This document shows positions 1 to 64,000 of a DNA stretch of 64,000 bases, piece by piece (within the stretch, counting starts at the first letter, position 1; every line of letters begins with the position of its first letter). The position numbers were made by a program, and so were the translations under genes. The notes beneath the pieces are model-generated. The model was given only the letters and a program-made list of their open reading frames with translations, had not been told where the DNA came from and made no database searches. Location of the stretch: IMG/VR virus record IMGVR_UViG_3300044712_001255, positions 124,001 through 188,000 of that record; one strand, given 5' to 3'.

Positions 1-1
1 C

Positions 2-400
2 GTGCCAACGTGGGATGACCTGAACCAATTTCCAGAGTGGCAGGGTATCGCTACTCTTGAACCATTCTTCTCAGGGGACTCGTACAGGGTATTGTTGGTC
101 GGCGAAGACGCATTCGGAATTCGTGTTGCAAATGGGCAAAGCTGGATCAAGAACTCCGTTGGAGCTGATGCATCATTTGATACGCCATGCAATGAAATTG
201 TTGCGCATGCTCGCAAAGTTGCCAATGAGTTTGCGCTCGATGTTGCAGGAGTGGATTACGTTGTAAACCCTCGACACCCAGAAGATTTTCACTTCCTTGA
301 GGTAAATCAGTTCCCTGGTATACCGCTCGACCTGCCAGGTATTGAGCGTGTTGAGCATTTCATAGATTCACGTATGCAGTGGGTAGAAAATGAAATTTGA
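2..400 (+). CDS. ATP-grasp (RimK-like) protein, C-terminal part, truncated by window edge
   Basis: LDVAGVDYV...FLEVNQFPG matches the ATP-grasp C-terminal G-x-D...LEVNxxPG motif. Confidence 0.65.
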   Translation: MPTWDDLNQFPEWQGIATLEPFFSGDSYRVLLVGEDAFGIRVANGQSWIKNSVGADASFDTPCNEIVAHARKVANEFALDVAGVDYVVNPRHPEDFHFLEVNQFPGIPLDLPGIERVEHFIDSRMQWVENEI

Positions 401-656
401 TATCGTCCCAGGCGATATGATCGAATGGGTATACAATTCAAATAAACGGCGTGTTGACGTAAATGAACAACTTTATTCGACTGTAATGAAACAATGGGTG
501 TCTATCGGACGTCCAGCTTTGTTGATCCACATCGATGAACACACGTATTCGTGGCTTTCCCCGACGGGGTTGTTCCACGCGCGTGTGGATGATACGCAGC
601 CGGTCGGTTGGGGTGGCACCCTCCTCCACCCTGTTGTTCCACACTTGTGCGGATGA
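390..656 (+). CDS. PGDMIEW-family small protein, copy 1; C-terminus encoded by a CRISPR-like repeat-spacer-repeat
   Basis: Paralogous to ORFs at 6589, 16864, 17170 and 49158 (PGDMIEWxY...W.PIG.P.LLIH.D...Y.WL...GLFHARV.DT); synonymous third-position differences between copies indicate coding selection. Confidence 0.8.
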   Translation: MKFDIVPGDMIEWVYNSNKRRVDVNEQLYSTVMKQWVSIGRPALLIHIDEHTYSWLSPTGLFHARVDDTQPVGWGGTLLHPVVPHLCG

Positions 657-660
657 TACA
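569..660 (+). CRISPR. Mini-array-like unit 1: repeat-36 nt spacer-repeat (type I-E-like repeat)
   Basis: R1 569-596 GTTGTTCCACGCGCGTGTGGATGATACG; R2 633-660 GTTGTTCCACACTTGTGCGGATGATACA (23/28 identical, read in different frames); TCCAC/GTGGA stem followed by an 8-nt ATGATACG tail. Confidence 0.65.
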
Positions 661-813
661 TACAACACCACAGTGATTAGTGAAGTTCACGCTCGTGTTA
701 TGACGTAAATAAGCTCACCAGTGGTGTAACAAATGCGCGCGCGAGGTAATTTATCTATGGGCAGCAATGCTGCGCCAAGTTTGACAAGTAATTCAAGTTG
801 AAAGGTAGAAAAG

Positions 814-1926
814 ATGACAATTCAGGCTATTGATTTGGCAATTTCGTTCGATACGACTGGTTCAATGTATCCGTGTCTCACCCAGGTACGTCGTAACGTT
901 GCAAACCTCGTCAAGAAGATGATCGCGACTGTACAAGGTATTCGAATCGCAATCATTGCTCACGGTGACTACTGCGACGAGGGACACTCATACGTTACGA
1001 AGATTCTTGACTTCACCTCTGATGAAAAGAAGATCAGCGATTTCATTCAGGGCGTTGAACCCACTGGTGGTGGTGACGCTCCAGAGTGCTATGAGCTTGT
1101 GCTGCATCAGGCTCGTTCGTTGTCGTGGAAGTCAGGCAAGTCCAAGGTGCTTGTCATGATTGGCGACGACGTTCCTCATGCTCCCAACTACCCACTGAAC
1201 AAGGGACGAATCGACTGGCGCAATGAGCTCGGGCTTCTTACCGAGGCAGGCATCAGCGTTCACGGAGTCCACGCTCTTCCGGGATGTCGTCGACACTCAA
1301 AGTCATTCTATGATGAGATTGCACGAAAGACCGGCGGGTTTTATCTCACCCTCGATCAGTTCTCAACCGTCGAGGACCTGTTGATGGCGGTTGCCACAAA
1401 GCAGGATGGAGATGAGACGCTCAACAGCTATGTTGAGACTGTGAAGGCAGCAGGTCGCGCGACTCGTAACTTCATCAATATCGTGGGAACTCTCACTGGC
1501 AAGGCGATTGCTTGGGCAGGTCCAAAGGTCACCACGTCTGACGGCAAGGAACTCGTGCCTGTTCCTACTGGACGTTTCCAGGTGATGAAGGTGGATGAGA
1601 CTACGGTGATTGCAAACTTTGTGCAGGCACAGGGCGCAAGCTTCAAGCCGGGTCGTGGCTTCTATGAGCTGACGAAGTCCGAGAAGGTGCAGGGATACAA
1701 GGAGATCATCCTGCAGGACAAGGTCTCTGGTGATCTCTTCAATGGTTCGCAGGTACGTGATCTGTTGGGACTTCCGCATCATGAAGACGGACGCCTGTCC
1801 AGCAAGTCTTTGCTCGACAAGTACCGCATTTTTGTGCAGAGCACTTCCTACAATCGTAAGCTTGTAGGTGATACATACTTCTTGTACGAAACACCGGATT
1901 GGGAGCGGCTAGACGACGCCGCGTAA
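814..1926 (+). CDS. von Willebrand factor A domain protein
   Basis: MIDAS motif FDTTGSM, then TGGGDAPE and IGDDVPH; A-rich RBS upstream. Confidence 0.85.
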   Translation: MTIQAIDLAISFDTTGSMYPCLTQVRRNVANLVKKMIATVQGIRIAIIAHGDYCDEGHSYVTKILDFTSDEKKISDFIQGVEPTGGGDAPECYELVLHQARSLSWKSGKSKVLVMIGDDVPHAPNYPLNKGRIDWRNELGLLTEAGISVHGVHALPGCRRHSKSFYDEIARKTGGFYLTLDQFSTVEDLLMAVATKQDGDETLNSYVETVKAAGRATRNFINIVGTLTGKAIAWAGPKVTTSDGKELVPVPTGRFQVMKVDETTVIANFVQAQGASFKPGRGFYELTKSEKVQGYKEIILQDKVSGDLFNGSQVRDLLGLPHHEDGRLSSKSLLDKYRIFVQSTSYNRKLVGDTYFLYETPDWERLDDAA

Positions 1927-1983
1927 TCCAAGACGCTTTCTTGGAATTGATCAGGCCTCCTCGCGGGGCCTGATCTGTTTGTA
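1927..1983 (+). terminator. Tandem hairpins, probable intrinsic terminator
   Basis: TCCAAGA-N5-TCTTGGA (1927-1945), then GATCAGGCC-N9-GGCCTGATC (1949-1975) followed by TGTTTGT, right after the vWA stop. Confidence 0.7.
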
Positions 1984-2013
1984 CTGCACGTTGTTTTGGA
2001 GTATGGTCATAGC

Positions 2014-2940
2014 ATGCATACTCCAAGAATTTTCGTCCTCGTGCATCCAGCATACGCTGATATGATCTGTTACCCACAAACATTGAATGTGTGGGAGTCA
2101 TTTGAGCGTTGTGGCGCAATTGTCAAGTACGGCGATGATATTCATAGCATCGACCCACGGCCGGGAGACCAATTGGTGGGATATGGTCGCATGGATGATT
2201 GGCGTGTAGTTGCTGATAAGTTTCCACGTAATTGTAAGTGGAGTTACGTTGTAGACGAGTCAAGTTCATCAGTTGGAATCTACGAAAAAGCTCTTGGGTA
2301 TTTGCGTCTACTTGACATTGGCAATATGATTGTCACATATCAAAATCCAGTTCACCTTGAAAAACTGCGTTTCAACGGAATCAATTACATCATAATGCCG
2401 CAAACAATGCCGGCAATTCGTCCAAAGACTGAAAAGAAGCACGGAATTTTGCTCAGCGGTCAAGTTAGCACAAGCATTTATCCAACAAGAACAAGAGCAT
2501 GGTCTGCATTGGAACGTGGGCTAAAACGTCATGTGTATGCCCTTGAAACGCCAGGACAAGACATTTCAACGCGGCGACACAACGTTATTCGAAATGCGTA
2601 CTATGATCTGCTTGATTCGTGCAAGATGGGTATAGTGTGTAAGGCTGGAGTCAAGGATCGATTTGTTGCAAAGTACATTGAAATGGGAGCATGTCACATG
2701 CTTCCTGTTGGTGACTGTCCTTCATACATGCCAGATGAAATGAAGCGAGCTATGGTTGACATTGAAGGAATGTCTGACGTCCAAATCGTAGAAGAGGTTC
2801 GTCGTTTGCTTGAAGATGCACCAGACGAGCTCGAGGCACGTACTGCCACGTTTACGCACCAAGTGGAAAAACATTATCTAGCAACGCCCAATATGACACG
2901 AGTCATGAATGAATTAAGGGCACATGCAATGAAGGTGTAG
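2014..2940 (+). CDS. Glycosyltransferase-like protein (GT-B C-terminal half, YkvP/Glyco_trans_1_2-like)
   Basis: Y.DLLDSCKMGIVC...KYIEMGACHMLPVG resembles the K..E..A.G nucleotide-sugar-binding segment; ATG 2014 lies 6 nt after TATGGT. Confidence 0.5.
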   Translation: MHTPRIFVLVHPAYADMICYPQTLNVWESFERCGAIVKYGDDIHSIDPRPGDQLVGYGRMDDWRVVADKFPRNCKWSYVVDESSSSVGIYEKALGYLRLLDIGNMIVTYQNPVHLEKLRFNGINYIIMPQTMPAIRPKTEKKHGILLSGQVSTSIYPTRTRAWSALERGLKRHVYALETPGQDISTRRHNVIRNAYYDLLDSCKMGIVCKAGVKDRFVAKYIEMGACHMLPVGDCPSYMPDEMKRAMVDIEGMSDVQIVEEVRRLLEDAPDELEARTATFTHQVEKHYLATPNMTRVMNELRAHAMKV

Positions 2941-2963
2941 AAGTAAACTTGATGTGTTAGAAT
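2935..2963 (+). promoter_or_regulatory. Extended -10 promoter for a leaderless dnaE transcript
   Basis: TGtTAGAAT (TAGAAT 2958-2963) 7 nt before ATG 2971, no SD; GTGTAG 17 nt upstream. Confidence 0.55.
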
Positions 2964-2970
2964 TGGGTCC

Positions 2971-5900
2971 ATGAGTAGTATCAATGATGGGAAAATTGCC
3001 CCGGAGTGTAGGAGGCCGACTCGTTATGTCAGCCTTCACAATCACTCCGGGGCGTCTTAGCTGCGTTCGATGGATTCGGACCAGTTGAGATTCACCTTGA
3101 GTTCTGTGTTAAGAATGGCCTCGATTGTCACGCCATAACAGAACACGGCCATATGAATAGCTACCCAGCTGCGCAGCTTCTCTCAGAAGATTGGGCAAAA
3201 AAGGGTAAAACGTTCAAATTCATCCCAGGCGTTGAGGCGTATGTTCATCCTAATCTTGATGAATGGCGTAAGCTAAAGGTCGAATCTGAAGAAGAGAAGG
3301 CGGCTAAGAAGGCGGCTAAGAAACGTGGCGAAGAAGAAGACGGCGTATCTGATGTTGACACAAATAATGCGTTAGTCGTTGAAAATGAAGACGCTACGAA
3401 ACAACGTTATCAGAATCCAGTAAACCGTCGTCACCATCTCGTATTGTTACCCAAGAACGCTCGAGGGCTCAAGAAAATCTTTGAGCTTGTCTCCTTTGGA
3501 TACATCGACGGGTTCTATCGTTTTCCCAGGATTGACCTGAGAGAGATTAAGCGAATTCAAGGTGATCAAGGCGATATCATTGCGTCGACTGCGTGCATTG
3601 GTGGTCCACTGGCGTATGAAGTCTTTGGCAAGGTGGGAGACGTAGAGTGGGACGCCATGAACGCCGATCTGTTGCGAGATGAGTTTCGTGCCAAGCAGAT
3701 CATAAATGCAATCGGTAACACATATGATCAGTACGTAGACGCCCTAGGACTGGGGAATGTGTACCTCGAGTTGCAGTTCAACAGGCTTCCGCAACAGGAC
3801 CTAGTAAACCACGCGATCATCAGGTACGCCAAGGAAAATGGCCTGACAAATCAGCTCATTGTCACCTGTGATGCCCACTATCCTGGACCAGAGATGTGGT
3901 TGTACCGCGAGATGTACAAGAAGCTAGGCCACATGAACTACGAGGAAATGGACCCCTCCAAGCTTCCTAAGTCCAAGGATGACATCAAGGCTGAACTGTA
4001 TCCTAAGAACGCGGAACAGTTGTGGTCAGAGTACCAGGCGACCAAGGGTCGATGTGATCTGTATGCCGACATGGATGATTTGGTGTGTGATGCCATCGAG
4101 CGATCGTATGACGTGGCTCATAATGTCATCGGCGATGTACCCGCAGACAAGACTCCCAAGTTCCCCAAAGCAGTTATCCCTGAAGGCAAGACAGCATTTC
4201 AAGAGCTTGTAGAGCGAGCGAAGCGTGGGCTTATTACAAAGGGCCACGATAAGAAGCCAGAATACGTGTCTCGTCTCAAGGAAGAACTGCTTGTGATGAA
4301 AGAACTTGGCATTGCTGAGTATTTCGTTACTCTTGCAAGAGTTCTTGAACTAGCTCGCACGAAGGTGCTTGTCGGAACATGTCGTGGCTCAGGTGGTGGT
4401 TCGCTTGTTGTGTATTGCCTTGGCATTACCGATGTTGATCCTGTGAAGTACGGGTTGTACTTCTCTCGATTCTTGTCAGTGTATCGTAAGGGTATGCCTG
4501 ACGTTGACATTGATATCGATGATCGCGATACTGTTCTTGATCTTTTGCGAGAGGAGTTTGGTAATACCAACGTCGTTCCCATCTCCAACTATAACTTGTT
4601 GAAGCTCAAGAGCCTCACCAAGGATGTGTGTAAGTTCTTTGGCGTTTCGTTTGAAGATGCAAACGCAGCAACACGTACCGTTGAAGATGATGTGCGTAAG
4701 GCAACATTGAAGGAGGGCGATGACAAGAATTTGTTTGAGCTCAAGTTCGATGATGCCATGAAGCATAGTCCAAGTTATCGAGCATTCATAGAGAAGCTGG
4801 CCGAAGAACACCCAGCAGCGGTAGACGCAATCAAGGCATTGTACAAGGAACAGCGTTCACTTGGGCGTCATGCTGGCGGTGTGCTTGTGGTGGATGACCT
4901 TCGCACAAAGATGCCATTGATCACTTCTGGCGGTGAACCACAGTCACCGTGGGTGGAAGGCATGGCGGTGAAGCACCTTGAGAAGGTTGGCAATTTTGTC
5001 AAGTATGATTTGCTTGGTCTTCTTACGCTTCGATTGATTCGTCGAACTGTTGAGCTTATCCTAGAGCGTAAGACTGGCCGCACGCCATCGTTTGATGAAA
5101 TCAAGGCGTATTACAATGCCCATCTACATCCCGACGTTTTGGATTTTGATGATCCCAAGGTCTATGAGTATGTTTTCCACTCTGGACGGTGGGCAGGTGT
5201 GTTCCAGTTCACCCAACGGCCAACGCAGCGATTCTGCGCTCAGTGTAAGCCAAGCAACGTGACTGACTTGGCGGCCATTACGTCAATCTGGCGTCCTGGC
5301 CCACTCGCAGGTAAGATGCATGAGCTTTACGTCGATGCAAAGTTCAATAAGCCGTATGACTGGGGTCATCCACTGTTGAATGAGACCCTTGCTGACACAT
5401 ATGGTCTGCTGATCTTTCAGGAACAGATCATGTTGCTGGCCAACAAGGTTGCAGGATATGACCTTGCAAAGTGCGATGAAGTCCGTCGAGCAATCTTGAA
5501 GCGTTCTCTTGCAACTGGCGAATCTGCTAAGAAGGAAGCTCGGGAGCTCGAAGACAGCTTTGTGAAGGGTTGCGTTGGAAATGGCGTTCCTGAATCGATT
5601 GCTCGAAAGCTATACGCAAACATCCTTGCGTGGGGTGGTTACGGCTTCAATAAGGCACACGCAACAGGGTACGCAATGATTTCATATCAGTGCGCGTACT
5701 TGATGACATATTTCGAGGAAGAGTGGCTATGTTCTTACCTCGAAAGTATGAGCAGGAGTGAGGACAACAAGGCGAAAGCTTTTAGTGAGATACGGTCATT
5801 GGGTTATCAGATTGTCCCAATTGATATCAATCATGCTTCTTTCGGTTGGACAATCCTTGACGGCAAGCGTTTCATGCCATCGTTCTTGACTTGTAAAGAC

Positions 5901-6584
5901 GTTGGATCTGCTGCCGTTGAAGAGATTGTGCGTGAGCGACCGTATGAAAAAATTCAAGATGTGCTGTGGGATGAGCAGGGAGACTGGAAGCACAGCAAGT
6001 TCAACAGCAAGGCTCTTGCTGCGCTCATAAGAATCGGTGCATTCCAAAGTCTAGATTGCATTGGCGATGATGATGAACACTTGTTTGATTCATACGCACA
6101 CATGTATGAGGTCATCATCAATCACCTGAATGATATCAAAAAGCATCCAGTCAAAGAACCCCTAAAGGGCATGAATGAATTCTACAAGCTGTCTCGTGAG
6201 CTCAAGGGTCAGATTGAGCCGTGGGACCGTCGGCAACTTGCAGAGCACAGCATCAAACACTTTGGCTCAATCGATGTAATGAACCTCATTGATCCAACTG
6301 TACTGCAAGTGTTTCAACAAAAGGGTATTTCGTCAATTGACGAGTACGATGATGCTGGCATCTATTGGTTCTGCATCACAAAGACTACGCCGAAAAAGAC
6401 GAAGAACGGTAAACACTATTTGCTTCTCGAGGCCCAAGGTCCAGGTGGTAAAACACACAAGATTTACATGTGGGGATGGGACGGCCACCGACAATTCGAA
6501 AGTTACGCAGTGTGCTTTGCCGAGTTGAAGCAAAGTGACTTTGGTTTCGGTACACAGATGAGCAAGCTCCGCGAGCTTGAGTGA
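2971..6584 (+). CDS. dnaE: DNA polymerase III alpha subunit (family C); PHP N-terminus interrupted by 5 extra nt at 3058-3062
   Basis: 2971-3057 gives YVSLHNHSGAS; 3063 onward gives AFDG...AITEHGHMN, then RGSGGGS, MPDVDID, RHAGG, RPGP, FNKAHA and a C-terminal OB fold. Confidence 0.95.
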
Positions 6585-6588
6585 AAAA

Positions 6589-6849
6589 ATGTTTCCCGGT
6601 GACATGATTGAATGGGCATACACGGCGAATGACAAAGTAGTTCGTAAAGATGAAGAACTCTGGTCATCAACGATGATACAATGGGTGCCCATTGGGCACC
6701 CTGCACTTCTCGTTCACGTCGATGAACACACGTATTCGTGGTTAACCCCGAAGGGGTTGTTCCACGCGCGTGTGGATGATACTCCTCGATGGCTCGTGCC
6801 TCGAGCGGCGCGCCCTCGGTTGTTCCACGAACTCATAAATCTAGAATGA
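6589..6849 (+). CDS. PGDMIEW-family small protein, copy 2
   Basis: Paralogue of 390-656; starts 4 nt after the dnaE stop. Confidence 0.8.
   Translation: MFPGDMIEWAYTANDKVVRKDEELWSSTMIQWVPIGHPALLVHVDEHTYSWLTPKGLFHARVDDTPRWLVPRAARPRLFHELINLE
6756..6829 (+). CRISPR. Mini-array-like unit 2: repeat-35 nt spacer-truncated repeat
   Basis: R1 6756-6783 GTTGTTCCACGCGCGTGTGGATGATACT (27/28 identical to unit 1 R1); R2 starts at 6819 with GTTGTTCCACG, then diverges. Confidence 0.55.
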
Positions 6850-6856
6850 TTAGCAC

Positions 6857-7099
6857 ATGACAGAAGAAGAATTTTTGCGACGTTGGGAGATCTACGAGAC
6901 ATATGACCCACGATGTCCAGCGTGTGATCAAGTTCATCCTCGTAAGAAATGCAATGGCGTGTGGGTAGAAGACACATCAAAAATTCGTACCAATGATGGC
7001 ACGAAAGATTGCAAAGTGTGTGAAGTCAAGGGAAAAGGTATTGCAATTCCACTTGAGCTATTCCTTCGAGGTATGAAACGGCGGCAAGACGATGATTGA
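6857..7099 (+). CDS. Small Cys-rich (zinc-binding) hypothetical protein
   Basis: CPAC...H...C and CKVC motifs. Confidence 0.5.
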   Translation: MTEEEFLRRWEIYETYDPRCPACDQVHPRKKCNGVWVEDTSKIRTNDGTKDCKVCEVKGKGIAIPLELFLRGMKRRQDDD

Positions 7100-7183
7100 A
7101 GCTTCTCTCATTTTCTATGTTGTTTGTACACTTGGCGGCATAACGTTACAATTGTGTAAGTTCATGTTCTTTTAGGAGTTACG

Positions 7184-7387
7184 ATGATTGCGTGGTTGAC
7201 TGAATTTGTGATTTGGTATCGACAAATTTTTTGTGATCATATTTGGAAATATGATGAAGCATTACTAAATGACCAGGTTCAGGAATTTTCATCTCATAGG
7301 GGATTTTACATGCGTCCAATTCGCGTAACGTATGTTAGACAGTCATGTAAAGTATGCGGATATCATAAGACATATCCAAAATACTGA
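7184..7387 (+). CDS. Small phage hypothetical protein (CxH...CxxC)
   Basis: FCDHIW...CKVCG; AGGAG RBS upstream. Confidence 0.55.
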   Translation: MIAWLTEFVIWYRQIFCDHIWKYDEALLNDQVQEFSSHRGFYMRPIRVTYVRQSCKVCGYHKTYPKY

Positions 7388-7405
7388 CGTAAATGAAAGG
7401 GTTGT

Positions 7406-7693
7406 ATGTCATATCAAATTGTTGGTAAGTGTTCGTTGTGTGGTGGCAGGGTGATTTTGCCCACGATATGGTGGGGCGTCGTGCCACCTCGTGCAACGTG
7501 TGAAAAGTGTGGTGCTGTGGAGGATCAAGATCACAATTTACCTGTCATTCCTATGAAGCGTTTGACTACGACGTACACGTCAAAAACAATTGTCATCAAA
7601 CCAATTGTTATTCCTTCTACGCCGTTCATTCCGACGTACGAAATGCCAGAAACTACGTGGACGATTGATGATTGGTGCGATACACAAAAGTGA
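7406..7693 (+). CDS. Zinc-ribbon hypothetical protein
   Basis: CSLCGG...CEKCG. Confidence 0.55.
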   Translation: MSYQIVGKCSLCGGRVILPTIWWGVVPPRATCEKCGAVEDQDHNLPVIPMKRLTTTYTSKTIVIKPIVIPSTPFIPTYEMPETTWTIDDWCDTQK

Positions 7694-7700
7694 GTGAAAC

Positions 7701-7910
7701 ATGACATACGATTATGTTTGTGATGCATGTCAACATGCATGGGAGCTCGAGCAGCGTATTTCTGACGCCCCGATAATTCAATGTCCGGCATGTGGCTCTT
7801 CAAGGGCCCATAGGGTCATCTCAGGTGGTGTAGGTTTTATTTTGAAGGGCGTTGGATGGGGAAAAGATCTATACGCAAGCAAAAAGTCTAGTGTGAAGAA
7901 GGAGGAATGA
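7701..7910 (+). CDS. FmdB-family zinc-ribbon protein
   Basis: YDYVCDAC...CPACGS...RVISGGVGFILKGVGW. Confidence 0.8.
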   Translation: MTYDYVCDACQHAWELEQRISDAPIIQCPACGSSRAHRVISGGVGFILKGVGWGKDLYASKKSSVKKEE

Positions 7911-8416
7911 TGACAGTTCAATTGGAACTTTTTTCATCGGCGAGGCCACCACGTCCACAAAGAACTGACGAAGCCGTGTTTCAGCTCATGATTGATCGCA
8001 TGATGCCTCGAGTGATGCATTGGATGGATCAACAACCTGATCTTCCAGGAAGCGAGTTCTATGAAGACGTAAAGCGTGATCTTGTGTCTTGTCTAGAGGA
8101 TCGCGGCCGCCAACTTGATGCATGGGAGGCTGTGATGTATCCCAACGACACGTGTCGTTGGGATATGGATCGTGACTCTCTTGACCTATTCGACGAAGTG
8201 AATGACGTATTGGGAGAATGCCACAATGATCTTATCATGGATTGGGTTGATCGATACAATGTAAAGTGTCGCTTCAATGTTAATGACGTCGTACGTGTAA
8301 ATGGGAGAATTGCTGATACGGTTGAACGCGTTAGCAAAGTCATAACCACACATGCGAGCTATCTGATCAAGGGTTCATTTGTGAATGATGAAGACGTTTA
8401 TGCAGTGGTAGTATGA
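7907..8416 (+). CDS. Hypothetical protein
   Basis: Overlapping start/stop coupling with both neighbours. Confidence 0.55.
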   Translation: MMTVQLELFSSARPPRPQRTDEAVFQLMIDRMMPRVMHWMDQQPDLPGSEFYEDVKRDLVSCLEDRGRQLDAWEAVMYPNDTCRWDMDRDSLDLFDEVNDVLGECHNDLIMDWVDRYNVKCRFNVNDVVRVNGRIADTVERVSKVITTHASYLIKGSFVNDEDVYAVVV

Positions 8417-8637
8417 ACATTGAAAATACCAAAAAGATTCGTGCCGCAGTCAAAGAAGCTGGCGAATACTTAAAAGATAAGTTACAACCAACGCCAGATC
8501 ATCCTGTTCGTAATCCTTGGGCTCATCTTTGGCGTGAAATCAAGACAAAGATGGGTAAGTCGTACATTGATTGCGACGACTCTGACGTGGATGCAATTAT
8601 GCAAACAATTGAGTATTATCGGACACATCCATGTTAA
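8413..8637 (+). CDS. Hypothetical protein
   Basis: Coupled ORF of 74 aa. Confidence 0.55.
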   Translation: MNIENTKKIRAAVKEAGEYLKDKLQPTPDHPVRNPWAHLWREIKTKMGKSYIDCDDSDVDAIMQTIEYYRTHPC

Positions 8638-9242
8638 CACTTCCTAAAGTCTGGCTGACGTCAGACACGCACTTTGGCCACGAAAACATCATCAAATATT
8701 GCAACCGACCGTTCAATGACGTGTGGCAAATGAATGTTGCGCTCACCACAATCTGGACGGGTAAGGTTACTGATGATGACATTGTCGTTCATCTTGGTGA
8801 TTTGACCTTGATGAAGGACCCAAAAAAGTACAAATCGACTTGGCAGCTTATCAGGTCTTTACCAGGTAAGAAGATACTAGTGAGAGGTAATCATGATCAC
8901 CCACGTATAGTTCCATACTTACGTGAAATTGGGTGGGTGATTGTCAATGAGATCATCTCGGAAAATGTCACAATGAGGCACATCCCGCCGACTGGAACCA
9001 GTGATGCTGACATCGTTTGTGCGCCTGATGTATTTCTACATGGGCACATCCACGGAAAGTCGCATCACAGAGATCATCCGAGTGGGAATTGCTATGATGT
9101 TGGTGTTGACGCGACGGCAGACTACGGTCCTGTGTTGCTCGATGGATTTCTAGAGGCAAAAGACCTTCCGCGAGTGAAACAAGCGTTGCTTGACATGTAC
9201 AATGCTAATGTCATCAACCCATCGGAGCACGAGAATGTTTAA
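8631..9242 (+). CDS. Calcineurin-like metallophosphoesterase
   Basis: SDTHFGH, LGD, GNHD, HGHIH motifs. Confidence 0.9.
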   Translation: MLTLPKVWLTSDTHFGHENIIKYCNRPFNDVWQMNVALTTIWTGKVTDDDIVVHLGDLTLMKDPKKYKSTWQLIRSLPGKKILVRGNHDHPRIVPYLREIGWVIVNEIISENVTMRHIPPTGTSDADIVCAPDVFLHGHIHGKSHHRDHPSGNCYDVGVDATADYGPVLLDGFLEAKDLPRVKQALLDMYNANVINPSEHENV

Positions 9243-9801
9243 ACAACACGTCATCTGCGTTGTAGGCCCAGATCGTATCGGTAAGACAACAATGGTGAAG
9301 TTGTTGTCGCATTGTTTGAACATCCCGTCATACAAGGCATCAAAGGAACAGAGTGATTTTCTAAATTCTCAAGACAAGTTCCTACAGCAACTACGACTTG
9401 CTGATCCGCGTCAGCTTGATTTGCTTGAACAGATCAAGTTTTCAATGATCATGGATCGTGGATGGGTATGCGAGTATCCCTATTCAAAGTTGTATGGTCG
9501 TAGCACTGACTTCAACCAATTGATGCAAAATGACGCGCGATACGCAGCGTTGGGTACAAAGATAGTGTTTTTGTATCGAACTTCGTACGCAGGACTTCAG
9601 GATGACTTGGATCCTACGCTTACTGACAAACGATTGCAGATCATCCATGATGGATACGAAGAATTCTTTCAAATTACGCGGTGTGAAGTTGTCAAACTTT
9701 GCGTAGATCCGCATGTTGGTGAAATGTACTATGATGAACAAGAAAAGCTCAACGAACTTATCAAGGCGTTGTTTCACACGGAGCTGATAAAAGGTGTCTG
9801 A
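9235..9801 (+). CDS. Deoxynucleoside monophosphate (thymidylate-like) kinase
   Basis: P-loop GPDRIGKTT near the N-terminus; MDRGWVCEYPY matches the dNMP-kinase DR motif. Confidence 0.7.
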   Translation: MFKQHVICVVGPDRIGKTTMVKLLSHCLNIPSYKASKEQSDFLNSQDKFLQQLRLADPRQLDLLEQIKFSMIMDRGWVCEYPYSKLYGRSTDFNQLMQNDARYAALGTKIVFLYRTSYAGLQDDLDPTLTDKRLQIIHDGYEEFFQITRCEVVKLCVDPHVGEMYYDEQEKLNELIKALFHTELIKGV

Positions 9802-10006
9802 CATCGTTCCGTTGAAAAAAGTGGACGTTGTCGTCCAGATTGCAAATGGCATAGAAACATTTCAAGCCGCAAAGCAGCTTGAAAAACTTGGTCTCGAAGT
9901 GACTCACGTTCTTGGGAACACGAGTACTGTGATTGGTAAATGCCTCGAAGAAGACGTTCTCAAATTACAATGTCATACTCGTGTTGCGAAGATTGAGATT
10001 GATTAA
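9794..10006 (+). CDS. Small ferredoxin-like-fold protein (peptidase inhibitor I9-like)
   Basis: VVVQI...QLEKLGLEV...VIG...L....V..IE pattern. Confidence 0.35.
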   Translation: MSDIVPLKKVDVVVQIANGIETFQAAKQLEKLGLEVTHVLGNTSTVIGKCLEEDVLKLQCHTRVAKIEID

Positions 10007-10257
10007 TCTTCGTTTGCAATCCAATTGCTTGACCCGATGACGTTATCAGGCGCTCTTTCACCAATTGCAATTGTTCTGCTACGATCGTCTTCGTTAATCC
10101 ACAGAATGTTTCCTTCTGTCTCGGCTACCACCATACGACGGTCTGTTTGATCGAATAACGCACGCATTTGTCGACAGATCTCATCAACGTCTGTGCTTTC
10201 TAGCGTGATGCAATCTGGTACGTCCTTTAGTAGGTTGTACTTGACTTTGACTTTCAT
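10003..10257 (-). CDS. Hypothetical protein; one of only two convincing minus-strand genes
   Basis: 84-aa ORF filling a gap with no + strand gene; convergent 4-nt stop overlap with 9794-10006. Confidence 0.65.
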   Translation of the reverse strand: MKVKVKYNLLKDVPDCITLESTDVDEICRQMRALFDQTDRRMVVAETEGNILWINEDDRSRTIAIGERAPDNVIGSSNWIANED

Positions 10258-10479
10258 GAGATATCATCTACGTATTTTATAGGCGGTGCCATTAGAATCA
10301 GCTACCCAAAAACATTTTGTAAGCATTACGGCGATGAATTGCCGTAGGGACGACGTGCTTCTCATACATTGTAAGTATGTGATACGTCTTGTTGATGTTG
10401 TACGAATAACACCAAGAGTTAGAAAAATATGGCAATTATGTTGTTGACGCCACATATAACAACTGTGATAATCAGAGAA

Positions 10480-10788
10480 ATGATGCATGAAAATCGCAGC
10501 ACGGCAGAATATGATCGTTACACGATGGAAAATATGAGAGAGTTCGTTGACCTCTTGATGAACGCGCCAGATAATCTTCTTGACGCTTCATTGAAACCAA
10601 AGATTGGTGCGTGGTCAGAACCACCTACGTCGCTCCAAATCTTGGAAGTGTTGGATTTTGCAATTCGCGGCGCGTTGGCAAGCAGCGTCGTGGTATCTGT
10701 GCTGGAGTCTGTCTATTCTCAGCGTCTCGATGAAGAGAAGACGACTCATGAAGAAGTAGTGAAGAATGCAATGTGGAGAAATCAATGA
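10480..10788 (+). CDS. Hypothetical protein
   Basis: Stop overlaps the ATG of the next vWA gene. Confidence 0.55.
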   Translation: MMHENRSTAEYDRYTMENMREFVDLLMNAPDNLLDASLKPKIGAWSEPPTSLQILEVLDFAIRGALASSVVVSVLESVYSQRLDEEKTTHEEVVKNAMWRNQ

Positions 10789-11459
10789 CTGATAAGAATT
10801 TGACTGAGATTGTGGCTATTCTTGATCGATCCGGGTCTATGTTGGACCTGCGTGCCGATACGATTGGCGGATTCAATAGCTTCGTTGCAGAACAGCGCAA
10901 GGCTGCTGGAATTGCCAAGTTGACATTGGTGCAGTTTGATGACAAGTATCAGACTGACTATGAAGGCGTTGACATCACGGCGTCTCCATTGCTTACCGAA
11001 GAGACGTATGTTCCTCGAGGAAATACGGCACTATTTGATGCAGTTGGGTTGACTATTGCGTCTGTGGGAGAACGTCTTGCGAAGCTTGATGAGTCTCAAA
11101 GGCCGGGACAAGTAATTTTTCTGATCATCACTGATGGGCAGGAGAATGCCTCACGACTGTACAGTTCTGAGAAAGTTCAAGAGATGGTGAAGCATCAAAC
11201 GGAAGTCTATAACTGGACGTTCGTTTTCATGGGTGGTGGAGATCTGACCACGCAGACTGCGCAATCTATCGCGATGGGCATCCCTCAGACGAACTCTTAC
11301 AACTACGGTAATAACGCAGTTGGTACAAGAGCCCTGTATACCACGCTCACGAAGGGCGTATCTAAGCGCCGTGAGGAGCTCACCAGGGGTGTCATTCTGG
11401 GCGCGTGCGATGCAATGCTAGATGCAGATGACAAGGCTGAGCTCCTGAAGAGCAAGTGA
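10785..11459 (+). CDS. vWA domain protein (phage type)
   Basis: ILDRSGSM, RGNTALFDA, ITDGQENAS. Confidence 0.85.
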   Translation: MTDKNLTEIVAILDRSGSMLDLRADTIGGFNSFVAEQRKAAGIAKLTLVQFDDKYQTDYEGVDITASPLLTEETYVPRGNTALFDAVGLTIASVGERLAKLDESQRPGQVIFLIITDGQENASRLYSSEKVQEMVKHQTEVYNWTFVFMGGGDLTTQTAQSIAMGIPQTNSYNYGNNAVGTRALYTTLTKGVSKRREELTRGVILGACDAMLDADDKAELLKSK

Positions 11460-12310
11460 GGTTGAATATGAATGTGCGCCTAATTGCATTGGGTACTGGT
11501 TCTGCATTTTCAATGAAGAATTGGCAGACGAATTTCCTGCTCGAGGTGATTGAAGCTGACGGCACTACACGTAGGTTACTGATCGATTGTGGCAGTGACG
11601 TACGATTCTCGCTGCGGGACGTTGGACTGTCATACCTCGATATTGACGCAGTGTATGTTTCTCATGCGCACGCAGACCACGTCGGTGGTATGGAATACAT
11701 CGGTTTCTGCTCTTACTTTGACAGGAGATATGTTGATCGTCGAATTGGCACAAGGGACGCGCAAACGAAGCCCACCTTGTTCTGTGAGCGTAATCTTCTG
11801 CGTACGCTGTGGGATTACTCGCTTCGTGGTGGAATGGAAGGTTTAGAGGGCGTAGACGCTACAATCTCTACGTTCTTCAACCCAAAGCCTGTTGAACGCA
11901 ACAAATCATTCACCTTTGCGGGTGTTGATTTTGACATTGTGCAAAGCGTACACGTCTCAGCGAAATACTGCATTGTGGATTCATTTGGTCTGATGTTCAC
12001 CGATCCAGTGAACACCAAGCGTGTCTACATTACAACTGACGTACAGTTTGCGCCTGAAACCAGCATGATGGCGTATTACAAGGAAGCAAATGTCATCATT
12101 CATGATTGTGAAACAGCAGGATTCAAGAGTGGTGTTCATGCGCACTACGATAACCTGAAGACTCTGAAACCAGAGATCAAGAAGAAGATGCGTCTAATTC
12201 ACTATCAGGATAATGTCATTGACAATTGGGATGAGTGGAGTAAAAAGGCACTCGACGATGAGTTCCATGGGTTTACGCAAAAGGGACTGATTTACTCGAG
12301 CGAGGAATAA
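11456..12310 (+). CDS. Metallo-beta-lactamase-fold phosphodiesterase, Apyc1 (anti-Pycsar)-like
   Basis: GTGSAFS, LLIDCG, SHAHADHVGGME, LWDYSLRGG, HV, TTD, HDC, GVHAHY, HYQDN. Confidence 0.75.
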   Translation: MRLNMNVRLIALGTGSAFSMKNWQTNFLLEVIEADGTTRRLLIDCGSDVRFSLRDVGLSYLDIDAVYVSHAHADHVGGMEYIGFCSYFDRRYVDRRIGTRDAQTKPTLFCERNLLRTLWDYSLRGGMEGLEGVDATISTFFNPKPVERNKSFTFAGVDFDIVQSVHVSAKYCIVDSFGLMFTDPVNTKRVYITTDVQFAPETSMMAYYKEANVIIHDCETAGFKSGVHAHYDNLKTLKPEIKKKMRLIHYQDNVIDNWDEWSKKALDDEFHGFTQKGLIYSSEE

Positions 12311-12313
12311 AGA

Positions 12314-13603
12314 ATGAAGAGATTGTTGATTGAGACACAGTTGAGCAATTACGATACCAAGGGTAAGTTCATCCTCGAGTGCGACTCAGGCTGGCAAATG
12401 TGTCTTGGACGAGTTCGAGAAATGTTAAAGTTGAATCCACAACTTTACATTGACGTATTGGGTCCCGACCTAACGCAGTGCCGCACATTGCCACATGAAG
12501 TCAATCAAGATATTTTTGGCGATAGGGTACGTTACATACCCATGAATATCATTCCAAATGCGTTGGCAACTCGATATGATTTTGACTTTGAAGGTATTGC
12601 AAAGGTGTTGAACCTTGGGTCTGACAATGATCCCAAGTACACGCATGTCTACATCAATGACCCAATGTTGTTACGGAACTATCGAGCATTGTTCTTGCTG
12701 AAGGCGAAGTACAAGCCGTTCTTTGCCGTTCACTCACACTTCGTGGATGTGCCTGAGTGTCCCAAGTTCCCAACAGAGGCCTCACTGTGGTTGGGCCAAT
12801 GTGAAGCTGCAATTAAGGCAGACTTCAACTTTTGGCAGTGCGAGTCTGCAATGTTGCAGTTCTTTGAGTCCATGAGCAACACGTATCGGTCAGATGTTGT
12901 CAAGGCGGTTAGAGATAAGTCGTTGCCATGGGATGACGGGTATTCAAGTGCAGAGATGCATCAACCTGTGAATTACGCAAATGTTCGCTTTAATGTTGAG
13001 CAACTACGGCGTGACATTAAGGATAAGACACTTGTGTTTGTTCCCAATCGAGTAGGTGGTCGTGGTAGAAGCAGCGATTACACAAATTGTGGTAAATTTC
13101 TTTTTGATGTTGTGCCTGAGATTTGGAAGAAGCGGCGTGACTTTACAATCATCGCAGGCAATCCAAATCAGAAGTTCAACAATGATGAGCTTGTCGAACT
13201 GTGTCCAGCAGTGATGAAGGTTGTACCTGATGCATTGAATCGCGATGAGTACAAGGTAATCGCGAAGATGCACGATATAAGCGTAGGACTCTTCAATGTT
13301 GATACCTTTGGTGGGACATCGTCTAGGGAATTATTGGATATTGGTAGCATCCCATTTTGGGTTGATAACTACGAGTACTCCTCAATCGCCAAGACGGTCA
13401 ATTGGCCGAATGATTTAATGACATTGTCAGATCTCAGCGACATCGCAGTGAAATTTGAAACATTGTTGGATTGGTATCAACAAACTCAACAATTTGATTT
13501 TACGCTTTCACAATGGCATGAAAAATTTCGTGACGTTGTTCGTAAACGATGCTCTTATGAGATTACGACCAAAGAAGCAATGAAAATAATGAATTTACTA
13601 TGA
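12314..13603 (+). CDS. GT-B glycosyltransferase, candidate DNA glycosyltransferase
   Basis: Two-domain size; C-terminal DTFGGTSSRELLDIG resembles the GT-B E-x7-E signature; lies next to the epimerase. Confidence 0.6.
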   Translation: MKRLLIETQLSNYDTKGKFILECDSGWQMCLGRVREMLKLNPQLYIDVLGPDLTQCRTLPHEVNQDIFGDRVRYIPMNIIPNALATRYDFDFEGIAKVLNLGSDNDPKYTHVYINDPMLLRNYRALFLLKAKYKPFFAVHSHFVDVPECPKFPTEASLWLGQCEAAIKADFNFWQCESAMLQFFESMSNTYRSDVVKAVRDKSLPWDDGYSSAEMHQPVNYANVRFNVEQLRRDIKDKTLVFVPNRVGGRGRSSDYTNCGKFLFDVVPEIWKKRRDFTIIAGNPNQKFNNDELVELCPAVMKVVPDALNRDEYKVIAKMHDISVGLFNVDTFGGTSSRELLDIGSIPFWVDNYEYSSIAKTVNWPNDLMTLSDLSDIAVKFETLLDWYQQTQQFDFTLSQWHEKFRDVVRKRCSYEITTKEAMKIMNLL

Positions 13604-14625
13604 TTCTTGAAATCATTGAAAGATGGGTAAAAACGTCTCGCTACAAATACAAAGGCAAACGTATTTTAACGGCCTTGTATAAATGTGATGCGTGTGGAAA
13701 AATTGAAGAATTGCCTTATCGCAAAGGACGTGAAAAACATCTTCGTGTTTGTTCACCTGAGTGTGATTCTCAATTGAGAAGTCGTGGTGGTAAACTTTAC
13801 AATAACATCACATCAACAAATGTTGATAAATACGGTGAAATTTTTGCTTCAAAGACGAATCTCTGTAAAGAGAAACAACGCCAAACAAACATCGAACGAT
13901 ATGGATGTGAATCTACATCGCAAAACATAGAGGTCCAGAAAAAGAGACATTCGACGTGCATGAAACGTTATGGCGGTCCTGCCCCCACTAGTGATCCAAG
14001 GGTAAGAGAAAAGGTTCGTGCAACTTGCATTCGTAAATTTGGTGGAGGTCATTTATTGGATCCTGAACTTCGTAGACGGTTTAATAATACGATGCGATCA
14101 AAGTATGGTTGTGATTGGGCGGTACAAAACAAAGAAATACGTGCAAAACAGTATCTTACAAATATCAAACGTTATGGCGTAATAGATCCTAGACATTCTG
14201 TAGAATCAAAGAGAAAGTGTGCTTCATTAGAAGTTGCTCAAAAACGTCATGAAACTATGAAACGCAATAAATCATACGGCAAATCAAAGCCTGAAGATCG
14301 ACTCTACGAAGTGCTTTGTGAAATCTTTGGTGTGGATGATGTGGAACGTCAGAAGACAGTGGAACGTTGGCCTATCGATTTCTACGTTAAGAGCATTGAT
14401 ACGTACGTGCAATACGACAGTTACTGGCATGGCGTAGGAAGAGACATTAATGAAATCGCAGAATACAAGAACAAACGTGATGTCATGATTCACAAGAAAA
14501 TGTTGACAGACATCAAACAAAACGCGTATTTTCTAGAACATCGTTTGAAACTCGTAAGAGTGTTGGGATTACAAATACGTGAAATTACTGTTGATTCAAT
14601 TAAAACACTGATGGGGTTGCTGTGA
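13600..14625 (+). mobile_element. Putative free-standing homing endonuclease (Zn finger + KYG repeats + Vsr-like PD-(D/E)xK domain)
   Basis: CDAC..C.C, repeated (K/R)YG units, WPIDFYVKSIDTYVQYDSYWH; AT-richer than flanks; paralogue at 36254. Confidence 0.65.
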
Positions 14626-14783
14626 CAGACGAAGAAATACAAGCAGACATCGATTATTTTACCAAGTGTTTGATTGATAACTTGAAGATTCCTAAGGAGT
14701 TTTTAGGCCACATCAAAGAGACACCCAATCCTCTTACAATTGAGGAAGACTTTGTGTTAGAGACCAAGGAGAAAAAAGAATGA
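14622..14783 (+). CDS. 53-aa ORF missing from the ORF track; resembles a portal-protein segment
   Basis: GTG 14622 to TGA 14783 with GTGA/ATGA overlaps on both sides; MTDEEIQADIDYFTKCLIDNLKIPKEFLGH... Confidence 0.55.
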   Translation: MTDEEIQADIDYFTKCLIDNLKIPKEFLGHIKETPNPLTIEEDFVLETKEKKE

Positions 14784-15736
14784 CAACTCGTGTGCTTATC
14801 ACAGGCGGTGCAGGTTTCATCGGTAGTAATCTCGCAAAGCGATGTGTAGATGAAGGATTTGAAGTCACCATTGTCGATGATATGTCGAATGGTCACGAAG
14901 AGTTTGTGCCAAAGGGCGTCAAACAGTTCTATAAGTGTGATTTCACTGCGCCTGCAGTGATGATAGACATTGCATTACAAAAATTTGATCTTGTGTTTCA
15001 CGTCGCTGCGCTCCCTCGAGTGAGCTACTCAGTTGAGCATCCCATAGAGACAAATGACGTCAATGTGACGAAGTCTCTTAGATTGATCAATGCATGTCGC
15101 GGTAATGTGAAGCGAATTGTTTTTTCAAGTTCATCTTCAGTGTACGGCGGCGCAGATGAGTTGCCTACACATGAGTCTGCCCCATTTCGTCCCAAGTCTC
15201 CCTATGCTCTGCAGAAGGCAATCATTGAGCAGTACCTCAGGCTCTACAACGAGACGTATGAGTTGGAGTCGTGTTGCCTGCGTTACTTCAATGTATTTGG
15301 GAAAAATCAATTAGGATCTTCGCCATACGCAACAGCTGTTTCTGCGTGGCTCACGGCTATCAAGCAAGGCAAGCCTATGCGTTCGGACGGTGATGGCACA
15401 CAGAGCCGAGATATGTGTCATGTAGACAATGTTGTTGAAGCCAATGTCCTAGCTGCAAAGTCGACTAAGGACCTACGAGGTCGTGCGTACAATGTCGCAT
15501 GCGGTGACAGGACAACCAACAATCAGATCCTTGAATATCTGAAGATGAGATATCCAGCAGCCACGAGCTACAACGCGCCTTACAGGGTGGGTGATGTGAT
15601 GCATACCCAGGCCGATATCTCTCGTATCAAAGAAGAATTGGGATACGAGGTACAGGTAAGATTCTTTGATGGCCTTGAGAGGACCATTGAATGGTATGAG
15701 ACGTCTGAGCTTGCGAAGTTAGCGTTGAAGGTGTGA
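14780..15736 (+). CDS. NAD-dependent NDP-sugar epimerase/dehydratase (extended SDR)
   Basis: TGGAGFIGS, SSSSVYG, YALQK (YxxxK), RYFNVFG. Confidence 0.92.
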   Translation: MTTRVLITGGAGFIGSNLAKRCVDEGFEVTIVDDMSNGHEEFVPKGVKQFYKCDFTAPAVMIDIALQKFDLVFHVAALPRVSYSVEHPIETNDVNVTKSLRLINACRGNVKRIVFSSSSSVYGGADELPTHESAPFRPKSPYALQKAIIEQYLRLYNETYELESCCLRYFNVFGKNQLGSSPYATAVSAWLTAIKQGKPMRSDGDGTQSRDMCHVDNVVEANVLAAKSTKDLRGRAYNVACGDRTTNNQILEYLKMRYPAATSYNAPYRVGDVMHTQADISRIKEELGYEVQVRFFDGLERTIEWYETSELAKLALKV

Positions 15737-15737
15737 A

Positions 15738-16286
15738 ATGACTTGTATTATCGGAATTGAACACAATGGGCGTTGTTACGTCGGTGGCGATTCAGCAGGA
15801 ATTTCAAATTATGACGTCACCATCAGGCGTGATGAGAAGGTGTTCACGAACGGCGAATTCGTAATAGGATTTACGTCATCGTTCAGAATGGGCCAAATCC
15901 TACGTTACAGGTTTGATCCACCAAAGCATCATCCCGACCAAGACGTTATGGAATACATGGTTGTCAATTTCATAGATGCTGTGAGGGAAACATTCAAGGC
16001 ATCAGGGTGGACTCCACAAGAAGATACATCAAAGGGTATTGAATGTAGCGGTACGTTCATAGTCGGCTATAAAGGGCGCATTTTTGAGATTGAAGGTGAT
16101 CTTCAGGTATCATCTCCTTCATGTGGAATTGCAACTTGTGGATGTGGCTATGCGCTTGCCCTTGGAGCAATGGACGCATTGTCAGAATACGAACATGACG
16201 TTGAAAACCGTATCAAAAAAGCATTGTCAATTGTGGCAAAGCGAAATTGCGGCGTGCATGCGCCGTTCATCGTAAAGAGCGTGTAG
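15738..16286 (+). CDS. Ntn-hydrolase, HslV/proteasome-beta-like protease 1
   Basis: N-terminal MTCIIG, GDS, K at about position 33, CGCG in the GSG position. Confidence 0.7.
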   Translation: MTCIIGIEHNGRCYVGGDSAGISNYDVTIRRDEKVFTNGEFVIGFTSSFRMGQILRYRFDPPKHHPDQDVMEYMVVNFIDAVRETFKASGWTPQEDTSKGIECSGTFIVGYKGRIFEIEGDLQVSSPSCGIATCGCGYALALGAMDALSEYEHDVENRIKKALSIVAKRNCGVHAPFIVKSV

Positions 16287-16314
16287 TTGTTACAATAGCA
16301 AACAAGGAGAGAAA

Positions 16315-16860
16315 ATGACGTGCATTGTTGGTGTTGTGTATGGAAAGAACGTTTGGCTCGGCGGCGATAGGGCTGCGACGTCTGGTAATCTCAATAGGAC
16401 AATCATCAAAGATCCAAAGGTGTTCGTGAAAGAGAACATTGGATTTGGTGTGTGCGGATTGCCAAAGGTGATGGACACACTGCAATATCACATTGAGATT
16501 CCTGTGTACAATGGCGAAAACGTAAAGACGTATCTTGTGTCATCTGTCATTCCTGCAATTCGCAGTGGGCTCAAGGCGATGGACTGTACGGTTCACCACG
16601 AAGGACAAGATTATTTTGAGGGAGCGATGTTGGTCGCTTTCAATGGTCGTCTCTTTGAACTCGAAGCAAATTTCCAGCTTGTAGAATCAAGCAAGGGGTT
16701 CAATGCAGTTGGATCCGGTGCTGAACCCGCATTGGGGTCGCTAAGGGCAACAAAGGGCAATCCACGAACTCGTCTGCTTCAGGCTTTGCAAACGTCTGCC
16801 GAGAACAATGCAGGCGTGGCTCCACCTTTTGATGTGATTGAGATCAAGCGACAGAAATAA
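16315..16860 (+). CDS. Ntn-hydrolase, HslV/proteasome-beta-like protease 2
   Basis: MTCIVG, GDR, PKVF, AVGSG. Confidence 0.75.
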   Translation: MTCIVGVVYGKNVWLGGDRAATSGNLNRTIIKDPKVFVKENIGFGVCGLPKVMDTLQYHIEIPVYNGENVKTYLVSSVIPAIRSGLKAMDCTVHHEGQDYFEGAMLVAFNGRLFELEANFQLVESSKGFNAVGSGAEPALGSLRATKGNPRTRLLQALQTSAENNAGVAPPFDVIEIKRQK

Positions 16861-16863
16861 GCG

Positions 16864-17118
16864 ATGTCGCCGGGTGACATTATTGAGTGGGTGTACAAAT
16901 CGAACAATAAAGTTGTTGACACGAATGAACATCTTTGGTCACATACAATGACACGATGGGTACCCATCGGGTGCCCTGCTCTTCTCATTCATATAGATGA
17001 TTATGTATATACATGGCTCAACCAGAAAGGGTTGTTCCATGCACGCGTAGGTGATACGTGGGTCTTGGAGACGGTGATGAGGCGCACCGTCTCGGTTGTT
17101 CCACACACACGTGGGTGA
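16864..17118 (+). CDS. PGDMIEW-family small protein, copy 3
   Basis: Paralogue of 390-656; stop TGA lies inside the second repeat. Confidence 0.8.
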   Translation: MSPGDIIEWVYKSNNKVVDTNEHLWSHTMTRWVPIGCPALLIHIDDYVYTWLNQKGLFHARVGDTWVLETVMRRTVSVVPHTRG

Positions 17119-17122
17119 CACC
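17031..17122 (+). CRISPR. Mini-array-like unit 3: repeat-36 nt spacer-repeat
   Basis: R1 17031-17058 GTTGTTCCATGCACGCGTAGGTGATACG; R2 17095-17122 GTTGTTCCACACACACGTGGGTGACACC (22/28 identical); period 64. Confidence 0.65.
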
Positions 17123-17169
17123 GCCTATTCTCTATCTGAAGCACAACCTGTTATCGTGGAGTTTGAAGT

Positions 17170-17439
17170 ATGTTGCCCGGAGACATGATCGAGTGGGTAT
17201 ACGTAGACACCGGTGATGTTGTTGACATAAATGAAAAGTTGTGGTCATGCACAATGTCTACATGGGCGCCTGTTGGGCGCCCTTCACTTCTCATATCAAT
17301 AGATGAAAAGATATATTCTTGGTTGACATCCATTGGCATATTTCATGCACTTATGAGTGACGTGTACTCAGAAGGTGTATGTACAGAATCTTCGTGTCAC
17401 ATTTACCCACGAAAAATAGAGGCGCGCTTTAATACATAA
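17170..17439 (+). CDS. PGDMIEW-family small protein, copy 4 (most diverged)
   Basis: PGDMIEWVY...GIFHALMSD; repeat remnants at 17337 and 17401 (period 64). Confidence 0.75.
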   Translation: MLPGDMIEWVYVDTGDVVDINEKLWSCTMSTWAPVGRPSLLISIDEKIYSWLTSIGIFHALMSDVYSEGVCTESSCHIYPRKIEARFNT

Positions 17440-17443
17440 TCAT

Positions 17444-17842
17444 ATGAAAATGTCGCTTGGACAATTACGTCTTTTGATCATGGAGGCGGTCGAAGAAGGA
17501 GACGATGATAATGTTCATCAAGGACGTATTTTACTTGGAGAACCTGAAAAATTGCCTTTCAATATGAAAGACAACGAATTGAAACGATACGTACTTGACA
17601 AGTATGATCAAAAAACGGTAGTAGTAGCTGCGCCAGTTGGTCAAGGATCATCAAAAAAGGTTCGAGCGTGGGTTGATGATGTAGAAATTAGCTACATGCC
17701 AACAGACTTGGACTACGAAACAATGCGACCCAAAAATACTAGGGTTGTTTTTCTATTGTCTAATGGTCTCAATAAGAAAGAGGGCGGCGTCTACCTAGAT
17801 GGGAATTCAACGATTCAAATTTTAGCAAAGAAATCTAAATAA
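17444..17842 (+). CDS. Hypothetical, probable late/virion protein
   Basis: LRLLIMEAVEE motif; ATACATA 5 nt upstream. Confidence 0.55.
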   Translation: MKMSLGQLRLLIMEAVEEGDDDNVHQGRILLGEPEKLPFNMKDNELKRYVLDKYDQKTVVVAAPVGQGSSKKVRAWVDDVEISYMPTDLDYETMRPKNTRVVFLLSNGLNKKEGGVYLDGNSTIQILAKKSK

Positions 17843-17896
17843 ATAAGCAAGCTATTACGTTAGTAAAGCCAAGAACTATGTGATAGTATCCTCCAT

Positions 17897-18898
17897 ATGG
17901 AGCACAACTACCAATCGTTTACGACAGCATACGCAGGACTGATTAAGGATGTTTACGAGAATCCTGATTTTGTATGTGCTCCACGCGGGCAGAAGATCAA
18001 GGAGAAGTTGGGTGTCAAGTTTGTCATCCAGAATCCACGAGCTCGATTGCCATTCATCAAGGAACGTAAGTTCTCTGTTGCGTATGTGATAGCTGAGGCG
18101 TTGTGGTATCTCAGCGGTAACAACAGCACTGAATGGATCTCTTACTATTCGAAGTTCTGGCGTGACATCAGCGACGATGGCGTAACTGCAAATTCAGCGT
18201 ATGGCGCTAGAATTTTCAAGCCACATTCTCGATCTGGCGCGTTGTCCCATGATGATGGGTGGACGCAGTGGAACTGGCTGATTGATGAGCTAGCGGCAGA
18301 CAACGACTCTCGTAGGGCCGTCGTGCACATCAGGAGCCCTCTCGATTCTCGATTGGCCAAGAAGGATGTACCCTGCACGCTGACCCTTCAATTTTTTCTG
18401 AGGGATGACAAGGTGCATCAGGTCGTCTCTATGAGGTCTTCTGACCTCGTCTTGGGCATCGCTAACGACATTCCGGCGTTTACGATTTTCCAAGAGCTCT
18501 TGGCGTTGGACCTCACTGAACGTTTGAAGCGTCCCATCGGATTGGGAACATATACACACGTCAGTAACTCTTTGCACATTTACGAGAGGAACTTTACGTT
18601 GGTGGAGTCTATCATCAATACGACTGAAGATCTGACGAAATACGATGATGAGTCATACGCCATGCCCGCCATGCCAAGCAAGCCTCCGTTGGTAGATCTC
18701 AATTGTCATGAATCAATGATTCGAGTTGCGACAGCAGGTGTACGATTGACGCACGCCAACTATCGTACTTCAGATCCATACTGGCGAGATTGGCAGACGA
18801 TCTTAGCACGTCATCGTTGTCAGAAGTGGGATATTGACTGTAATTTTGACGTTCTTGGTGGGATCAATTGGCCACACTACGGATTCTTTGAGGAGTGA
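17897..18898 (+). CDS. Thymidylate-synthase-family enzyme with dCMP hydroxymethylase (T4 gp42-like) signature
   Basis: NSAYG, DVPCTLTLQF, MRSSDLVLGIANDIPAF (Asp at the ThyA Asn177-equivalent position), SLHIYERNF. Confidence 0.75.
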   Translation: MEHNYQSFTTAYAGLIKDVYENPDFVCAPRGQKIKEKLGVKFVIQNPRARLPFIKERKFSVAYVIAEALWYLSGNNSTEWISYYSKFWRDISDDGVTANSAYGARIFKPHSRSGALSHDDGWTQWNWLIDELAADNDSRRAVVHIRSPLDSRLAKKDVPCTLTLQFFLRDDKVHQVVSMRSSDLVLGIANDIPAFTIFQELLALDLTERLKRPIGLGTYTHVSNSLHIYERNFTLVESIINTTEDLTKYDDESYAMPAMPSKPPLVDLNCHESMIRVATAGVRLTHANYRTSDPYWRDWQTILARHRCQKWDIDCNFDVLGGINWPHYGFFEE

Positions 18899-18899
18899 T

Positions 18900-19502
18900 A
18901 TGACATGTGTAGTTGGCTACAAAGATGGCGATGCCATCTATCTTGGGTCTGACAGCTACGTGGGTAGCGTCGAAAATGGCATTCAACATGTCCTGGCAAA
19001 TCCAGAGAAGATCTTTCAAACGGGACAGTTCTTGATTGGTGTCGCGGGTAGCATGCGCATCGGTCAACTTCTTCACCACGGTCTACGCGTCGCAAAGCAG
19101 AGACGTGGTGATTCAGATCAAAAGTACTTAGTGATCAATGTGATGAGTGCCATCAGGTCTTTGTTACAGGAACACTGTCAGTGGGGCTCCGCAGAAGATG
19201 ATTCCGAAGTGGGCATGATGTATGACACTGATTTGATCCTAGCCTACAAGAATCAAATCTACATGATCGACGTAGACCTGCAAGTACAGCAGATCGTAGG
19301 AAACTATGTCTGCATCGGCTCCGGCCGCGAGGTGGCCAATGGTGCTATGTTCGCTTTTGAAAATGGCGATGTTGCAGAAGTAGCTGTATCAGCTCCCGAC
19401 CGCATAAAACTTGCGCTTCAGGCGGCAACGCACCATCAATCTGGTATTTTGCCGCCTTACCATATCATGCAGCTCAAGAACGGTATAGTTTCTAAGGTAT
19501 GA
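18900..19502 (+). CDS. Ntn-hydrolase, HslV/proteasome-beta-like protease 3
   Basis: MTCVVG, SDS, EKIF, CIGSG. Confidence 0.7.
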   Translation: MTCVVGYKDGDAIYLGSDSYVGSVENGIQHVLANPEKIFQTGQFLIGVAGSMRIGQLLHHGLRVAKQRRGDSDQKYLVINVMSAIRSLLQEHCQWGSAEDDSEVGMMYDTDLILAYKNQIYMIDVDLQVQQIVGNYVCIGSGREVANGAMFAFENGDVAEVAVSAPDRIKLALQAATHHQSGILPPYHIMQLKNGIVSKV

Positions 19503-20080
19503 AGTTGCCGATGCAAAATCCTCAATTTATTGTCTATTGTGGTCCAATGTGGTCGGCAAAGACAACGTCTATGTTGCTTCGCCTTGAACGTTTTGAGTTA
19601 CAAGGACGAAAAGTTAAGCTGTTCAAACCAAATATCGATGAACGATATGATGCAAAGTTTGAAGTTGTAACTCACTCTGGGTGGAAACGTGCCGCAGTGC
19701 CTATCAAGAATGCGGTTGATATCCTCAAAGAGATTGAGAATGATCCACCCGAAGTGATTGCGCTCGACGAAGCGTTCATGGTGAAGGATAGCCATAAGGT
19801 ATTGGTGTGGTTATTCAAGACAGGAGTGACTATTGTAGTCTCGAGCCTTGATTTGAGTTTTAAGGGAGTACCTTTCAAAGAAGTTGAAAAGATGCTGTCA
19901 TGGGCGACGGAGGTGCATAAGTGCGCTGCCGTTTGCAAGGCATGTGGTTCTGACGCATTCTACACATATCGTAAGAATGATGACAACGAAGATATCATAG
20001 TGGGTGGTGCTGAGCTCTATGAGAGTAGGTGTTTCAGGTGTCATCCCATCATTGACGAGAGACCTGGTGACTATGAGTGA
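19499..20080 (+). CDS. tdk: Thymidine kinase
   Basis: GPMWSAKTT, LDEAF, CxxC...Y..RCxxC. Confidence 0.88.
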   Translation: MKLPMQNPQFIVYCGPMWSAKTTSMLLRLERFELQGRKVKLFKPNIDERYDAKFEVVTHSGWKRAAVPIKNAVDILKEIENDPPEVIALDEAFMVKDSHKVLVWLFKTGVTIVVSSLDLSFKGVPFKEVEKMLSWATEVHKCAAVCKACGSDAFYTYRKNDDNEDIIVGGAELYESRCFRCHPIIDERPGDYE

Positions 20081-20576
20081 GATACAACGTCCTACTTGGC
20101 CACAAAAGTGGATGAACATCGCCAGAGAAATTTCTGAGATGTCTTATGATTCGCGCTTGAAAGTTGGCGCAATTATCGTCCCAGTTGACAATACTGGCAT
20201 ACTTTCATTGGGATTCAACGGCAATGCTCACGGCCTTCCCAACAAACGTGACAGCGAAGAAGAGGGCAAGGCGGGTTTCATTCACGCAGAGCAAAATTGT
20301 TTCTATAAACTTGATTATCGACACCCATCACAGAAGGTTCTATACGTTCTCTATTCGCCTTGTCCTGAATGCGCAAAAGGCGCAATACAGTGTAAGATAA
20401 ACAGAGTTGTTTATGATAAACCTTTTCGAGATACGCGTGGTATAGACATTCTGAATATGGGCGGAATCGAAGTGTACACGCTCGATGAAGCGATATTCCT
20501 GGCGCAACAAGGCATCTGGGGAGATGAACATTGTAAGGTAGATCGCAAGGTCGCGCTGACAAGTTTACGTCCATAG
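20073..20576 (+). CDS. dCMP deaminase
   Basis: KVGAII, GFNG, HAEQN, SPCPECAK. Confidence 0.9.
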   Translation: MSEIQRPTWPQKWMNIAREISEMSYDSRLKVGAIIVPVDNTGILSLGFNGNAHGLPNKRDSEEEGKAGFIHAEQNCFYKLDYRHPSQKVLYVLYSPCPECAKGAIQCKINRVVYDKPFRDTRGIDILNMGGIEVYTLDEAIFLAQQGIWGDEHCKVDRKVALTSLRP

Positions 20577-20584
20577 TTAACTTC

Positions 20585-21103
20585 ATGGAAACTAACGAGC
20601 GACGGGTCATTCGTATTTTGCGAGAGGAGTATCATAAAAGAACTTCTCGCGCATTGCAAATGATTTACGAAGGCGAAGAGAAAGAATCTAACATCAAGTT
20701 TGATCTAAAGAACGTTGTTAAACCAGGCTTGTCAGTACGCTTACGTAAAGACTACCAGAAATGGAAGAAGGGCGCAGCATTTACTATCAAGTCTGTCGGT
20801 GGAACACACGTTGAACTTGACCCTCCTTCTGAAGAAGCTGTTGAAGCGCCTGGCGCAACAAGCGATCCGATAGGCGTCCCTGTGGCAGCGACGCAATCGT
20901 CTGCGGCGCCGCAAGCCACCAGTAACGCTAGTGATTCTGAAAAGACGACTGAAATGCCACGCAAAGAATCATTGCGCATGTCTTGGCAAGAATTCGATAA
21001 TGACGGTGGTGTTTTTGAGCTTCATGGTGGAGAAGAAGACAAGGACGCTAAAAAACAAGCTGGCTCAGACAAGCAGAAGACCAAGGACGACAAGAATAGT
21101 TAA
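20585..21103 (+). CDS. Hypothetical, probable late/virion protein
   Basis: RILREEY motif; ATAGTTA 5 nt upstream. Confidence 0.55.
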   Translation: METNERRVIRILREEYHKRTSRALQMIYEGEEKESNIKFDLKNVVKPGLSVRLRKDYQKWKKGAAFTIKSVGGTHVELDPPSEEAVEAPGATSDPIGVPVAATQSSAAPQATSNASDSEKTTEMPRKESLRMSWQEFDNDGGVFELHGGEEDKDAKKQAGSDKQKTKDDKNS

Positions 21104-21112
21104 GGACACGCC

Positions 21113-21838
21113 ATGTCTAACATCGATCTATCAGAAACCGATCTTCAAAAGATTGTAAGCGAGTCACTATCAAAAAGTCTCAGCAAGCATGGCGTTGCGC
21201 CGGCTGAATCAACGAAGTTGTCTGAGGCTTATGTCGTCGATACGAAAACGTATAAGTTGACCACTGACAACTTATCGCAGAAGACTAAGGACGGACACGT
21301 CCAGTTGTATCAGGATTATGTTCGTGTCGCGAACACAGTATCCGCTGAACTTGATTCCACGAATAAAAGTGATGCAAACTCGAGTCACTCGCAGTTCAGG
21401 TCATTGAAGCTGGATGAATCGTACAATCTCAATGCGAAGTGGCTGCACGAGCTGTACTTTTCGAATTGCTTTGATCCAAATAGCGAAATCTTCATGGATT
21501 CGCAAGCGTACATACGCCTTCAGCGCGACTTCGGTACGTTTGAGAACTGGCAGAAAGATTTCATGGCATGTGCAATGTCTGCCGGCGAAGGGTGGGCAGT
21601 CACTGGATGGCATCATTATCTGAAGCGCTACGTCAACACAATTGTCAGTCACCACAGCGGCGACGTGATGATGGGTTTGTATCCTGTGATTGTGCTAGAC
21701 GTTTGGTCACATGCGTATCACAGAGATTACGTTGTAGATCGTAAGAGCTACATTGTTGCAATGATGCGAGAGCTTAATTGGAACACCATTGAAAATCGTT
21801 TCAAGATGTGCGAACGCATGGCAGAGGTGATGAAGTGA
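21113..21838 (+). CDS. Fe/Mn superoxide-dismutase-like protein
   Basis: HVQLY..YV, WLHELYF, FG.FE.W..DF, LDVWSHAY (canonical DVWEHAY). Confidence 0.75.
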   Translation: MSNIDLSETDLQKIVSESLSKSLSKHGVAPAESTKLSEAYVVDTKTYKLTTDNLSQKTKDGHVQLYQDYVRVANTVSAELDSTNKSDANSSHSQFRSLKLDESYNLNAKWLHELYFSNCFDPNSEIFMDSQAYIRLQRDFGTFENWQKDFMACAMSAGEGWAVTGWHHYLKRYVNTIVSHHSGDVMMGLYPVIVLDVWSHAYHRDYVVDRKSYIVAMMRELNWNTIENRFKMCERMAEVMK

Positions 21839-22404
21839 GTAACGCAAAACGTCAGCTTAAGAAGCTCATAGAAGAAATGCGTCACAAGGCGCTCATCTCT
21901 GAGGCAGATGACCCAGCAGCAGAAGATGCGCAGCCAGTTGATGGTAATGATTCTCTTGACGTGCAGGTGGACTCTTACATCGCGTCATATGAAAAAGAAG
22001 CCAGCAATGCAGTGAAAGAAGGCAAGGACTTCAGAGCATTGACACGTCGTCTGATGACAGAAGCAGACGATGAAGAAAAGGACGCAGATGCAGGAGAAGA
22101 CGCTGCAGATGATGCTGCCCCACCACAACCTGCAAAGAAAACAGGCGCTGACTTAGAGGTCCGCACATTTGCAAGTTCTGTTGCACGCTTGATTGAAAAT
22201 GTTGATTCTTTGATTGAATTTCGTAGTACAATCATGCGAAGAGCCAGCAATTTCTTGACGAAGAACTACGATGCGCAGGTGCTACGACAATTTGAGATCA
22301 TCATGGAAGATGAACATGGTATTGCTGCTGGAAAGTCAGCAAAAGATATCGAAGATGATTTCCAAGCGCCTTGGGCAGCACAGTCAGGACCTGGCGGAGG
22401 TTGA
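21835..22404 (+). CDS. Acidic hypothetical protein (scaffold/internal-protein-like)
   Basis: LIEEM, LISEA and LMTEA motifs; very acidic. Confidence 0.55.
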   Translation: MSNAKRQLKKLIEEMRHKALISEADDPAAEDAQPVDGNDSLDVQVDSYIASYEKEASNAVKEGKDFRALTRRLMTEADDEEKDADAGEDAADDAAPPQPAKKTGADLEVRTFASSVARLIENVDSLIEFRSTIMRRASNFLTKNYDAQVLRQFEIIMEDEHGIAAGKSAKDIEDDFQAPWAAQSGPGGG

Positions 22405-22410
22405 CATGCC

Positions 22411-22749
22411 ATGCGCACTGATTTGCTAGCTGACCACAAGTGTATCCACGTCAAACTAAAGAAAGACGTCTACTCAAGCCTCAAGATTGCCCTTTTTAAG
22501 CATGGGTTATCAATGCAAGAGGTGTTTGGCGAATTTGCTCGCCTGCTTGTGATGGGCGAATCACGATCATCAAAAATCGTGCAAGAATTGATCGTCAAAA
22601 AGACAGAGGAACTGTTGGAGGGTAAGATTGTGCGTAAAACGCGCAAACGTACCAAGCCCATAGAGGAACAGGACCGTGATGTGTTGTACAGTTTGATCGA
22701 AGGTACACACAATGACGACGGAACGTCCCAAGACCCCACCGGAACCTGA
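22411..22749 (+). CDS. Ribbon-helix-helix-like DNA-binding protein
   Basis: IHVKLKKDVYSSLKIALFKHGLSMQEVF pattern. Confidence 0.45.
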   Translation: MRTDLLADHKCIHVKLKKDVYSSLKIALFKHGLSMQEVFGEFARLLVMGESRSSKIVQELIVKKTEELLEGKIVRKTRKRTKPIEEQDRDVLYSLIEGTHNDDGTSQDPTGT

Positions 22750-23038
22750 GCAAAAATTTAGAGACCCAACATCGTTGGAAAAAGCAGCGTTTTACGTGTT
22801 TCGAAACGTGCCCCCGTGGAGCACGTTGTACGCGAACATTAATTGGCTGGCTCATTGCGTGGGATCAACTGCTAAAAGCATTGATGCCATTGTCAAAGCA
22901 ATTTCTTTGTTATCTCTTCAGGTTGAAGTGTTAGCAATGGAACATGATGACCTCGTTGACAAGCTAGTTAAAGCATCGGTGCTCAAAGAAGACCCGCGTC
23001 CAAAGCGAGACGATACTGCGAGCAAAGATCTGAATTGA
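22712..23038 (+). CDS. Hypothetical protein
   Basis: Coupled ORF. Confidence 0.5.
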   Translation: MTTERPKTPPEPEQKFRDPTSLEKAAFYVFRNVPPWSTLYANINWLAHCVGSTAKSIDAIVKAISLLSLQVEVLAMEHDDLVDKLVKASVLKEDPRPKRDDTASKDLN

Positions 23039-23463
23039 GAGGTCATATGATTCTTCCTACTTGGCTACAACTTACGTGGGCGTTCATCAAGAAGTACTGG
23101 CAGGTCTTTGCTACTATTGCCGTGTTTGCGTTCATCTACTTTTGGACAAAGTCAAGTTCAACAAGCTTGGCTGAAAAGTTGGCAGCGTTGAACGCGACTC
23201 ATGACGAAGAGATCAAGAAAATCATAGCAGCTCGAGACGAAGAGATAAAGAAGCGTCTTGAAAATGAGGCTCGTTATCAGCAGCAGATAAAGCAAATTCA
23301 AGATCAATACGAAAAGGCCAAGATTGAACTTGATGCTCGCACGAAAAAGCAGGTTGAGACAATCGTCAAAGACTATGGCGATGATGAAGTGAAACTTGCA
23401 GAGCAGATTGCAAAGGTCACTGGGTTCACTCTTGTGATGCCTAATTCTGGAGATAAGAAATGA
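23035..23463 (+). CDS. N-terminally anchored coiled-coil membrane protein (i-spanin-like)
   Basis: One N-terminal TM segment followed by a long heptad coiled coil. Confidence 0.5.
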   Translation: MRGHMILPTWLQLTWAFIKKYWQVFATIAVFAFIYFWTKSSSTSLAEKLAALNATHDEEIKKIIAARDEEIKKRLENEARYQQQIKQIQDQYEKAKIELDARTKKQVETIVKDYGDDEVKLAEQIAKVTGFTLVMPNSGDKK

Positions 23464-23954
23464 AGAAATTCATAGCATACTGTTTGATTGCGTCAATGCT
23501 GGCGACGTCTTTGCCAACGTACGCGCAAGAACCCGCTGCGAAGTTGCCAACGCCTGCAACGCCTATGTCGCAGGGACGTATCTCTCCCATGACAAAGGGC
23601 GATAAGGCAATCTTTGACGGAATCTTGTTTGATTCTTACGCTGCTGCGTGGCTAATCGTTCAGAAGAAAGACGTTGAAGATCGCATCAAGATAGAGCGAG
23701 ATAACGCAACGGCTATCGAAAAAGCAAAAAGCGTCAAAGATCTTGCTGATGCGAAAGCTTCGTCTACTGCGACGCAAAAAGTGATGCAAGCATCGCTAGA
23801 TGAACGTCAAAAGCGAATTGAGTTGTTGACAAAACAAATCAATGATGATGCAAAAAAGTCTGACCCGCCACTCGTGTTATGGGTTGGGCTTGGCGCAATC
23901 GCAGGAACTCTATTGACATTAGGTACTGTTGCCGTTGTTGGCGCAGTAAAGTAG
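23460..23954 (+). CDS. Signal peptide + coiled coil + C-terminal TM protein (spanin-like)
   Basis: MKKFIAYCLIASML...AQE signal; C-terminal LWVGLGAIAGTLLTLGTVAVV. Confidence 0.45.
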   Translation: MKKFIAYCLIASMLATSLPTYAQEPAAKLPTPATPMSQGRISPMTKGDKAIFDGILFDSYAAAWLIVQKKDVEDRIKIERDNATAIEKAKSVKDLADAKASSTATQKVMQASLDERQKRIELLTKQINDDAKKSDPPLVLWVGLGAIAGTLLTLGTVAVVGAVK

Positions 23955-23962
23955 GAGCACAT

Positions 23963-24295
23963 ATGGATACGAATACAACACCAGAAACACCACCCTCGCC
24001 AGAAGCTACCGTGGCTGCTGAAGTTCAAGAGACGCCAGTTCCGCATGACGCAACGGTTGCGCCGCGTTGGTATTGGATAAAAGACACAAAAGGGTATGGA
24101 TCAGTGACTGTCACGTTGGTCACGATTGCATTTTGGGTGACAACACTGGCATACATCTTGTCCGTATTCCAGAAGATCGGGCCGCTTGAGATACGTCCGT
24201 TTGACACAGCTGCGACGTCAGTTTACTTGATTCCCATCTTGAGTTTATATTTTGGAAGAAAGTTGACTGACGCAAAGTTCAAGCCAGACAAATGA
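23963..24295 (+). CDS. Two-TM holin-like membrane protein
   Basis: Two hydrophobic segments, YFGRK basic C-terminus; AGGAG RBS. Confidence 0.5.
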   Translation: MDTNTTPETPPSPEATVAAEVQETPVPHDATVAPRWYWIKDTKGYGSVTVTLVTIAFWVTTLAYILSVFQKIGPLEIRPFDTAATSVYLIPILSLYFGRKLTDAKFKPDK

Positions 24296-24339
24296 TCGTG
24301 GCTGAAAGCCATGAACAGATGACATGAATACCTATTGCC

Positions 24340-25908
24340 ATGCTGCGCGCCGATCCTGATGCCACATTGAGGGAAATGGTAAGAAAAGCCCTAGATGGCA
24401 CGTTGGTCACTGAGCTCTTTGAGCCCGAGGATCCCGTGCATGTCAATGCTGTTATTGACCCACAAGCAGCGCAGACAGACAGACACGACACAAAGTTTTT
24501 GCCTACCAACGGAGTCGAGTTCCAGGTAGCGATTCAGCAGCTAGTTAAAGCATACCCGTCAGCCGACTTCGGAGAGGTGCTCAAGGTGATCAAAGCAACC
24601 TTGGAGAAGGCTCAGGAACAAAACACCGACCGAGGAGACCCAAAAATGAACAAGCAACAGGCAGCAGAAGCACTTATTCGTAAGCGAGTACGTCAAATCA
24701 TTCGCGAGGCGATGGCAGCAAACGATCCCCGCCGCAGGGCAGGATCAAAGAAGTTGCCGCCGGGTTACGCAGAGCATCTGCCCGATGCAGTACGTTCAGC
24801 GGGACTTGAAGCTCCTGGATCAATTGCTGCACATCTTCCTGATGATGTCAAGCATGATCTTGCGATGGTTCGTAAGGGCCTCGAAGGCATGGGAGACGAA
24901 GACGCAGATGCACTCAAGAGGGTCGCAGCTGCCGGTAAGAATGTTCGTGGTAGCAAGGTGAACGATGAGCAAGCGCAGCAAATTATTGCCGCTCTTGGCG
25001 ATGAAGACCTTGGAATGAGCCAGTTCATGAACCTTGATAAGGCAACGAAGATGCGTTTCTTTGTCATCATGTACCTTACAAACAAGGACCGTAGCTTCTT
25101 CCAGCGCTGCGTTGATGATTATATTGCCGAGCTCGAAGATCAGTGGACAACTGCAAATCAGCAAGAGGCAGGCGACGACAAGGCTCTGCTGGCGCAGCTG
25201 AATCAGGAAATGATGGATGGCATCGATGAAATCGAAGCTGCGATTTCTGCAGACCCGTCTGTTTCTGAAGGGTTCAGCGACTTTGTTCAGAAGGAAGTCA
25301 CAGACACAATCAATGAGATGAGTCCTGAACAGTGGAAGGATCTCGTTGATAGGGCAAAGAAGGGATTCGAAGGCGTTCCTGGTGGTGTATCACCTGAGAA
25401 CATTGAGAATCTCCGCACGTGGATCTCTCGACGTGGTAACTGGCTCAAGCCAGGTGGGTCGCTCGATCGTTCCCGTCCACTGCCCCCTGCCGCGATTGCT
25501 GACCCTGCGCCCCCAAGCACAAGAGGCCCGGCTTCCACACCCACTCCTTCGGCGGCTACCGGCGCGGAACCTGATGACATGATGTCTGACGATGACTTCA
25601 AGGCATTTGCAAATGATCTTGCGTGGGACAAGCGTCGTAATGCGGTGATGAACGCTCGACCAAAGTCGTTAGCTAAGAAAACTGGTGACACGTCTGTGCC
25701 TGATTGGTCACCAACATCTAAATTAAAATCTGAACCGAATGTAAATTTAGACGATTCAAGCGATCCTATAGTGAGAAAAGCTATGTCTATGATGTTTGCG
25801 CATGATAGTTCAATAGAAGATATAGCGAAACAAACGAAGTTGTCACCTTCGCAAATTCGTCAAATAGCAGTGAAAAACGGGATTGATCCCGATGGGCTTG
25901 ACTTTTAA
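24340..25908 (+). CDS. Large hypothetical, probable virion/internal protein
   Basis: LREMVRKAL and RVRQIIREA motifs; ATACCTA 5 nt upstream. Confidence 0.6.
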   Translation: MLRADPDATLREMVRKALDGTLVTELFEPEDPVHVNAVIDPQAAQTDRHDTKFLPTNGVEFQVAIQQLVKAYPSADFGEVLKVIKATLEKAQEQNTDRGDPKMNKQQAAEALIRKRVRQIIREAMAANDPRRRAGSKKLPPGYAEHLPDAVRSAGLEAPGSIAAHLPDDVKHDLAMVRKGLEGMGDEDADALKRVAAAGKNVRGSKVNDEQAQQIIAALGDEDLGMSQFMNLDKATKMRFFVIMYLTNKDRSFFQRCVDDYIAELEDQWTTANQQEAGDDKALLAQLNQEMMDGIDEIEAAISADPSVSEGFSDFVQKEVTDTINEMSPEQWKDLVDRAKKGFEGVPGGVSPENIENLRTWISRRGNWLKPGGSLDRSRPLPPAAIADPAPPSTRGPASTPTPSAATGAEPDDMMSDDDFKAFANDLAWDKRRNAVMNARPKSLAKKTGDTSVPDWSPTSKLKSEPNVNLDDSSDPIVRKAMSMMFAHDSSIEDIAKQTKLSPSQIRQIAVKNGIDPDGLDF

Positions 25909-26311
25909 GCTGCGTGATCTAATGTATAAATCTTTGGTCTCCGAGGCGCGAATCACAGTACCATCTAGGTACCCGATCGTGCCTCGTGACCAAGACGCCC
26001 CCATAACAACGTCAAATCGTTGGACGTTGCTTGACACGGGTGCTGCTCAACATCTACAAAAGACGTACGAGTTTCATGATGCATTTGCTCGTAATCGTTT
26101 TGTAGATGAGCTGTTTGCGTATGAAGAAAAGAAGGGTCACAGATCGCAGATAACGACGCAGTATCGTCAAGAGACGCCCAACTACATTGTGAAAGTTGAA
26201 GTATTCACGCCTGGAGTTGACGTCACCACAAATCTTGATAAAGAATATGCTCGTTACGCCGATGTACTGTGGCGTGACCTATGTTATGATATCCTGCATG
26301 TCGCAGGATGA
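25892..26311 (+). CDS. Pterin-4-alpha-carbinolamine dehydratase-like protein
   Basis: LQKTYEF...FVDEL..YEE..GH...I...V.V..FT...TNLD.EYA..D. Confidence 0.6.
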   Translation: MGLTFKLRDLMYKSLVSEARITVPSRYPIVPRDQDAPITTSNRWTLLDTGAAQHLQKTYEFHDAFARNRFVDELFAYEEKKGHRSQITTQYRQETPNYIVKVEVFTPGVDVTTNLDKEYARYADVLWRDLCYDILHVAG

Positions 26312-26720
26312 TGTAGGTGGCTCACTCCTCATGAGTGAGGGCCTTGACGCTGAGCTTGATCTTGACTCAGAAACATCTGACGTTTTTAAAGATCGAGCTA
26401 AGATATTGATTGTCAAGACTCGCGAGAACAACGAGCCTAACGTAATTGTAGCAGCTCTTCGTGCAATGGGTACAAAGGGGTCTACGTTTACGATTGAAAT
26501 GATTGTGCAACAAATGGTTGGCATTGAAACAGTGCTAGCATTTCGAGATAAAAAAATCACGTTTCACGGAATTGATATGCATCACAAGGATAAGGTGACA
26601 ACCGTACTCGCGGAGCATGTAGATACACCTTACGATATTGAATCTTGTAATGCGTATGATATAGTCGTTGAAAATGAAGAGTGCTCACTGGTGATTGTCT
26701 TCGCTCAACCTCCTATTTAG
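26298..26720 (+). CDS. Hypothetical protein
   Basis: In-frame ORF; start uncertain. Confidence 0.45.
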   Translation: MSQDDVGGSLLMSEGLDAELDLDSETSDVFKDRAKILIVKTRENNEPNVIVAALRAMGTKGSTFTIEMIVQQMVGIETVLAFRDKKITFHGIDMHHKDKVTTVLAEHVDTPYDIESCNAYDIVVENEECSLVIVFAQPPI

Positions 26721-26742
26721 GAGTCTGGAAGGAACGGTATAC

Positions 26743-26916
26743 ATGGAAGACGGCGTCAATTTTGACAAGTTCATGGATAGCATCCTGGTAAAGGAAGCAC
26801 AGGCCGAGCGCCGCGATGCTGGTGATGAAGAATTGCCACCCATGCAGCGATTGGCGAAACAACGTCGCGAGAAACCCGCGCAGTTGGTTAGATTCACACC
26901 TCAAGGGAACAAGTAA
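26743..26916 (+). CDS. Small hypothetical protein
   Basis: TAATG coupling to the next gene; ILVKEA motif. Confidence 0.45.
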   Translation: MEDGVNFDKFMDSILVKEAQAERRDAGDEELPPMQRLAKQRREKPAQLVRFTPQGNK

Positions 26917-27509
26917 TGAAGACGTTGGGTGAAAAGCTCGATGACGTCTTTGCAAGCGCAAAGCGTGGGCTTACTGAAACAACGACTCCACGTAGAAGTC
27001 GTCTTGTTGAGGAAGAAGAGTTTCAGGCGAATGTCAAGAAGGATCCCAACACAGCAAATGTGAGTGGGCAGAAACCCGTAGCTCCTGGCGACCTTGAAGA
27101 CGATGAGGCTATGAAACAAGGTGATGTCGGGGTCTCTGACATCATTGACAAACTGAATGCTATTCGAGCAGGAAGAAGTGTGAAGGACGATGAGATCGCG
27201 AAGGCGCTCGAGGCGTATTTCATGGACCTTGATCCAGCAGAACGCGTTGCATTGTTTGCGTATCTGAAGGGAATTTCTGAGGTTGTTAGTGGACAGACGG
27301 CGGGAGAAGCCGCTGTTGAACCAGCCGATCCAGCTCCTGGCATCAAAATGCAAAAGAAAAATTCAGCAGGCGGCGAAAGCAATAAAGCTTCGCCAGCTCC
27401 ACACTCCTTGGCGTCTAGAGGCACAAAGTCTAACGTCACTGTGACCGTCAACAAGAGCCACGCTGGTGGCGGCCAAGAATCGGCTCCCATCACACCAAAA
27501 ACTCGTTGA
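26916..27509 (+). CDS. Hypothetical, probable late/virion protein
   Basis: LTE and LVEEEE motifs; IIDKLNAIRAGRS segment. Confidence 0.55.
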   Translation: MKTLGEKLDDVFASAKRGLTETTTPRRSRLVEEEEFQANVKKDPNTANVSGQKPVAPGDLEDDEAMKQGDVGVSDIIDKLNAIRAGRSVKDDEIAKALEAYFMDLDPAERVALFAYLKGISEVVSGQTAGEAAVEPADPAPGIKMQKKNSAGGESNKASPAPHSLASRGTKSNVTVTVNKSHAGGGQESAPITPKTR

Positions 27510-27532
27510 GCAGAAGATAAGGGTTACACTGT

Positions 27533-27739
27533 ATGATGACTCGAATAATCACGTTGCCTCGAGGCGGAAAGTTGGAAATCGAAATGGATCCAACGTTCTT
27601 AGATCATGTTTGTCGTCACTTCGGGCTGTCTGCTCATTCTGAGGTGACAGATGCGCACCTTAGGATGTTCATTTGGGGAGCTACGAAAAATGCAATCGAC
27701 AATGTGGAAACAATGGCCCCAGTGGCAGTTGCAGGGTGA
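27533..27739 (+). CDS. Small hypothetical protein
   Basis: TACACT -10-like hexamer just upstream. Confidence 0.5.
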   Translation: MMTRIITLPRGGKLEIEMDPTFLDHVCRHFGLSAHSEVTDAHLRMFIWGATKNAIDNVETMAPVAVAG

Positions 27740-30050
27740 ATCACAAGCACAAAAGTTTCAACCGTGGCCATCAGGTCGGGTGTTCGAAGGCAAGACAAAA
27801 GGCTCAAGCATTCAACACCCGATTGATCTAAAATCATCATTGACAATAGGTGATCTAAAAGAGATCACTTTGCAAGCTACTCAAGGTAAGCTTGAAAAAG
27901 TCAATGTAAAGATCGACGGCGGTCCGTTGTTTTTTACGTGTGATGCACAAACAGGCGAAGTGTTTGTCGCAAAAGAAGACAAAGATCTGCTATCTGGAGG
28001 CGTTCCTGCTTCTGGAATGAGGGAACGCTACCCGGCGGGTTCTCCTGTTGAACATGTAGGTGAGGCATTCGCGGGCGCAGCAGAGATATTGCAAAAAGCA
28101 GTGTCAGGGTTTGATGTTGGAACGCTTGAAGAGATTTTTGGTCCAACGAAAAACAACTTCTACTCCATTGAAGTGGTTTATCCAAATGACCAGCGCGTCT
28201 TTGGATACGACGGTAAGCACGTCGTCTTCCATCCAAATCCTTACAAATACGTTGACTACAGTACCGGTGAGGTCATTACAGAATATGATGACATTCCAGG
28301 CCTTGATAAGTTAATGCAAAACATCATCCAAAAAGACGCAGCTACGCGTCAAAGTGAGTGGAAGATTCATGCCCCGATGGTGATGCAGCTTCGAGACATT
28401 TCTTCCGGTGGTCTTGGACAGGAAATCATCTCAGAACTGGAACAGCTGCAAGCAGATGCAGGCGTAGGTGATGACGCAACGATACCTGAGTTCATTGCTG
28501 GCTTAGCACAGGTCCGTATTGACGAACTCGGTATTCAGGAGCCCACTGGTGCACTCGCAAAAAATCTCGCGGGTGTCAAGGGTGCACCCACCATAGTACA
28601 GTTGAAAAAACTTGTACCATCCGAGCAGCTGCCTCAGGTTGAGGCGCTTGTCGCAGATAGAGATAACATCAGGCTTGAGTTGTTGGCGTCGTTGGATGAA
28701 GTTTTCAACCGTCTCGCAATTGGGATAATGAAAGCGATTGAGAACCTTCCATTGCCTGCAAGAGTGCAACATCCTGAAAAGATCAAATCAGCAGTGGCGC
28801 TTGCGAACTCATCTGCGTTAGAGGGTAATCCGCTGCAGGCGAGGATGAAGCGACAGGCGAACAGACTTGGAAATCCTGAGGACATGGTTCCCATGGAAGG
28901 AATTGTCTTCTTTTACAAAGGGCAAGCCTATAAATTCACAGGACAATTTGGACCCGCCAATCAGCTGATTGGAATGTTGCGTAAGCTCGGACTAGGGTCT
29001 GACGCTGCTCTTGCCGAAGCTCGCCGTCGCATCAATGAAGGCGGGTCGGCGTTCACTAACGACCGCGCGGCAGAGAAGCGTAATGTTCAACGTTTTCGTA
29101 GAGAGACGTGGTTGAAGGAAAAAGAATACATCTTCGACATTCTTGAAGAAGTGGGCTGCGAACGACAGACGGCGCATCCACCGTGGATGAGCAAGTCTGC
29201 AGAAGAAGTGCAACGATTCTACGTAGCCGGCAGCACTGGTAAGAAAGATGATTCTGGTGATGCTGACATCGTAGCAGTGTATCGTGGCACACGAGATGAG
29301 TTGATGCCGAAACTTGTGAATGTTCTCGCGGCAGCTGCGAAACACGAAGGCGCAGAACCACCTGCAGTTGCAAAGATCGGTGAAGACGTTTCGTTTGCGT
29401 ATCCTGTGAAATCAATGCCAGGTGTGTACATCCAAGTCGACATAAATTGTGCATCTGGAGAAGAGCAATACAACTGGAAGACGTGGACGCATTGGGGTGC
29501 AACGCCTGGATCGAAAGAGCAATCAATCCCAGGTAGTGGCATATCGCGCTTCAAGGGCGCACTTAGGGCGTTCTTGTTGGAATCAGTGTTAGAGTTTTTG
29601 TCAAAGGAGCACTTCCCAGGTCAGCAAAACGATATAGACAAGACTGGGTATTCTTTGAATGTGGGCAAGGGACTTTTCAAGTCAACAAAGACTCGCAAGG
29701 GAAAGAAACCAGGCGCAATCAATAAAACGTGGTCAGAACTTTATCGTGGCAATGAATTTGGCGATGAAGGTGAACCCATAACGTTAGATCCAGACGCAGC
29801 GATTGAGAGAATGTTTGGACCGGGCCATGGCGCATATGATGCACGATCGTTAGAAGATGTTGTAGAACTTTTGAAGACAAGCGAACGTTTTACGCCAGCT
29901 GAAAAGCATGAAATCGTTGAGATCTTCTTGAATAAGATGCGCAGCAAAGTAGCTGATTCTTCAAAATGGTCTCGAGTGGCACCGTCTCAAGAAGTCGCAG
30001 CGTCAATTTACAATGATGTTGAAGAGTACATAAGAGAGCAAATTCCATGA
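27651..30050 (+). CDS. Fusion of a ligase-superfamily nucleotidyltransferase domain and a Pol-beta-like nucleotidyltransferase domain (start uncertain)
   Basis: VKIDG (motif I), MEGIV (IV) and YKFTG (V), then GSTGKKDDSGDADI and IQVDI. Confidence 0.6.
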   Translation: MRTLGCSFGELRKMQSTMWKQWPQWQLQGESQAQKFQPWPSGRVFEGKTKGSSIQHPIDLKSSLTIGDLKEITLQATQGKLEKVNVKIDGGPLFFTCDAQTGEVFVAKEDKDLLSGGVPASGMRERYPAGSPVEHVGEAFAGAAEILQKAVSGFDVGTLEEIFGPTKNNFYSIEVVYPNDQRVFGYDGKHVVFHPNPYKYVDYSTGEVITEYDDIPGLDKLMQNIIQKDAATRQSEWKIHAPMVMQLRDISSGGLGQEIISELEQLQADAGVGDDATIPEFIAGLAQVRIDELGIQEPTGALAKNLAGVKGAPTIVQLKKLVPSEQLPQVEALVADRDNIRLELLASLDEVFNRLAIGIMKAIENLPLPARVQHPEKIKSAVALANSSALEGNPLQARMKRQANRLGNPEDMVPMEGIVFFYKGQAYKFTGQFGPANQLIGMLRKLGLGSDAALAEARRRINEGGSAFTNDRAAEKRNVQRFRRETWLKEKEYIFDILEEVGCERQTAHPPWMSKSAEEVQRFYVAGSTGKKDDSGDADIVAVYRGTRDELMPKLVNVLAAAAKHEGAEPPAVAKIGEDVSFAYPVKSMPGVYIQVDINCASGEEQYNWKTWTHWGATPGSKEQSIPGSGISRFKGALRAFLLESVLEFLSKEHFPGQQNDIDKTGYSLNVGKGLFKSTKTRKGKKPGAINKTWSELYRGNEFGDEGEPITLDPDAAIERMFGPGHGAYDARSLEDVVELLKTSERFTPAEKHEIVEIFLNKMRSKVADSSKWSRVAPSQEVAASIYNDVEEYIREQIP

Positions 30051-31675
30051 TTGTTGTTCCTACACAAAACGTACTGCTAGAGGCCGTGTATGATCCCGAC
30101 GCTCACTATGAGCAACTGTTAGGAAAGGTCGCGTCCGCTGAGAAGAATGTGGCGATGTGGTCGCCAGTAGCTTCGTCATTGAAGAAACTTTTTGGTATCA
30201 TTTCAAATGCAGTGGGTAAGGACTCCACTAAACGCATTGAACAAAAGTGGTCAGATGATCCTGAAGTGATTATGAATCTCGCAAGTCTAGCGCGGTTTAG
30301 CTCTGCCACCGGCGGCGATTCCTTGAATGACGTTGTCAATGAAATTCATGCAAATTGGCCGTCAGGTAAAGAAGGGTTCAATGTTGACCTTGAAAAGTTT
30401 AAAGATTTTCCTGACGTAATCACAACAGTACCTGGAGCAAAACCCAAGCGCAAGGGCGAGGCTGTCGTCAATAAGCGTCGTGCAAACTTAGAAAAAGTCA
30501 ATGAATTTTTGGCGCCATTTCGTAAGCCGTTCGACCTCGCGCAACGTTCATTGCGCAAGGCTGAGCATGAATTGGCAACTGCGCAAGAGCGCGTTGATAA
30601 TTTTGACACTTCTGATGGATCGTTCGTTTCTCATCTGTCACAGGAAAAAGTTACAGAACCCGAATACGAACATACGTCAAAGCTGGTATCGATCAGTGAA
30701 TTGCCGGCTTTGCAGTGGTATTTGTGGCCCGATGATATTGACGTAGCTTCAAATTCAAAGTTTAAGTCTGGTAAACAGGGCGAAGGTGGCGGCGAGTCGT
30801 GGTCTGCATATGTTTTTGGTGGCAAGGTGCAAGGACAAAGTTCACTATTCGACCTTGCCGTTCCAGCAGACAACGGATATGAAAAGTGGGAAGTAAAAGA
30901 GTATGATACTTCCTCGAAAGAACCTGTCATTCGTTTGGGCAGTCATGGTACGTCCGTAACAGCTGACATCCTTGAAAGATTATCGGGCGTATTTCGTCAA
31001 TTGAAGTCATTCATGAACATCTACAAAGAGATGAAGCTTGACCAACTCACCGGAGAGTACCCATTTGCGTCAAAGTTTGTCAAGTCTCTTGAGGAGTACA
31101 TTCCCAGGGCACAGTCAAAAATGATCGTGCATGGACAGATCACGAATATTGACCTTGAGTATCTCGGCAAAGCAATTCGTGCTGCGAACAAGGTGTACAA
31201 TGACGTTACGTCTAAGGTAAAGACGCCAAGTCTTGAACTTATGGTGAATGGTAAAAAGCTGACATTAGACGGAGACGATTATGTCAAATTGCTATATAAA
31301 TTACATAGCATGAAGATGCTCCCAGACGAGCTTGGTAACCAAGAGATACTCTGCGCCGCAGTGGCAGAGCTTGATGATCCTGTTTTACGCGGCGCAGAAT
31401 CGTATAGAGATATGTTGAAATCGTTGTTTAATGCCTTGTCACCGCAAGCGGCGTTTAATAATGTTGATGGTCTATTGCTCGTCAGTCCACGAGCATTTGT
31501 GAAGATTCCTAGGGCGTCGTTGAATGACGTTCTAGAATACGTAAGTTTGTCAGAGAATCGTCGACCAAACTTCAAGATATCAGCAGACTTTCCACGTCCG
31601 GAATCAGCGCAGCAAATTCCCGTGGCAGCGCCCGCGACGGCATTGCCACCGTTTGATGCCGAGGTTACGCAATAA
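30047..31675 (+). CDS. Large hypothetical protein with a possible PD-(D/E)xK nuclease motif
   Basis: GE...GGKVQGQSSLFDL...WEVKE; N-terminal LLEA. Confidence 0.45.
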   Translation: MIVVPTQNVLLEAVYDPDAHYEQLLGKVASAEKNVAMWSPVASSLKKLFGIISNAVGKDSTKRIEQKWSDDPEVIMNLASLARFSSATGGDSLNDVVNEIHANWPSGKEGFNVDLEKFKDFPDVITTVPGAKPKRKGEAVVNKRRANLEKVNEFLAPFRKPFDLAQRSLRKAEHELATAQERVDNFDTSDGSFVSHLSQEKVTEPEYEHTSKLVSISELPALQWYLWPDDIDVASNSKFKSGKQGEGGGESWSAYVFGGKVQGQSSLFDLAVPADNGYEKWEVKEYDTSSKEPVIRLGSHGTSVTADILERLSGVFRQLKSFMNIYKEMKLDQLTGEYPFASKFVKSLEEYIPRAQSKMIVHGQITNIDLEYLGKAIRAANKVYNDVTSKVKTPSLELMVNGKKLTLDGDDYVKLLYKLHSMKMLPDELGNQEILCAAVAELDDPVLRGAESYRDMLKSLFNALSPQAAFNNVDGLLLVSPRAFVKIPRASLNDVLEYVSLSENRRPNFKISADFPRPESAQQIPVAAPATALPPFDAEVTQ

Positions 31676-32444
31676 TCTTTGCTGATCCGTCGATCAACAT
31701 ACGCTCAAGAATCTTGATAACGAATCCTTCGTTCTTGGGTGAAACGAGCAATTGCTCGGGTTCAGGTTGTTTGTTGCTGGAAATGAGTTGCGACAGGATT
31801 TTTTCTCTTGATTGTGGAGATAGAAACCCTGGTAGGTTGTCTTTGAATTCTTCTGCGGCAGCTTCATCACCAGCAGCAGCTTTTGCAAGCAACCGTCTCA
31901 TTCGAGTTGCGCTGATCTCACCCGCTTGACGTCCCACGGCGCCTGCTTGACCCACTGCTGCTCGTACCTTGATTTCAATTTGATCTTTGTACCTCCAGAT
32001 TAACTTCTCTTGCGCAGTCTTGGGCGCAGCGCCTCCCTTGATCTTATCGACAGTGGCGTAACGTTGTCTTTCGCTTGGGTCACCAATCATGATCGTGATG
32101 AATGTAGTAGGACGTACGCCTGATTCTTGTTCCTTCAACAGCTGCATCATTCTTGCGAATACACCACGTGCAGGTTGACGAGACGGGAAGATTTCAATTC
32201 TATCGCCGAATTGCTGCTTCAACTGCGGGATTAGCTCATCGTTCCACAACTGAAACATTGAATTTCCACTGACTGGGTATTCATCACCTGTATCACCACG
32301 CATTGTGTCTTCGCCAGTCCCAGCAAATACTGAAACTTCATCGTTGCTTTCCAACGCTTGACGAATTAGCTCGAAATGCATCTTGTGAAATGGTTTCGCA
32401 GACATTACCATCAGCGCATGACGCTCGGTATCAAATTGATCCAT
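31665..32444 (-). CDS. HIGH-superfamily (cytidylyl/adenylyl) transferase-like protein
   Basis: SAKPFHKMH (HxGH-like) and ISATRMR; ATAGTTA 6 nt upstream on the minus strand. Confidence 0.65.
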   Translation of the reverse strand: MDQFDTERHALMVMSAKPFHKMHFELIRQALESNDEVSVFAGTGEDTMRGDTGDEYPVSGNSMFQLWNDELIPQLKQQFGDRIEIFPSRQPARGVFARMMQLLKEQESGVRPTTFITIMIGDPSERQRYATVDKIKGGAAPKTAQEKLIWRYKDQIEIKVRAAVGQAGAVGRQAGEISATRMRRLLAKAAAGDEAAAEEFKDNLPGFLSPQSREKILSQLISSNKQPEPEQLLVSPKNEGFVIKILERMLIDGSAKIIA

Positions 32445-32483
32445 ACGTCATAACTATAACCCGGTGTTTGATACGATGGTCAC

Positions 32484-32930
32484 ATGCTACCAGAAGTAAT
32501 TTCGTGCGGTGCGTTGCCGTACAGAATTGTTGACAACAATATTGAAATTTTGTTGGTTCAACATGTTCGGTCCGCAGACAAGAGCTGGGGTATCCCAAAG
32601 GGAAAACAAGAGAAGAACGAAATCATTCAAGATTGTATCTTGCGTGAAGTGAAGGAAGAAACAGGTCTCTCTGTTGTTCGCCTTGAGGATCCACTTGCAA
32701 ATGTGTCATATGTGAAAAATGCCATTGTGAAGCGCTTGATTGCGTGTTTAGCCGTTGTTGAAAATGGAGTGCCAACGCCAATCGATCGCAAAGAGATATC
32801 GCAAGCGCAATTTTTCAAAGTCACAGACCTTCCGCTAATTCACAGATATCAACTATCGCTAGTGAAAGAGGCGATTCGTCTAATCAGGGCTAAGAAGTTG
32901 ACGATCGATGATAGTTCATCCAAGAATTAA
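32484..32930 (+). CDS. NUDIX hydrolase (Ap4A-hydrolase-like)
   Basis: SCGALPY, WGIPKG..E.NE.....LREVKEETGL. Confidence 0.88.
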   Translation: MLPEVISCGALPYRIVDNNIEILLVQHVRSADKSWGIPKGKQEKNEIIQDCILREVKEETGLSVVRLEDPLANVSYVKNAIVKRLIACLAVVENGVPTPIDRKEISQAQFFKVTDLPLIHRYQLSLVKEAIRLIRAKKLTIDDSSSKN

Positions 32931-33174
32931 CGCAGCTCTGGAGACATTTTATGTGTATGCGTCAAATGTCAACAACTGGCTCATAGTCAAGAAGAACATT
33001 TTGTTGATGTTGCCGTCACGACTTCGTGCAAGATTCTCTCGCAGGGATGAAAAAACAAAGTTGCAACGTCCCAATGAGCTCGAATATGAGCTGATGCAGC
33101 GATGGGCGAACATGACTGGGCGAGACGTCCTATTTACCAACGATGGAATCGAAGGAAAAGTTTCTCCTACGTGA
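32908..33174 (+). CDS. Hypothetical protein
   Basis: ORF between NUDIX and 33143. Confidence 0.45.
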   Translation: MIVHPRINAALETFYVYASNVNNWLIVKKNILLMLPSRLRARFSRRDEKTKLQRPNELEYELMQRWANMTGRDVLFTNDGIEGKVSPT

Positions 33175-34534
33175 GTACGTACGACGTCTCTTGCGTGAGG
33201 ACGGTGAAGGCGGCGGTGGTGGTGGAGCTGTCGGCGATGGCTGGGATTTCTCTGGCATGGCTGGCCCATGGGGTGGCGGCGGAGGTGGCGGGGGAGGTTC
33301 TGGTGGCGAAGCTTACCAAGCCGCGTCAGAGCTTTTTGCCGGATTCATCAACACTTGGGAAACAGGCAAGATGGCGATAAAGTCTATCGCCAGCAGCGTC
33401 GGCCACGTGTTGAAGTTGTCAACGCGAGTTGTCATACAATCTGTGTTTCCAAACGCCCAGAATCGCTATGCTGAGCTTGCGATGAAAGAAAAGCAGCGTC
33501 AGGAAAAGATCAATCATGAATATGCTGCTGTGTATAGCAAAATTATTGATGAGATGCGTCGCAATGATGACTTTCAGGTCTCTGCGTTCTTTTTCGATCC
33601 AAGCAAGTGGTTTGATACAGTAATTCAAAATCCAACTGCATACATCACAGTTGCGTTTGCGAAGAACGCAAAACCATCGTTTCTTGGTATCTTGAATCAT
33701 TTCACTGGCGGTCACTTTGAGGAACGTCTACGTAATGAACACCCTGAACTACGGGATGATCGCAACTGGCGTCGGTATCGCCAACACATGGAACACGGTA
33801 GACAAGACAATGAACGTGTCGTAAAGCCCAACGCAAAGCAGCGTCGTGGCATTGAACAAGCAATGGCGCAAGAATCGTTCGTGCCAGGAGGACGTCTTGT
33901 TATCGAAGAGGCGCAGGAAGAGCAACTAGATTTTGCAAAGCTTGATAAGTCAGCAAAGAAAATCTTGGAAGAGTACGTGCAATCACAACCCAAGAAGGTG
34001 GAAGCAGCTAAGGCGAATGTTCAAAAGCTAGTGCCAGAATCATCACAAATAGAGGAAGCTTCAGCAGAACAACAAAAGTCGCTTGTGCTGTCTCAGATGT
34101 TCAAGGACGCAATGGCAGTCAATGCTGCTGAATCTTTAGAAGACATCGTAAAGACAGGCCTTCTTACATCAAACGATGCCGCGAAGATCAAACAAGATTT
34201 ACAAAAAGCGGCGAGCAAGACAAACGAAGATGTCGCTACAAAACAACAGCCACCAGCGCAAGAGCAAAAGCCTCAAACTTCACAAAATCCCCAAAAGCCG
34301 CAGCAAGATTCATCACAGGTAATTCAAGATGCAGAAAAGATGGTGGTTGTTGAGGCAAAGCTTGCAATAATCGGTGGGCTCTCTGAGTTGGTGTCTCGAT
34401 ACAAGAAATTTCTTGAATCTAACAATGATATGGCCACTGATCTTCGTTCGGCACGTCTGAAGCATGCCGACGCAGTGCTCAAAAAATTTGATGGAATCAT
34501 CAAGAATCTTGAGTCTTTGGCTAAAGGACACTAA
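33143..34534 (+). CDS. Gly-rich hypothetical, probable virion protein
   Basis: LLREYVRRLLRED, then poly-Gly; CTATTTA 6 nt upstream. Confidence 0.6.
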   Translation: MESKEKFLLREYVRRLLREDGEGGGGGGAVGDGWDFSGMAGPWGGGGGGGGGSGGEAYQAASELFAGFINTWETGKMAIKSIASSVGHVLKLSTRVVIQSVFPNAQNRYAELAMKEKQRQEKINHEYAAVYSKIIDEMRRNDDFQVSAFFFDPSKWFDTVIQNPTAYITVAFAKNAKPSFLGILNHFTGGHFEERLRNEHPELRDDRNWRRYRQHMEHGRQDNERVVKPNAKQRRGIEQAMAQESFVPGGRLVIEEAQEEQLDFAKLDKSAKKILEEYVQSQPKKVEAAKANVQKLVPESSQIEEASAEQQKSLVLSQMFKDAMAVNAAESLEDIVKTGLLTSNDAAKIKQDLQKAASKTNEDVATKQQPPAQEQKPQTSQNPQKPQQDSSQVIQDAEKMVVVEAKLAIIGGLSELVSRYKKFLESNNDMATDLRSARLKHADAVLKKFDGIIKNLESLAKGH

Positions 34535-34573
34535 CACTGAAACAGAAGCCCGACAGGCGATACAATCCTGTCC

Positions 34574-34870
34574 ATGGCAAGAGTCAAAAAGTCTGTTCCC
34601 GCTCCGAAGAATTACAATTTGGCTGCAATGCAACCTGATGAACTCAATGAGCTCAAGAAGGTTGTAGTTGAGTACGTTGAACGTCGAGGACGCATTGAAA
34701 ATGAAATTGAAACCTTGAAGGGCGACATCAAGACGCTCGAAGAGGAATATGCATCAAAGCTTGACCTGAAGACACTGAAGCAGGTCGAGCGTTATTTCCG
34801 TATTCGACAGGGAATTGCTCACAAAGATACGTTTGACCTTTTCTGCGAGGTGCTGGAGAATAATGTATGA
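34574..34870 (+). CDS. Small dsDNA-binding protein (GapR/T4 DsbA-like)
   Basis: VEYVERRGRIENEIETLKGDIK.L...LDLKTLKQ pattern; TACAAT 7 nt before ATG. Confidence 0.5.
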   Translation: MARVKKSVPAPKNYNLAAMQPDELNELKKVVVEYVERRGRIENEIETLKGDIKTLEEEYASKLDLKTLKQVERYFRIRQGIAHKDTFDLFCEVLENNV

Positions 34871-35424
34871 CAATTTCAAAGAAGAAACCTGCTAAGAAAA
34901 TGGCGCTTCCCGAAAAGAAGACAGACGTTGTTGACAAGAAGGTTGAACAGCTCGATGTCCCAGCGACGGCAGAACTGCTAAAGGTGCTTGAAGCGCTGCG
35001 TAGCGCTATTCCAAAGGTTGAGGAGGAAGTTGATACCTCTGATGAAGAAAAGGAGCGTCCGCCACGTGAGACTTTCACTGTAAAGTTCACGAAGTTTGAA
35101 CTCATTCACCTTCGCGACTTGTTTGGTATCAAGTTCCCTCCCACGTTTGACAAGACTGTGTCTTCTGTGCTCGCCCAGCGAGCGGGACGTCCTATCATCG
35201 AGTCAGTGTTGTGGGCGAAGTTAGCTGCAGCTTGTGAGACCGCAAAGATTCCGATTGGTGAGGATGCGCCTGATTTCATGGTTGGCGTCGTCAGCATGCC
35301 AGAGATGAGTGTCTTTGAGATCGCGTCAGAACCTGATGAGGATTATGGCGAAGAAGAGGAAGATGATTCTGAAAACATCAATCCCTTCGCAAAGGACAAA
35401 GAAGATAAGCCAGAGGATAAGTAA
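34867..35424 (+). CDS. Hypothetical protein
   Basis: Coupled ORF with an acidic tail. Confidence 0.55.
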   Translation: MTISKKKPAKKMALPEKKTDVVDKKVEQLDVPATAELLKVLEALRSAIPKVEEEVDTSDEEKERPPRETFTVKFTKFELIHLRDLFGIKFPPTFDKTVSSVLAQRAGRPIIESVLWAKLAAACETAKIPIGEDAPDFMVGVVSMPEMSVFEIASEPDEDYGEEEEDDSENINPFAKDKEDKPEDK

Positions 35425-35427
35425 CAC

Positions 35428-35889
35428 ATGATGCGGATGAAGGTCGGCCAGGTAATTTACATTCTCAATGCAAAAACGCGAGAGGTGTTACCTGGTCGCG
35501 TCATCACCGAAAACAAACAAAAGACACTGACTGGTACCGTTGTGACGTACGAGGTAGAAGTACGTGAGCTTGCAAAGCAAGGTGTCAATGTCATAACAGT
35601 TGGTGAAGCAGACAAAGACACAATCTTTGATTCTACGCGTAAGGTCAAAGAGTACTTGATGGCGCAAGTTGCAAGATCATTTGACGTGCTGATCGCAAAG
35701 GCAGAGAAGATCGCCGCAGAACACTTTTCTGATGAGAAGAAGGTATCTGATGATGACGATGATGATGACGATCAAGTACCGAAGCCCGCAACTGCGTTCA
35801 AGAAGCCACCGTCTCCAAGCGGAATGCAGGTTCAGCTAGAAAATGGCATGATCGCCAACGTTCACATCGGTGAACCTCGTGTAGGTTGA
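35428..35889 (+). CDS. Hypothetical protein (N-terminal SH3-like)
   Basis: MKVGQVIYIL...VLPGRV; ATAAGTA upstream. Confidence 0.55.
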   Translation: MMRMKVGQVIYILNAKTREVLPGRVITENKQKTLTGTVVTYEVEVRELAKQGVNVITVGEADKDTIFDSTRKVKEYLMAQVARSFDVLIAKAEKIAAEHFSDEKKVSDDDDDDDDQVPKPATAFKKPPSPSGMQVQLENGMIANVHIGEPRVG

Positions 35890-35924
35890 GTGTAGATTGA
35901 CGTCCTGCGTGGTATGATCGTACC

Positions 35925-36257
35925 ATGTCAGAGAAACCAACGTTGAATGATCATATCGACAACGTACGACGTCAATTGGAGAATAGCGTCGCGCTTGTTA
36001 GCATGTATTTGTTTATAGCATTGCTTACGTCGCTCGCTGCACTTGGGATGTATTGTTTGTACAATGTCGCTACGCATGATCACAAGCATGACTATTGCTT
36101 TTTGGAAGTGAGTGATTACAATAGCAATATCATAGTTCTATATGCTCACAGGCCATGGCAAGCGTCTTCACGTATTGGAACGTTCGTGAATGTGGATGAG
36201 GCTCTTGTGGCTGCCAAGAAGATCAACTGCCAAATCAGCACAGCGGAGGTAAAGTGA
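35925..36257 (+). CDS. Single-TM hypothetical protein
   Basis: TATGAT 6 nt before ATG; one hydrophobic segment. Confidence 0.55.
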   Translation: MSEKPTLNDHIDNVRRQLENSVALVSMYLFIALLTSLAALGMYCLYNVATHDHKHDYCFLEVSDYNSNIIVLYAHRPWQASSRIGTFVNVDEALVAAKKINCQISTAEVK

Positions 36258-37114
36258 TAATCTGTTCTGAAAAGAATGGAAGTAGAAAGTATTGGCGTTG
36301 GCTTGTGAAATGTGAAAATTGCGCAAAGGAACGTTGGGTTGCTCAGGGAGCGCGCCCAGAAACAAAAACGCAGCATTGGTGTAAATCTTGCGCGTTTAAG
36401 AAATCGACACAAACACCTCAAGCAATTGAAAAACGTAAACAAACATGTCTTAAGAAATTTGGGTTTGTAAACGCATTTCAATCACCAAAAACAAAACGTA
36501 CCGTGAAAGAGCGATTTGGTGTTGATAACGTGTTTCAACATGAGTCTGTAAAAGAGAAAATTAAACAGACGACATTTGCGCATTATGGCGTAACTTGCTC
36601 TTTACAATCACCTGTTGTTTATGAAAAGAAACGACAAACTATGATTGAACGTTACGGCGTTGAGTTTGCGTTACAGTCAGACGCGATTAAGAAGAAGATA
36701 GATTTTAAGGCGGCATGGCAAAAACGTCATGAAACGCTAAAAAGACTTGGCAGTTATGGATCACGTACATCGAAAATTGAAGGATTATTTTACGTTGAGC
36801 TTATGACGCTGTTTGGTGCAGCTAACGTAGAACGTTTTGTATTAGTAAATGATTGGTCTATTGATTTCTACGTCAAGTCAATAGACGCGTATATCCAATT
36901 TGATGGAGTGTACTGGCATGGTCATAACAAAACGCTTGATGAGCTAAGACAATCAACGTCAAAAAGATCTCATACAATTGCGTGTCATCGTGAAAATGAT
37001 GAAAGACAAAATCTTTGGTTTAGAGACAATAATTTACGCTTAATTCGAGTCACAGACGAAGAGTTCAAGAATGGTAAACATTTGGAGAAATTGAATGTCA
37101 ATAATGATCATTGA
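36254..37114 (+). mobile_element. Putative free-standing homing endonuclease, paralogue of 13600-14625
   Basis: CENC...CKSC, (F/Y)G repeats, KRHETLKR, WSIDFYVKSIDAYIQFDGVYWHG; AT-rich. Confidence 0.65.
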
Positions 37115-37919
37115 TGGAGCTAACTTTTTACATCGTGCTCGTGCCGGATTTGCACATGGCGAACATGCCCTGGTGTTTACGTTCTTTCGCAATCTGCGTG
37201 CCCTGGTCGGTCAGATGCAGCCTGAACGCGTCATCTTTTGTCGCGAAGGTCATCCAAAGCATCGCTACGCCGCACTTCCAGAATACAAGGCTAATCGCAT
37301 AGTTGAAGCAGATTCTCCAAAGGCTCGAGAGATGGAGGATTTTCATCGTCAATGCAAGATTGTCATTGACTTGATGAGTGAGTGCTTCCCAATCTCCGTG
37401 ATGAAGCACCCCGACTTTGAGTGTGATGACTTGATCTACAACATCATTGCTAATGGCGCATCAAGCACTGAATACGTCGTGGTGTCAAATGATTCAGACT
37501 TCACGCAGCTGCCTCAGCAGTTTGGTAATGCCAAGGTGTACAATCCAATGAAGAAGCAGTACGTCGTTCCACCCACGTATGATTACGTGACATGGAAGGC
37601 GCTTCGTGGAGATGGGTCTGATAACATTCCTGGCATTCCCGGGTGTGGTGATAAGACTGCGACGATGCTTGCCGAGAACGAAGACAAGCTCAAGGCTTAC
37701 TTCACCGAAGATCCAGAACGAGCTCGCATCTTTTCTCGCAATCACGATCTCATTTCCTTCCATCGCTTCAATGACGAGGAATTGATGCAAGTAACCTGTT
37801 CAGCACCATCTCGAGACTGGGACGTTGTCAAGACGGCATTTGAAGGTTGGAACTTCCAATCGTTGCTCGTCGAAAAAACGTGGGCCAAATTCATTGGCAC
37901 TTTTGATGCGTTGTGGTGA
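37095..37919 (+). CDS. 5'-3' exonuclease / flap endonuclease (PolI N-terminal, T4 RNase H-like)
   Basis: IIDGAN, EYKANR, ECDD, SNDSDF, GDGSDNIPGIPG.G.KTA. Confidence 0.92.
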   Translation: MSIMIIDGANFLHRARAGFAHGEHALVFTFFRNLRALVGQMQPERVIFCREGHPKHRYAALPEYKANRIVEADSPKAREMEDFHRQCKIVIDLMSECFPISVMKHPDFECDDLIYNIIANGASSTEYVVVSNDSDFTQLPQQFGNAKVYNPMKKQYVVPPTYDYVTWKALRGDGSDNIPGIPGCGDKTATMLAENEDKLKAYFTEDPERARIFSRNHDLISFHRFNDEELMQVTCSAPSRDWDVVKTAFEGWNFQSLLVEKTWAKFIGTFDALW

Positions 37920-38188
37920 CAACAATGAAGCGTAAGCGTAAGAAGGCAGCTGATTACAACGTAGACATCAAATTTGATGAACTCAACTTGATCAATGACC
38001 CAGTCGCGGCAGAAGGCGCCCGATTCGGAGCGCTGTGTGAACCCAAAAGCGTTGAACAGGTGGTGAATCCGCGTTGTGATGTGTGTCTTGATACGGGTGT
38101 CATCGCTGTTCCTGTGTTTGGCATCGAAAGATCATTGGTTTACTACAACATTTGTATATGTGAAGCACGCAAAGACGTTTTGCATTGA
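37913..38188 (+). CDS. Small Cys-containing hypothetical protein
   Basis: CDVC...CIC. Confidence 0.45.
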   Translation: MVTTMKRKRKKAADYNVDIKFDELNLINDPVAAEGARFGALCEPKSVEQVVNPRCDVCLDTGVIAVPVFGIERSLVYYNICICEARKDVLH

Positions 38189-38201
38189 ATAGGAAACGAA
38201 T

Positions 38202-39227
38202 ATGAAGCACATTTCATGGTGTGATATCGAGAATTTTCATACGCTACGTAAGACGCTCGACAAGTACCCTGAGCTGCTGCGCGGCCGCAAGAAGGTTACG
38301 TATCGTGGTAAGGTGAAGCTGCATGGTACCAACGCTGCAATTCAGTACGTGGGTGGTAAGGTGATTGCGCAGTCTCGTACTCAGATCATCAGCCCTGGAA
38401 ATGACAACTGTGGATTTGCGGCGTGGGTTGAAACATTTCGTGAAGAGCTTGAAAAGAAGTTGAACTCAAGCAGCTGTTCTTCGTTTGTGATTTATGGTGA
38501 ATGGTGTGGTCCTGGCATCATGAAGGGCGTCGCCGTCAATCAAATCCCTGAAAAGCAATTCGCAGTATTTGGTGCTCGACTTGTAGATCATAAAGGCGCA
38601 CCGTTCAATGAAATGGGATTTTTGTATCTTCCCACGACATTGCAAATCGTTATTGATAAAACATGGAATGTTCCATGCAAGATTCTGCCGTGGTACGGTG
38701 ATGAAATAACGATCGACTTTTCATCGAGTTCTGAAGAGCTCAATGAACAGCTCGTCGCAGTAAATGAAGCTGTGGCAGCAGTTGAAGCGTGCGATCCGTG
38801 GGTTGAAGAGAATTTCGGCGTCAAGGGAATTGGCGAGGGAATCGTCTATTACCCGGTGTCTCTTGGCGATGATACCACAAATTACAAGATCGCTACTGAT
38901 TTGATGTTTAAAGCTAAGGGCGAGCAGCACAAGGTTGTCACAAAGTCTAAGGCAGCACAGGCTGATCCTGCCGTAGCAGAGTCAGCTGCCGAGTTTGCTC
39001 GCATGGTGTTGCCGCTACCACGCCTCGAGCAGGGCGCTCGAGCTGTGAATCGTGGCGAGTTCAAGTGCGACATGAAGTTGATTGGTCCGTTTTTGAAGTG
39101 GGTCAATGAAGACATTGCAAAGGAATGCGATGCTGAGCTCGAGGCCAGCGGTATCGATCGAAAGGTAGCAATGAAGGCATGTTCTGACTTTGCGAGAACG
39201 TGGTACATGACAGAATCACGAAAGTGA
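38202..39227 (+). CDS. RNA ligase (Rnl2-like)
   Basis: KLHGTN (I), YGEWCG (III), FAVF, GEGIV (IV), FKAK (V). Confidence 0.85.
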   Translation: MKHISWCDIENFHTLRKTLDKYPELLRGRKKVTYRGKVKLHGTNAAIQYVGGKVIAQSRTQIISPGNDNCGFAAWVETFREELEKKLNSSSCSSFVIYGEWCGPGIMKGVAVNQIPEKQFAVFGARLVDHKGAPFNEMGFLYLPTTLQIVIDKTWNVPCKILPWYGDEITIDFSSSSEELNEQLVAVNEAVAAVEACDPWVEENFGVKGIGEGIVYYPVSLGDDTTNYKIATDLMFKAKGEQHKVVTKSKAAQADPAVAESAAEFARMVLPLPRLEQGARAVNRGEFKCDMKLIGPFLKWVNEDIAKECDAELEASGIDRKVAMKACSDFARTWYMTESRK

Positions 39228-39566
39228 TTGATGATCATCACAAACCCTCTTCCAACACACCCGTTGATTTGGGACTCAATAAACCCAGGCGATAGTTTTT
39301 ACTGGGTTTATTGGGAAGGTGCCCTTGCGAAAAAGTCTGTCACAAAAGACGAATTGTTGTTTTCGTCAGAAGAGAATTCGTGGGTTGGTCCAATTGATGG
39401 CATGTGTCTGTTGATTGCAAAGACGCCAACGCATGTTAGATTTTTGAACAGCGAAGGACGTCTCATTCGTGTATTGGCGGCTGACACAATGGTGCCTATG
39501 CGAAATGGAGAATCACCGTCAGCTGTGCCAGTTCTGCTGAGCGTTGACTCATTGAACCATACCTAA
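39228..39566 (+). CDS. Distant member of the PGD small beta-barrel family
   Basis: INPGDSFYW...W.GPI...CLLIAK...FLNSEG; lacks the CRISPR-like repeat. Confidence 0.55.
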   Translation: MMIITNPLPTHPLIWDSINPGDSFYWVYWEGALAKKSVTKDELLFSSEENSWVGPIDGMCLLIAKTPTHVRFLNSEGRLIRVLAADTMVPMRNGESPSAVPVLLSVDSLNHT

Positions 39567-39570
39567 TTCC

Positions 39571-40002
39571 ATGAGGGCGTTAGACATCGTAGGATACGCA
39601 TGGGCAGCGCCTCTGACAATGCCTGCGTTGTCATATGTGTTATTATTTCAGGCACTTGGATGGTACGTGTATGTAGGCCGCCGTGGACATGCGTTTGTGT
39701 GGGTCACAGTGCCACGTAAGATGCCTCTGTTACTACGACGTTGGTGGCAAGGGCCGCCCAATGTTTATGGGCATTCGATTGGAAACGTTGTTGTAATTTC
39801 TGACAGCGAAAACAATGAGTTTTTCAACTACGTGCTTGCGCACGAGCAGGTTCATGTTCAACAAGCAATGCGTCTTGGAATCTGGATGCCGCTATTTTAC
39901 TGCATATTTTACTTGACGTGTTTGGCGCTTGACAATGTTGATTCTTATCGGGATAATCCCCTTGAAATTGACGCGCGCTTGGGGTCTAACCAAAAGCGCT
40001 AG
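39571..40002 (+). CDS. Membrane-associated HExxH metallopeptidase-like protein
   Basis: LAHEQVHVQQ, Y..NPLE..A; ATACCTA 5 nt upstream. Confidence 0.6.
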   Translation: MRALDIVGYAWAAPLTMPALSYVLLFQALGWYVYVGRRGHAFVWVTVPRKMPLLLRRWWQGPPNVYGHSIGNVVVISDSENNEFFNYVLAHEQVHVQQAMRLGIWMPLFYCIFYLTCLALDNVDSYRDNPLEIDARLGSNQKR

Positions 40003-40021
40003 CGCTGATTACAATTGACGT

Positions 40022-40834
40022 ATGGAAATTGCAGACAAGCTCACGCCTATCCCTGAGAAAGACTTCATACTGCTTGTTGCTCGATGTTGGGCAAAGTATT
40101 ACAATTTTCCGCCCAAAGTGGATCAGTTGGCGTGTTGTCTGTCGCAGATGGTACTTGAGTCTGGACGCGAAAATCGCAATGGCGTCATGATGTGGGGCAA
40201 GAGCGCCCACAATTACAACTGGGGAAACATCAAGTACTCTGGAGGAGAGCACTGGCAGTTCTACCCGGCAGGAGAATGGATCAAGGTTGATGGAAAACCG
40301 CAGTGGCAGATGTTTTACCCGCCGCACATACAGTGCAAGTTCCGCGCATTCCTCACGGCTGAGGACGGCACGATGGACTACATCGGGTTCCTAGAAAAGC
40401 GCGAGAATTATCGGGAGGCTTGGAATGATGGTGTCCTGGCTGGTGATCCTGTAAAATTCTCGTATGGCCTGAAGAAGGGCGGGTATTATACAGAACCTGT
40501 TGACAATTACACACGCACTGTCGTGAAACTGTTCAAGGAATTCCGTGGCAAAGTAGCTGACGTCTTGGGATCACCAGAAGCGTTAGACATATACGCGTCA
40601 GATTTCGAACGACGGGCTGCTATCATTGAAGCGCTCACTGCAAAACAGACTTGGGAAGAGTTACAGGCTTATGATGGTCCAACAAACGAAGATGTAATAG
40701 ATCGTCTGCCACCTCCACCTGCGCTGCCGAGTGAAGCAAACGCGGTGATTGAATACCGTAAGGGCTGGTCCATTGTGGACTTCATCATGTTCATCTTCAA
40801 GTTGATCATGGATGTCATGTCACGTCCTAAGTAA
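40022..40834 (+). CDS. Glucosaminidase/FlgJ-like peptidoglycan hydrolase (endolysin candidate)
   Basis: LESG, NYNWGNIK, FRAF, LKKGGYYT. Confidence 0.7.
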   Translation: MEIADKLTPIPEKDFILLVARCWAKYYNFPPKVDQLACCLSQMVLESGRENRNGVMMWGKSAHNYNWGNIKYSGGEHWQFYPAGEWIKVDGKPQWQMFYPPHIQCKFRAFLTAEDGTMDYIGFLEKRENYREAWNDGVLAGDPVKFSYGLKKGGYYTEPVDNYTRTVVKLFKEFRGKVADVLGSPEALDIYASDFERRAAIIEALTAKQTWEELQAYDGPTNEDVIDRLPPPPALPSEANAVIEYRKGWSIVDFIMFIFKLIMDVMSRPK

Positions 40835-41403
40835 TGGCTATGATTCATCGCGCAAATAAACTGTTCGAACAAGTCGTCAGACACATTCTTGCAGAAGAAA
40901 CACCAGCCTGGCCGGCTGTAACGCCCAAACCTGCTGGAGGAAGAGACCAAGTGTCACCCGCACGCACAAACTACGATAATCTCGTATCAAATACGCCGCT
41001 TTCACCCGGCGAAGGACATCTCAACCTTGATGAGCCCACTCGTCGGGCAGCATGTTGTTTGATCATTCGTAGCGATGGCAAGGTTCTTGCTGTATCGAGA
41101 AAGTACGACAAGAACGCAATGGGTTTACCTGGTGGAAAAGTGGACCCCGGCGAGACTCCCGAACTCGCTGCCGCTCGAGAACTCGAGGAAGAGACCGGCC
41201 TCACTGCAACTCGGCTGAATCCCGTATTCTCTCGCGTCGATGACGACGGTTATGAGACGACCACGTTCGAATGTGATGTTGATGATGTAGACGATATTCA
41301 CACTGACGAAGCAGGTCGAGTTGCATGGGTCACTTGGGAGAAGCTCCTCGATGGACCATTTGGCGATTACAACCTTGCTTTGAAGAACACAGTGGGTGCA
41401 TAA
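40834..41403 (+). CDS. NUDIX hydrolase
   Basis: PGGKVDPGETPELAAARELEEETGL. Confidence 0.9.
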   Translation: MAMIHRANKLFEQVVRHILAEETPAWPAVTPKPAGGRDQVSPARTNYDNLVSNTPLSPGEGHLNLDEPTRRAACCLIIRSDGKVLAVSRKYDKNAMGLPGGKVDPGETPELAAARELEEETGLTATRLNPVFSRVDDDGYETTTFECDVDDVDDIHTDEAGRVAWVTWEKLLDGPFGDYNLALKNTVGA

Positions 41404-41444
41404 TTGTACTGTAAAAATCAACACTTTGTGCGTATGATGTGTCA

Positions 41445-41993
41445 ATGGCTGACAAAAAGTACATTTGTGTGATTGATACTGAGACGACTGGCCTTGATCC
41501 CAAGGTACATGAGATCATAGACCTTTGCTTCGTGCGTCTATCATTTGAACCCGGTCCGCGGTGGAAGGAGACCATTGAGGAAGAGGGTCGTGTTGCTTGC
41601 AAAACGTTTCCAACAAATCCTAATGTTGATCCAACTGTTGCCGCAATCAACGGGTATGACGCCGCTCTGTGGGCTAAGGAGGCTGTGACTCTCCCAACTG
41701 CTCTTTACAACGCGCTTCCTCTAATGAAGGACGCATATCACATCGGTAGCAAGCCTTCATTTGATATTTCATTCATTGAAGCTGCGCTCGAGCGCCTTCA
41801 CTGGCAGCTTCCTCGCCTCGCAGGACACCACGCAATTGACATGGTATCGTCATTTGCATCTCTGTGGTTTGAGGGAAAGATCAAGAAGATTGGTCAGTCA
41901 TACGTGATGTCAACGCTCATTCCAGATGAGAAACAGCGTCATACTGCAGAAGAAGACGTCAACAACCTGATTGAAATGTTGAAGTTCCTGTGA
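41445..41993 (+). CDS. DEDDh 3'-5' exonuclease (DnaQ-like)
   Basis: IDTETTGL, FD..F, HTAEEDV. Confidence 0.88.
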   Translation: MADKKYICVIDTETTGLDPKVHEIIDLCFVRLSFEPGPRWKETIEEEGRVACKTFPTNPNVDPTVAAINGYDAALWAKEAVTLPTALYNALPLMKDAYHIGSKPSFDISFIEAALERLHWQLPRLAGHHAIDMVSSFASLWFEGKIKKIGQSYVMSTLIPDEKQRHTAEEDVNNLIEMLKFL

Positions 41994-42430
41994 TGAAACG
42001 TGGGTGGATTCCATCAAGAAGCCCGTATAGTCTTATACAAGAAGACGTTTGGTCACCAACGAACGGTGGATGGTTGGTGCTTGTGTCTTGCGTGCTGTTG
42101 AATTGCACGACTCGCAAGCAAGTCCAGAAAGTGATGCCACGATTTCATCACGATTGGAATTCACCCGCAAAGTTTCTCCTTGCTGATGTTGATGATGTGC
42201 AGAATACGATCAAGTGTCTTGGATTTGGGTCTCGGCGGACACTTAGACTTCGAGACCTTGCACAAGACATGCTCGCTGGTTTCACTGATCCTCGAGAACT
42301 GCGCGGTATTGGAGAATACTCTGCACGTTCGTATGAGATATTTTGCTTAGGAAAGTTGGGAGATGAAGAACCCAGTGACGGCTCACTTGGGCGATATTGG
42401 CGATGGGCGAAGAGAAATCTTTCCAGGTGA
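41990..42430 (+). CDS. MBD4-like HhH DNA glycosylase
   Basis: WIPSRSPYSLIQE, LLN.T, LG, ELRGIGEY..RSYEIFC, PSD..L..Y. Confidence 0.8.
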   Translation: MMKRGWIPSRSPYSLIQEDVWSPTNGGWLVLVSCVLLNCTTRKQVQKVMPRFHHDWNSPAKFLLADVDDVQNTIKCLGFGSRRTLRLRDLAQDMLAGFTDPRELRGIGEYSARSYEIFCLGKLGDEEPSDGSLGRYWRWAKRNLSR

Positions 42431-43164
42431 TATGTGCATTGTCGCCGACAGAGTTCCATTTTTTGACGTAGAATTTACATCAATTATACCTGTGAGTTAC
42501 CCATTGCCACCCATGCTTGTTATTTCAACGCGTGCAAAAGTAGTTGATGGTTGCGTAACGGTATTGTTGAATGGACGATTACTGCTAGTGATCGCAAGAG
42601 CTTTGTCAAGGATTTTCTAATGAACGAGTTGAAAGATGGTGATGCCGTCGTCACAGTTCGTGTTCTTCGTATAAGAGCAGAAAATGGTGAAATAGTTACA
42701 ATTCCTGAGAACACGTTGTGCATCGTTTTAGAAGCTGATAGCGAACAACGTGTTCTAGCTGATAACGTAATGTCAATTACGTCAGCCTGTTACGTGTTGC
42801 CGAACAACTATCACAGTCCATTCTTCGTAAGTTCACATTTTTTACGATTGGCATTCACATGAGCAAGTGCTATATCAACCCAGGCGATATCGTGATTGCT
42901 AAACATGATTCGCAAATCGTGCCAGTGGATAGTGGTCCAATATGGATAGTCCAACAGCAAACTCACTTTTTGCTCATTGCACTAAATTGTGATACCATTG
43001 TTAAACAGCATGATTTTACAACACCAACGTACCCCGCTGCTCGTGATCTTGCAGATCCCTGTGTCGTGTTGTATGAAGGCAGACTGTGTATTATGTCACG
43101 TAATAATCTGTGCAGAGTAGATTTTTCAAGTCGCAAGAGATTTGAACGTACAAGAAGGCGGTAA
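42363..43164 (+). other. Three tandem small PGD/DGD beta-barrel-like ORFs (42363-42620, 42620-42862, 42859-43164)
   Basis: FPGDMCIV, LKDGDAVV and INPGDIVI N-terminal motifs; coupled stops and starts. Confidence 0.5.
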
Positions 43165-43166
43165 CC

Positions 43167-43631
43167 ATGAACGATACTCTACGTAAGCGTCCTGAACGCA
43201 AGAAGAAAGAGAAGAGCAAAGTAGCAAAGACGTCCTTTGGTACAATGAAGAGCTTTGACCCAAGGACCGCGTCAGCTGATGACATGTGTTTCAAGGTCAA
43301 TGAGGCGGGAGAGCGTGTATTTGATGCAAAAGTTGGTGAACGTGTCATAGTGCAACGCTTCAATTCATGCGCCGAGGGAAAATATGACTTTGATGTTGGA
43401 ATCATCAAAGCAATTGAAGACGACGGCACCGTAAAGTTTTGGGACGAAACAAAGGAACAATGGTTCTATTTCGATTGGTGCCATGAAAACATTCCGCTTG
43501 TGTTCAAGGTGGATGAAGCCAGTATCAGGAAGTTCAGCAAGCGCAAGCGACGTTCCAAGGTAGAAGAGCAGCGCGAAGAGGGTATCGCAGCAGTAGAGGC
43601 CCTAATTGAACAAAGCGAAGAAGACGAGTGA
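43167..43631 (+). CDS. Hypothetical protein (SH3-like core, basic ends)
   Basis: AKVGERVIV...GII..IE.DG.V. Confidence 0.55.
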   Translation: MNDTLRKRPERKKKEKSKVAKTSFGTMKSFDPRTASADDMCFKVNEAGERVFDAKVGERVIVQRFNSCAEGKYDFDVGIIKAIEDDGTVKFWDETKEQWFYFDWCHENIPLVFKVDEASIRKFSKRKRRSKVEEQREEGIAAVEALIEQSEEDE

Positions 43632-43926
43632 TGAGGCAAGCGCTTGGTACAACATAGATCCTGGCGATCTTTTTGAGTGGCGATTTGCCTATGTTTACAA
43701 CAGGGGTGGTCGCACATTGGCGCCAAAAAATATCGAAATATGGATAAGCGCTAATGATGATAGTCCAATTGGTGAATGGTATCCTGCGTCTCGTCCGTGT
43801 CTGCTGATTTCAAAGACGTCGCGTTCTGTATCGTACGTTAGTAACGGCAAATTTGCTAACATTGACGCCACAATTTGCGAATTTGCGTCAACAGCGGGAC
43901 CAGTCGTACCTGTTCCGTGTTGGTAA
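43606..43926 (+). CDS. Distant member of the PGD family
   Basis: IDPGDLFEW...W.P...PCLLISK...VVP; no repeat. Confidence 0.5.
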   Translation: MNKAKKTSDEASAWYNIDPGDLFEWRFAYVYNRGGRTLAPKNIEIWISANDDSPIGEWYPASRPCLLISKTSRSVSYVSNGKFANIDATICEFASTAGPVVPVPCW

Positions 43927-43962
43927 GTTAGTGTGTAAATAAGACACCGAGTAGGTAGATTC

Positions 43963-45471
43963 ATGCCATCAAGGAAAAAACGTTTGCTCTACAGAAGCAC
44001 GTCAATTTTCGGCAGAGCACCACGACCAACAAAAGAAATGAACCCACCCATGAAAATGAAGCGCAAGAAGTTTGATCCTGACATCAACCAAATGGATTCG
44101 CTTGTCAATGGCGCGACCGTGTCCAACATTCGTTGGCTTGCCAACAAGTACTATGCGTCTGGAATCCCGGAAGCCCTTGAGACTTGTGGCGCAGTGCTCG
44201 ATAAGATTGCGCCCTTTGCTGAAAAGCCTGGCATTTTCACCGCAGGTCGATCGATGTTGGGTCTCCTTGAGCTCTTTGGTGATAACAACGCCGTGTGGTC
44301 TGATTGTTACTTTGACGACAAGTCAGAGTGGGTTGAGCCATTCAGCTCTGCGTTGTTGCGTATGATTGTCAATGTTGCGTCCGAGTTTCCTTATGAGGTC
44401 ATTCGCCCAAAGGATAATTCCAAGACGTCGGCAATCAAGGTCGTTGACTTTGATGGTGTAAAGGTTGGGTGGAATGTCGTTGCGTCGTCTCCTGATTTGA
44501 TGCCATTCTCCATCTACGTTGAGGTGGGCGGAGTCGATCATGTCAAGGCAATCTTGAAGGACAAGATGTGGCACCAATACGGCGACAAGTCATTGGTGTT
44601 GAACCAGACGCACAATGTTATGAATGACTCCACAAAGGTGGAGATCAAGGTTGACGACCTTGTTGATGCACTTCCGAGCGGGCCCGCCGCTCGCCACGCT
44701 CGAAACTTTGAGAAGGCGTTTGCAGTCAATGAGCATCGATCATTGTTCCTGTATGGGCCTCCCGGGTCTGGTAAGAGCACCATGGCTCGACAAATTGCCA
44801 AGGAGCTCAACCTGCGAAGCATCAGGTTCAAGGTACAGTGCATCAATGACAACGTCGGCACGCTGCAGGACATTGTTGAAATCTTTCAACCAGGGTGCAT
44901 CATCATTGATGACTTTGATCGTGCAGCAGACCCAGCAGTGCAGCTCGACCTGATCTCTCACATCAGGAAGACTGTGCCGCTTATCATTGCCACTGCGAAC
45001 GATCGCAATGCGCTCGATGAGGCGCTGCTGCGGCCTGAGCGCTTTGATGAGCTTGAGTTCGTCAAGCAACTCGATGAGGGCGTGATTCGCAACATGCTTG
45101 GGCAGTATGCCGATGAAGCATATGACCAGGTAAAGGATTGGCCGATTGTCTTCATCAATGACTATGTGCGTCGGCGCAAGTGGTTGTCTGCCGAGGAGGC
45201 CGTTGAGGCTATGCGCGAGCTCTCTCGGCGTGTTGCTCGACTGTCGTCTTATGATGATGACGATGCGTTCAATAGTGCTGAATCCATCAGGCGCCTCTTG
45301 AAGACTTCTGGCGGCAAGCGTCGGTTGAAGATGTCGACCGCTGCTTCGAATCGAGTGCCAGCGCCACCCGGGCTCAGTGACCCTGCGTTGCAAGCTCTGC
45401 TTGAGCAGATTAACGACGGCGATAGCGAAGATGAATCTTACGCCGAGGAAGAATGCAACTTTGTGAAATAA
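43963..45471 (+). CDS. AAA+ ATPase
   Basis: Walker A GPPGSGKST, Walker B IIIDDFD, SRH LDEALLRPERFD. Confidence 0.88.
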   Translation: MPSRKKRLLYRSTSIFGRAPRPTKEMNPPMKMKRKKFDPDINQMDSLVNGATVSNIRWLANKYYASGIPEALETCGAVLDKIAPFAEKPGIFTAGRSMLGLLELFGDNNAVWSDCYFDDKSEWVEPFSSALLRMIVNVASEFPYEVIRPKDNSKTSAIKVVDFDGVKVGWNVVASSPDLMPFSIYVEVGGVDHVKAILKDKMWHQYGDKSLVLNQTHNVMNDSTKVEIKVDDLVDALPSGPAARHARNFEKAFAVNEHRSLFLYGPPGSGKSTMARQIAKELNLRSIRFKVQCINDNVGTLQDIVEIFQPGCIIIDDFDRAADPAVQLDLISHIRKTVPLIIATANDRNALDEALLRPERFDELEFVKQLDEGVIRNMLGQYADEAYDQVKDWPIVFINDYVRRRKWLSAEEAVEAMRELSRRVARLSSYDDDDAFNSAESIRRLLKTSGGKRRLKMSTAASNRVPAPPGLSDPALQALLEQINDGDSEDESYAEEECNFVK

Positions 45472-45956
45472 TCGCTGAACGGTTCAGAGCAAACAAATCA
45501 ACACAAGTGCATGTGTTGAATGCGGAATTAAAGCTTCCGCTTGGCACTCGAATCATCTCTGACATTGGATACGTTGTTGGGTTGGATGTTGGGTTGGATG
45601 TGTTAGATGATTTCACGCTCCGGCGCGTAGACGTTGGATCTACGCGTGGAAGACTTATCGCGACATACCAAGTTCAAATGCCCGTAACGCGAGTACGACA
45701 AAACTGGCAATGGGGTCCTGAAGTCATCGAAGGAACTGAAACCATACGTTGCGATGAACACGAGCTAGAACTAGTTGAGAATCAAGACATGGCAATGCCA
45801 CAAAATGCATACTATCCGCAATATAATGCAGGAACGACAATCCAGGCGTCAGTGGTGATGCCAATAAAAACAATACAGCACGAAGACAACGTATCTGTCG
45901 TGACTTCCGAAAAAGAAACACAACCCAAACAACAAAAGAAAGAAGAGAAACAAACA

Positions 45957-46346
45957 ATGGCAACTACAACTGTAACACCCGCTTCCCTGTTCGACATGGC
46001 CAAGTCTGACGTCAATGACGCACTGTATCGTACGGCAGCCACGCAGCTGACCAACGTCGTTGCTGGACTCGTTGCCGAGTTCCTGAAGGCTGAGGGCGCT
46101 GACGATGGCGTGCTGAAGTTCTTTGCGAATCAGGCAGAGAAGCCTCTTGGCAAGGCGCTAACGTCAGCCGTCATTGGCTACGGCCTGACCGCGCTGCCGC
46201 AGTACTCCAGCGATGCTCGAGTCACCAAGCTGTCGAAGGAGTTCCGCGTGGGTGGATTTGCCGGTGGGCTGAATGAGGTCGCAAACAAGATTGCACCCAA
46301 GCTGTTGCCTGCTGTCATGACGATCATCGAGGGATTGCCGGAGTGA
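45957..46346 (+). CDS. Hypothetical protein (upstream in-frame extension uncertain)
   Basis: A-rich RBS before ATG 45957; codon usage resembles highly expressed genes. Confidence 0.6.
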   Translation: MATTTVTPASLFDMAKSDVNDALYRTAATQLTNVVAGLVAEFLKAEGADDGVLKFFANQAEKPLGKALTSAVIGYGLTALPQYSSDARVTKLSKEFRVGGFAGGLNEVANKIAPKLLPAVMTIIEGLPE

Positions 46347-46347
46347 C

Positions 46348-49158
46348 ATGACTATTACTAAGCACGTCGTTGGGATGCTGATCATTTTTGCGTTTATTGG
46401 ACTGTGCGCCTGGAGCTTGTACTTCATATTTGAGAACGCAACGTGGTGCAGGAAGGTATGCGATCCATACGCACTCAAGATGTGTGGTGACAACCTCGCT
46501 GTGTGTGCTGATGATTCTGTGAGGAAACGATAACGTGATCAGCCAACAACAGATCGACGACATGAAGCGTCGAATGAGTGACATTCAGTTCGATCTTACT
46601 GCACGTCAAGCGTTGCAGATTGGTCGCAAGTTGGCCAGTGATGTGAAGCTGTTGCTCAATCAACTTGAACGCTTGCGACAGGAAAACAATAATGACACTC
46701 GATGAAGCCATCACACACTACACTCACCTCGGCACTGGTTCTTCGCAGCTAGCGCATGAGGCGCTTCAACTGTCAGAATGGTTACAGGAACTGCGTGTTC
46801 GTCGTAAGCAAACTGATTCTGTTGATGGACCTGACGCCCTTGTTGAGAGTACACGATGCCTACGCAGGTTGGCACAGCAATCACACGATGATCATCTCTT
46901 CAGGAAGATCTGTGATTACGTGGTGCAGTTGACATGTCAGGGTCATCCCAATAAGGTGGGTGTTCCCTACACCGAAAAGTGGCCCTCGCCTGATGTGATG
47001 ACACGGTTGAATGACGTAGGCATCTATATCAACAGACGTCAAGTGGGCAGCAGGACTTACACAGAGATCACATGGGACAGGTGAAATGATGAGTAATGCA
47101 GACAAATCAACAAAGCAATTGATGGCAGCTCTTGACACGCCCACTTTGGACAAGGTGGTGGAACTCATCGTTGGCGACTGGAGCGGTGACGGGCACGATA
47201 AGAAAGAATCGTGCGTCATCAAGTCCACACACGATGGCAAGGACATCGAGAAGTTCTACCAGGCAGGCGTGAAAAAGCTCAAGTGCGACCCAGCACAGGA
47301 AGTCGCCGAGTATGAAGCATCGACGCTGTGTGCTGATACCGTCAAGAAGCTGGTTGCAGCCGGGTTTGAGTGCCGGTCAGGCGATGAGGTCAACAAAGAC
47401 GGCACTCTGGACCTCTGGACGACGGCGTACGAGGACGTCTACATGTTCGTCGCCGTCAAGGGATCCAAGGGGAAGCTCGTGTGGGAACGCAATGATTCTG
47501 CGGGCTCACACGTCAACATCGGTGGTTATGGCTTGTTCGAGTGAGGCACTGTGATCTACGTCACACCAGACCCAGCGCTTCCTGTCACCTTCGATTCGTT
47601 CGTCGAGCAGTACATGCCCCGTGCCCTTGAGATGTGTCACGAGCAGGGACGTCCTGAGTTCCATGCTCGTCTCATGGCTGAATCGATGGCACACCTCGAC
47701 ATTGAGGTCATCAGGGATGTGATGACACTGCAGAACTGCTCGGCGCAAGAGGCGCTACAACTAATGCTCAAACCACAGGAGACAACACATGACACCAAAC
47801 CCACTCTGTAACACACCGTCACATCCCATTGTGCCTACGCTCACCATCGCTGGGCAGTGCGTCAGGGGGACGTATACCAAGGGCGCAACATACGATGGCA
47901 AATATCCATCATCACCGTCATACATGCGATGGATATTTGATTCATTTCCGTTCAGTGTCATGATCACAGCGTTTTCTGACAAGATTAACGTTGTGTATCG
48001 TGAGCCGACACTTGGTCACTTTGACTATGAAGCGTGCTCAGATCTGCAGCAAGTCGCCGATGACATCACCAGGAAACTCGACCTATACGCAGCCAACATG
48101 CGTGACTGGATGACTCGTGTGGAACAGAAACCCGTCTCTGGCACCACGCCTGACCAACGAGCTCGTGAGTTCCTGAAGCGTATCCGTGACGAGGCAGCGG
48201 GCATGGGACTCAACATCTTCGCTGTGGTGGGTGGGCCTGCGTACTCAGGGTGTTCGATCTATCACAATTGTGGATCAGAACGCAGCAACAACGCTGTCTG
48301 GTCAGCACGGATACATCACAACGGGTGGGAACGTGATCATGGGTTTGATCCTGACCACGATTGGGAGAAGGACGAATGAGCGACGATCCTCTACGACAAC
48401 GAGAATCACAGGCACGCTTGGACTTCGTGCACACATATCTCGCTATGCAACCACGACAACGTCTTGAGATGATGAGGCAATTGCTCATTGATCTACTTGA
48501 CGTTGAGGAACAAGGTTACTATGAAGATTTTATCCTTGATATGTTGCAAATCGTTGAGGGTCAATGGGAAGCTAAGATCAAGGTAGCAGAGGAACGTGTA
48601 CAACGCATTATGAATGATGCGCCGAGGTAAAATGGACGAAGATCTTAAGGAAACCGCAAAAGAACTAAGTGAAATTGTCGTTCAACAAGCGAAGACTGTC
48701 ACTCGTGTGGTCGCAGCATCAACGTTCAAACCCGTTGTTACGCTTGTCAAATCGCTCATAAGTGATGACGACGACGATGATGACTTTGATGATGAGGACT
48801 CGTGGTGGTGAGTTGACGTGTAGATAATTCGTGTCCATGGTGCCATGAGTCCATGGTCAAAGCAATTCAATATATTCGAGAGTTCTTCCGTGAGCCCGTG
48901 AGATGGTTGTCATTTAGTCTACCCAAACGCCACCCTCGGTGGGCTTTTATTATAGACGGCCAGGGACATGAGTGGGTGATTACCGAGAATGATTTTGCTG
49001 GTATCAATGCTACATGTGAAGAACTTGAATTGCAAATGTGGATTGATACTGACACTGGTGAGTATGAGGTATGCGACATTGTGACCGCGAATAGCGGCGG
49101 TGATTGCATGCCTGACGTTGCGAATCTTGCAATTGACGCGTGGAGATCGAAGTACTAA
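46348..49158 (+). other. Run of short accessory ORFs (46348, 46692, 47086, 47551, 47789, 48376, 48632, 48853)
   Basis: Tightly packed, coupled + strand ORFs with no recognisable motifs. Confidence 0.55.
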
Positions 49159-49433
49159 TGTTTCCTGGCGACATGATCGAGTGGGAGTATACACTTGACC
49201 ACCGACTTGTGCATAAGGGAGAACAATTGTGGTCAACGACGATGTGCCAGTGGTGTCCAATCGATGAAAAATCTTTGCTGATTCATGTAGATACTGACAC
49301 ATATACGTGGCTCAATTCAAGGGGATTGTTTCGCGCGCGAATAGACGATACGCTCGACCAACCTCCACGAGGTGGTCGTCATCTTGCCGTTACCCCGCGT
49401 CAGTGCAACATGCTCCACACTAAGGTATATTGA
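49158..49433 (+). CDS. PGDMIEW-family small protein, copy 5
   Basis: MFPGDMIEWEY...GLFRARIDDT; TAATG overlap with the upstream stop. Confidence 0.8.
   Translation: MFPGDMIEWEYTLDHRLVHKGEQLWSTTMCQWCPIDEKSLLIHVDTDTYTWLNSRGLFRARIDDTLDQPPRGGRHLAVTPRQCNMLHTKVY
49325..49416 (+). CRISPR. Degenerate mini-array-like unit 5
   Basis: R1 49325-49352 ATTGTTTCGCGCGCGAATAGACGATACG; 36-nt hairpin spacer; R2 remnant GTTACCCCGCG at 49389 (period 64). Confidence 0.35.
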
Positions 49434-49436
49434 ACC

Positions 49437-51230
49437 ATGAGCAAACTCTCGACCAAGGACGTCAAGGCACTCATCACCACGTGGTTCGCAACACCCGAGG
49501 CTCGCACGTTCTGGGAGTGCGCGTACGGAGAGAACCATTTCTATCGATCATTCGATGAATGGAAGAAACATTACGTCGATGATCCGAGTTACCTCGGCCT
49601 CACTGCGAAACAGTTTGAGGCGATGATGACGCGAGAAGATTTCTCGCGTCATCTTGTTGCCTGCGCCACGAACGGCAACATGTGGAATAGGGGCGAGAAG
49701 ATGAAAGTGGGCGCTGAGAATGGGTGGCAGTGTTACTTCGAGTACGAGTGTAAATGGACGCCTGAACCCATTAATGAATCGAGTCGATTCAACAAAAATC
49801 GCAATGTATATATCACCGATGTTGTCGGGTCTACCTTCAAGGCAGATGACCTCGGGTGGAGCGATGAAGTCCTTGTCAAGGAACTGTGCGCTGCAGGCAC
49901 AAAAGAACTCGACAGGTGCATCGAACGTATCTTCTATCCGAAGGTGGGACATATCGCCAACAATTACAGACTTCATGTCGTCACTGACCCCACTGACACT
50001 CGAGTCGTTGGGTGGTCGCTAAACGTGGACTGAGGGAAACACTATGATCTACACAAAAGAACAAATCGACGCCATGCTTGTCCTTGATTCGTCATCGACG
50101 CCCATCAATACACCTGTAGTGCTAAACTCACATGATTTAGCGAGTGTACTTCCGCTCATGCGCGGCAGTCGCTGCATTTACTTGGGCGAAGTCGCCGGCA
50201 TGACAGGTCATGTCGTCATCGCTGATACACACGGAGGAGTGTGGTGGGGGTACCACGATGACAACTTTTCGATCATACCGGAGCACTTGCTATGAAACTG
50301 TTCATACCCGCCTGTGGAAACCGCATCAAGCTGACGTCTGACTGGACGTTCACGCTGTACTTCGAGTCTCGTAATTTCACCCTCCTCAAACTCATCAAGG
50401 GCGTGAAGGAGTTCGCTGTCTACGGCGTGGATGGCAAGCTCGAGAGTGTCACGATGCCCGCTGGCACTACACTCGAGGTCGACAGGGTGTACATCCGTCA
50501 GTTCAGCAAGACCGCTGAGAATGTCGAGAGTGATTACGACAGCCTGACATTTAAGGTCCTCGATGGCAAGTACGCCAAGACTCGCTTCTGGGCAAAGCTC
50601 TCTGATGTCAATAACATCGAATGCGAGCTACCACCTGATGTTGCAGGTTCAAAGTGTCCACCCACGTCGCCAAAGAAGATGAAGATCGAGAAGGTGCGGG
50701 ATGAAATCAAGAGGGCAACGTGGTATGTCACTCGCGATGCCGGTAACGACCGGTGGGATTACATGCACCGACAGGCATGGCGCACCCTCGAGTTCGTGAC
50801 AATGCTGCGCAAGATTCTCACCGCCCACGCCAACAGACGTCGAGCTGTCATTGAAGCTGAGTTGCTCCTTTTGAAGGACGTCAAGGACTATAATGAGACG
50901 CGCATGGCCTTCTGCAAGATAACGCCAGAGTCAGACGTTGAACGCAAACGTGCGCTCACGTATGAGCTTCGAAACATGTGTGAATCGTTTCTACATGATC
51001 TTCCCAGCCTTCTTGATGAACATGCTGTGAAGCCTGTCCGAGATGATCAGGGTCGTCTCATCAGGAAGTGGGTGGGCAACACGGCACGTACGAAGTGCAC
51101 GTGGCGTAGTACTGGATATGTCACTGACGAACAGGTCTGCCTCGTCAAGGACGTGGCGCTGACGATCACCATGACGCCAGACGAGTCTGCGATCGAGAGC
51201 GTGATGCTGACGTGTGGGGAGGAACTGTGA
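49437..51230 (+). other. Accessory hypothetical ORFs 49437-50033, 50044-50295, 50292-51230
   Basis: Coupled ORFs; TATATT 5 nt before ATG 49437. Confidence 0.55.
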
Positions 51231-51232
51231 AG

Positions 51233-52028
51233 ATGAACTTTGATACGGTAATTGTAGTGTTTCTCATCGTAGGTACGTTGATATGGTGCGGTTCCCTTAT
51301 GCGATGGACTGCAATCGAAATCGCAGAGTGTGAGACGTCAACGTGTCCAGGTGACATGAAACCTGTGTTTGATCGCGGGATCTGCAGGTGTCACATCGCG
51401 CCTGTTCGCAAGAGAGAATGAACATACGCATTGGTTGTTGAGTGTGGAGGAATTATGAAATTGTCTCGCGTTACAAATGCTGTGAAGCACCTAGTTGAAG
51501 AACACGATCCCCTTGATTACGTCATGTCTGCGCCTAGCATTGTGGTGATTGTGTTTCTGCTATTCTCATTCTTCATGCTCTTGTCCTACCTTGATATTGA
51601 TCACCTAGACGCCGTCCGACAACGACAACGCGAGTGTGAAGAATCACAGTGTCCACTCGATATGAAGCCCTACTTTGACCGCGAGATGAACACGGGAACT
51701 TGTAGGTGTTATGTGGCGCCGGTGAGAAACGTGGAGAGACGATAACATGGCGGCACCGGGCAGTGGACATTACGTTCGAGTACCTTTGCGTGATGAAGCT
51801 CCTGTGAGCTACGCGGGCGATTGGGTAATACTCATCTTCATCATCTGGATCGCAGCGTGTGTATTTGCGCTCTTCCGCCACAGTTTTTTGAATGACGTCG
51901 ATCGTCCAATGTCACCCGTCAGCAGGTGTCAGGAATCGAGTTGCCCGACTGGGATGAGCTCCTACTACGACTACTACAACAACGTGTGTCACTGTCGCAT
52001 AACACCAGTGTACAAGGGAGAAAGATGA
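51233..52028 (+). other. Three tandem TM + Cys-rich small proteins (51233-51421, 51455-51745, 51747-52028)
   Basis: Shared C-x3-S-x-C-P-x2-M...C-x-C-x3-PV after a TM segment. Confidence 0.7.
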
Positions 52029-55000
52029 CTAACGAGAGATTGCAAGCCGTGATTGAGGTGTTACAAGGCGCTGCGTACGATGGCCCGCCTAGACACAAGC
52101 AATACCACATCATGCAAGCGTTGCTCGGGCTGATGGGTCGCAAGAAATACGACGCCTTCATCAATGCTGCTCGAACAAACGGTTATCATATCGATGAAGG
52201 TGAGCTGTGAAGCGCATGCGTTGGTTGATGCTCTTGGGTTTGTTGTGTATCGGGTGTTCTCCCACCCCGTGCGACTGTGTCTACGATTGCCTCCGATGGG
52301 GAACAACCATTTCGATGGTGCCAGTCGTCAACGGTAAGGTGACAACGATGATACCGATCACCAACCACTACTGTGTAGAGCGATCTGCGTACAGGATTCG
52401 TGATCCACAGCAGTGTCCCAACATGATGTGTGTAGAGAGGTGAGTGATGAATGACACGCTAGACAAGCTGCGATACGTTGAGTGTTGGGCTGACCCGTAC
52501 GGCAACAACTGGCAGGTGATGGACGGGTCCAACGTATTGGTGTTGCGATCTACGTTTGCAAACGAACCTGATAAAGACGCAATGCTCATCATGAGGATGC
52601 ACAAAGGCGTCCCACACTACATTCAGGCTGCGTACAACGTAATTGATGGCAAGATGAACTACGACGCTCAGCACAATGTGCAAATCGAGTTCGGCGTTTT
52701 GAACTACATGATGCTGCGTTATCGCATCAAGCGTTTGTTGCCTGATGCGCTGTACAAGGCGTTATACAGGATGTTCTCTACCATAGTGCCGATAAAGGAG
52801 ACACATGAAGATTAGATTGTCGATTGACGCTGGGTTAGATTGGTGGACTGGATGGGTGGTCAATCGAGATCACGAAAAAGGTATTGCCAAACTAATCATG
52901 AAGCTCATCTTTATTGAACTTTCATTTGAATGGAAAACTTGGAAGTATGCGCCAAAGCCACCTCCCCCGCCACCAGCAAAGAAGTAGGAACATATGGGAA
53001 TATTGACTTGGGTTGACAAGCTTCGTACGCATTCGGGACGTCTCGGTTCACGATATGGCAATGGCGTCGTGGTGTCCACGAACACTGAAGCTGACAGACG
53101 ACAGTGGCAAGCTTGCTTGAAGCATGAAAACACTGACTATCCTGTTGTAGAAATCAGGCATGACACTGTTCACATTACGCTTTCGCTGAACGGGTATGCC
53201 ACAAACGGCGGTACTCGACAGACGCCTGAGTTCATTGAGCACATGGGAGAGCTATGCACTGATAAGTTCACACTCGAGGACGCCAAGAAGGTTGTTCTCA
53301 TAAAATCAACTCTCCCGATTCAGTTCACGATGCAGGAATTCAGAGACTTTCGCCTTGCGCTCGACGAGGGTATGTCAAAGTTGTACCTCGTTCGTCTGCA
53401 GAGTCGCATGAAGGCGAAGGGTGAGGCCAAGAAATTCATCGTGTGCTACTGTTGTTACGGTTCTCAGCCTGACATCCAATTGTTGTGTGACCAGTCGTGG
53501 ACCACGCCCAGCTACGACGCTTCAAACGAAACTCCCATTATACCCAATGTGTACAAGGCGGCAAATGAGCGGTACTATTCATTCGAAAAGCACAACGTCA
53601 CATGCGAAGCGTGCTTGAAGGCTATTGAAGGAATAAAATCATGAAGGTAAAAATCAATACAACGGTCGATAGTACGCTCGTAGTCCTCGAAGGCCCAAGC
53701 GCAGACGTCATTTCTGTGCTCGACTGGCTCTATCAGGAAGCTGAAGAAACTGCGCAAGAGGCGCCACCAACCACGCAGACAAATGCCCCAAATGACAAGC
53801 CCAGCAATCCATACGCACGTTACAAGTTCCTTACCGATAAGGTACGTGCAGCTCTTGAGCAACTTGACATTAGAAATCGTGGACAAGTTTTCACTGTAGA
53901 CGATGTGTATTTCGAATTGCTGCAAGATTATCTTAACGGTGTAGTTGTCTACGATAATCGTTTAGAATTCTACAACAAAGTGCAAGACACGTTGAAGGCG
54001 CTTGATCGTCAAGGACATGTTTACGAAACTACAGGCTATGACGGTAACGATGAACCATTCTTGGAGTATGAACTTTCTGAGTTTGGCAAAGATTACCTAC
54101 ACAAGAAGGCAAAGTTGATTGACGCATGACAAAAGTTGAACTTGCGAAGTTTCTGCTCGAGTATGAGCAGATGGTTGAAAATTCCATCAAGGGCGTAAGC
54201 GGTCAGGTGGAATGGGCTCAGCGAGTGCGTGTCGCAGGAGCCAAGGTTGTGTTGCAAAATGCCTTGAAGGAAGCGAGTGCTGCAACGATTTTGGGAACTG
54301 AAAATGTACCAGAATGATTACTTTGACCTTCGTGAGCGTCTGCTTGGTATCACATACGTAGTGCACAGTGTCAAGAAAGTCATAAGTCAGTAAAGCATTG
54401 CATCGAAGCGTAAGTGCACTAGCGCAACGTGTTGAATATCTTGAGGAAGCATTGAATGCCAAGGAAAAAGATAGCATTTTGTGACTTTTGCAAGTGCGTC
54501 AACTGTCGCGATGGAGCTTCGTGGCTGTCACATGCAAAGACGTCTGACGGTCGATGGATCTGTGATGTGTGTTACACGTACGATGTATGCGTTCGTGCAA
54601 AGCGCAAGGCAGGTGGCCGACAAGACGGACCGTGTGATGACATGAATTGTGAACATCGCCCACGTCTTGTGTCAGCGTGGGAACGTTTTGAAGAGGAGAA
54701 AAGATAATGAAGATCGTTGAAGGAAAAGAGCAGACGTACAAGGATTGGTTCGATAAGAACGATGATCCGTACGGTCGTTGTTGCTTTGAGTACGCTGAAG
54801 CTTGGGCCAATGAAATGGAACGAGTAATATCGACAGGCGCAAAGCTCGTTGATATTGCAGATTCAACGTCACATGACGTAGATTTACGCAGTGGATTTGG
54901 AATCACTGGTTTCATGTACGGATGCGCAGTATCGATCCTGTCTGAGTGTTGGATTCATGGTGAAGAGCTGCGAAAGTGGCACAATGGTCAATATTCCAAG

Positions 55001-55566
55001 ACCGAAGTCACTGGCGCCATCAACCCTGCGATCCTTTCGGTGTCTGTATGAATTCGGGAGACGAGCTGTCAGAATGGCGCAATGCCTTTTGGGAGCTTCT
55101 AGGGATTGAAAGCGATGACGGGACGCCTGATGAGATGCGTTGTCACGTCAGCAAGTTTCGTAAAAGGATCAACGAGCTTCAACAGTATGAACGCGATCTC
55201 TCAGTTGCCGTGATGGAGCGCAACGAGGCTCAGTGTCATTTGCTTGAGGCAGAAGACATCATTCATACGTTGGTTGATGAACGCGTAATTACGCGAACCG
55301 TGCAACGATACATGTGCATGTCAGAGAACGGATTACAGAAGACTTTGCAAATGCAAGTTGAATTTGCTAATCAAGATCGCGTTGAACTGCTAAAATTGCG
55401 GAAAATGAAAGATGCATTGTTACGTTACGCCACTGCGCGCAAGAAGTGTAATGAAGCAGTAGAACGATGGGCAAGCGGTGATGCTCCTGATAACATCATC
55501 ACTGAAACTGATAATGAAGCATTGGCGCTTGAGGAAGCACTTCGAGCTGCATTGGAGGAACGATAA
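52026..55566 (+). other. Accessory hypothetical ORFs (52207, 52444, 52805, 52994, 53641, 54126, 54456, 54707, 55048)
   Basis: Coupled + strand ORFs; several are Cys-rich. Confidence 0.55.
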
Positions 55567-55784
55567 TGGGACGAAATGTTGACTTTCAGAAATTGTACGA
55601 GCTACCCAAAATGTGTACTTGCCCAGTGTGCGGTAAGCTATCGCCTGCTCGATACGATGATTACGATATTGATTTTTTCGGACACCCGATGAAGGGGGAT
55701 GGTCTGCTGGAGTTTTCGCTCATCTGCTATGCGTGTGAGCATGTGTGGACGGAACGTTTTTGTGTCACCGTGAAACCTACAGTC

Positions 55785-58700
55785 GCCCCTGACGACCTCG
55801 CCGCCCTGCGCGCCAAGCTGTCGGCGGCGGAGAGCAGGGTTTACGGGCTGCAGATGTCCCTCAAGCTACTCGGGGAAGCAGCACATCAGGAGGCAGTGGA
55901 GGTCGAGTCCATCATCCACGCCCTCTGCGACGAGCGGGCGAGGCTCAGGGCTAGCGTGAGGTGGGGGCATGAATCTGTTGCCGCTATCCGGGCGTCCACC
56001 CCGCACCGCATAGTCCTTCCTATCGGCTACGTGCCTGGCCTCTCTGGGATGCGCGCTGGCATGCTGCTGGAATATCAGGAAACTGGTGAACGAGTGCGAG
56101 TGTGTTCCGCGCCTGAATACTGGAAGCCACACTGGGCGAGTTGGCACCTAGCCGAACCTTACATCATGTTGGTGGAAGAGGCCGCCGAGCCCCCCAAGCC
56201 CTCCCCCCGCATCCTCCCCGCTGGCCACGTGCCGGGGCGGTTGATGGTGGGGATGGTGGTACACAGTGTGTGGGATTGGGAGGTAACCAACGTGACTTCG
56301 ACAGAGGCTAGGATCTACTGTCCACAAACTGGGAGTTCTAGGTGGGTGAGCGTTGGCAACGACCTTCGCGCTTGCCTCGCCGCCCCCTTCGAGGTGCCCA
56401 ATGAGTGACCCGGCAAGGTGGGGCGCGCTAAATGAGAGTGAGCGCGAGGTGTTGAGGGCTGCGCATGTGCTACGCGTCGCCGGTTTGACGCCCGCCCCGT
56501 CAGTGGCCGCTGAACCTGCCTATCGCCGCCATATGCTGGAGTTGTTGGAGAGAGTTGGCAAATGCTGCGCCTTCCTCACCGATACCGACCCGCCCGAGGC
56601 GGTGATCGCGATGCCGGAGGGGTGGGAGGTGGTCGATGCCATCATCCCCGCGGGTGCGGTATTCCTGCTCCACCAGGGCTCCAACGTGATGGGGTTCTGG
56701 CGAGGTCACGTCCACATGGGTGACAATTATCTGGATGATGATTTCCGAGTTCCGGAGTCGGCGGTTCGCGCCCTGATGCTTCGTGCCGCCGGCTTGCGGG
56801 TGGAGGGGCCGCATGACTAACCGTTGGGGCGCAGGTGAGTGGTTGTTGGGTTTTGCGTGTGCCTTGTTCATAGGAGCCGTCATGCTGATGTTGCTTTACT
56901 CGTGCGCTCGTGAGCGGCGTTGTTATGACTCCAAGTGCCCCGCCGGCATGGTGCCGGTGTGGGCTAGCAGCGCGGGATGCATTTGCGTAGTGAGGCCCGC
57001 TGACCATGCCTAACCGCCACCTACTCCTGCCCGCGCCGCCGGATGAGAGGACGTGCGATGGATGTGACTTCCCGAGTAGTGACCACCGCTGGTGTACTCT
57101 ACACGGTGGCAAACTTAACGACGATGGTAGGTCGCTACTGCGCAACGCAAGATGCCTTACCGCCGAACAGTCCGCCCGCGAGCAGGCTGCCGAGCTTGCC
57201 AAGCTACGGCGGATTGAGGACGCCACAAGGGCGTTCTACGCCATCTACGAGCAGAATCCTTACGCCCCCTCATCGCCCGAGGAGAGCGAGGCGTCTGGTA
57301 AGCTTTGCGCCGCATTGGAGGAGAAGTGATGGACCTATCAGATGATGGATTGTACGCTGTCGCAGAAGACAAAGATGAGGAAATACAACGACTCCACGCA
57401 ACGTCAACCATTATCCAAGCTTGGGCAATGGTACTTCGTGCAGTCCGCGACGCTTCGCGCGCTGAGAGTTCCGCAGAGTTGTTTGGGCTGAGGGCACAGC
57501 TAGCTGAATGCACGCGCGAGAACGAGGCGCTCAGGAAGGCTTTGCGTGCGCACGTGTCGGATGTCGCCTCAGATGGCGTGATGGGATGGTCCGATTCTGC
57601 TAGGGACGAGTTAGGATAATTGGAGGAACGATGAAACTGGACGATGAGTCACTATGCAAACGCGCCATCAAGTGCGCGAACATCAACGCTGAAGACCTTA
57701 CAGGCATACTGCAAGACGTCCGCGACGCCGCCCGCGCCGAGAGCGCTGGGGAGGTGGAGAGGCTGCGGGCACGGGTGGCGGAGTTGGAGCAGAAGCTCGA
57801 CCTTGCGCACGACGACGCTGTTGCGGAGGCTCTGGCCGATGCGGCGCAGTTGCGCAGGAGCAACGAAACGCTGGAGGAAGAACTCCGCCGCAAGTCAGAG
57901 CGGCTGGCGGAGTTGGACGCACCGGTGGACTCGCGCGTGCGGAATGCGTGTGGGGAGTACGTGCCTGTGTCCAATGACGGGGTGTACTGGAAGTCACGGT
58001 ATGACTCATGTGAAGAGCGCCACCTGAGCCGGTTTCATGACTTGGAGGATGAGTACCACGACCTCCGCGTCCTCCTCGCCGCCCTCGAAGCGCCGCCGGT
58101 TGTGCCGGAGGGGTGGGAGATAGGGTGTACTATGGGTGCCTGGGTTTTCTGGGAGACCAACGTGGACGTGCCGGGCCAGAACCGTCGTGTTGCCCGCGCA
58201 CAGACTGCCCGCGCACTAGCCTGGGCCATCGAGCACGACGCCAGGCCACCACATGCCGCGGACGCGAAGGGAGGCGAGCTTCCGCCTGGCTACTGGGCCG
58301 GTGCGCAAGCTGCCCTCAATGCCGCGCCAGAGATCGAAGACTCCGAGCCGTCGGAAGAACCGGAGCCACTGCTATGACCATCCCGAAGCGCCTGATAGTC
58401 ATCGAAGCCACAATCCCGACGGGGGAGAGCTGCGAGGGGTGCGAGTTTTCGTGCGGTATAATGGAGTGCTCACCTACTGAGTTTCGTATCGAGCGCGACA
58501 AGGTTGGATGTAAGGACACCGCATTCGGGGAGGTGTTGCGGACCGACGGCCTCCGCCTCCCCGCCTGCCGCACCCGCGACGGCTACGTGGTGCTGAAGCC
58601 TGGGAGCGCTGGGGCGAGGCTGCTAGAGACTATCATGCGACACGGCAGCGACCTGCGGGACTTTGAACCCGCCGCTAGGTATGCCGTCGTCGAGGCAGCG

Positions 58701-58810
58701 GCTGCGTACTACCATGCGGAGCAACTTCAGAAGGCTCTTGATGCTGAAAGGCTCGCCACCTCCACTGAAGCCCGCAAGGTCGCGGGGGAGGGGGAGGCAG
58801 GTGGGTGATG
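55785..58810. other. GC-rich island carrying ORFs 55566-56408 (3' part), 56401, 56813, 57006, 57329, 57631, 58374
   Basis: Abrupt shift to GC-rich sequence and G/C-ending codons inside ORF 55566, with return near 58810. Confidence 0.7.
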
Positions 58811-60802
58811 GATATGAAAGTCATCAATGACGAAGTATCAGCTATACTACAAGAAGAGCGTCGACGTGACTCTACACGCCAACACTTCGCACCGAAGTTG
58901 CCGGACGGGTGGTCATACGACAAACAAGCAGAGTGCTTAGATGGACCCGCTATTCGCATTTACGTTGGGACCAGTGATGTGCAGGTGTTTGCTGGTCTTG
59001 ATGGAGGTGGTAGGATCCCCTGGCTCGTCCTACGCTGGCTTGCGTTTCATGGAGGTTGTGATGAGTGATAAATCATTAGTATGGCAAATAGTCTATGCCA
59101 CCACATTCTCGGCATTGGTGGAAGACTTACGAAAGGCGGATTTTCGTATATGGGGCGAACGTAGTCAACTACTTGAAGACAATCTTGATGCGGTTATCGA
59201 GGAAGCTACGCGCATCGCAGATGCTTCATTGAAAGGAGATACTCATGGATGAGTTCTGGCCGTTGGTCGCCCTTGTGACCATGCTTATGTGCGGATACGC
59301 AATTGGTATCGTTGAACGTTGGTTGTTGCGAGCTTCATATCGGGAGTTGGCAGATGATCTTCAATATTGGAAGACACGATATTGCGATATGTTTACGATC
59401 TCTGACGCAGAGATACACATGGCTAGAAGAGCGCAAGAAGAAGCAAAGACGCTACGAAGCGAAAGAAATTACTATGCAGAGCAACTTCAGAAAGCTCGAG
59501 GCTGTCGACATACGTGGAGTCGTCATGATCTCGATGGGAGACGATGATGAGTAATCCATTCATTATTGACGTAACAGAAACTGGCGATCGTAGACCGGGA
59601 CTCCCGTATCCAGTCACAGTTTTACTTACACCTGAATACATTGCTGATTTGCTGCGTTCTCGAGGCTACCTCGTGGCAGAACCGGGATCAGCCATGGCGG
59701 AATTAGTGTCGGCGGCCCGTCACATCGATGAGGGGTGGTATCCAGATCGGTGTTCAGAGCTGGGCGAGTTAGCACGCAAGGTCACCAAAGAACCCACCAA
59801 ATGACACGAGTATACATTGTGAGCTTGACAGTATATCCTGTTTCTTGACACAAAGAATTGTTTAGAGTGACATAGAGAACCAACAGAAGGAAAAAGAAAT
59901 GACAATTGACCAACACAATGAACTTCATATGATCCTGACGATCCTATGGTTGCTTTCGACTGCGGCGGCGATCTGGTGGTGGCGTCTGTCGATATTTGTG
60001 TTTCGTATCAATGATGAGCTGCTAGAACTCACGAGCAAGATGAATCAGCATACGCTTGATTCAGCGACAAAGATGCTTGAGATAGCAGCGCAGGCCAAGG
60101 CTAGGTACGAAGCCTCGCAGGAAGATGAGCGATGAGGCCAGTCAGTGCCAGCGTAATGGGATGGTTGCTTGGCTCCGATTATTGCATACGCAACATCGGA
60201 AGCAAGTTCATGATTGGTGTGATTCCGCTCCTTCCAGGCGTTGAGCGTTACGTATTGCGTGATAGGTTTCGTGATTCTTCTAGTGATCCTGATACGTGGT
60301 ATGCAACCATGTGGCGAAATGAGAGCGGTTCAATAATCATGTTGACGCTTTCTAACGAAGACGAAGATAATCTGACGACGCTGACGACCTATCGCGTTCC
60401 AGTTTTAGGATACGGCAGGTTGTTTGCCGAGGGTGGTTGCATTCCACCCGGGCTTGTTGGCTATGCATACGAGCTGCTGGACGCGTACCTGACAGTTGGG
60501 ACAACGCAAGATTGGATAAGAGTGAAGAGATGATGCAATCGCTTGACATAGCAATCAGATGGCTGGTGTTTATCGGGATCCTTCTTGTGAGCCCTGCGAT
60601 CATAATAGCGGTGCTTACACATGAGTCATCACACGCTGCAACGTCTTGCTGGGAACAGTGCGCAATTGACCGCAAGGTTTGTGAAATTGCGCTGAAGAAA
60701 CACAACTATCGACACTACAAGTTGGTGTGTGGCGTGGCACAATGCAACTGTGAGAAGTTGTGCAATGTTGAAGATGAAGCGATGGCATCGGTGGTAAAAT
60801 GA
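58805..60802 (+). other. Accessory ORFs 58805, 59061, 59245, 59544, 59899, 60132, 60530
   Basis: Coupled ORFs; 60530-60802 is TM + Cys-rich. Confidence 0.55.
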
Positions 60803-60943
60803 GTGATGATAGGTGTGATTGCCCACGTTGTCAGACAAGGCGCGCAAGATTTGGGTATATCGTAGCCGCTGCGACTGTGGTCTTTTACGTCGCTGTGATC
60901 GGTGTTTACGTTTGGAACCTCATAGAGGAAAGGAAACAGGACA

Positions 60944-61234
60944 ATGGAGACGTTTGATTTCGGCGTTGCACTCGTGAAGATGTCTCAGGGATATGCCGTT
61001 CGACGCGTTGGGTGGAACGGAAAGGGCATGTACATATTCATTACGACTCCAGCTTCTTTTTCGCCCGTTTTTGGAACGACAATGCACGCAGCTGAAAAGT
61101 TTGGCGATGATCAAATCTGTCAGGCAGATTTGCTACCATGTGTTGCAATGCGAACGGCAGACAAGAAAATCTTGCTTGGATGGCTCGCAAGTCAGACTGA
61201 CATGTTGACAAGCGATTGGGAGATCGCATCGTAA
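60944..61234 (+). CDS. DUF2829 / Tad2-like (Thoeris anti-defence) protein
   Basis: FDFG.AL..M..G..V.R.GWNGKGM.I...MRTAD...GWLASQTDML..DW. Confidence 0.8.
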   Translation: METFDFGVALVKMSQGYAVRRVGWNGKGMYIFITTPASFSPVFGTTMHAAEKFGDDQICQADLLPCVAMRTADKKILLGWLASQTDMLTSDWEIAS

Positions 61235-62242
61235 TGCAAAAGTACAGCATTCATTCGATCTCGTGTATTGATGGTGACGAGATCGTTCCGGGTGCAATGG
61301 TATGTCATTACATTGATCCGCTTTCTCGTGGCATGGTGGTATGGGTTGTTGATAACGATTGTGGTGTTGTCTGGAGCAAAGAACCCGTCAATCCTCTAGA
61401 CGGCATTTTCACAAAAATAAAGCCCGTTGGTATGTCAACAATCGCACAGCAGCTATGTTCTGTGCAACCTATGTCATTGCCCAGCGGATTGATATTCTAC
61501 ATTGATTACCAGTATGGCAAGAAAGTTGCAGATGGAAAGAATGACAAGCGCAGCAAATGCGCTCATTGGGGTAGAAGATCCTACATGCGAGATCGTACCC
61601 GGGATGCTCGTGAGTTCCCGTGCAGACGCAGGAAGTCTCGGCTTAGTAATCTCAGTATGCGAAAATAAGTGCGACGTGTTGTGGAGCGTTTTCCCACGTT
61701 TGATCATTGAAGCGCTTGATTTCACGTCAGAGAAGTTGTCAGTGAATTATTATATGGATTTTTCATGTCGTTAGTTGAATACACAAGTACAGCGCTTTCG
61801 CCAATTGACGAAGGCGATGAATTGAATCCTGGTGTGGCTATCACACATGATAAAGATAAAAGCGCTTATGGTATAATCGTTTCTGTTGACAAAGAAACTC
61901 GTGTGTGTTCAGTATTGTGGTCTCGCAAACCATTTACTGACATGTACCAAGACATTGATACTGGCACAATGCGTGATTTGATACATGCTGCGTTACGAAG
62001 ATGAATCAATGTTTCTTGAACGTACAAGAATATGGGATCAATTTTTGTTTCCGTGGAATGGAAACGATCAATATGAACCCGGAGATCTTGTTTATCGACG
62101 AGGCGATAGAAGATTGCTAGGACTTGTCATCTCGGTTGTCAATGAAGACATGACAATTTTGTGGAACAAACATAAACGCGGCGTAGGATTGCCTGTGCCT
62201 GGCGTGTATGTAAATATCTTTTCCAACATAGTGCAATCGTGA
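61234..62242 (+). other. Four tandem SH3/KOW-like ORFs (61234-61668, 61541-61774, 61765-62004, 61985-62242) with different C-terminal tails
   Basis: Shared PG-x-x-V...G-x-V-x-x-V...V-x-W core; the first tail matches a T4-like major capsid segment. Confidence 0.65.
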
Positions 62243-62264
62243 TCACCAAATGATACGGTGAATC

Positions 62265-63215
62265 ATGAGTTTAGGACTTTGTTGCCACTACCTGTCAGAG
62301 GTTCCAAATAAACGTGGGACATATCAAAACATCCTCAAACAACGTGTGTTGCAATTGGGTCGGTGGCAGGCTGGCGCGTATAGCGAAAAGTACGTGCGAC
62401 AGTTATACATCGACAATGTCAATACGTTGATTACGCAGTTGCCTGACATCTTCGAGCGTTACAAGGTATTTCGCTTTCCAAGTGGTATCTTTCCGCTTTA
62501 CGATGTCGTGCCACGCGAGTGGTGGGACAATGGCGTTATTACCACGATGCTCAGCGTATTGGGTAACATTGTCAAAGCGCATGGTGTCCGCGCGACATTT
62601 CATCCTGGACAATTTTGCTCTTTGACTTCTGACGATTCGCGTATCATTGCAAATTCTGTGCGCGAAATTAACCACCACGCGTGGATCTTTGATGAAATGA
62701 AGTTGCCTGCCACGCCGTTTCACGCTATCAATGTGCATGGTGGAAAAAGTGATAGGCAGGAACGCCTTGCGTTCATGTTAGACACGCATTCTGTCGGTCT
62801 TGATGAACATGAGTTATCATCCTCAGCGCGTGCTCGCATTACACTCGAAAATGATGAGTCATGTTACTCGGTTATTGATCTTCTTGAGATACACAAATTG
62901 ACCGGCGTCCCAATTGTCTTTGACTCTCACCATCACACATTCAATGATGATGGAATTGACATGGATCTTGCTTCCAAAGCATGCAAGGCGACGTGGTTGC
63001 CAAGCGGTTGCAAGCCGCTTCAGCACATCAGTAACAGCGATCAATTGCTTTCTGAATCAGCGTCGTTTATCAAGCGTCGAGCCCACAGTGATTACATCTG
63101 GCACATTCCTGAATGCCAGAGAATTGACGTAGTTAATGATATGATTAGCCTCGACGTAGAATGCAAGATGAAGAATTTGGCTGTAGACGCCCTCCAGAGG
63201 CTGTTGACTGGATGA
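62265..63215 (+). CDS. uvsE: UV damage endonuclease (UvdE/UvsE)
   Basis: LGLCC, FRFPSGIFP, FHPGQF, INVHGG, LENDE, FDSHHH, QHIS, HSDY, VECKMKN. Confidence 0.9.
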   Translation: MSLGLCCHYLSEVPNKRGTYQNILKQRVLQLGRWQAGAYSEKYVRQLYIDNVNTLITQLPDIFERYKVFRFPSGIFPLYDVVPREWWDNGVITTMLSVLGNIVKAHGVRATFHPGQFCSLTSDDSRIIANSVREINHHAWIFDEMKLPATPFHAINVHGGKSDRQERLAFMLDTHSVGLDEHELSSSARARITLENDESCYSVIDLLEIHKLTGVPIVFDSHHHTFNDDGIDMDLASKACKATWLPSGCKPLQHISNSDQLLSESASFIKRRAHSDYIWHIPECQRIDVVNDMISLDVECKMKNLAVDALQRLLTG

Positions 63216-63256
63216 ACACAACGCTCTAAAGATAGGAAAGAAAAGGTACAATACTT

Positions 63257-63544
63257 ATGAATGCGATGTCAGCGACCCGCAACCCCGACGCAGCTTCTCT
63301 TGGTCCCAATCAGACGGAGTTTCAGATCTACGTTGGCAGTAGGTCGCTCTTGAAAGATGGGCTTCACAAGCTTCTAGACTTCACAGAACACAAGCTTCTT
63401 AGATATGCAGAGAATGTTTTTGGTACCGAGAAGTTGAACGTAATGGTCTTGATCACAGAATATCGCAAGGGAAATGTGGCAGTGTGTTGGAAGCACGGCA
63501 AGCCACACTACATCCAGGTGAAACGAGAGTCTACTGGTCGTTGA
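63257..63544 (+). CDS. Hypothetical protein
   Basis: 95-aa ORF with a purine-rich RBS. Confidence 0.5.
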   Translation: MNAMSATRNPDAASLGPNQTEFQIYVGSRSLLKDGLHKLLDFTEHKLLRYAENVFGTEKLNVMVLITEYRKGNVAVCWKHGKPHYIQVKRESTGR

Positions 63545-63578
63545 GTACATTGATCTCAATGCGGTATAAGATTGCCGC

Positions 63579-64000
63579 ATGCTTGATGATTCAAAGTCAG
63601 ATAAGTCAACGCACGTCTTGTTTGGAGACGATGCAAAGAAAGCACTTTTAGCAGGCGCAGAGATTGTCGCCGAGGCTGTGGGTTGCACGATGGGTCCCCG
63701 CGGCAAGACAGTGTTGATTCAGCAACAGGGAAAGGCACCCGTCCTAACGAAGGACGGCGTCACCGTTGCACGATCCCTGCGTCTCAAAGATCCGGTGAAG
63801 CGCATGGGTGGCGACTTGCTTCGAGACGCAGCAACGCGCACCAATGAAGTCGCTGGTGATGGCACCACAACCGCCACAGTAATTTCGTATGCATTGATGC
63901 GCGAAAGTTACAAGCTGATCGCCGCTGGCGTTGATCCCATTGTGTTAGCAGATGACATCAAGAACGCATCAGAAGTTGCCCTGCGAACGTTGAAGGACGT
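63579..64000 (+). CDS. groEL: Chaperonin GroEL, 5' part (runs off the window; missing from the ORF track)
   Basis: Own translation: ...AVGCTMGPRGKTVLI...TKDGVTVAR...NEVAGDGTTTATV. Confidence 0.95.
   Translation, partial: MLDDSKSDKSTHVLFGDDAKKALLAGAEIVAEAVGCTMGPRGKTVLIQQQGKAPVLTKDGVTVARSLRLKDPVKRMGGDLLRDAATRTNEVAGDGTTTATVISYALMRESYKLIAAGVDPIVLADDIKNASEVALRTLKD

What the first reader, a model, noticed from the sequence alone, without database searches (positions are those of the whole stretch)
41990..42430. Stand-alone MBD4-like glycosylase in a phage
Seen: motifs parallel the eukaryotic MBD4 catalytic domain (W-x-P-x-RSP-x-x-L-x-QE, GIG-x-Y, YxIFC, and catalytic Asp in PSD versus PED). Known: MBD4 excises T, U and hmU opposite G after deamination of modified C. 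Inference: dedicated repair of deaminated modified cytosines, supporting the hmC hypothesis.
Basis: partly seen in the sequence, partly recalled or inferred. Interest (0 to 1): 0.6.

Follow-up and report, generated by a model that had tools for sequence, protein, structure and literature searches.

The report
Phage MBD4-type mismatch DNA glycosylase
A giant phage that probably replaces its cytosines with hydroxymethylcytosine carries a small stand-alone copy of the animal MBD4 repair enzyme, most likely to remove the T-like bases formed when modified cytosines deaminate; the same gene recurs in unrelated phages with modified cytosine and has not been described.

Summary
Window 41993-42430 (+) encodes a 145-146 aa protein that matches the MBD4 glycosylase domain end to end. 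By sequence the E-value is 3e-16; the family profile gives 4e-41, against 2e-11 for MIG, 1e-8 for EndoIII and 4e-7 for MutY. The AF2 model (pLDDT 92.7) fits MBD4 at TM 0.87 and rmsd 1.8 A, against 0.57-0.65 for MIG, Nth and MutY.

The catalytic Asp, the pocket Gln and Tyr and the wedge residue are kept. There is no Fe-S loop and no lyase Lys. MBD4's Arg468 finger is Cys, with an invariant Arg three residues later.

The host is a 324-kb IMG/VR phage. Its only thymidylate-synthase homolog carries N177D and L143D with D169 kept, the published signature of a dCMP hydroxymethylase. A dCMP deaminase lies beside it.

The glycosylase family occurs in over 90 viral contigs. Among cultured phages it occurs only in the 5mC phage Xp12 and its relatives and in cyanophage S-TIM54. 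Every complete or near-complete carrier has an N177D synthase homolog.

Best reading: a monofunctional G:T/G:U/G:5hmU glycosylase that repairs deaminated modified cytosine. Activity is untested. It is a new viral member of a known family, unreported in the papers searched.

The parts
41993..42430 (+). Stand-alone MBD4-type HhH-GPD DNA glycosylase gene (145 aa from ATG 41993; 146 aa if GTG 41990 is used). Key codons, in P0001 numbering: Q17 at 42038-42040, C39 (MBD4 R468 position), R42, F79 (MBD4 L508), Y110 at 42317-42319, catalytic D130 at 42377-42379.
   Evidence: MBD4 is the best match by sequence (3e-16), by profile (4e-41) and by fold (TM 0.87). D130, Y110 and Q17 are invariant in 83 viral homologs.
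41439..41993 (+). DEDDh (RNase T / DnaQ-like) 3'-5' exonuclease. Its stop overlaps the glycosylase start by one base.
   Evidence: Pfam RNase_T 2e-10 and a weak DnaQ match in PDB. It is adjacent to the glycosylase only here and in the closest relative, L004, so a functional link is inferred, not shown.
40834..41403 (+). NUDIX (MutT-like) nucleotide pyrophosphohydrolase, syntenic with the glycosylase in this phage lineage.
   Evidence: Pfam NUDIX 7e-21. Only generic MutT-like PDB matches. It lies upstream of the glycosylase in 17 related loci. In Xp12-type phages a nucleotide pyrophosphohydrolase also sits next to the glycosylase.
37095..37919 (+). 5'-3' flap endonuclease (FEN), a candidate for long-patch base excision repair. 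It is a conserved member of the FEN-orf143-NUDIX-glycosylase-AAA gene order.
   Evidence: Pfam 5_3_exonuc_N 1e-18. Synteny is seen in 33 loci.
38202..39227 (+). Nucleotidyl-transferase ligase (Pfam RNA_ligase family). A possible nick-sealing step; inferred only.
   Evidence: PF09414, 7e-15.
17897..18898 (+). Thymidylate-synthase homolog predicted to be a dCMP hydroxymethylase. In E. coli ThyA numbering it has L143D (KDVPC), D169 kept and N177D (SSDLVLGIAND). It is the only PF00303 gene in the 324-kb record.
   Evidence: residue rules from PMC13326640 and PMC8670742. Best PDB matches are MilA CMP hydroxymethylase 2.7e-40, T4 dCMP hydroxymethylase 7e-16 and ThyA 2.6e-12.
20004..20576 (+). dCMP/cytidine deaminase family gene 1.1 kb downstream of the synthase homolog.
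   Evidence: PF00383, 9e-16. The same pairing is found in 12 of 12 large glycosylase-bearing genomes checked.
19499..20080 (+). Thymidine kinase, part of the same nucleotide-metabolism cluster.
   Evidence: PF00265, 1e-39.
62265..63215 (+). UvdE-type UV-damage endonuclease. It is the only candidate found in the phage for cutting the abasic site left by the glycosylase; this role is inferred.
   Evidence: Pfam UvdE 5e-45. No ExoIII, EndoIV or Fpg/Nei family gene was found in the record. That UvdE enzymes also nick at abasic sites is from my own knowledge, not tested here.

Best explanation
The gene encodes an active, monofunctional DNA glycosylase of the MBD4 type, with no Fe-S cluster. Like MBD4, it should flip out and excise a pyrimidine mispaired with guanine: thymine, uracil or 5-hydroxymethyluracil. 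These are the products of deamination of 5-methylcytosine, cytosine and 5-hydroxymethylcytosine.

The phage appears to make 5-hydroxymethyl-dCMP with a thymidylate-synthase homolog. If so, each deamination in its DNA leaves a G:hmU (or G:T) pair that uracil-DNA glycosylase does not remove. The phage enzyme would start base excision repair at such sites. The abasic site would then be cut by the phage UvdE or by host AP endonucleases, and repair finished by the phage flap endonuclease, polymerase and ligase.

What is shown: family membership, fold, conserved catalytic and pocket residues, and co-occurrence with cytosine-specific synthase homologs. What is inferred: substrate range, the modified base itself, and the downstream repair steps.
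For: Sequence and fold:
- phmmer to the MBD4 glycosylase domain gives 3e-16 over the full length; MIG gives 3.7e-4 and nothing else is significant.
- A profile of 34 homologs gives MBD4 4.4e-41 (143 bits, ungapped), MIG 2.4e-11, EndoIII 1.2e-8 and MutY 4e-7.
- The AF2 model has pLDDT 92.7. The top 16 Foldseek hits are all MBD4, at TM 0.84-0.87 and rmsd about 1.8 A over about 141 residues. They include complexes with G:T and G:5hmU. MIG, EndoIII and MutY score 0.57-0.65.

Residues (human MBD4 numbers derived from the alignment anchored on D560 and R468, which I recall from the MBD4 literature):
- Q17 = Q449, Y110 = Y540, D130 = D560, F79 = L508.
- In 83 viral homologs D130, Y110, G106, G108, N38, T40, R83, P128 and L133 are invariant, and Q17/E18 are present in 77 of the 77 with an N-terminus.
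- Tyr, not Lys, occupies the HhH position of the EndoIII lyase lysine. The protein ends 16 residues after the Asp with no Cys cluster.

Context:
- The window's synthase homolog has N177D and L143D with D169 kept. This is the signature described for T4-like 5hmdCMP synthases and MilA.
- A dCMP deaminase lies beside it.

Co-occurrence:
- All 9 glycosylase-bearing viral genomes that are at least 90% complete have an N177D homolog.
- In Xp12 (5mC replaces C; its synthase homolog was shown to make 5mdCMP, bioRxiv 10.1101/2024.12.05.627091), AXL1 and Donnerlittchen, the glycosylase is the first gene of the operon glycosylase - nucleotide hydrolase - synthase homolog - dCMP deaminase - DHFR.
- Cyanophage S-TIM54 also has both genes.
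- On the P0169 contig the gene overlaps the start of an Fpg/Nei glycosylase-lyase gene, which fits a base excision repair role.
Against: - No biochemical data exist for any viral member.
- MBD4's DNA-inserting Arg468 is Cys here. Across the family that position is C 70, L 6, Q 5, R 2, and K562 is Ser/Ala/Val. Recognition of the lesion and of the opposite G may therefore differ from MBD4.
- The gene is not obligatory for such phages. A 91%-complete relative (G082) has the N177D homolog but no glycosylase, and T4-type hmC phages lack it.
- Within the window's own lineage all synthase homologs are of the cytosine type whether or not the glycosylase is present. The association therefore rests on about four independent lineages, without an unbiased background sample.
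- If the hmC is further glycosylated (an epimerase gene lies 2 kb upstream of the synthase homolog), the deaminated base might not fit an MBD4-like pocket.
- The modified base itself is only predicted from sequence.
Confidence: 0.68

Rival explanations
1. It is a general HhH-GPD repair glycosylase with another specificity (oxidised pyrimidines, alkylated purines, or adenine opposite 8-oxoG). Its presence in phages with modified cytosine would then be incidental.
For: - Pfam and NCBIfam see only the superfamily: HhH-GPD 2e-7, and nth 3.5e-5, far under its cut-off.
- The Arg finger and K562 of MBD4 are not kept.
- Jumbo phages carry many repair genes; UvdE is one in this window.
Against: - The match to MBD4 is about 30 orders of magnitude better than to any other HhH-GPD branch and covers the MBD4-specific N-terminal RSPxxLxQE segment that forms the pyrimidine pocket.
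- There is no Fe-S loop and no lyase Lys.
- The gene sits inside the 5mC nucleotide operon of Xp12-type phages.
Confidence: 0.1
2. The chemistry is the same, but the lesions are enzyme-made rather than spontaneous. The glycosylase would protect phage DNA from cytosine deaminases. These could be host deaminase toxins or defences, or the phage's own dCMP-deaminase-family enzyme acting on single-stranded replication intermediates.
For: - A phage-derived deaminase of this family (mSCD-B5), linked to a 5mdCMP-making synthase homolog, deaminates 5mC and 5hmC in single-stranded DNA in vitro (bioRxiv 10.1101/2024.12.05.627091).
- 12 of 12 large glycosylase-bearing genomes checked have a dCMP-deaminase gene, mostly beside the N177D homolog.
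- In Xp12-type phages both genes are in one operon.
Against: - dCMP deaminases are common wherever phages encode thymidylate-synthase homologs, so the co-occurrence is not specific.
- No evidence exists that the window's deaminase acts on DNA.
- Some relatives have the deaminase and synthase homolog without the glycosylase.
Confidence: 0.15
3. It is used against other DNA rather than for self-repair. For example, it could excise bases from host or competitor DNA, or act only as a DNA-binding factor without catalysis.
For: - Phages with modified cytosine often encode enzymes that attack unmodified DNA (my own knowledge of T4 biology).
- The gene is small and dispensable in some relatives.
Against: - The catalytic Asp and pocket residues are invariant in 83 sequences, so a non-catalytic role is unlikely.
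- MBD4-type pockets accept only mispaired uracil derivatives, which are rare in host DNA.
- The conserved neighbours are replication and repair genes: FEN, NUDIX, ligase, and Fpg/Nei in one relative.
Confidence: 0.04

Closest known systems
Glycosylase domain of animal MBD4 (human residues about 426-580; PDB 4DK9, 4E9G, 4EVV, 4EW0, 6VJW)
   Same: - Same fold: TM 0.87, rmsd 1.8 A over 141 residues, about 30% identity.
- Same size.
- Same catalytic Asp, pocket Gln and Tyr, and wedge position.
- No Fe-S cluster and no lyase Lys.
- The N-terminal PxRSPxxLxQE segment is shared.
- A sister viral clade reaches 43% identity to a fish MBD4.
   Different: - No methyl-CpG-binding domain or linker; the whole protein is the catalytic domain.
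- Arg468 is Cys, with an invariant Arg three residues later.
- K562 is Ser (Ala or Val elsewhere in the family).
- It is encoded by phages in which probably every cytosine, not only CpG, is modified.
Plant MBD4L (Arabidopsis AT3G07930)
   Same: It is an MBD4-type catalytic domain without the MBD. It excises U and 5-substituted uracils, and less well T, opposite G, and is proposed to counter 5mC deamination (review PMC6728418).
   Different: The plant protein is a nuclear protein with a CpG preference. I recall it carrying a long N-terminal extension, which was not checked here. It was not compared by sequence, because no plant sequence was returned by the searches.
Mig.MthI / MIG thymine-DNA glycosylase (PDB 1KEA)
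   Same: It is an HhH-GPD G:T mismatch glycosylase that accompanies a 5mC system. It has the same GxGxY motif in the HhH and is the second-best family by sequence and fold.
   Different: It is 221 aa with a 4Fe-4S cluster loop. The fold match is only TM 0.63 and the profile E-value 2e-11, against 4e-41 for MBD4.
AXL1 gp65 / Xp12 QNN97216 / Donnerlittchen 'endonuclease III' (annotated ENDO3c domain or hypothetical)
   Same: These are true homologs at 33-37% identity. The Xp12 protein is also MBD4-type: MBD4 5e-14 against EndoIII 5e-4. Their carriers are known or suspected 5mC phages.
   Different: - 160 aa, with a different N-terminus.
- Leu at the R468 position.
- The gene is embedded in the nucleotide operon rather than among replication genes.
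- The AXL1 paper left the function open and made no MBD4 link (PMC9206674).
Vsr very-short-patch endonuclease of E. coli
   Same: It is a functional analogue, repairing G:T from 5mC deamination made by a companion methylation system (my own knowledge).
   Different: It has an unrelated fold and chemistry: it is an endonuclease, not a glycosylase, and is specific for the Dcm sequence context.

Membership tests
MBD4-type glycosylase domain (HhH-GPD superfamily) | Full-length sequence similarity to the MBD4 catalytic domain that exceeds similarity to the other HhH-GPD branches | tested here: met
   Single sequence: 2.9e-16 against 3.7e-4 for MIG. Family profile: 4.4e-41 against 2.4e-11 (MIG), 1.2e-8 (EndoIII) and 4e-7 (MutY).
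MBD4-type glycosylase domain (HhH-GPD superfamily) | MBD4 fold: a compact helical HhH-GPD domain of about 140 residues | tested here: met
   The AF2 model has pLDDT 92.7. Foldseek gives TM 0.84-0.87 and rmsd 1.6-1.9 A to 16 MBD4 chains; the next family is at 0.63.
MBD4-type glycosylase domain (HhH-GPD superfamily) | Catalytic Asp (human D560) after the HhH and Gly/Pro-rich loop | tested here: met
   D130 aligns with D560 and is invariant in 83 viral homologs.
MBD4-type glycosylase domain (HhH-GPD superfamily) | Pyrimidine pocket residues Gln449 (in the RSPxxLxQE segment) and Tyr540 (GIGxY) | tested here: met
   Q17 and Y110 align with them. Q is present in 77 of the 77 sequences with an N-terminus, and Y in 83 of 83.
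MBD4-type glycosylase domain (HhH-GPD superfamily) | Arg468 finger that fills the gap left by the flipped base | tested here: not met
   The position is Cys39; across the family it is C 70, L 6, Q 5, R 2. An invariant Arg (R42) lies three residues later, at the start of the next helix. Whether it substitutes could not be tested.
MBD4-type glycosylase domain (HhH-GPD superfamily) | No 4Fe-4S cluster loop (unlike MIG, Nth, MutY) and no lyase Lys in the HhH (monofunctional) | tested here: met
   The protein ends 16 residues after D130, with no Cys after C119. Tyr occupies the position of the EndoIII lyase Lys.
MBD4-type glycosylase domain (HhH-GPD superfamily) | Excision of T, U and 5hmU opposite G | not testable with these tools
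   This needs an enzyme assay.
MBD4 protein proper (animal architecture) | N-terminal methyl-CpG-binding domain joined to the glycosylase domain | tested here: not met
   The 146-aa ORF is the catalytic domain alone. Pfam finds only HhH-GPD. Homologs are 137-187 aa.
Endonuclease III / MutY / MIG branch | C-terminal Cys-rich Fe-S cluster loop, and best similarity to these families | tested here: not met
   There is no Cys cluster. NCBIfam nth scores 23.6 bits against a cut-off of 211.7. TM is 0.57-0.65.
dCMP hydroxymethylase (thymidylate-synthase homolog; context gene at 17897-18898) | N177D (cytosine substrate), L143D/E (water access, hydroxymethyl product), D169 kept (not a 5-hydroxy-dCMP synthase), catalytic Cys | tested here: met
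   The motifs are KDVPCT and SSDLVLGIAND. The rules come from PMC13326640. Best PDB hits are MilA 2.7e-40 and T4 gp42 7e-16. The product itself is not testable here. Xp12's proven 5mdCMP synthase has Asn at position 143, so the rule is not absolute.

The most novel reading that the evidence does not exclude
Phages that replace cytosine with 5mC or 5hmC may have evolved, or spread, the MBD4-type glycosylase as part of a three-gene kit: a cytosine-C5 synthase homolog, a dCMP-family deaminase and a mismatch glycosylase. In that kit the glycosylase would offset deamination, including damage done by the phage's own 5mC/5hmC-preferring deaminase.

The catalytic domain of eukaryotic MBD4 may also have been acquired from this viral pool, as has been proposed for other parts of the eukaryotic DNA-methylation toolkit. 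In the tree, animal MBD4 is a single clade (100/99) placed among the viral sequences, and a viral clade is 43% identical to fish MBD4. However, viral monophyly is not rejected (AU p = 0.37), and the root rests on a very long outgroup branch.
Probability: 0.2. Interest if true: 0.8.

Novelty: new member of a known kind. Interest (0 to 1): 0.6.

Why it matters
Phages that swap all their cytosine for 5mC or 5hmC face a particular mutational problem. These bases deaminate to T or hmU, which uracil-DNA glycosylase does not remove. How such phages cope has not been addressed in the papers I could search.

A widespread viral MBD4-type enzyme gives a concrete, testable answer. It could also serve as a genomic marker for predicting cytosine replacement in uncultured phages.

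The proteins are small (about 140 aa), cluster-free G:T/G:hmU glycosylases. That could make them useful reagents for methylation and deamination sequencing chemistries.

The family is also the closest non-eukaryotic relative of MBD4 found here. This opens the question of where the eukaryotic enzyme for repairing 5mC deamination came from.

Tried and rejected
- PHROGs gave no family. Megablast of 10 kb around the gene against the phage collection gave nothing.
- NCBIfam gave only sub-threshold nth and 3-methyladenine glycosylase hits.
- A pattern scan of 185,579 prokaryote species genomes found one relative, on a Bdellovibrionota MAG contig with the same phage gene order. It is probably a phage contig. 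The patterns were specific to this subfamily, so more distant cellular relatives could have been missed.
- A lineage-controlled 2x2 test gave no contrast. I took 17 further large contigs related through the flap endonuclease. Synthase homologs were found in 5 of 9 glycosylase-positive and 5 of 8 glycosylase-negative contigs, and all were of the cytosine type. So within this lineage the glycosylase is an accessory gene, and the association argument rests on comparison across lineages.
- A single-protein search with the phage DnaE returned only 5 loci and was dropped as a control.
- The AU test does not reject a tree in which all viral sequences form one group (p = 0.37). So the claim that animal MBD4 is nested inside phage diversity is not established.
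- The neighbouring NUDIX protein matched only generic MutT-like structures, so no dCTPase assignment was made. The exonuclease matched DnaQ only weakly.
- Promoter, terminator and tRNA scans near the gene showed nothing above background.
Primate MBD4 entries listed were not used.
Full report
**1. The observation**

Window 41990-42430 (+) is an open frame of 146 codons from GTG. The second codon is ATG at 41993, and the database copy of this protein (P0002, 145 aa) starts there. The ATG shares one base with the TGA stop of the upstream ORF (TGATG), which is a common arrangement for coupled translation.

- WIPSRSPYSLIQE with WTPPRSPFNLVQE
- GIGEY with GIGKY
- YEIFC with YRIFC
- EPSD with HPED

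The similarity is not chance. phmmer against all PDB chains gives E 2.9e-16 over residues 5-143, and the next family (MIG, 1kea) scores 3.7e-4. Pfam reports HhH-GPD above its cut-off.

**2. Which branch of the superfamily**

- Profile search. A profile of 34 homologs (A1) scores MBD4 at 4.4e-41 (143 bits, aligned without gaps over 139 positions). MIG scores 2.4e-11, EndoIII 1.2e-8 and MutY 4e-7.
- Predicted fold. An AlphaFold2 model built on that alignment has mean pLDDT 92.7. The 16 best Foldseek matches in PDB are all MBD4 glycosylase domains, at TM 0.84-0.87 and rmsd about 1.8 A over about 141 residues. They include complexes with G:T and G:5hmU. MIG, EndoIII and MutY follow at TM 0.57-0.65.

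Residue mapping uses human numbers counted along the alignment from D560 and R468, both recalled from the MBD4 literature:
- Q17 = Q449
- Y110 = Y540
- D130 = D560
- F79 = L508
- C39 = R468
- S132 = K562

In 83 viral sequences D130, Y110, both HhH glycines, N38, T40, R83, P128 and L133 never vary. Q17 and E18 are present in all 77 sequences that have an N-terminus.

The position of EndoIII's lyase lysine is Tyr. The protein ends 16 residues after the Asp with no Cys cluster. It should therefore be monofunctional and free of an Fe-S cluster, like MBD4 and unlike MIG, Nth and MutY.

One defining MBD4 feature is not met. The Arg468 finger is Cys (family: C 70, L 6, Q 5, R 2), while an Arg three residues later is all but invariant. 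There is also no methyl-CpG-binding domain. The protein is thus a member of the MBD4-type catalytic-domain family, not an MBD4 orthologue in architecture.

**3. The genome and its cytosine chemistry**

The window is bases 124001-188000 of a 324,468-bp IMG/VR virus record judged 86% complete. Almost all genes are on one strand.

Genes around the glycosylase:
- a flap endonuclease (37095-37919)
- a ligase-family gene (38202-39227)
- a glucosaminidase
- a NUDIX hydrolase (40834-41403)
- a DnaQ-like exonuclease (41439-41993)
- an AAA ATPase (43963-45471)

The record holds a single thymidylate-synthase-family gene, at window 17897-18898. Its best solved relatives are the CMP hydroxymethylase MilA (2.7e-40) and T4 dCMP hydroxymethylase (7e-16), ahead of true thymidylate synthases (2.6e-12).

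Aligned with T4 gp42, the Xp12 enzyme and canonical ThyA sequences, it reads KDVPCT and SSDLVLGIAND. In E. coli ThyA numbering that is L143D, D169 kept and N177D. Published work assigns meanings to these positions (PMC13326640; PMC8670742):
- N177D gives dCMP specificity.
- An acidic residue at 143 goes with hydroxymethylation, as in T4-like enzymes and MilA.
- D169N goes with 5-hydroxy-dCMP synthesis.

The rule at position 143 is not absolute, because Xp12's proven 5m-dCMP synthase has Asn there.

A thymidine kinase and a dCMP-deaminase-family gene lie just downstream (19499-20080 and 20004-20576).

**4. The family elsewhere**

The word search found 79 homologs of 111-187 aa, most between 137 and 187 aa. 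Several are on contigs of 120-250 kb. JGI's pipeline names some of them 'methyl-CpG-binding domain protein 4'.

IMG/VR holds at least 82 loci by pattern scan, and 9 more appeared among contigs reached by another route.

Loci L004-L036 share the gene order FEN - orf143 - NUDIX - glycosylase - AAA with the window. The rest belong to other phage lineages.

Among 50,697 deposited phage records the family occurs only in these:
- Xp12 and its relatives (Xanthomonas phages, Stenotrophomonas phage AXL1, Janthinobacterium phage Donnerlittchen)
- cyanophage S-TIM54
- one faecal scaffold

Xp12 is the classic phage in which 5mC replaces all cytosine, and its synthase homolog has been shown to make 5mdCMP (bioRxiv 10.1101/2024.12.05.627091). 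In Xp12, AXL1 and Donnerlittchen the glycosylase is the first gene of a tight operon: glycosylase - nucleotide hydrolase - synthase homolog (N177D) - dCMP deaminase - DHFR. The Xp12 protein is itself MBD4-type (5e-14, against EndoIII 5e-4).

The AXL1 paper noted gp65 as an 'ENDO3c' protein of unclear function found only in Xp12, and made no link to MBD4 (PMC9206674). I found no paper that connects MBD4-type enzymes with phages.

**5. Co-occurrence with cytosine-specific synthase homologs**

- Of 79 glycosylase-bearing IMG/VR contigs searched, 35 have a PF00303 gene. Many of these contigs are small fragments.
- All eight genomes that are at least 90% complete have a homolog with Asp at position 177. 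So does a ninth found later (G081).
- One 250-270-kb lineage carries both a canonical ThyA (Asn) and an Asp-type homolog.
- S-TIM54 and Donnerlittchen also have Asp-type homologs.
- All 12 large carriers checked have a dCMP deaminase, mostly beside the Asp-type gene.

As a rough baseline, any thymidylate-synthase-like gene is detectable in 1,941 of 50,697 phage records.

The weakness is independence. There are about four lineages: the window's jumbo-phage group, the 250-270-kb group, the Xp12 group and S-TIM54. I have no unbiased background sample of jumbo phages.

A control within the window's lineage was uninformative. All synthase homologs there are of the cytosine type, and some relatives lack the glycosylase, among them one that is 91% complete. 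The gene is thus an accessory safeguard, not a requirement. T4-type hmC phages also do without it.

**6. Mechanism proposed**

- Shown: an intact, conserved MBD4-type active site in a phage that very probably makes a C5-modified dCMP.
- Inferred: the enzyme excises T, U or 5hmU opposite G, leaving an abasic site.

The record has no ExoIII, EndoIV or Fpg/Nei gene, but it does have a UvdE endonuclease at 62265-63215. From my own knowledge, enzymes of this kind also nick at abasic sites. Host AP endonucleases are the alternative. The flap endonuclease, the DnaE-type polymerase (3153-6584) and the ligase could complete the repair.

On a related contig (P0169) the glycosylase gene overlaps the start of an Fpg/Nei glycosylase-lyase gene, which would supply the missing lyase step. 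That contig also has DnaE, an N177D/L143D synthase homolog and an epimerase nearby.

One variant of the hypothesis is worth testing. Phage deaminases of the dCMP-deaminase family can deaminate 5mC and 5hmC in single-stranded DNA in vitro. The glycosylase may therefore chiefly repair damage made by the phage's own enzyme.

**7. Relation to eukaryotic MBD4**

A second viral clade (around P0078 and P0119, from genomes of about 270 kb) is 43% identical to a fish MBD4 fragment.

I built a maximum-likelihood tree of 32 viral or metagenomic sequences, 14 animal MBD4 domains and E. coli Nth as outgroup. Animal MBD4 forms one clade (100/99) placed among the viral sequences, next to P0169 (84/93, not a starred branch).

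The outgroup branch is very long (8.4). The AU test does not reject a tree with all viral sequences together (p = 0.37). The direction and timing of any transfer therefore remain open. No plant or protist sequences were available.

**8. Verdict**

The enzyme is a new, virus-borne, stand-alone member of the MBD4-type glycosylase family. It has one notable difference in the DNA-inserting residue. It is tied by context to phages with 5mC or predicted 5hmC genomes. Its activity, and the identity of the modified base in this phage, need experiments.

Noticed in passing
window 11456-12310 (+): A metallo-beta-lactamase-fold protein matches Pfam Anti-Pycsar Apyc1 at 2.6e-23 (83 bits, cut-off 50). It is a candidate cyclic-nucleotide-degrading counter-defence gene.
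   Followed up: no
window 3153-6584 (+): A bacterial-type DnaE (Pol III alpha) polymerase with PHP, finger and HhH domains. The DnaQ-like exonuclease at 41439-41993 may be its separate proofreader. The same DnaE is found near the glycosylase on the P0169 contig.
   Followed up: partly
window 14780-15736 (+); also L240:20087-20408: An NAD-dependent sugar-nucleotide epimerase/dehydratase lies about 2 kb upstream of the synthase homolog. One lies again beside the synthase homolog on a related contig. This could mean the hmC is further glycosylated.
   Followed up: no
window 62265-63215 (+): A UvdE-type UV-damage endonuclease gene (5e-45). It is the only candidate found in the phage for incising strands at abasic sites.
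   Followed up: partly
window 21113-21838 (+): A protein with an Fe/Mn superoxide dismutase C-terminal domain (1e-19), within the nucleotide-metabolism cluster.
   Followed up: no
window 56001-60000: G+C rises to 0.58, against 0.43-0.51 in the rest of the window. The cause was not examined.
   Followed up: no
window 13600-14625 and 36254-37114 (+): Two paralogous proteins carry the uncharacterised domain DUF7487 (3e-21 and 7e-15).
   Followed up: no
L240:10401-11219 (ENA contig k141_101395): An Fpg/Nei-family glycosylase-lyase gene overlaps the end of the MBD4-type gene by 8 bases on a related 105-kb phage contig.
   Followed up: partly
G095:C1:29757-30176, G083:C1:63481-64101, G009:C1:46181-46795: In three related viral contigs the glycosylase or the synthase homolog is read through one in-frame TAG or TGA. 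This could be stop-codon recoding, a broken gene or a sequencing error.
   Followed up: no
L110 (JBBAUR010000009.1, Bdellovibrionota MAG, 89 kb contig): The only hit in prokaryote species genomes has the same FEN - orf143 - NUDIX - glycosylase order as the phage. It is probably a phage contig binned into the MAG, or a hint at the host.
   Followed up: partly
L244 (cyanophage S-TIM54, OP053362.1:145421-146233): This cultured marine cyanophage has a synthase homolog with N177D but otherwise ThyA-like residues (CPPCH), together with an MBD4-type gene. That suggests 5mC-type cytosine replacement. I did not check whether this has been reported.
   Followed up: partly

What the first reader, a model, noticed from the sequence alone, without database searches (positions are those of the whole stretch)
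61234..62242. Tandem SH3-like genes carrying tails that resemble successive major-capsid-protein segments
Seen: four tandem genes share a PG..V...G.V..V...V.W core but have unrelated tails. Tail 1 (61432-61518, STIAQQLCSVQPMSLPSGLIFYIDYQYG) closely matches the T4-like gp23 motif LVSVQPMxxPxGLIF. Tail 2 (IIEALDFTSEKLSVNYYMD) and tail 3 (DIDTGTMRDLIHAA, compare EIDREILxDL) weakly resemble later gp23 segments. Tail 4 (PGVYV) resembles a sheath N-terminus. Inference: structural-protein peptide mimics that decoy capsid-sensing defences or interfere with competing phages. This is the same constant-scaffold, swapped-tail logic as the PGD-CRISPR genes.
Basis: partly seen in the sequence, partly recalled or inferred. 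Interest (0 to 1): 0.65.

Follow-up and report, generated by a model that had tools for sequence, protein, structure and literature searches.

The report
Phage proteins displaying own capsid peptides
Four tandem small genes of an uncultured 324-kb phage belong to a large unnamed family: a tiny beta-barrel carries a floppy tail copied from a conserved piece of the phage's own head proteins. Here only the first tail is still a clear capsid copy, and the function, probably molecular mimicry, is untested.

Summary
The four genes are real (g1 61234-61668, g2 61514-61774, g3 61765-62004, g4 61985-62242) and share one barrel core.

- **Tail 1:** a significant copy of residues 86-125 of this phage's own major capsid protein (MCP). 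It passes Pfam Gp23's curated cut-off. Fifteen consecutive residues are identical although 11 of the 15 codons differ, so selection acts on the peptide.
- **Tail 3:** not significant by itself, but its syntenic orthologue carries a clear copy of MCP 418-439. It is an eroded copy.
- **Tails 2 and 4:** no better than shuffles against MCP, portal or sheath. The sheath idea fails.

A profile search found 370 relatives, all unnamed. Nearly all of the best 150 are barrel plus one of four or five conserved MCP segments, and a few carry portal segments. They sit in tandem arrays in related uncultured phages. AlphaFold2 gives a confident five-strand barrel and a disordered tail.

g1 also has an arginine-rich extension read in a second frame over g2, kept open in three lineages.

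The function is untested. I favour competitive mimicry of linear head-protein motifs, with host surveillance as the likeliest target. I found no description of such a family.

The parts
60944..61234 (+). Upstream neighbour in the same gene string: Tad2-like (Thoeris anti-defence 2) protein, 96 aa. Its stop overlaps g1's start codon.
   Evidence: Pfam PF11195, E 1.9e-19, 70.4 bits against a cut-off of 25. The same gene precedes the g1 orthologue in L005.
61234..61668 (+). g1, 144 aa: barrel + MCP segment A copy + arginine-rich extension.
   Evidence: Orthologues are P0002 (L005) and P0050 (L009).
61234..61389 (+). g1 barrel domain, residues 1-52: a five-strand small beta-barrel (SH3-like).
   Evidence: AlphaFold2 with a 78-row alignment gives pLDDT 96-98 for residues 1-50 and strands 2-5, 9-11, 22-25, 32-39 and 42-49. 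Fold matches are weak, Z at most 5.1: SlyD/FKBP26 insert domain, spectrin SH3, KOW.
61408..61527 (+). g1 tail, residues 59-98: copy of own MCP residues 86-125 (segment A, equivalent to T4 gp23 86-133).
   Evidence: blastp E 4.7e-12, with 15 consecutive identical residues and 11 of those 15 codons different. No blastn match to the MCP gene here. 64 bits against the family A-tail profile. Aligns to T4 gp23 86-133, E 4.5e-6. Predicted disordered, pLDDT 55-62.
61519..61668 (+). g1 C-terminal extension, residues 96-144: arginine-rich, read in the -1 frame across the first 52 codons of g2 (dual coding).
   Evidence: This frame is open in all three lineages (window, L005, L009), whereas it holds 2-7 stops in 20 of 21 other barrel genes. 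A 23-nt stretch at 61589-61611 is invariant apart from one site, whose change is synonymous in both frames.
61514..61774 (+). g2, 86 aa: barrel (about 61589-61705) plus a tail (61706-61771) of unassigned origin. Its start codon lies inside the conserved Tyr-Gly codons of g1.
   Evidence: Barrel profile E 7e-15. Tail not significant against MCP, portal or segment profiles. One borderline hit to a baseplate-wedge ORF (genome-wide P about 0.027) is not repeated by the L005 orthologue.
61765..62004 (+). g3, 79 aa: barrel (about 61807-61941) plus an eroded copy of MCP segment C (tail 61942-62001).
   Evidence: Pfam SH3-B_UBE2O, E 7.2e-5, 23.5 bits against a cut-off of 22. The orthologue's tail in L005 matches MCP 418-439 with 0 of 1000 shuffles reaching its score. 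The window tail is shortened by two deletions. 4.8 bits against the C-tail profile, reached by 3 of 300 shuffles.
61985..62242 (+). g4, 85 aa: barrel (about 62054-62179) plus a short tail (62180-62239) of unassigned origin. Absent from the syntenic contig L005.
   Evidence: Barrel profile E 4.5e-14. Tail not significant against MCP, portal or sheath. Deletion in L005.

Best explanation
SHOWN. The four genes are one small tandem array of a large, unnamed phage protein family. Each member has a compact N-terminal five-strand beta-barrel that acts as a constant carrier. It is followed by a flexible C-terminal tail that copies one conserved linear segment of the phage's own T4-type head proteins. 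The segments are MCP N, A, B, C and D, and in some relatives portal segments.

In this window g1 carries an intact segment A, the most conserved N-terminal motif of the MCP. From memory, not checked here, this is the region that holds the Gol peptide in T4. g3 carries a decayed segment C. The tails of g2 and g4 can no longer be assigned. The tails are held by purifying selection on the amino-acid sequence, while the barrels are exchanged or homogenised within arrays.

INFERRED. The proteins work by competitive molecular mimicry. An exposed, unfolded copy of a head-protein motif occupies whatever cellular factor reads that motif on nascent or unassembled MCP or portal. The barrel, and in g1 the basic extension, would then keep the bound factor from firing or from reaching the real head proteins. 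Expression from an accessory gene string beside a Tad2-like anti-defence gene fits this reading.
For: Tail 1:
- Pfam Gp23 above cut-off.
- blastp against own MCP E 4.7e-12, with identical residues but different codons.
- Synonymous sites saturated, dN 0.26-0.43 over 27 codons.

Family:
- 370 profile hits.
- 115 of 153 proteins match the MCP, in four discrete segments. Profile classes: A 91, C 24, D 13, B 9.
- Two tails match the portal at residues 740-769, E 6e-4 to 0.011.
- Arrays occur in L004, L005, L009, L010 and L012.

The copied segments are conservation peaks of T4-type MCPs: identity fraction 0.40-0.49 inside A-D against 0.19 outside the five copied segments.

Structure: the barrel is confident and the tail disordered.

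Independence of the parts:
- The barrel tree mixes tail types and groups by array.
- Barrel-less segment A proteins sit among replication genes of another phage.

Context:
- Tad2-like gene upstream, here and in L005.
- The surrounding block consists of unassigned ORFs, far from the structural module.
- Copies erode or are lost between close relatives: g4 is absent from L005 and tail 3 is decayed. This is usual for arms-race genes.

Literature:
- Lit and CapRel read short MCP motifs (bioRxiv 10.64898/2026.01.04.697583).
Against: - No binding partner is identified.
- Known motif sensors (Lit with Gol and EF-Tu, CapRel) are switched on by binding the motif, so a plain decoy would trigger them. 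An extra blocking role for the barrel is assumed, not shown.
- EF-Tu is too abundant to be titrated.
- Linkage to Tad2 holds only in the window's lineage, not in L004, L010 or L012.
- The host is unknown.
- Expression timing is unknown, and no T4-type late promoter signal is usable.
- Tails 2 and 4 of this window show no mimicry at all.
Confidence: 0.42

Rival explanations
1. Self-directed or competitor-directed interference. Each tail binds its parent protein (MCP or portal) during folding or assembly, by strand or helix complementation. The barrel acts as a steric cap. The proteins would then delay or regulate the phage's own head assembly, or poison the heads of co-infecting T4-type phages.
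For: The tails are core, conserved elements of MCP and portal. Both parents are head-assembly proteins. A phage chaperonin gene lies 1.3 kb downstream. Near-identity to the phage's own MCP is what a binder of that MCP would need.
Against: The genes lie about 140 kb from the head module, among accessory ORFs. Tails erode freely between close relatives, which is odd for an assembly factor. Identity with the phage's own MCP means self-poisoning unless expression is timed. The single complex prediction gave no verdict and counts neither way.
Confidence: 0.25
2. Capsid-targeting tails. The MCP-like or portal-like peptide makes the barrel co-assemble into the prohead, like T4 capsid-targeting sequences or encapsulin cargo-loading peptides. 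The barrel, and in g1 the arginine-rich DNA-binding-like extension, would then be packaged and injected as an early effector.
For: The architecture is a folded cargo with a disordered terminal peptide. Many A-type members carry basic extensions, and g1 keeps one by dual coding.
Against: No cleavage motif or cargo activity is evident. The barrel is only about 50 residues. Mimicking buried core strands is not how known targeting peptides work (my knowledge, not tested).
Confidence: 0.1
3. Split pseudo-capsid. The A, B, C and D tails of one array co-fold into an MCP-like core. This core serves as a decoy for sensors that wrap the whole HK97 fold, such as Avs7, Avs8, Avs10 or Dsr1.
For: Arrays usually hold all four MCP segments, in the recurring order B-C-D-A in L010 and L012 and C-D-A in L004. 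Natural fusions join neighbouring types, as in P0015 and P0077.
Against: Portal segments are interspersed in the arrays. The window and L005 lineage keeps A while B-D decay or are lost. The idea was not tested by any fold.
Confidence: 0.07
4. Non-functional debris: remnants of a shattered second MCP gene, or of recombination with the MCP gene, fused by chance to barrel genes.
For: Tails 2-4 of this window look decayed.
Against: Residues are identical while synonymous sites are saturated, and there is no DNA similarity to the MCP gene. About 90 divergent A-type representatives keep the motif. The segment classes are discrete and portal copies also occur.
Confidence: 0.03

Closest known systems
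Gol region of T4 gp23 (activator of the Lit protease, ligand of EF-Tu)
   Same: Tail 1 is homologous to the same stretch of the MCP: it aligns to T4 gp23 86-133. The review PMC3014915 calls Gol the most conserved region of gp23, sufficient as a 29-residue peptide. The exact Gol coordinates (about 93-122) are from my memory of Bingham et al. 2000 and were not checked here.
   Different: Here the peptide is a separate gene product on a barrel carrier, encoded 140 kb from the MCP gene. The first half of the motif is degraded in the g1 lineage. Binding to EF-Tu or to a Lit-like protease is untested.
Phage anti-defence mimics and sponges (Ocr DNA mimic, Tad1/Tad2 signal sponges)
   Same: Small accessory proteins that would act by occupying a host factor. 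A Tad2-like gene is the immediate neighbour.
   Different: The thing mimicked would be the phage's own structural proteins, in many interchangeable pieces on one scaffold. I found no such case in five literature searches.
Capsid-targeting sequences of T4 internal proteins and encapsulin cargo-loading peptides
   Same: A short disordered terminal peptide on a folded domain, related to an HK97-fold shell.
   Different: Known targeting peptides are not copies of shell-protein core segments. Packaging is untested.
SH3-like small beta-barrels (Pfam SH3-B_UBE2O, KOW, SlyD insert-in-flap domain)
   Same: Five-strand barrel of about 50 residues. g3 passes the SH3-B_UBE2O cut-off. The best fold matches are SlyD/FKBP26 insert domains and spectrin SH3.
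   Different: All Z scores are at most 5.1, a level the tool says may reflect only a common arrangement. g1, g2 and g4 match no Pfam or PHROG barrel family.

Membership tests
T4-type major capsid protein (Pfam PF07068 Gp23) | Score above the curated family cut-off | tested here: met
   g1 scores 29.7 bits against 24.4, E 5.7e-7. g2, g3 and g4 give no hit up to E 1.
T4-type major capsid protein (Pfam PF07068 Gp23) | Full-length HK97-fold body covering the profile | tested here: not met
   Only profile positions 18-55 of 376 are matched. The stretch is predicted disordered. The real MCP is a 635-aa gene at G000:C1:44829-46736.
SH3-like small beta-barrel | Five-strand barrel of about 50-60 residues | tested here: met
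   AlphaFold2 gives pLDDT 96-98 for residues 1-50 and five strands.
SH3-like small beta-barrel | Significant match to a defined SH3 family or structure | tested here: inconclusive
   g3 alone passes Pfam SH3-B_UBE2O, 23.5 bits against 22. Foldseek finds nothing at E 0.001 or better. VIA-align Z is at most 5.1.
Gol peptide (Lit activator, EF-Tu ligand) | Derives from the homologous stretch of the MCP | tested here: met
   g1 residues 57-96 align to T4 gp23 86-133, E 4.5e-6. The Gol coordinates themselves are from memory.
Gol peptide (Lit activator, EF-Tu ligand) | Binds EF-Tu domains II-III and licenses cleavage by Lit | not testable with these tools
Phage anti-defence protein | Genomic linkage to known anti-defence genes | tested here: inconclusive
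   A Tad2-like gene is adjacent in the window and in L005, but not in L004, L010 or L012.
Phage anti-defence protein | Binds or inhibits a defence component | not testable with these tools
   No candidate host sensor is available.
Capsid-targeting or cargo-loading peptide | Peptide docks on the shell protein | tested here: inconclusive
   Complex prediction of the MCP with g1 residues 1-100 gave 'no answer', score 0.01. This is not evidence either way.
Overprinted (dual-coding) gene pair | Both frames open and constrained across orthologues | tested here: met
   The -1 frame over g2 is open in 3 of 3 lineages, against 1 of 21 other barrel genes. A near-invariant 23-nt stretch carries a change that is synonymous in both frames.

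The most novel reading that the evidence does not exclude
A clade of uncultured ~300-kb phages carries a 'self-peptide display' system. Tandem arrays of interchangeable barrel carriers each present one conserved linear motif of the phage's own capsid or portal protein. Together they would blunt host factors that detect head proteins, and would be the first anti-defence strategy based on mimicking the phage's own immune triggers piece by piece.
Probability: 0.3. Interest if true: 0.9.

Novelty: categorically new. Interest (0 to 1): 0.8.

Why it matters
The major capsid protein and the portal are among the commonest triggers of bacterial immunity (Lit, CapRel, Thoeris, Avs, Dsr1). How phages cope, other than by mutating constrained proteins, is an open question.

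This family is large, with 370 representatives at 50% identity, and is entirely unannotated. Purifying selection keeps its tails looking like the phage's own head-protein motifs. The family therefore gives a concrete and testable candidate answer.

If the function is instead assembly control or capsid targeting, it would still be a new principle: trans-acting copies of capsid core segments. The swappable barrel-plus-peptide architecture and the dual-coded extension are also of interest for protein evolution and for peptide display engineering.

Tried and rejected
- **DNA origin of tail 1.** blastn of the region against the MCP gene found no match at tail 1. Recent duplication or gene conversion is rejected.
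- **Close relatives.** megablast of 60900-63300 against cultured phages found none. The family is absent from LR756508, LR756511 and Flavobacterium phage immuto.
- **Complex prediction.** Complex prediction of the own MCP with g1 residues 1-100 returned 'no answer', score 0.01. It is not used as evidence.
- **MCP model.** The AlphaFold2 model of the MCP with a shallow 34-row alignment was poor, mean pLDDT 48. I did not use it to map the segments onto the fold. Statements about which HK97-fold elements the segments form would rest on memory, so I leave them out.
- **Eyeballed similarities.** Tail 2 against MCP segment B and tail 4 against MCP segment D or MCP 69-84 failed the profile and shuffle tests.
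- **Tail 4 and the sheath.** Not supported.
- **Tail 2 and the baseplate wedge.** The match to the ORF at G000:C1:301403-303241 is borderline (P about 0.027) and the orthologue does not repeat it.
- **Basic extensions.** The long extensions of A-type and B-type relatives match nothing in this genome and are not an alternative frame of the MCP gene. No decayed barrel gene lies under them. g1's extension is not detectably homologous to them.
- **Promoters.** T4-type late promoters are absent, so expression timing could not be inferred.

Full report
**What is in the window.** The window is G000:C1:124001-188000 of a 324,468-bp virus record. Four + strand ORFs lie at the stated coordinates:

| Gene | Coordinates | Length |
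|---|---|---|
| g1 | 61234-61668 | 144 aa |
| g2 | 61514-61774 | 86 aa |
| g3 | 61765-62004 | 79 aa |
| g4 | 61985-62242 | 85 aa |

They are packed with overlaps. The upstream gene (60944-61234) ends on g1's start codon. The four share a core with invariant Pro-Gly, Gly, Val and Trp. A profile of that core finds only these four copies in the genome. It gives only weak echoes in a large minus-strand array of small Pro-Gly-Asp genes at 199-214 kb, outside the window.

**Tail 1 is a capsid copy.**
- g1 residues 68-105 pass Pfam Gp23's curated cut-off (29.7 bits against 24.4, E 5.7e-7) and hit PHROG 138, major head protein.
- The phage's real MCP is a 635-aa gene at G000:C1:44829-46736.
- g1 residues 59-98 align to MCP 86-125 at 57.5% identity, E 4.7e-12. 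The local-alignment score is 117, reached by none of 1000 shuffles.
- Fifteen consecutive residues are identical, yet 11 of the 15 codons differ, and blastn finds no similarity there.
- Over 27 codons, synonymous sites are saturated between g1, its orthologues, a distant family member and the MCP, while dN is 0.26-0.43.

The copy is therefore old and is kept at the protein level. It is not a recent duplication. The stretch aligns to T4 gp23 86-133. From memory this region contains the Gol peptide. The review PMC3014915 confirms only that Gol is a 29-residue piece of the first quarter of gp23 and its most conserved region, that it binds EF-Tu domains II-III, and that it licenses cleavage by Lit.

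**Tails 2-4.** Directly against the MCP or the portal, none of them beats shuffles.

Tail 3 is rescued by comparison with a relative. A 3-kb metagenome contig (L005) is syntenic: Tad2-like, g1, g2, g3, UvdE, and no g4. Its g3 tail matches MCP 418-439 (score 75, 0 of 1000 shuffles). The window's tail 3 aligns to it at DNA level with two deletions. It scores weakly against a profile of such tails (4.8 bits, 3 of 300 shuffles).

Tails 2 and 4 match no segment profile. Tail 4 does not match the phage's two sheath-like proteins beyond chance. Tail 2 has one borderline hit to a baseplate-wedge protein, which its orthologue does not repeat.

**The family.** A word search with g1 returned P0002 (the L005 orthologue), P0003 (barrel plus segment A, ending soon after the motif) and two 81-aa proteins that start with segment A and have no barrel.

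A profile of 12 barrel-tail proteins was searched against 1.84 billion representatives. It gave 370 hits at E 0.001 or better. Of the 153 family proteins in hand, 115 have a phmmer match to this phage's MCP. The matches fall into discrete blocks: MCP about 75-130 (A), 372-406 (B), 413-444 (C) and 564-632 (D). One protein also matches residues 3-43 (N).

Profile classification gives A 91, C 24, D 13, B 9 and three double tails. Several unassigned tails visibly carry the C motif.

Two tails (L012:2774-3061 and P0088) match residues 740-769 of this phage's T4-type portal. The portal is at G000:C1:36260-39589 (PF07230, E 1.5e-70). A third tail matches portal 296-331 only weakly.

Segments A-D coincide with conservation peaks of six diverse T4-type MCPs. 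The identity fraction is 0.40-0.49 within them, against 0.19 outside the five copied segments.

**Arrays.** Related contigs carry tandem arrays:

| Contig | Order of tail types |
|---|---|
| L010 | B, C, D, A |
| L012 | portal, B, (two other genes), unassigned, C, D, A |
| L004 | unassigned (weakly portal-like), C, D, short, A |
| L009 | C, A, g2-like |
| Window | A, unassigned, eroded C, unassigned |

The barrel tree mixes tail types and groups barrels by array and lineage. The carrier is therefore exchanged or homogenised, while the tail classes persist.

**Structure.** AlphaFold2 with a 78-row alignment gives a five-strand barrel for g1 residues 1-52 (pLDDT 96-98 for residues 1-50). The rest has no secondary structure, with pLDDT 55-62. 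Foldseek finds nothing significant. VIA-align gives only Z at most 5.1, to SlyD/FKBP26 insert domains, spectrin SH3, KOW and similar barrels. 'SH3-like small barrel' is a fair description, not a family assignment.

**A second frame.** g1 does not stop after the motif. It runs 49 more codons, arginine-rich, through the first half of g2 in the -1 frame. That frame is open in all three lineages, although it holds 2-7 stops in 20 of 21 other barrel genes. The most conserved DNA of the whole locus is the 23-nt stretch 61589-61611 inside the overlap. Its single variable site is synonymous in both frames. Many A-type relatives carry a different, non-overlapping basic extension. The two kinds of extension are not detectably homologous.

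**Context.** The upstream gene is Tad2-like (PF11195, E 1.9e-19). UvdE, a 95-aa ORF and a chaperonin follow downstream. The ORFs scanned over the preceding 11 kb have no family above a curated cut-off.

The MCP has thousands of close relatives, many on 270-357-kb contigs. The nearest cultured phages are only 37-47% identical. No cultured phage shows a second Gol-like copy.

**How it most likely works.** A disordered peptide cannot be under the folding constraints of the capsid. Its conservation must come from something that reads the linear motif. All conserved motifs of two head proteins are displayed. Barrel-less versions exist. Copies erode independently. The genes sit among accessory genes beside an anti-defence gene.

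I therefore favour competitive mimicry aimed at host factors that read head-protein motifs, at confidence 0.42. Lit and CapRel are said to detect the MCP through short motifs, and EF-Tu recurs in MCP sensing (bioRxiv 10.64898/2026.01.04.697583; PMC3014915). The weak point is that those sensors are activated by binding, so the barrel would have to block activation.

The rivals are binding to the parent proteins (assembly control or interference with competing phages), capsid targeting, a co-folded pseudo-capsid, and debris. Debris is contradicted for tail 1.

One side thought is not a claim. Type IV Thoeris uses an arginine-specific protease (bioRxiv 10.1101/2024.10.24.620036), and g1's extension is arginine-rich.

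**Novelty.** Pfam and PHROGs name only the Gp23 fragment. Sources call the relatives hypothetical. Five literature searches found no description of phage proteins that display their own capsid segments. The architecture appears undescribed, and the function is open.

Noticed in passing
window 61514-61668: g1's arginine-rich C-terminal 49 codons are read in a second frame over the first half of g2. The frame stays open in three diverged lineages. The overlap contains the most conserved DNA of the locus (61589-61611).
   Followed up: yes
window 60944-61234: Tad2-like (Thoeris anti-defence 2) gene directly upstream, with its stop overlapping g1's start. The arrangement is conserved in the syntenic contig L005.
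   Followed up: partly
window 62265-63215 and 63579-64000: A UvdE UV-damage endonuclease (PF03851, E 5e-45) and a phage-encoded chaperonin (Cpn60 family, cut by the window end) follow the array.
   Followed up: no
G000:C1:36260-39589 (outside the window; L014:261-3590): The T4-type portal ORF is unusually long (1110 aa). Residues 409-483 match an HNH endonuclease PHROG, so a mobile element or intein-like element may be inserted.
   Followed up: no
G000:C1:199000-214500, minus strand (outside the window): A tandem array of dozens of 65-110-aa genes with a Pro-Gly-Asp motif and a barrel-like core, only weakly related to the four genes here.
   Followed up: partly
L006:6001-6246, L007, L008: 81-aa proteins that begin with MCP segment A and have no barrel. 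They sit just after the ribonucleotide reductase large subunit, among replication genes of a different phage.
   Followed up: partly
L004:586-3288 and L010:678-3341: Proteins of about 890 aa with a major-vault-protein shoulder domain lie upstream of the arrays in related phages. A methionine aminopeptidase is nearby in L004 and L012, and an eIF-1A-like gene in L004.
   Followed up: no
G000:C1:67346-70378 and 70403-73438 (outside the window): Two adjacent sheath-like ORFs of about 1011 aa each, with similar N-termini. Both score below the Pfam sheath cut-off.
   Followed up: no
whole genome G000: The T4 late-promoter octamer TATAAATA occurs once on the + strand and never on the - strand, against about 8.7 expected per strand. 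Late transcription signals must therefore differ from T4.
   Followed up: no
window 61706-61771 against G000:C1:301403-303241 (minus): Tail 2 has a borderline 18-residue similarity to a baseplate-wedge protein (genome-wide shuffle P about 0.027). The L005 orthologue does not share it.
   Followed up: partly
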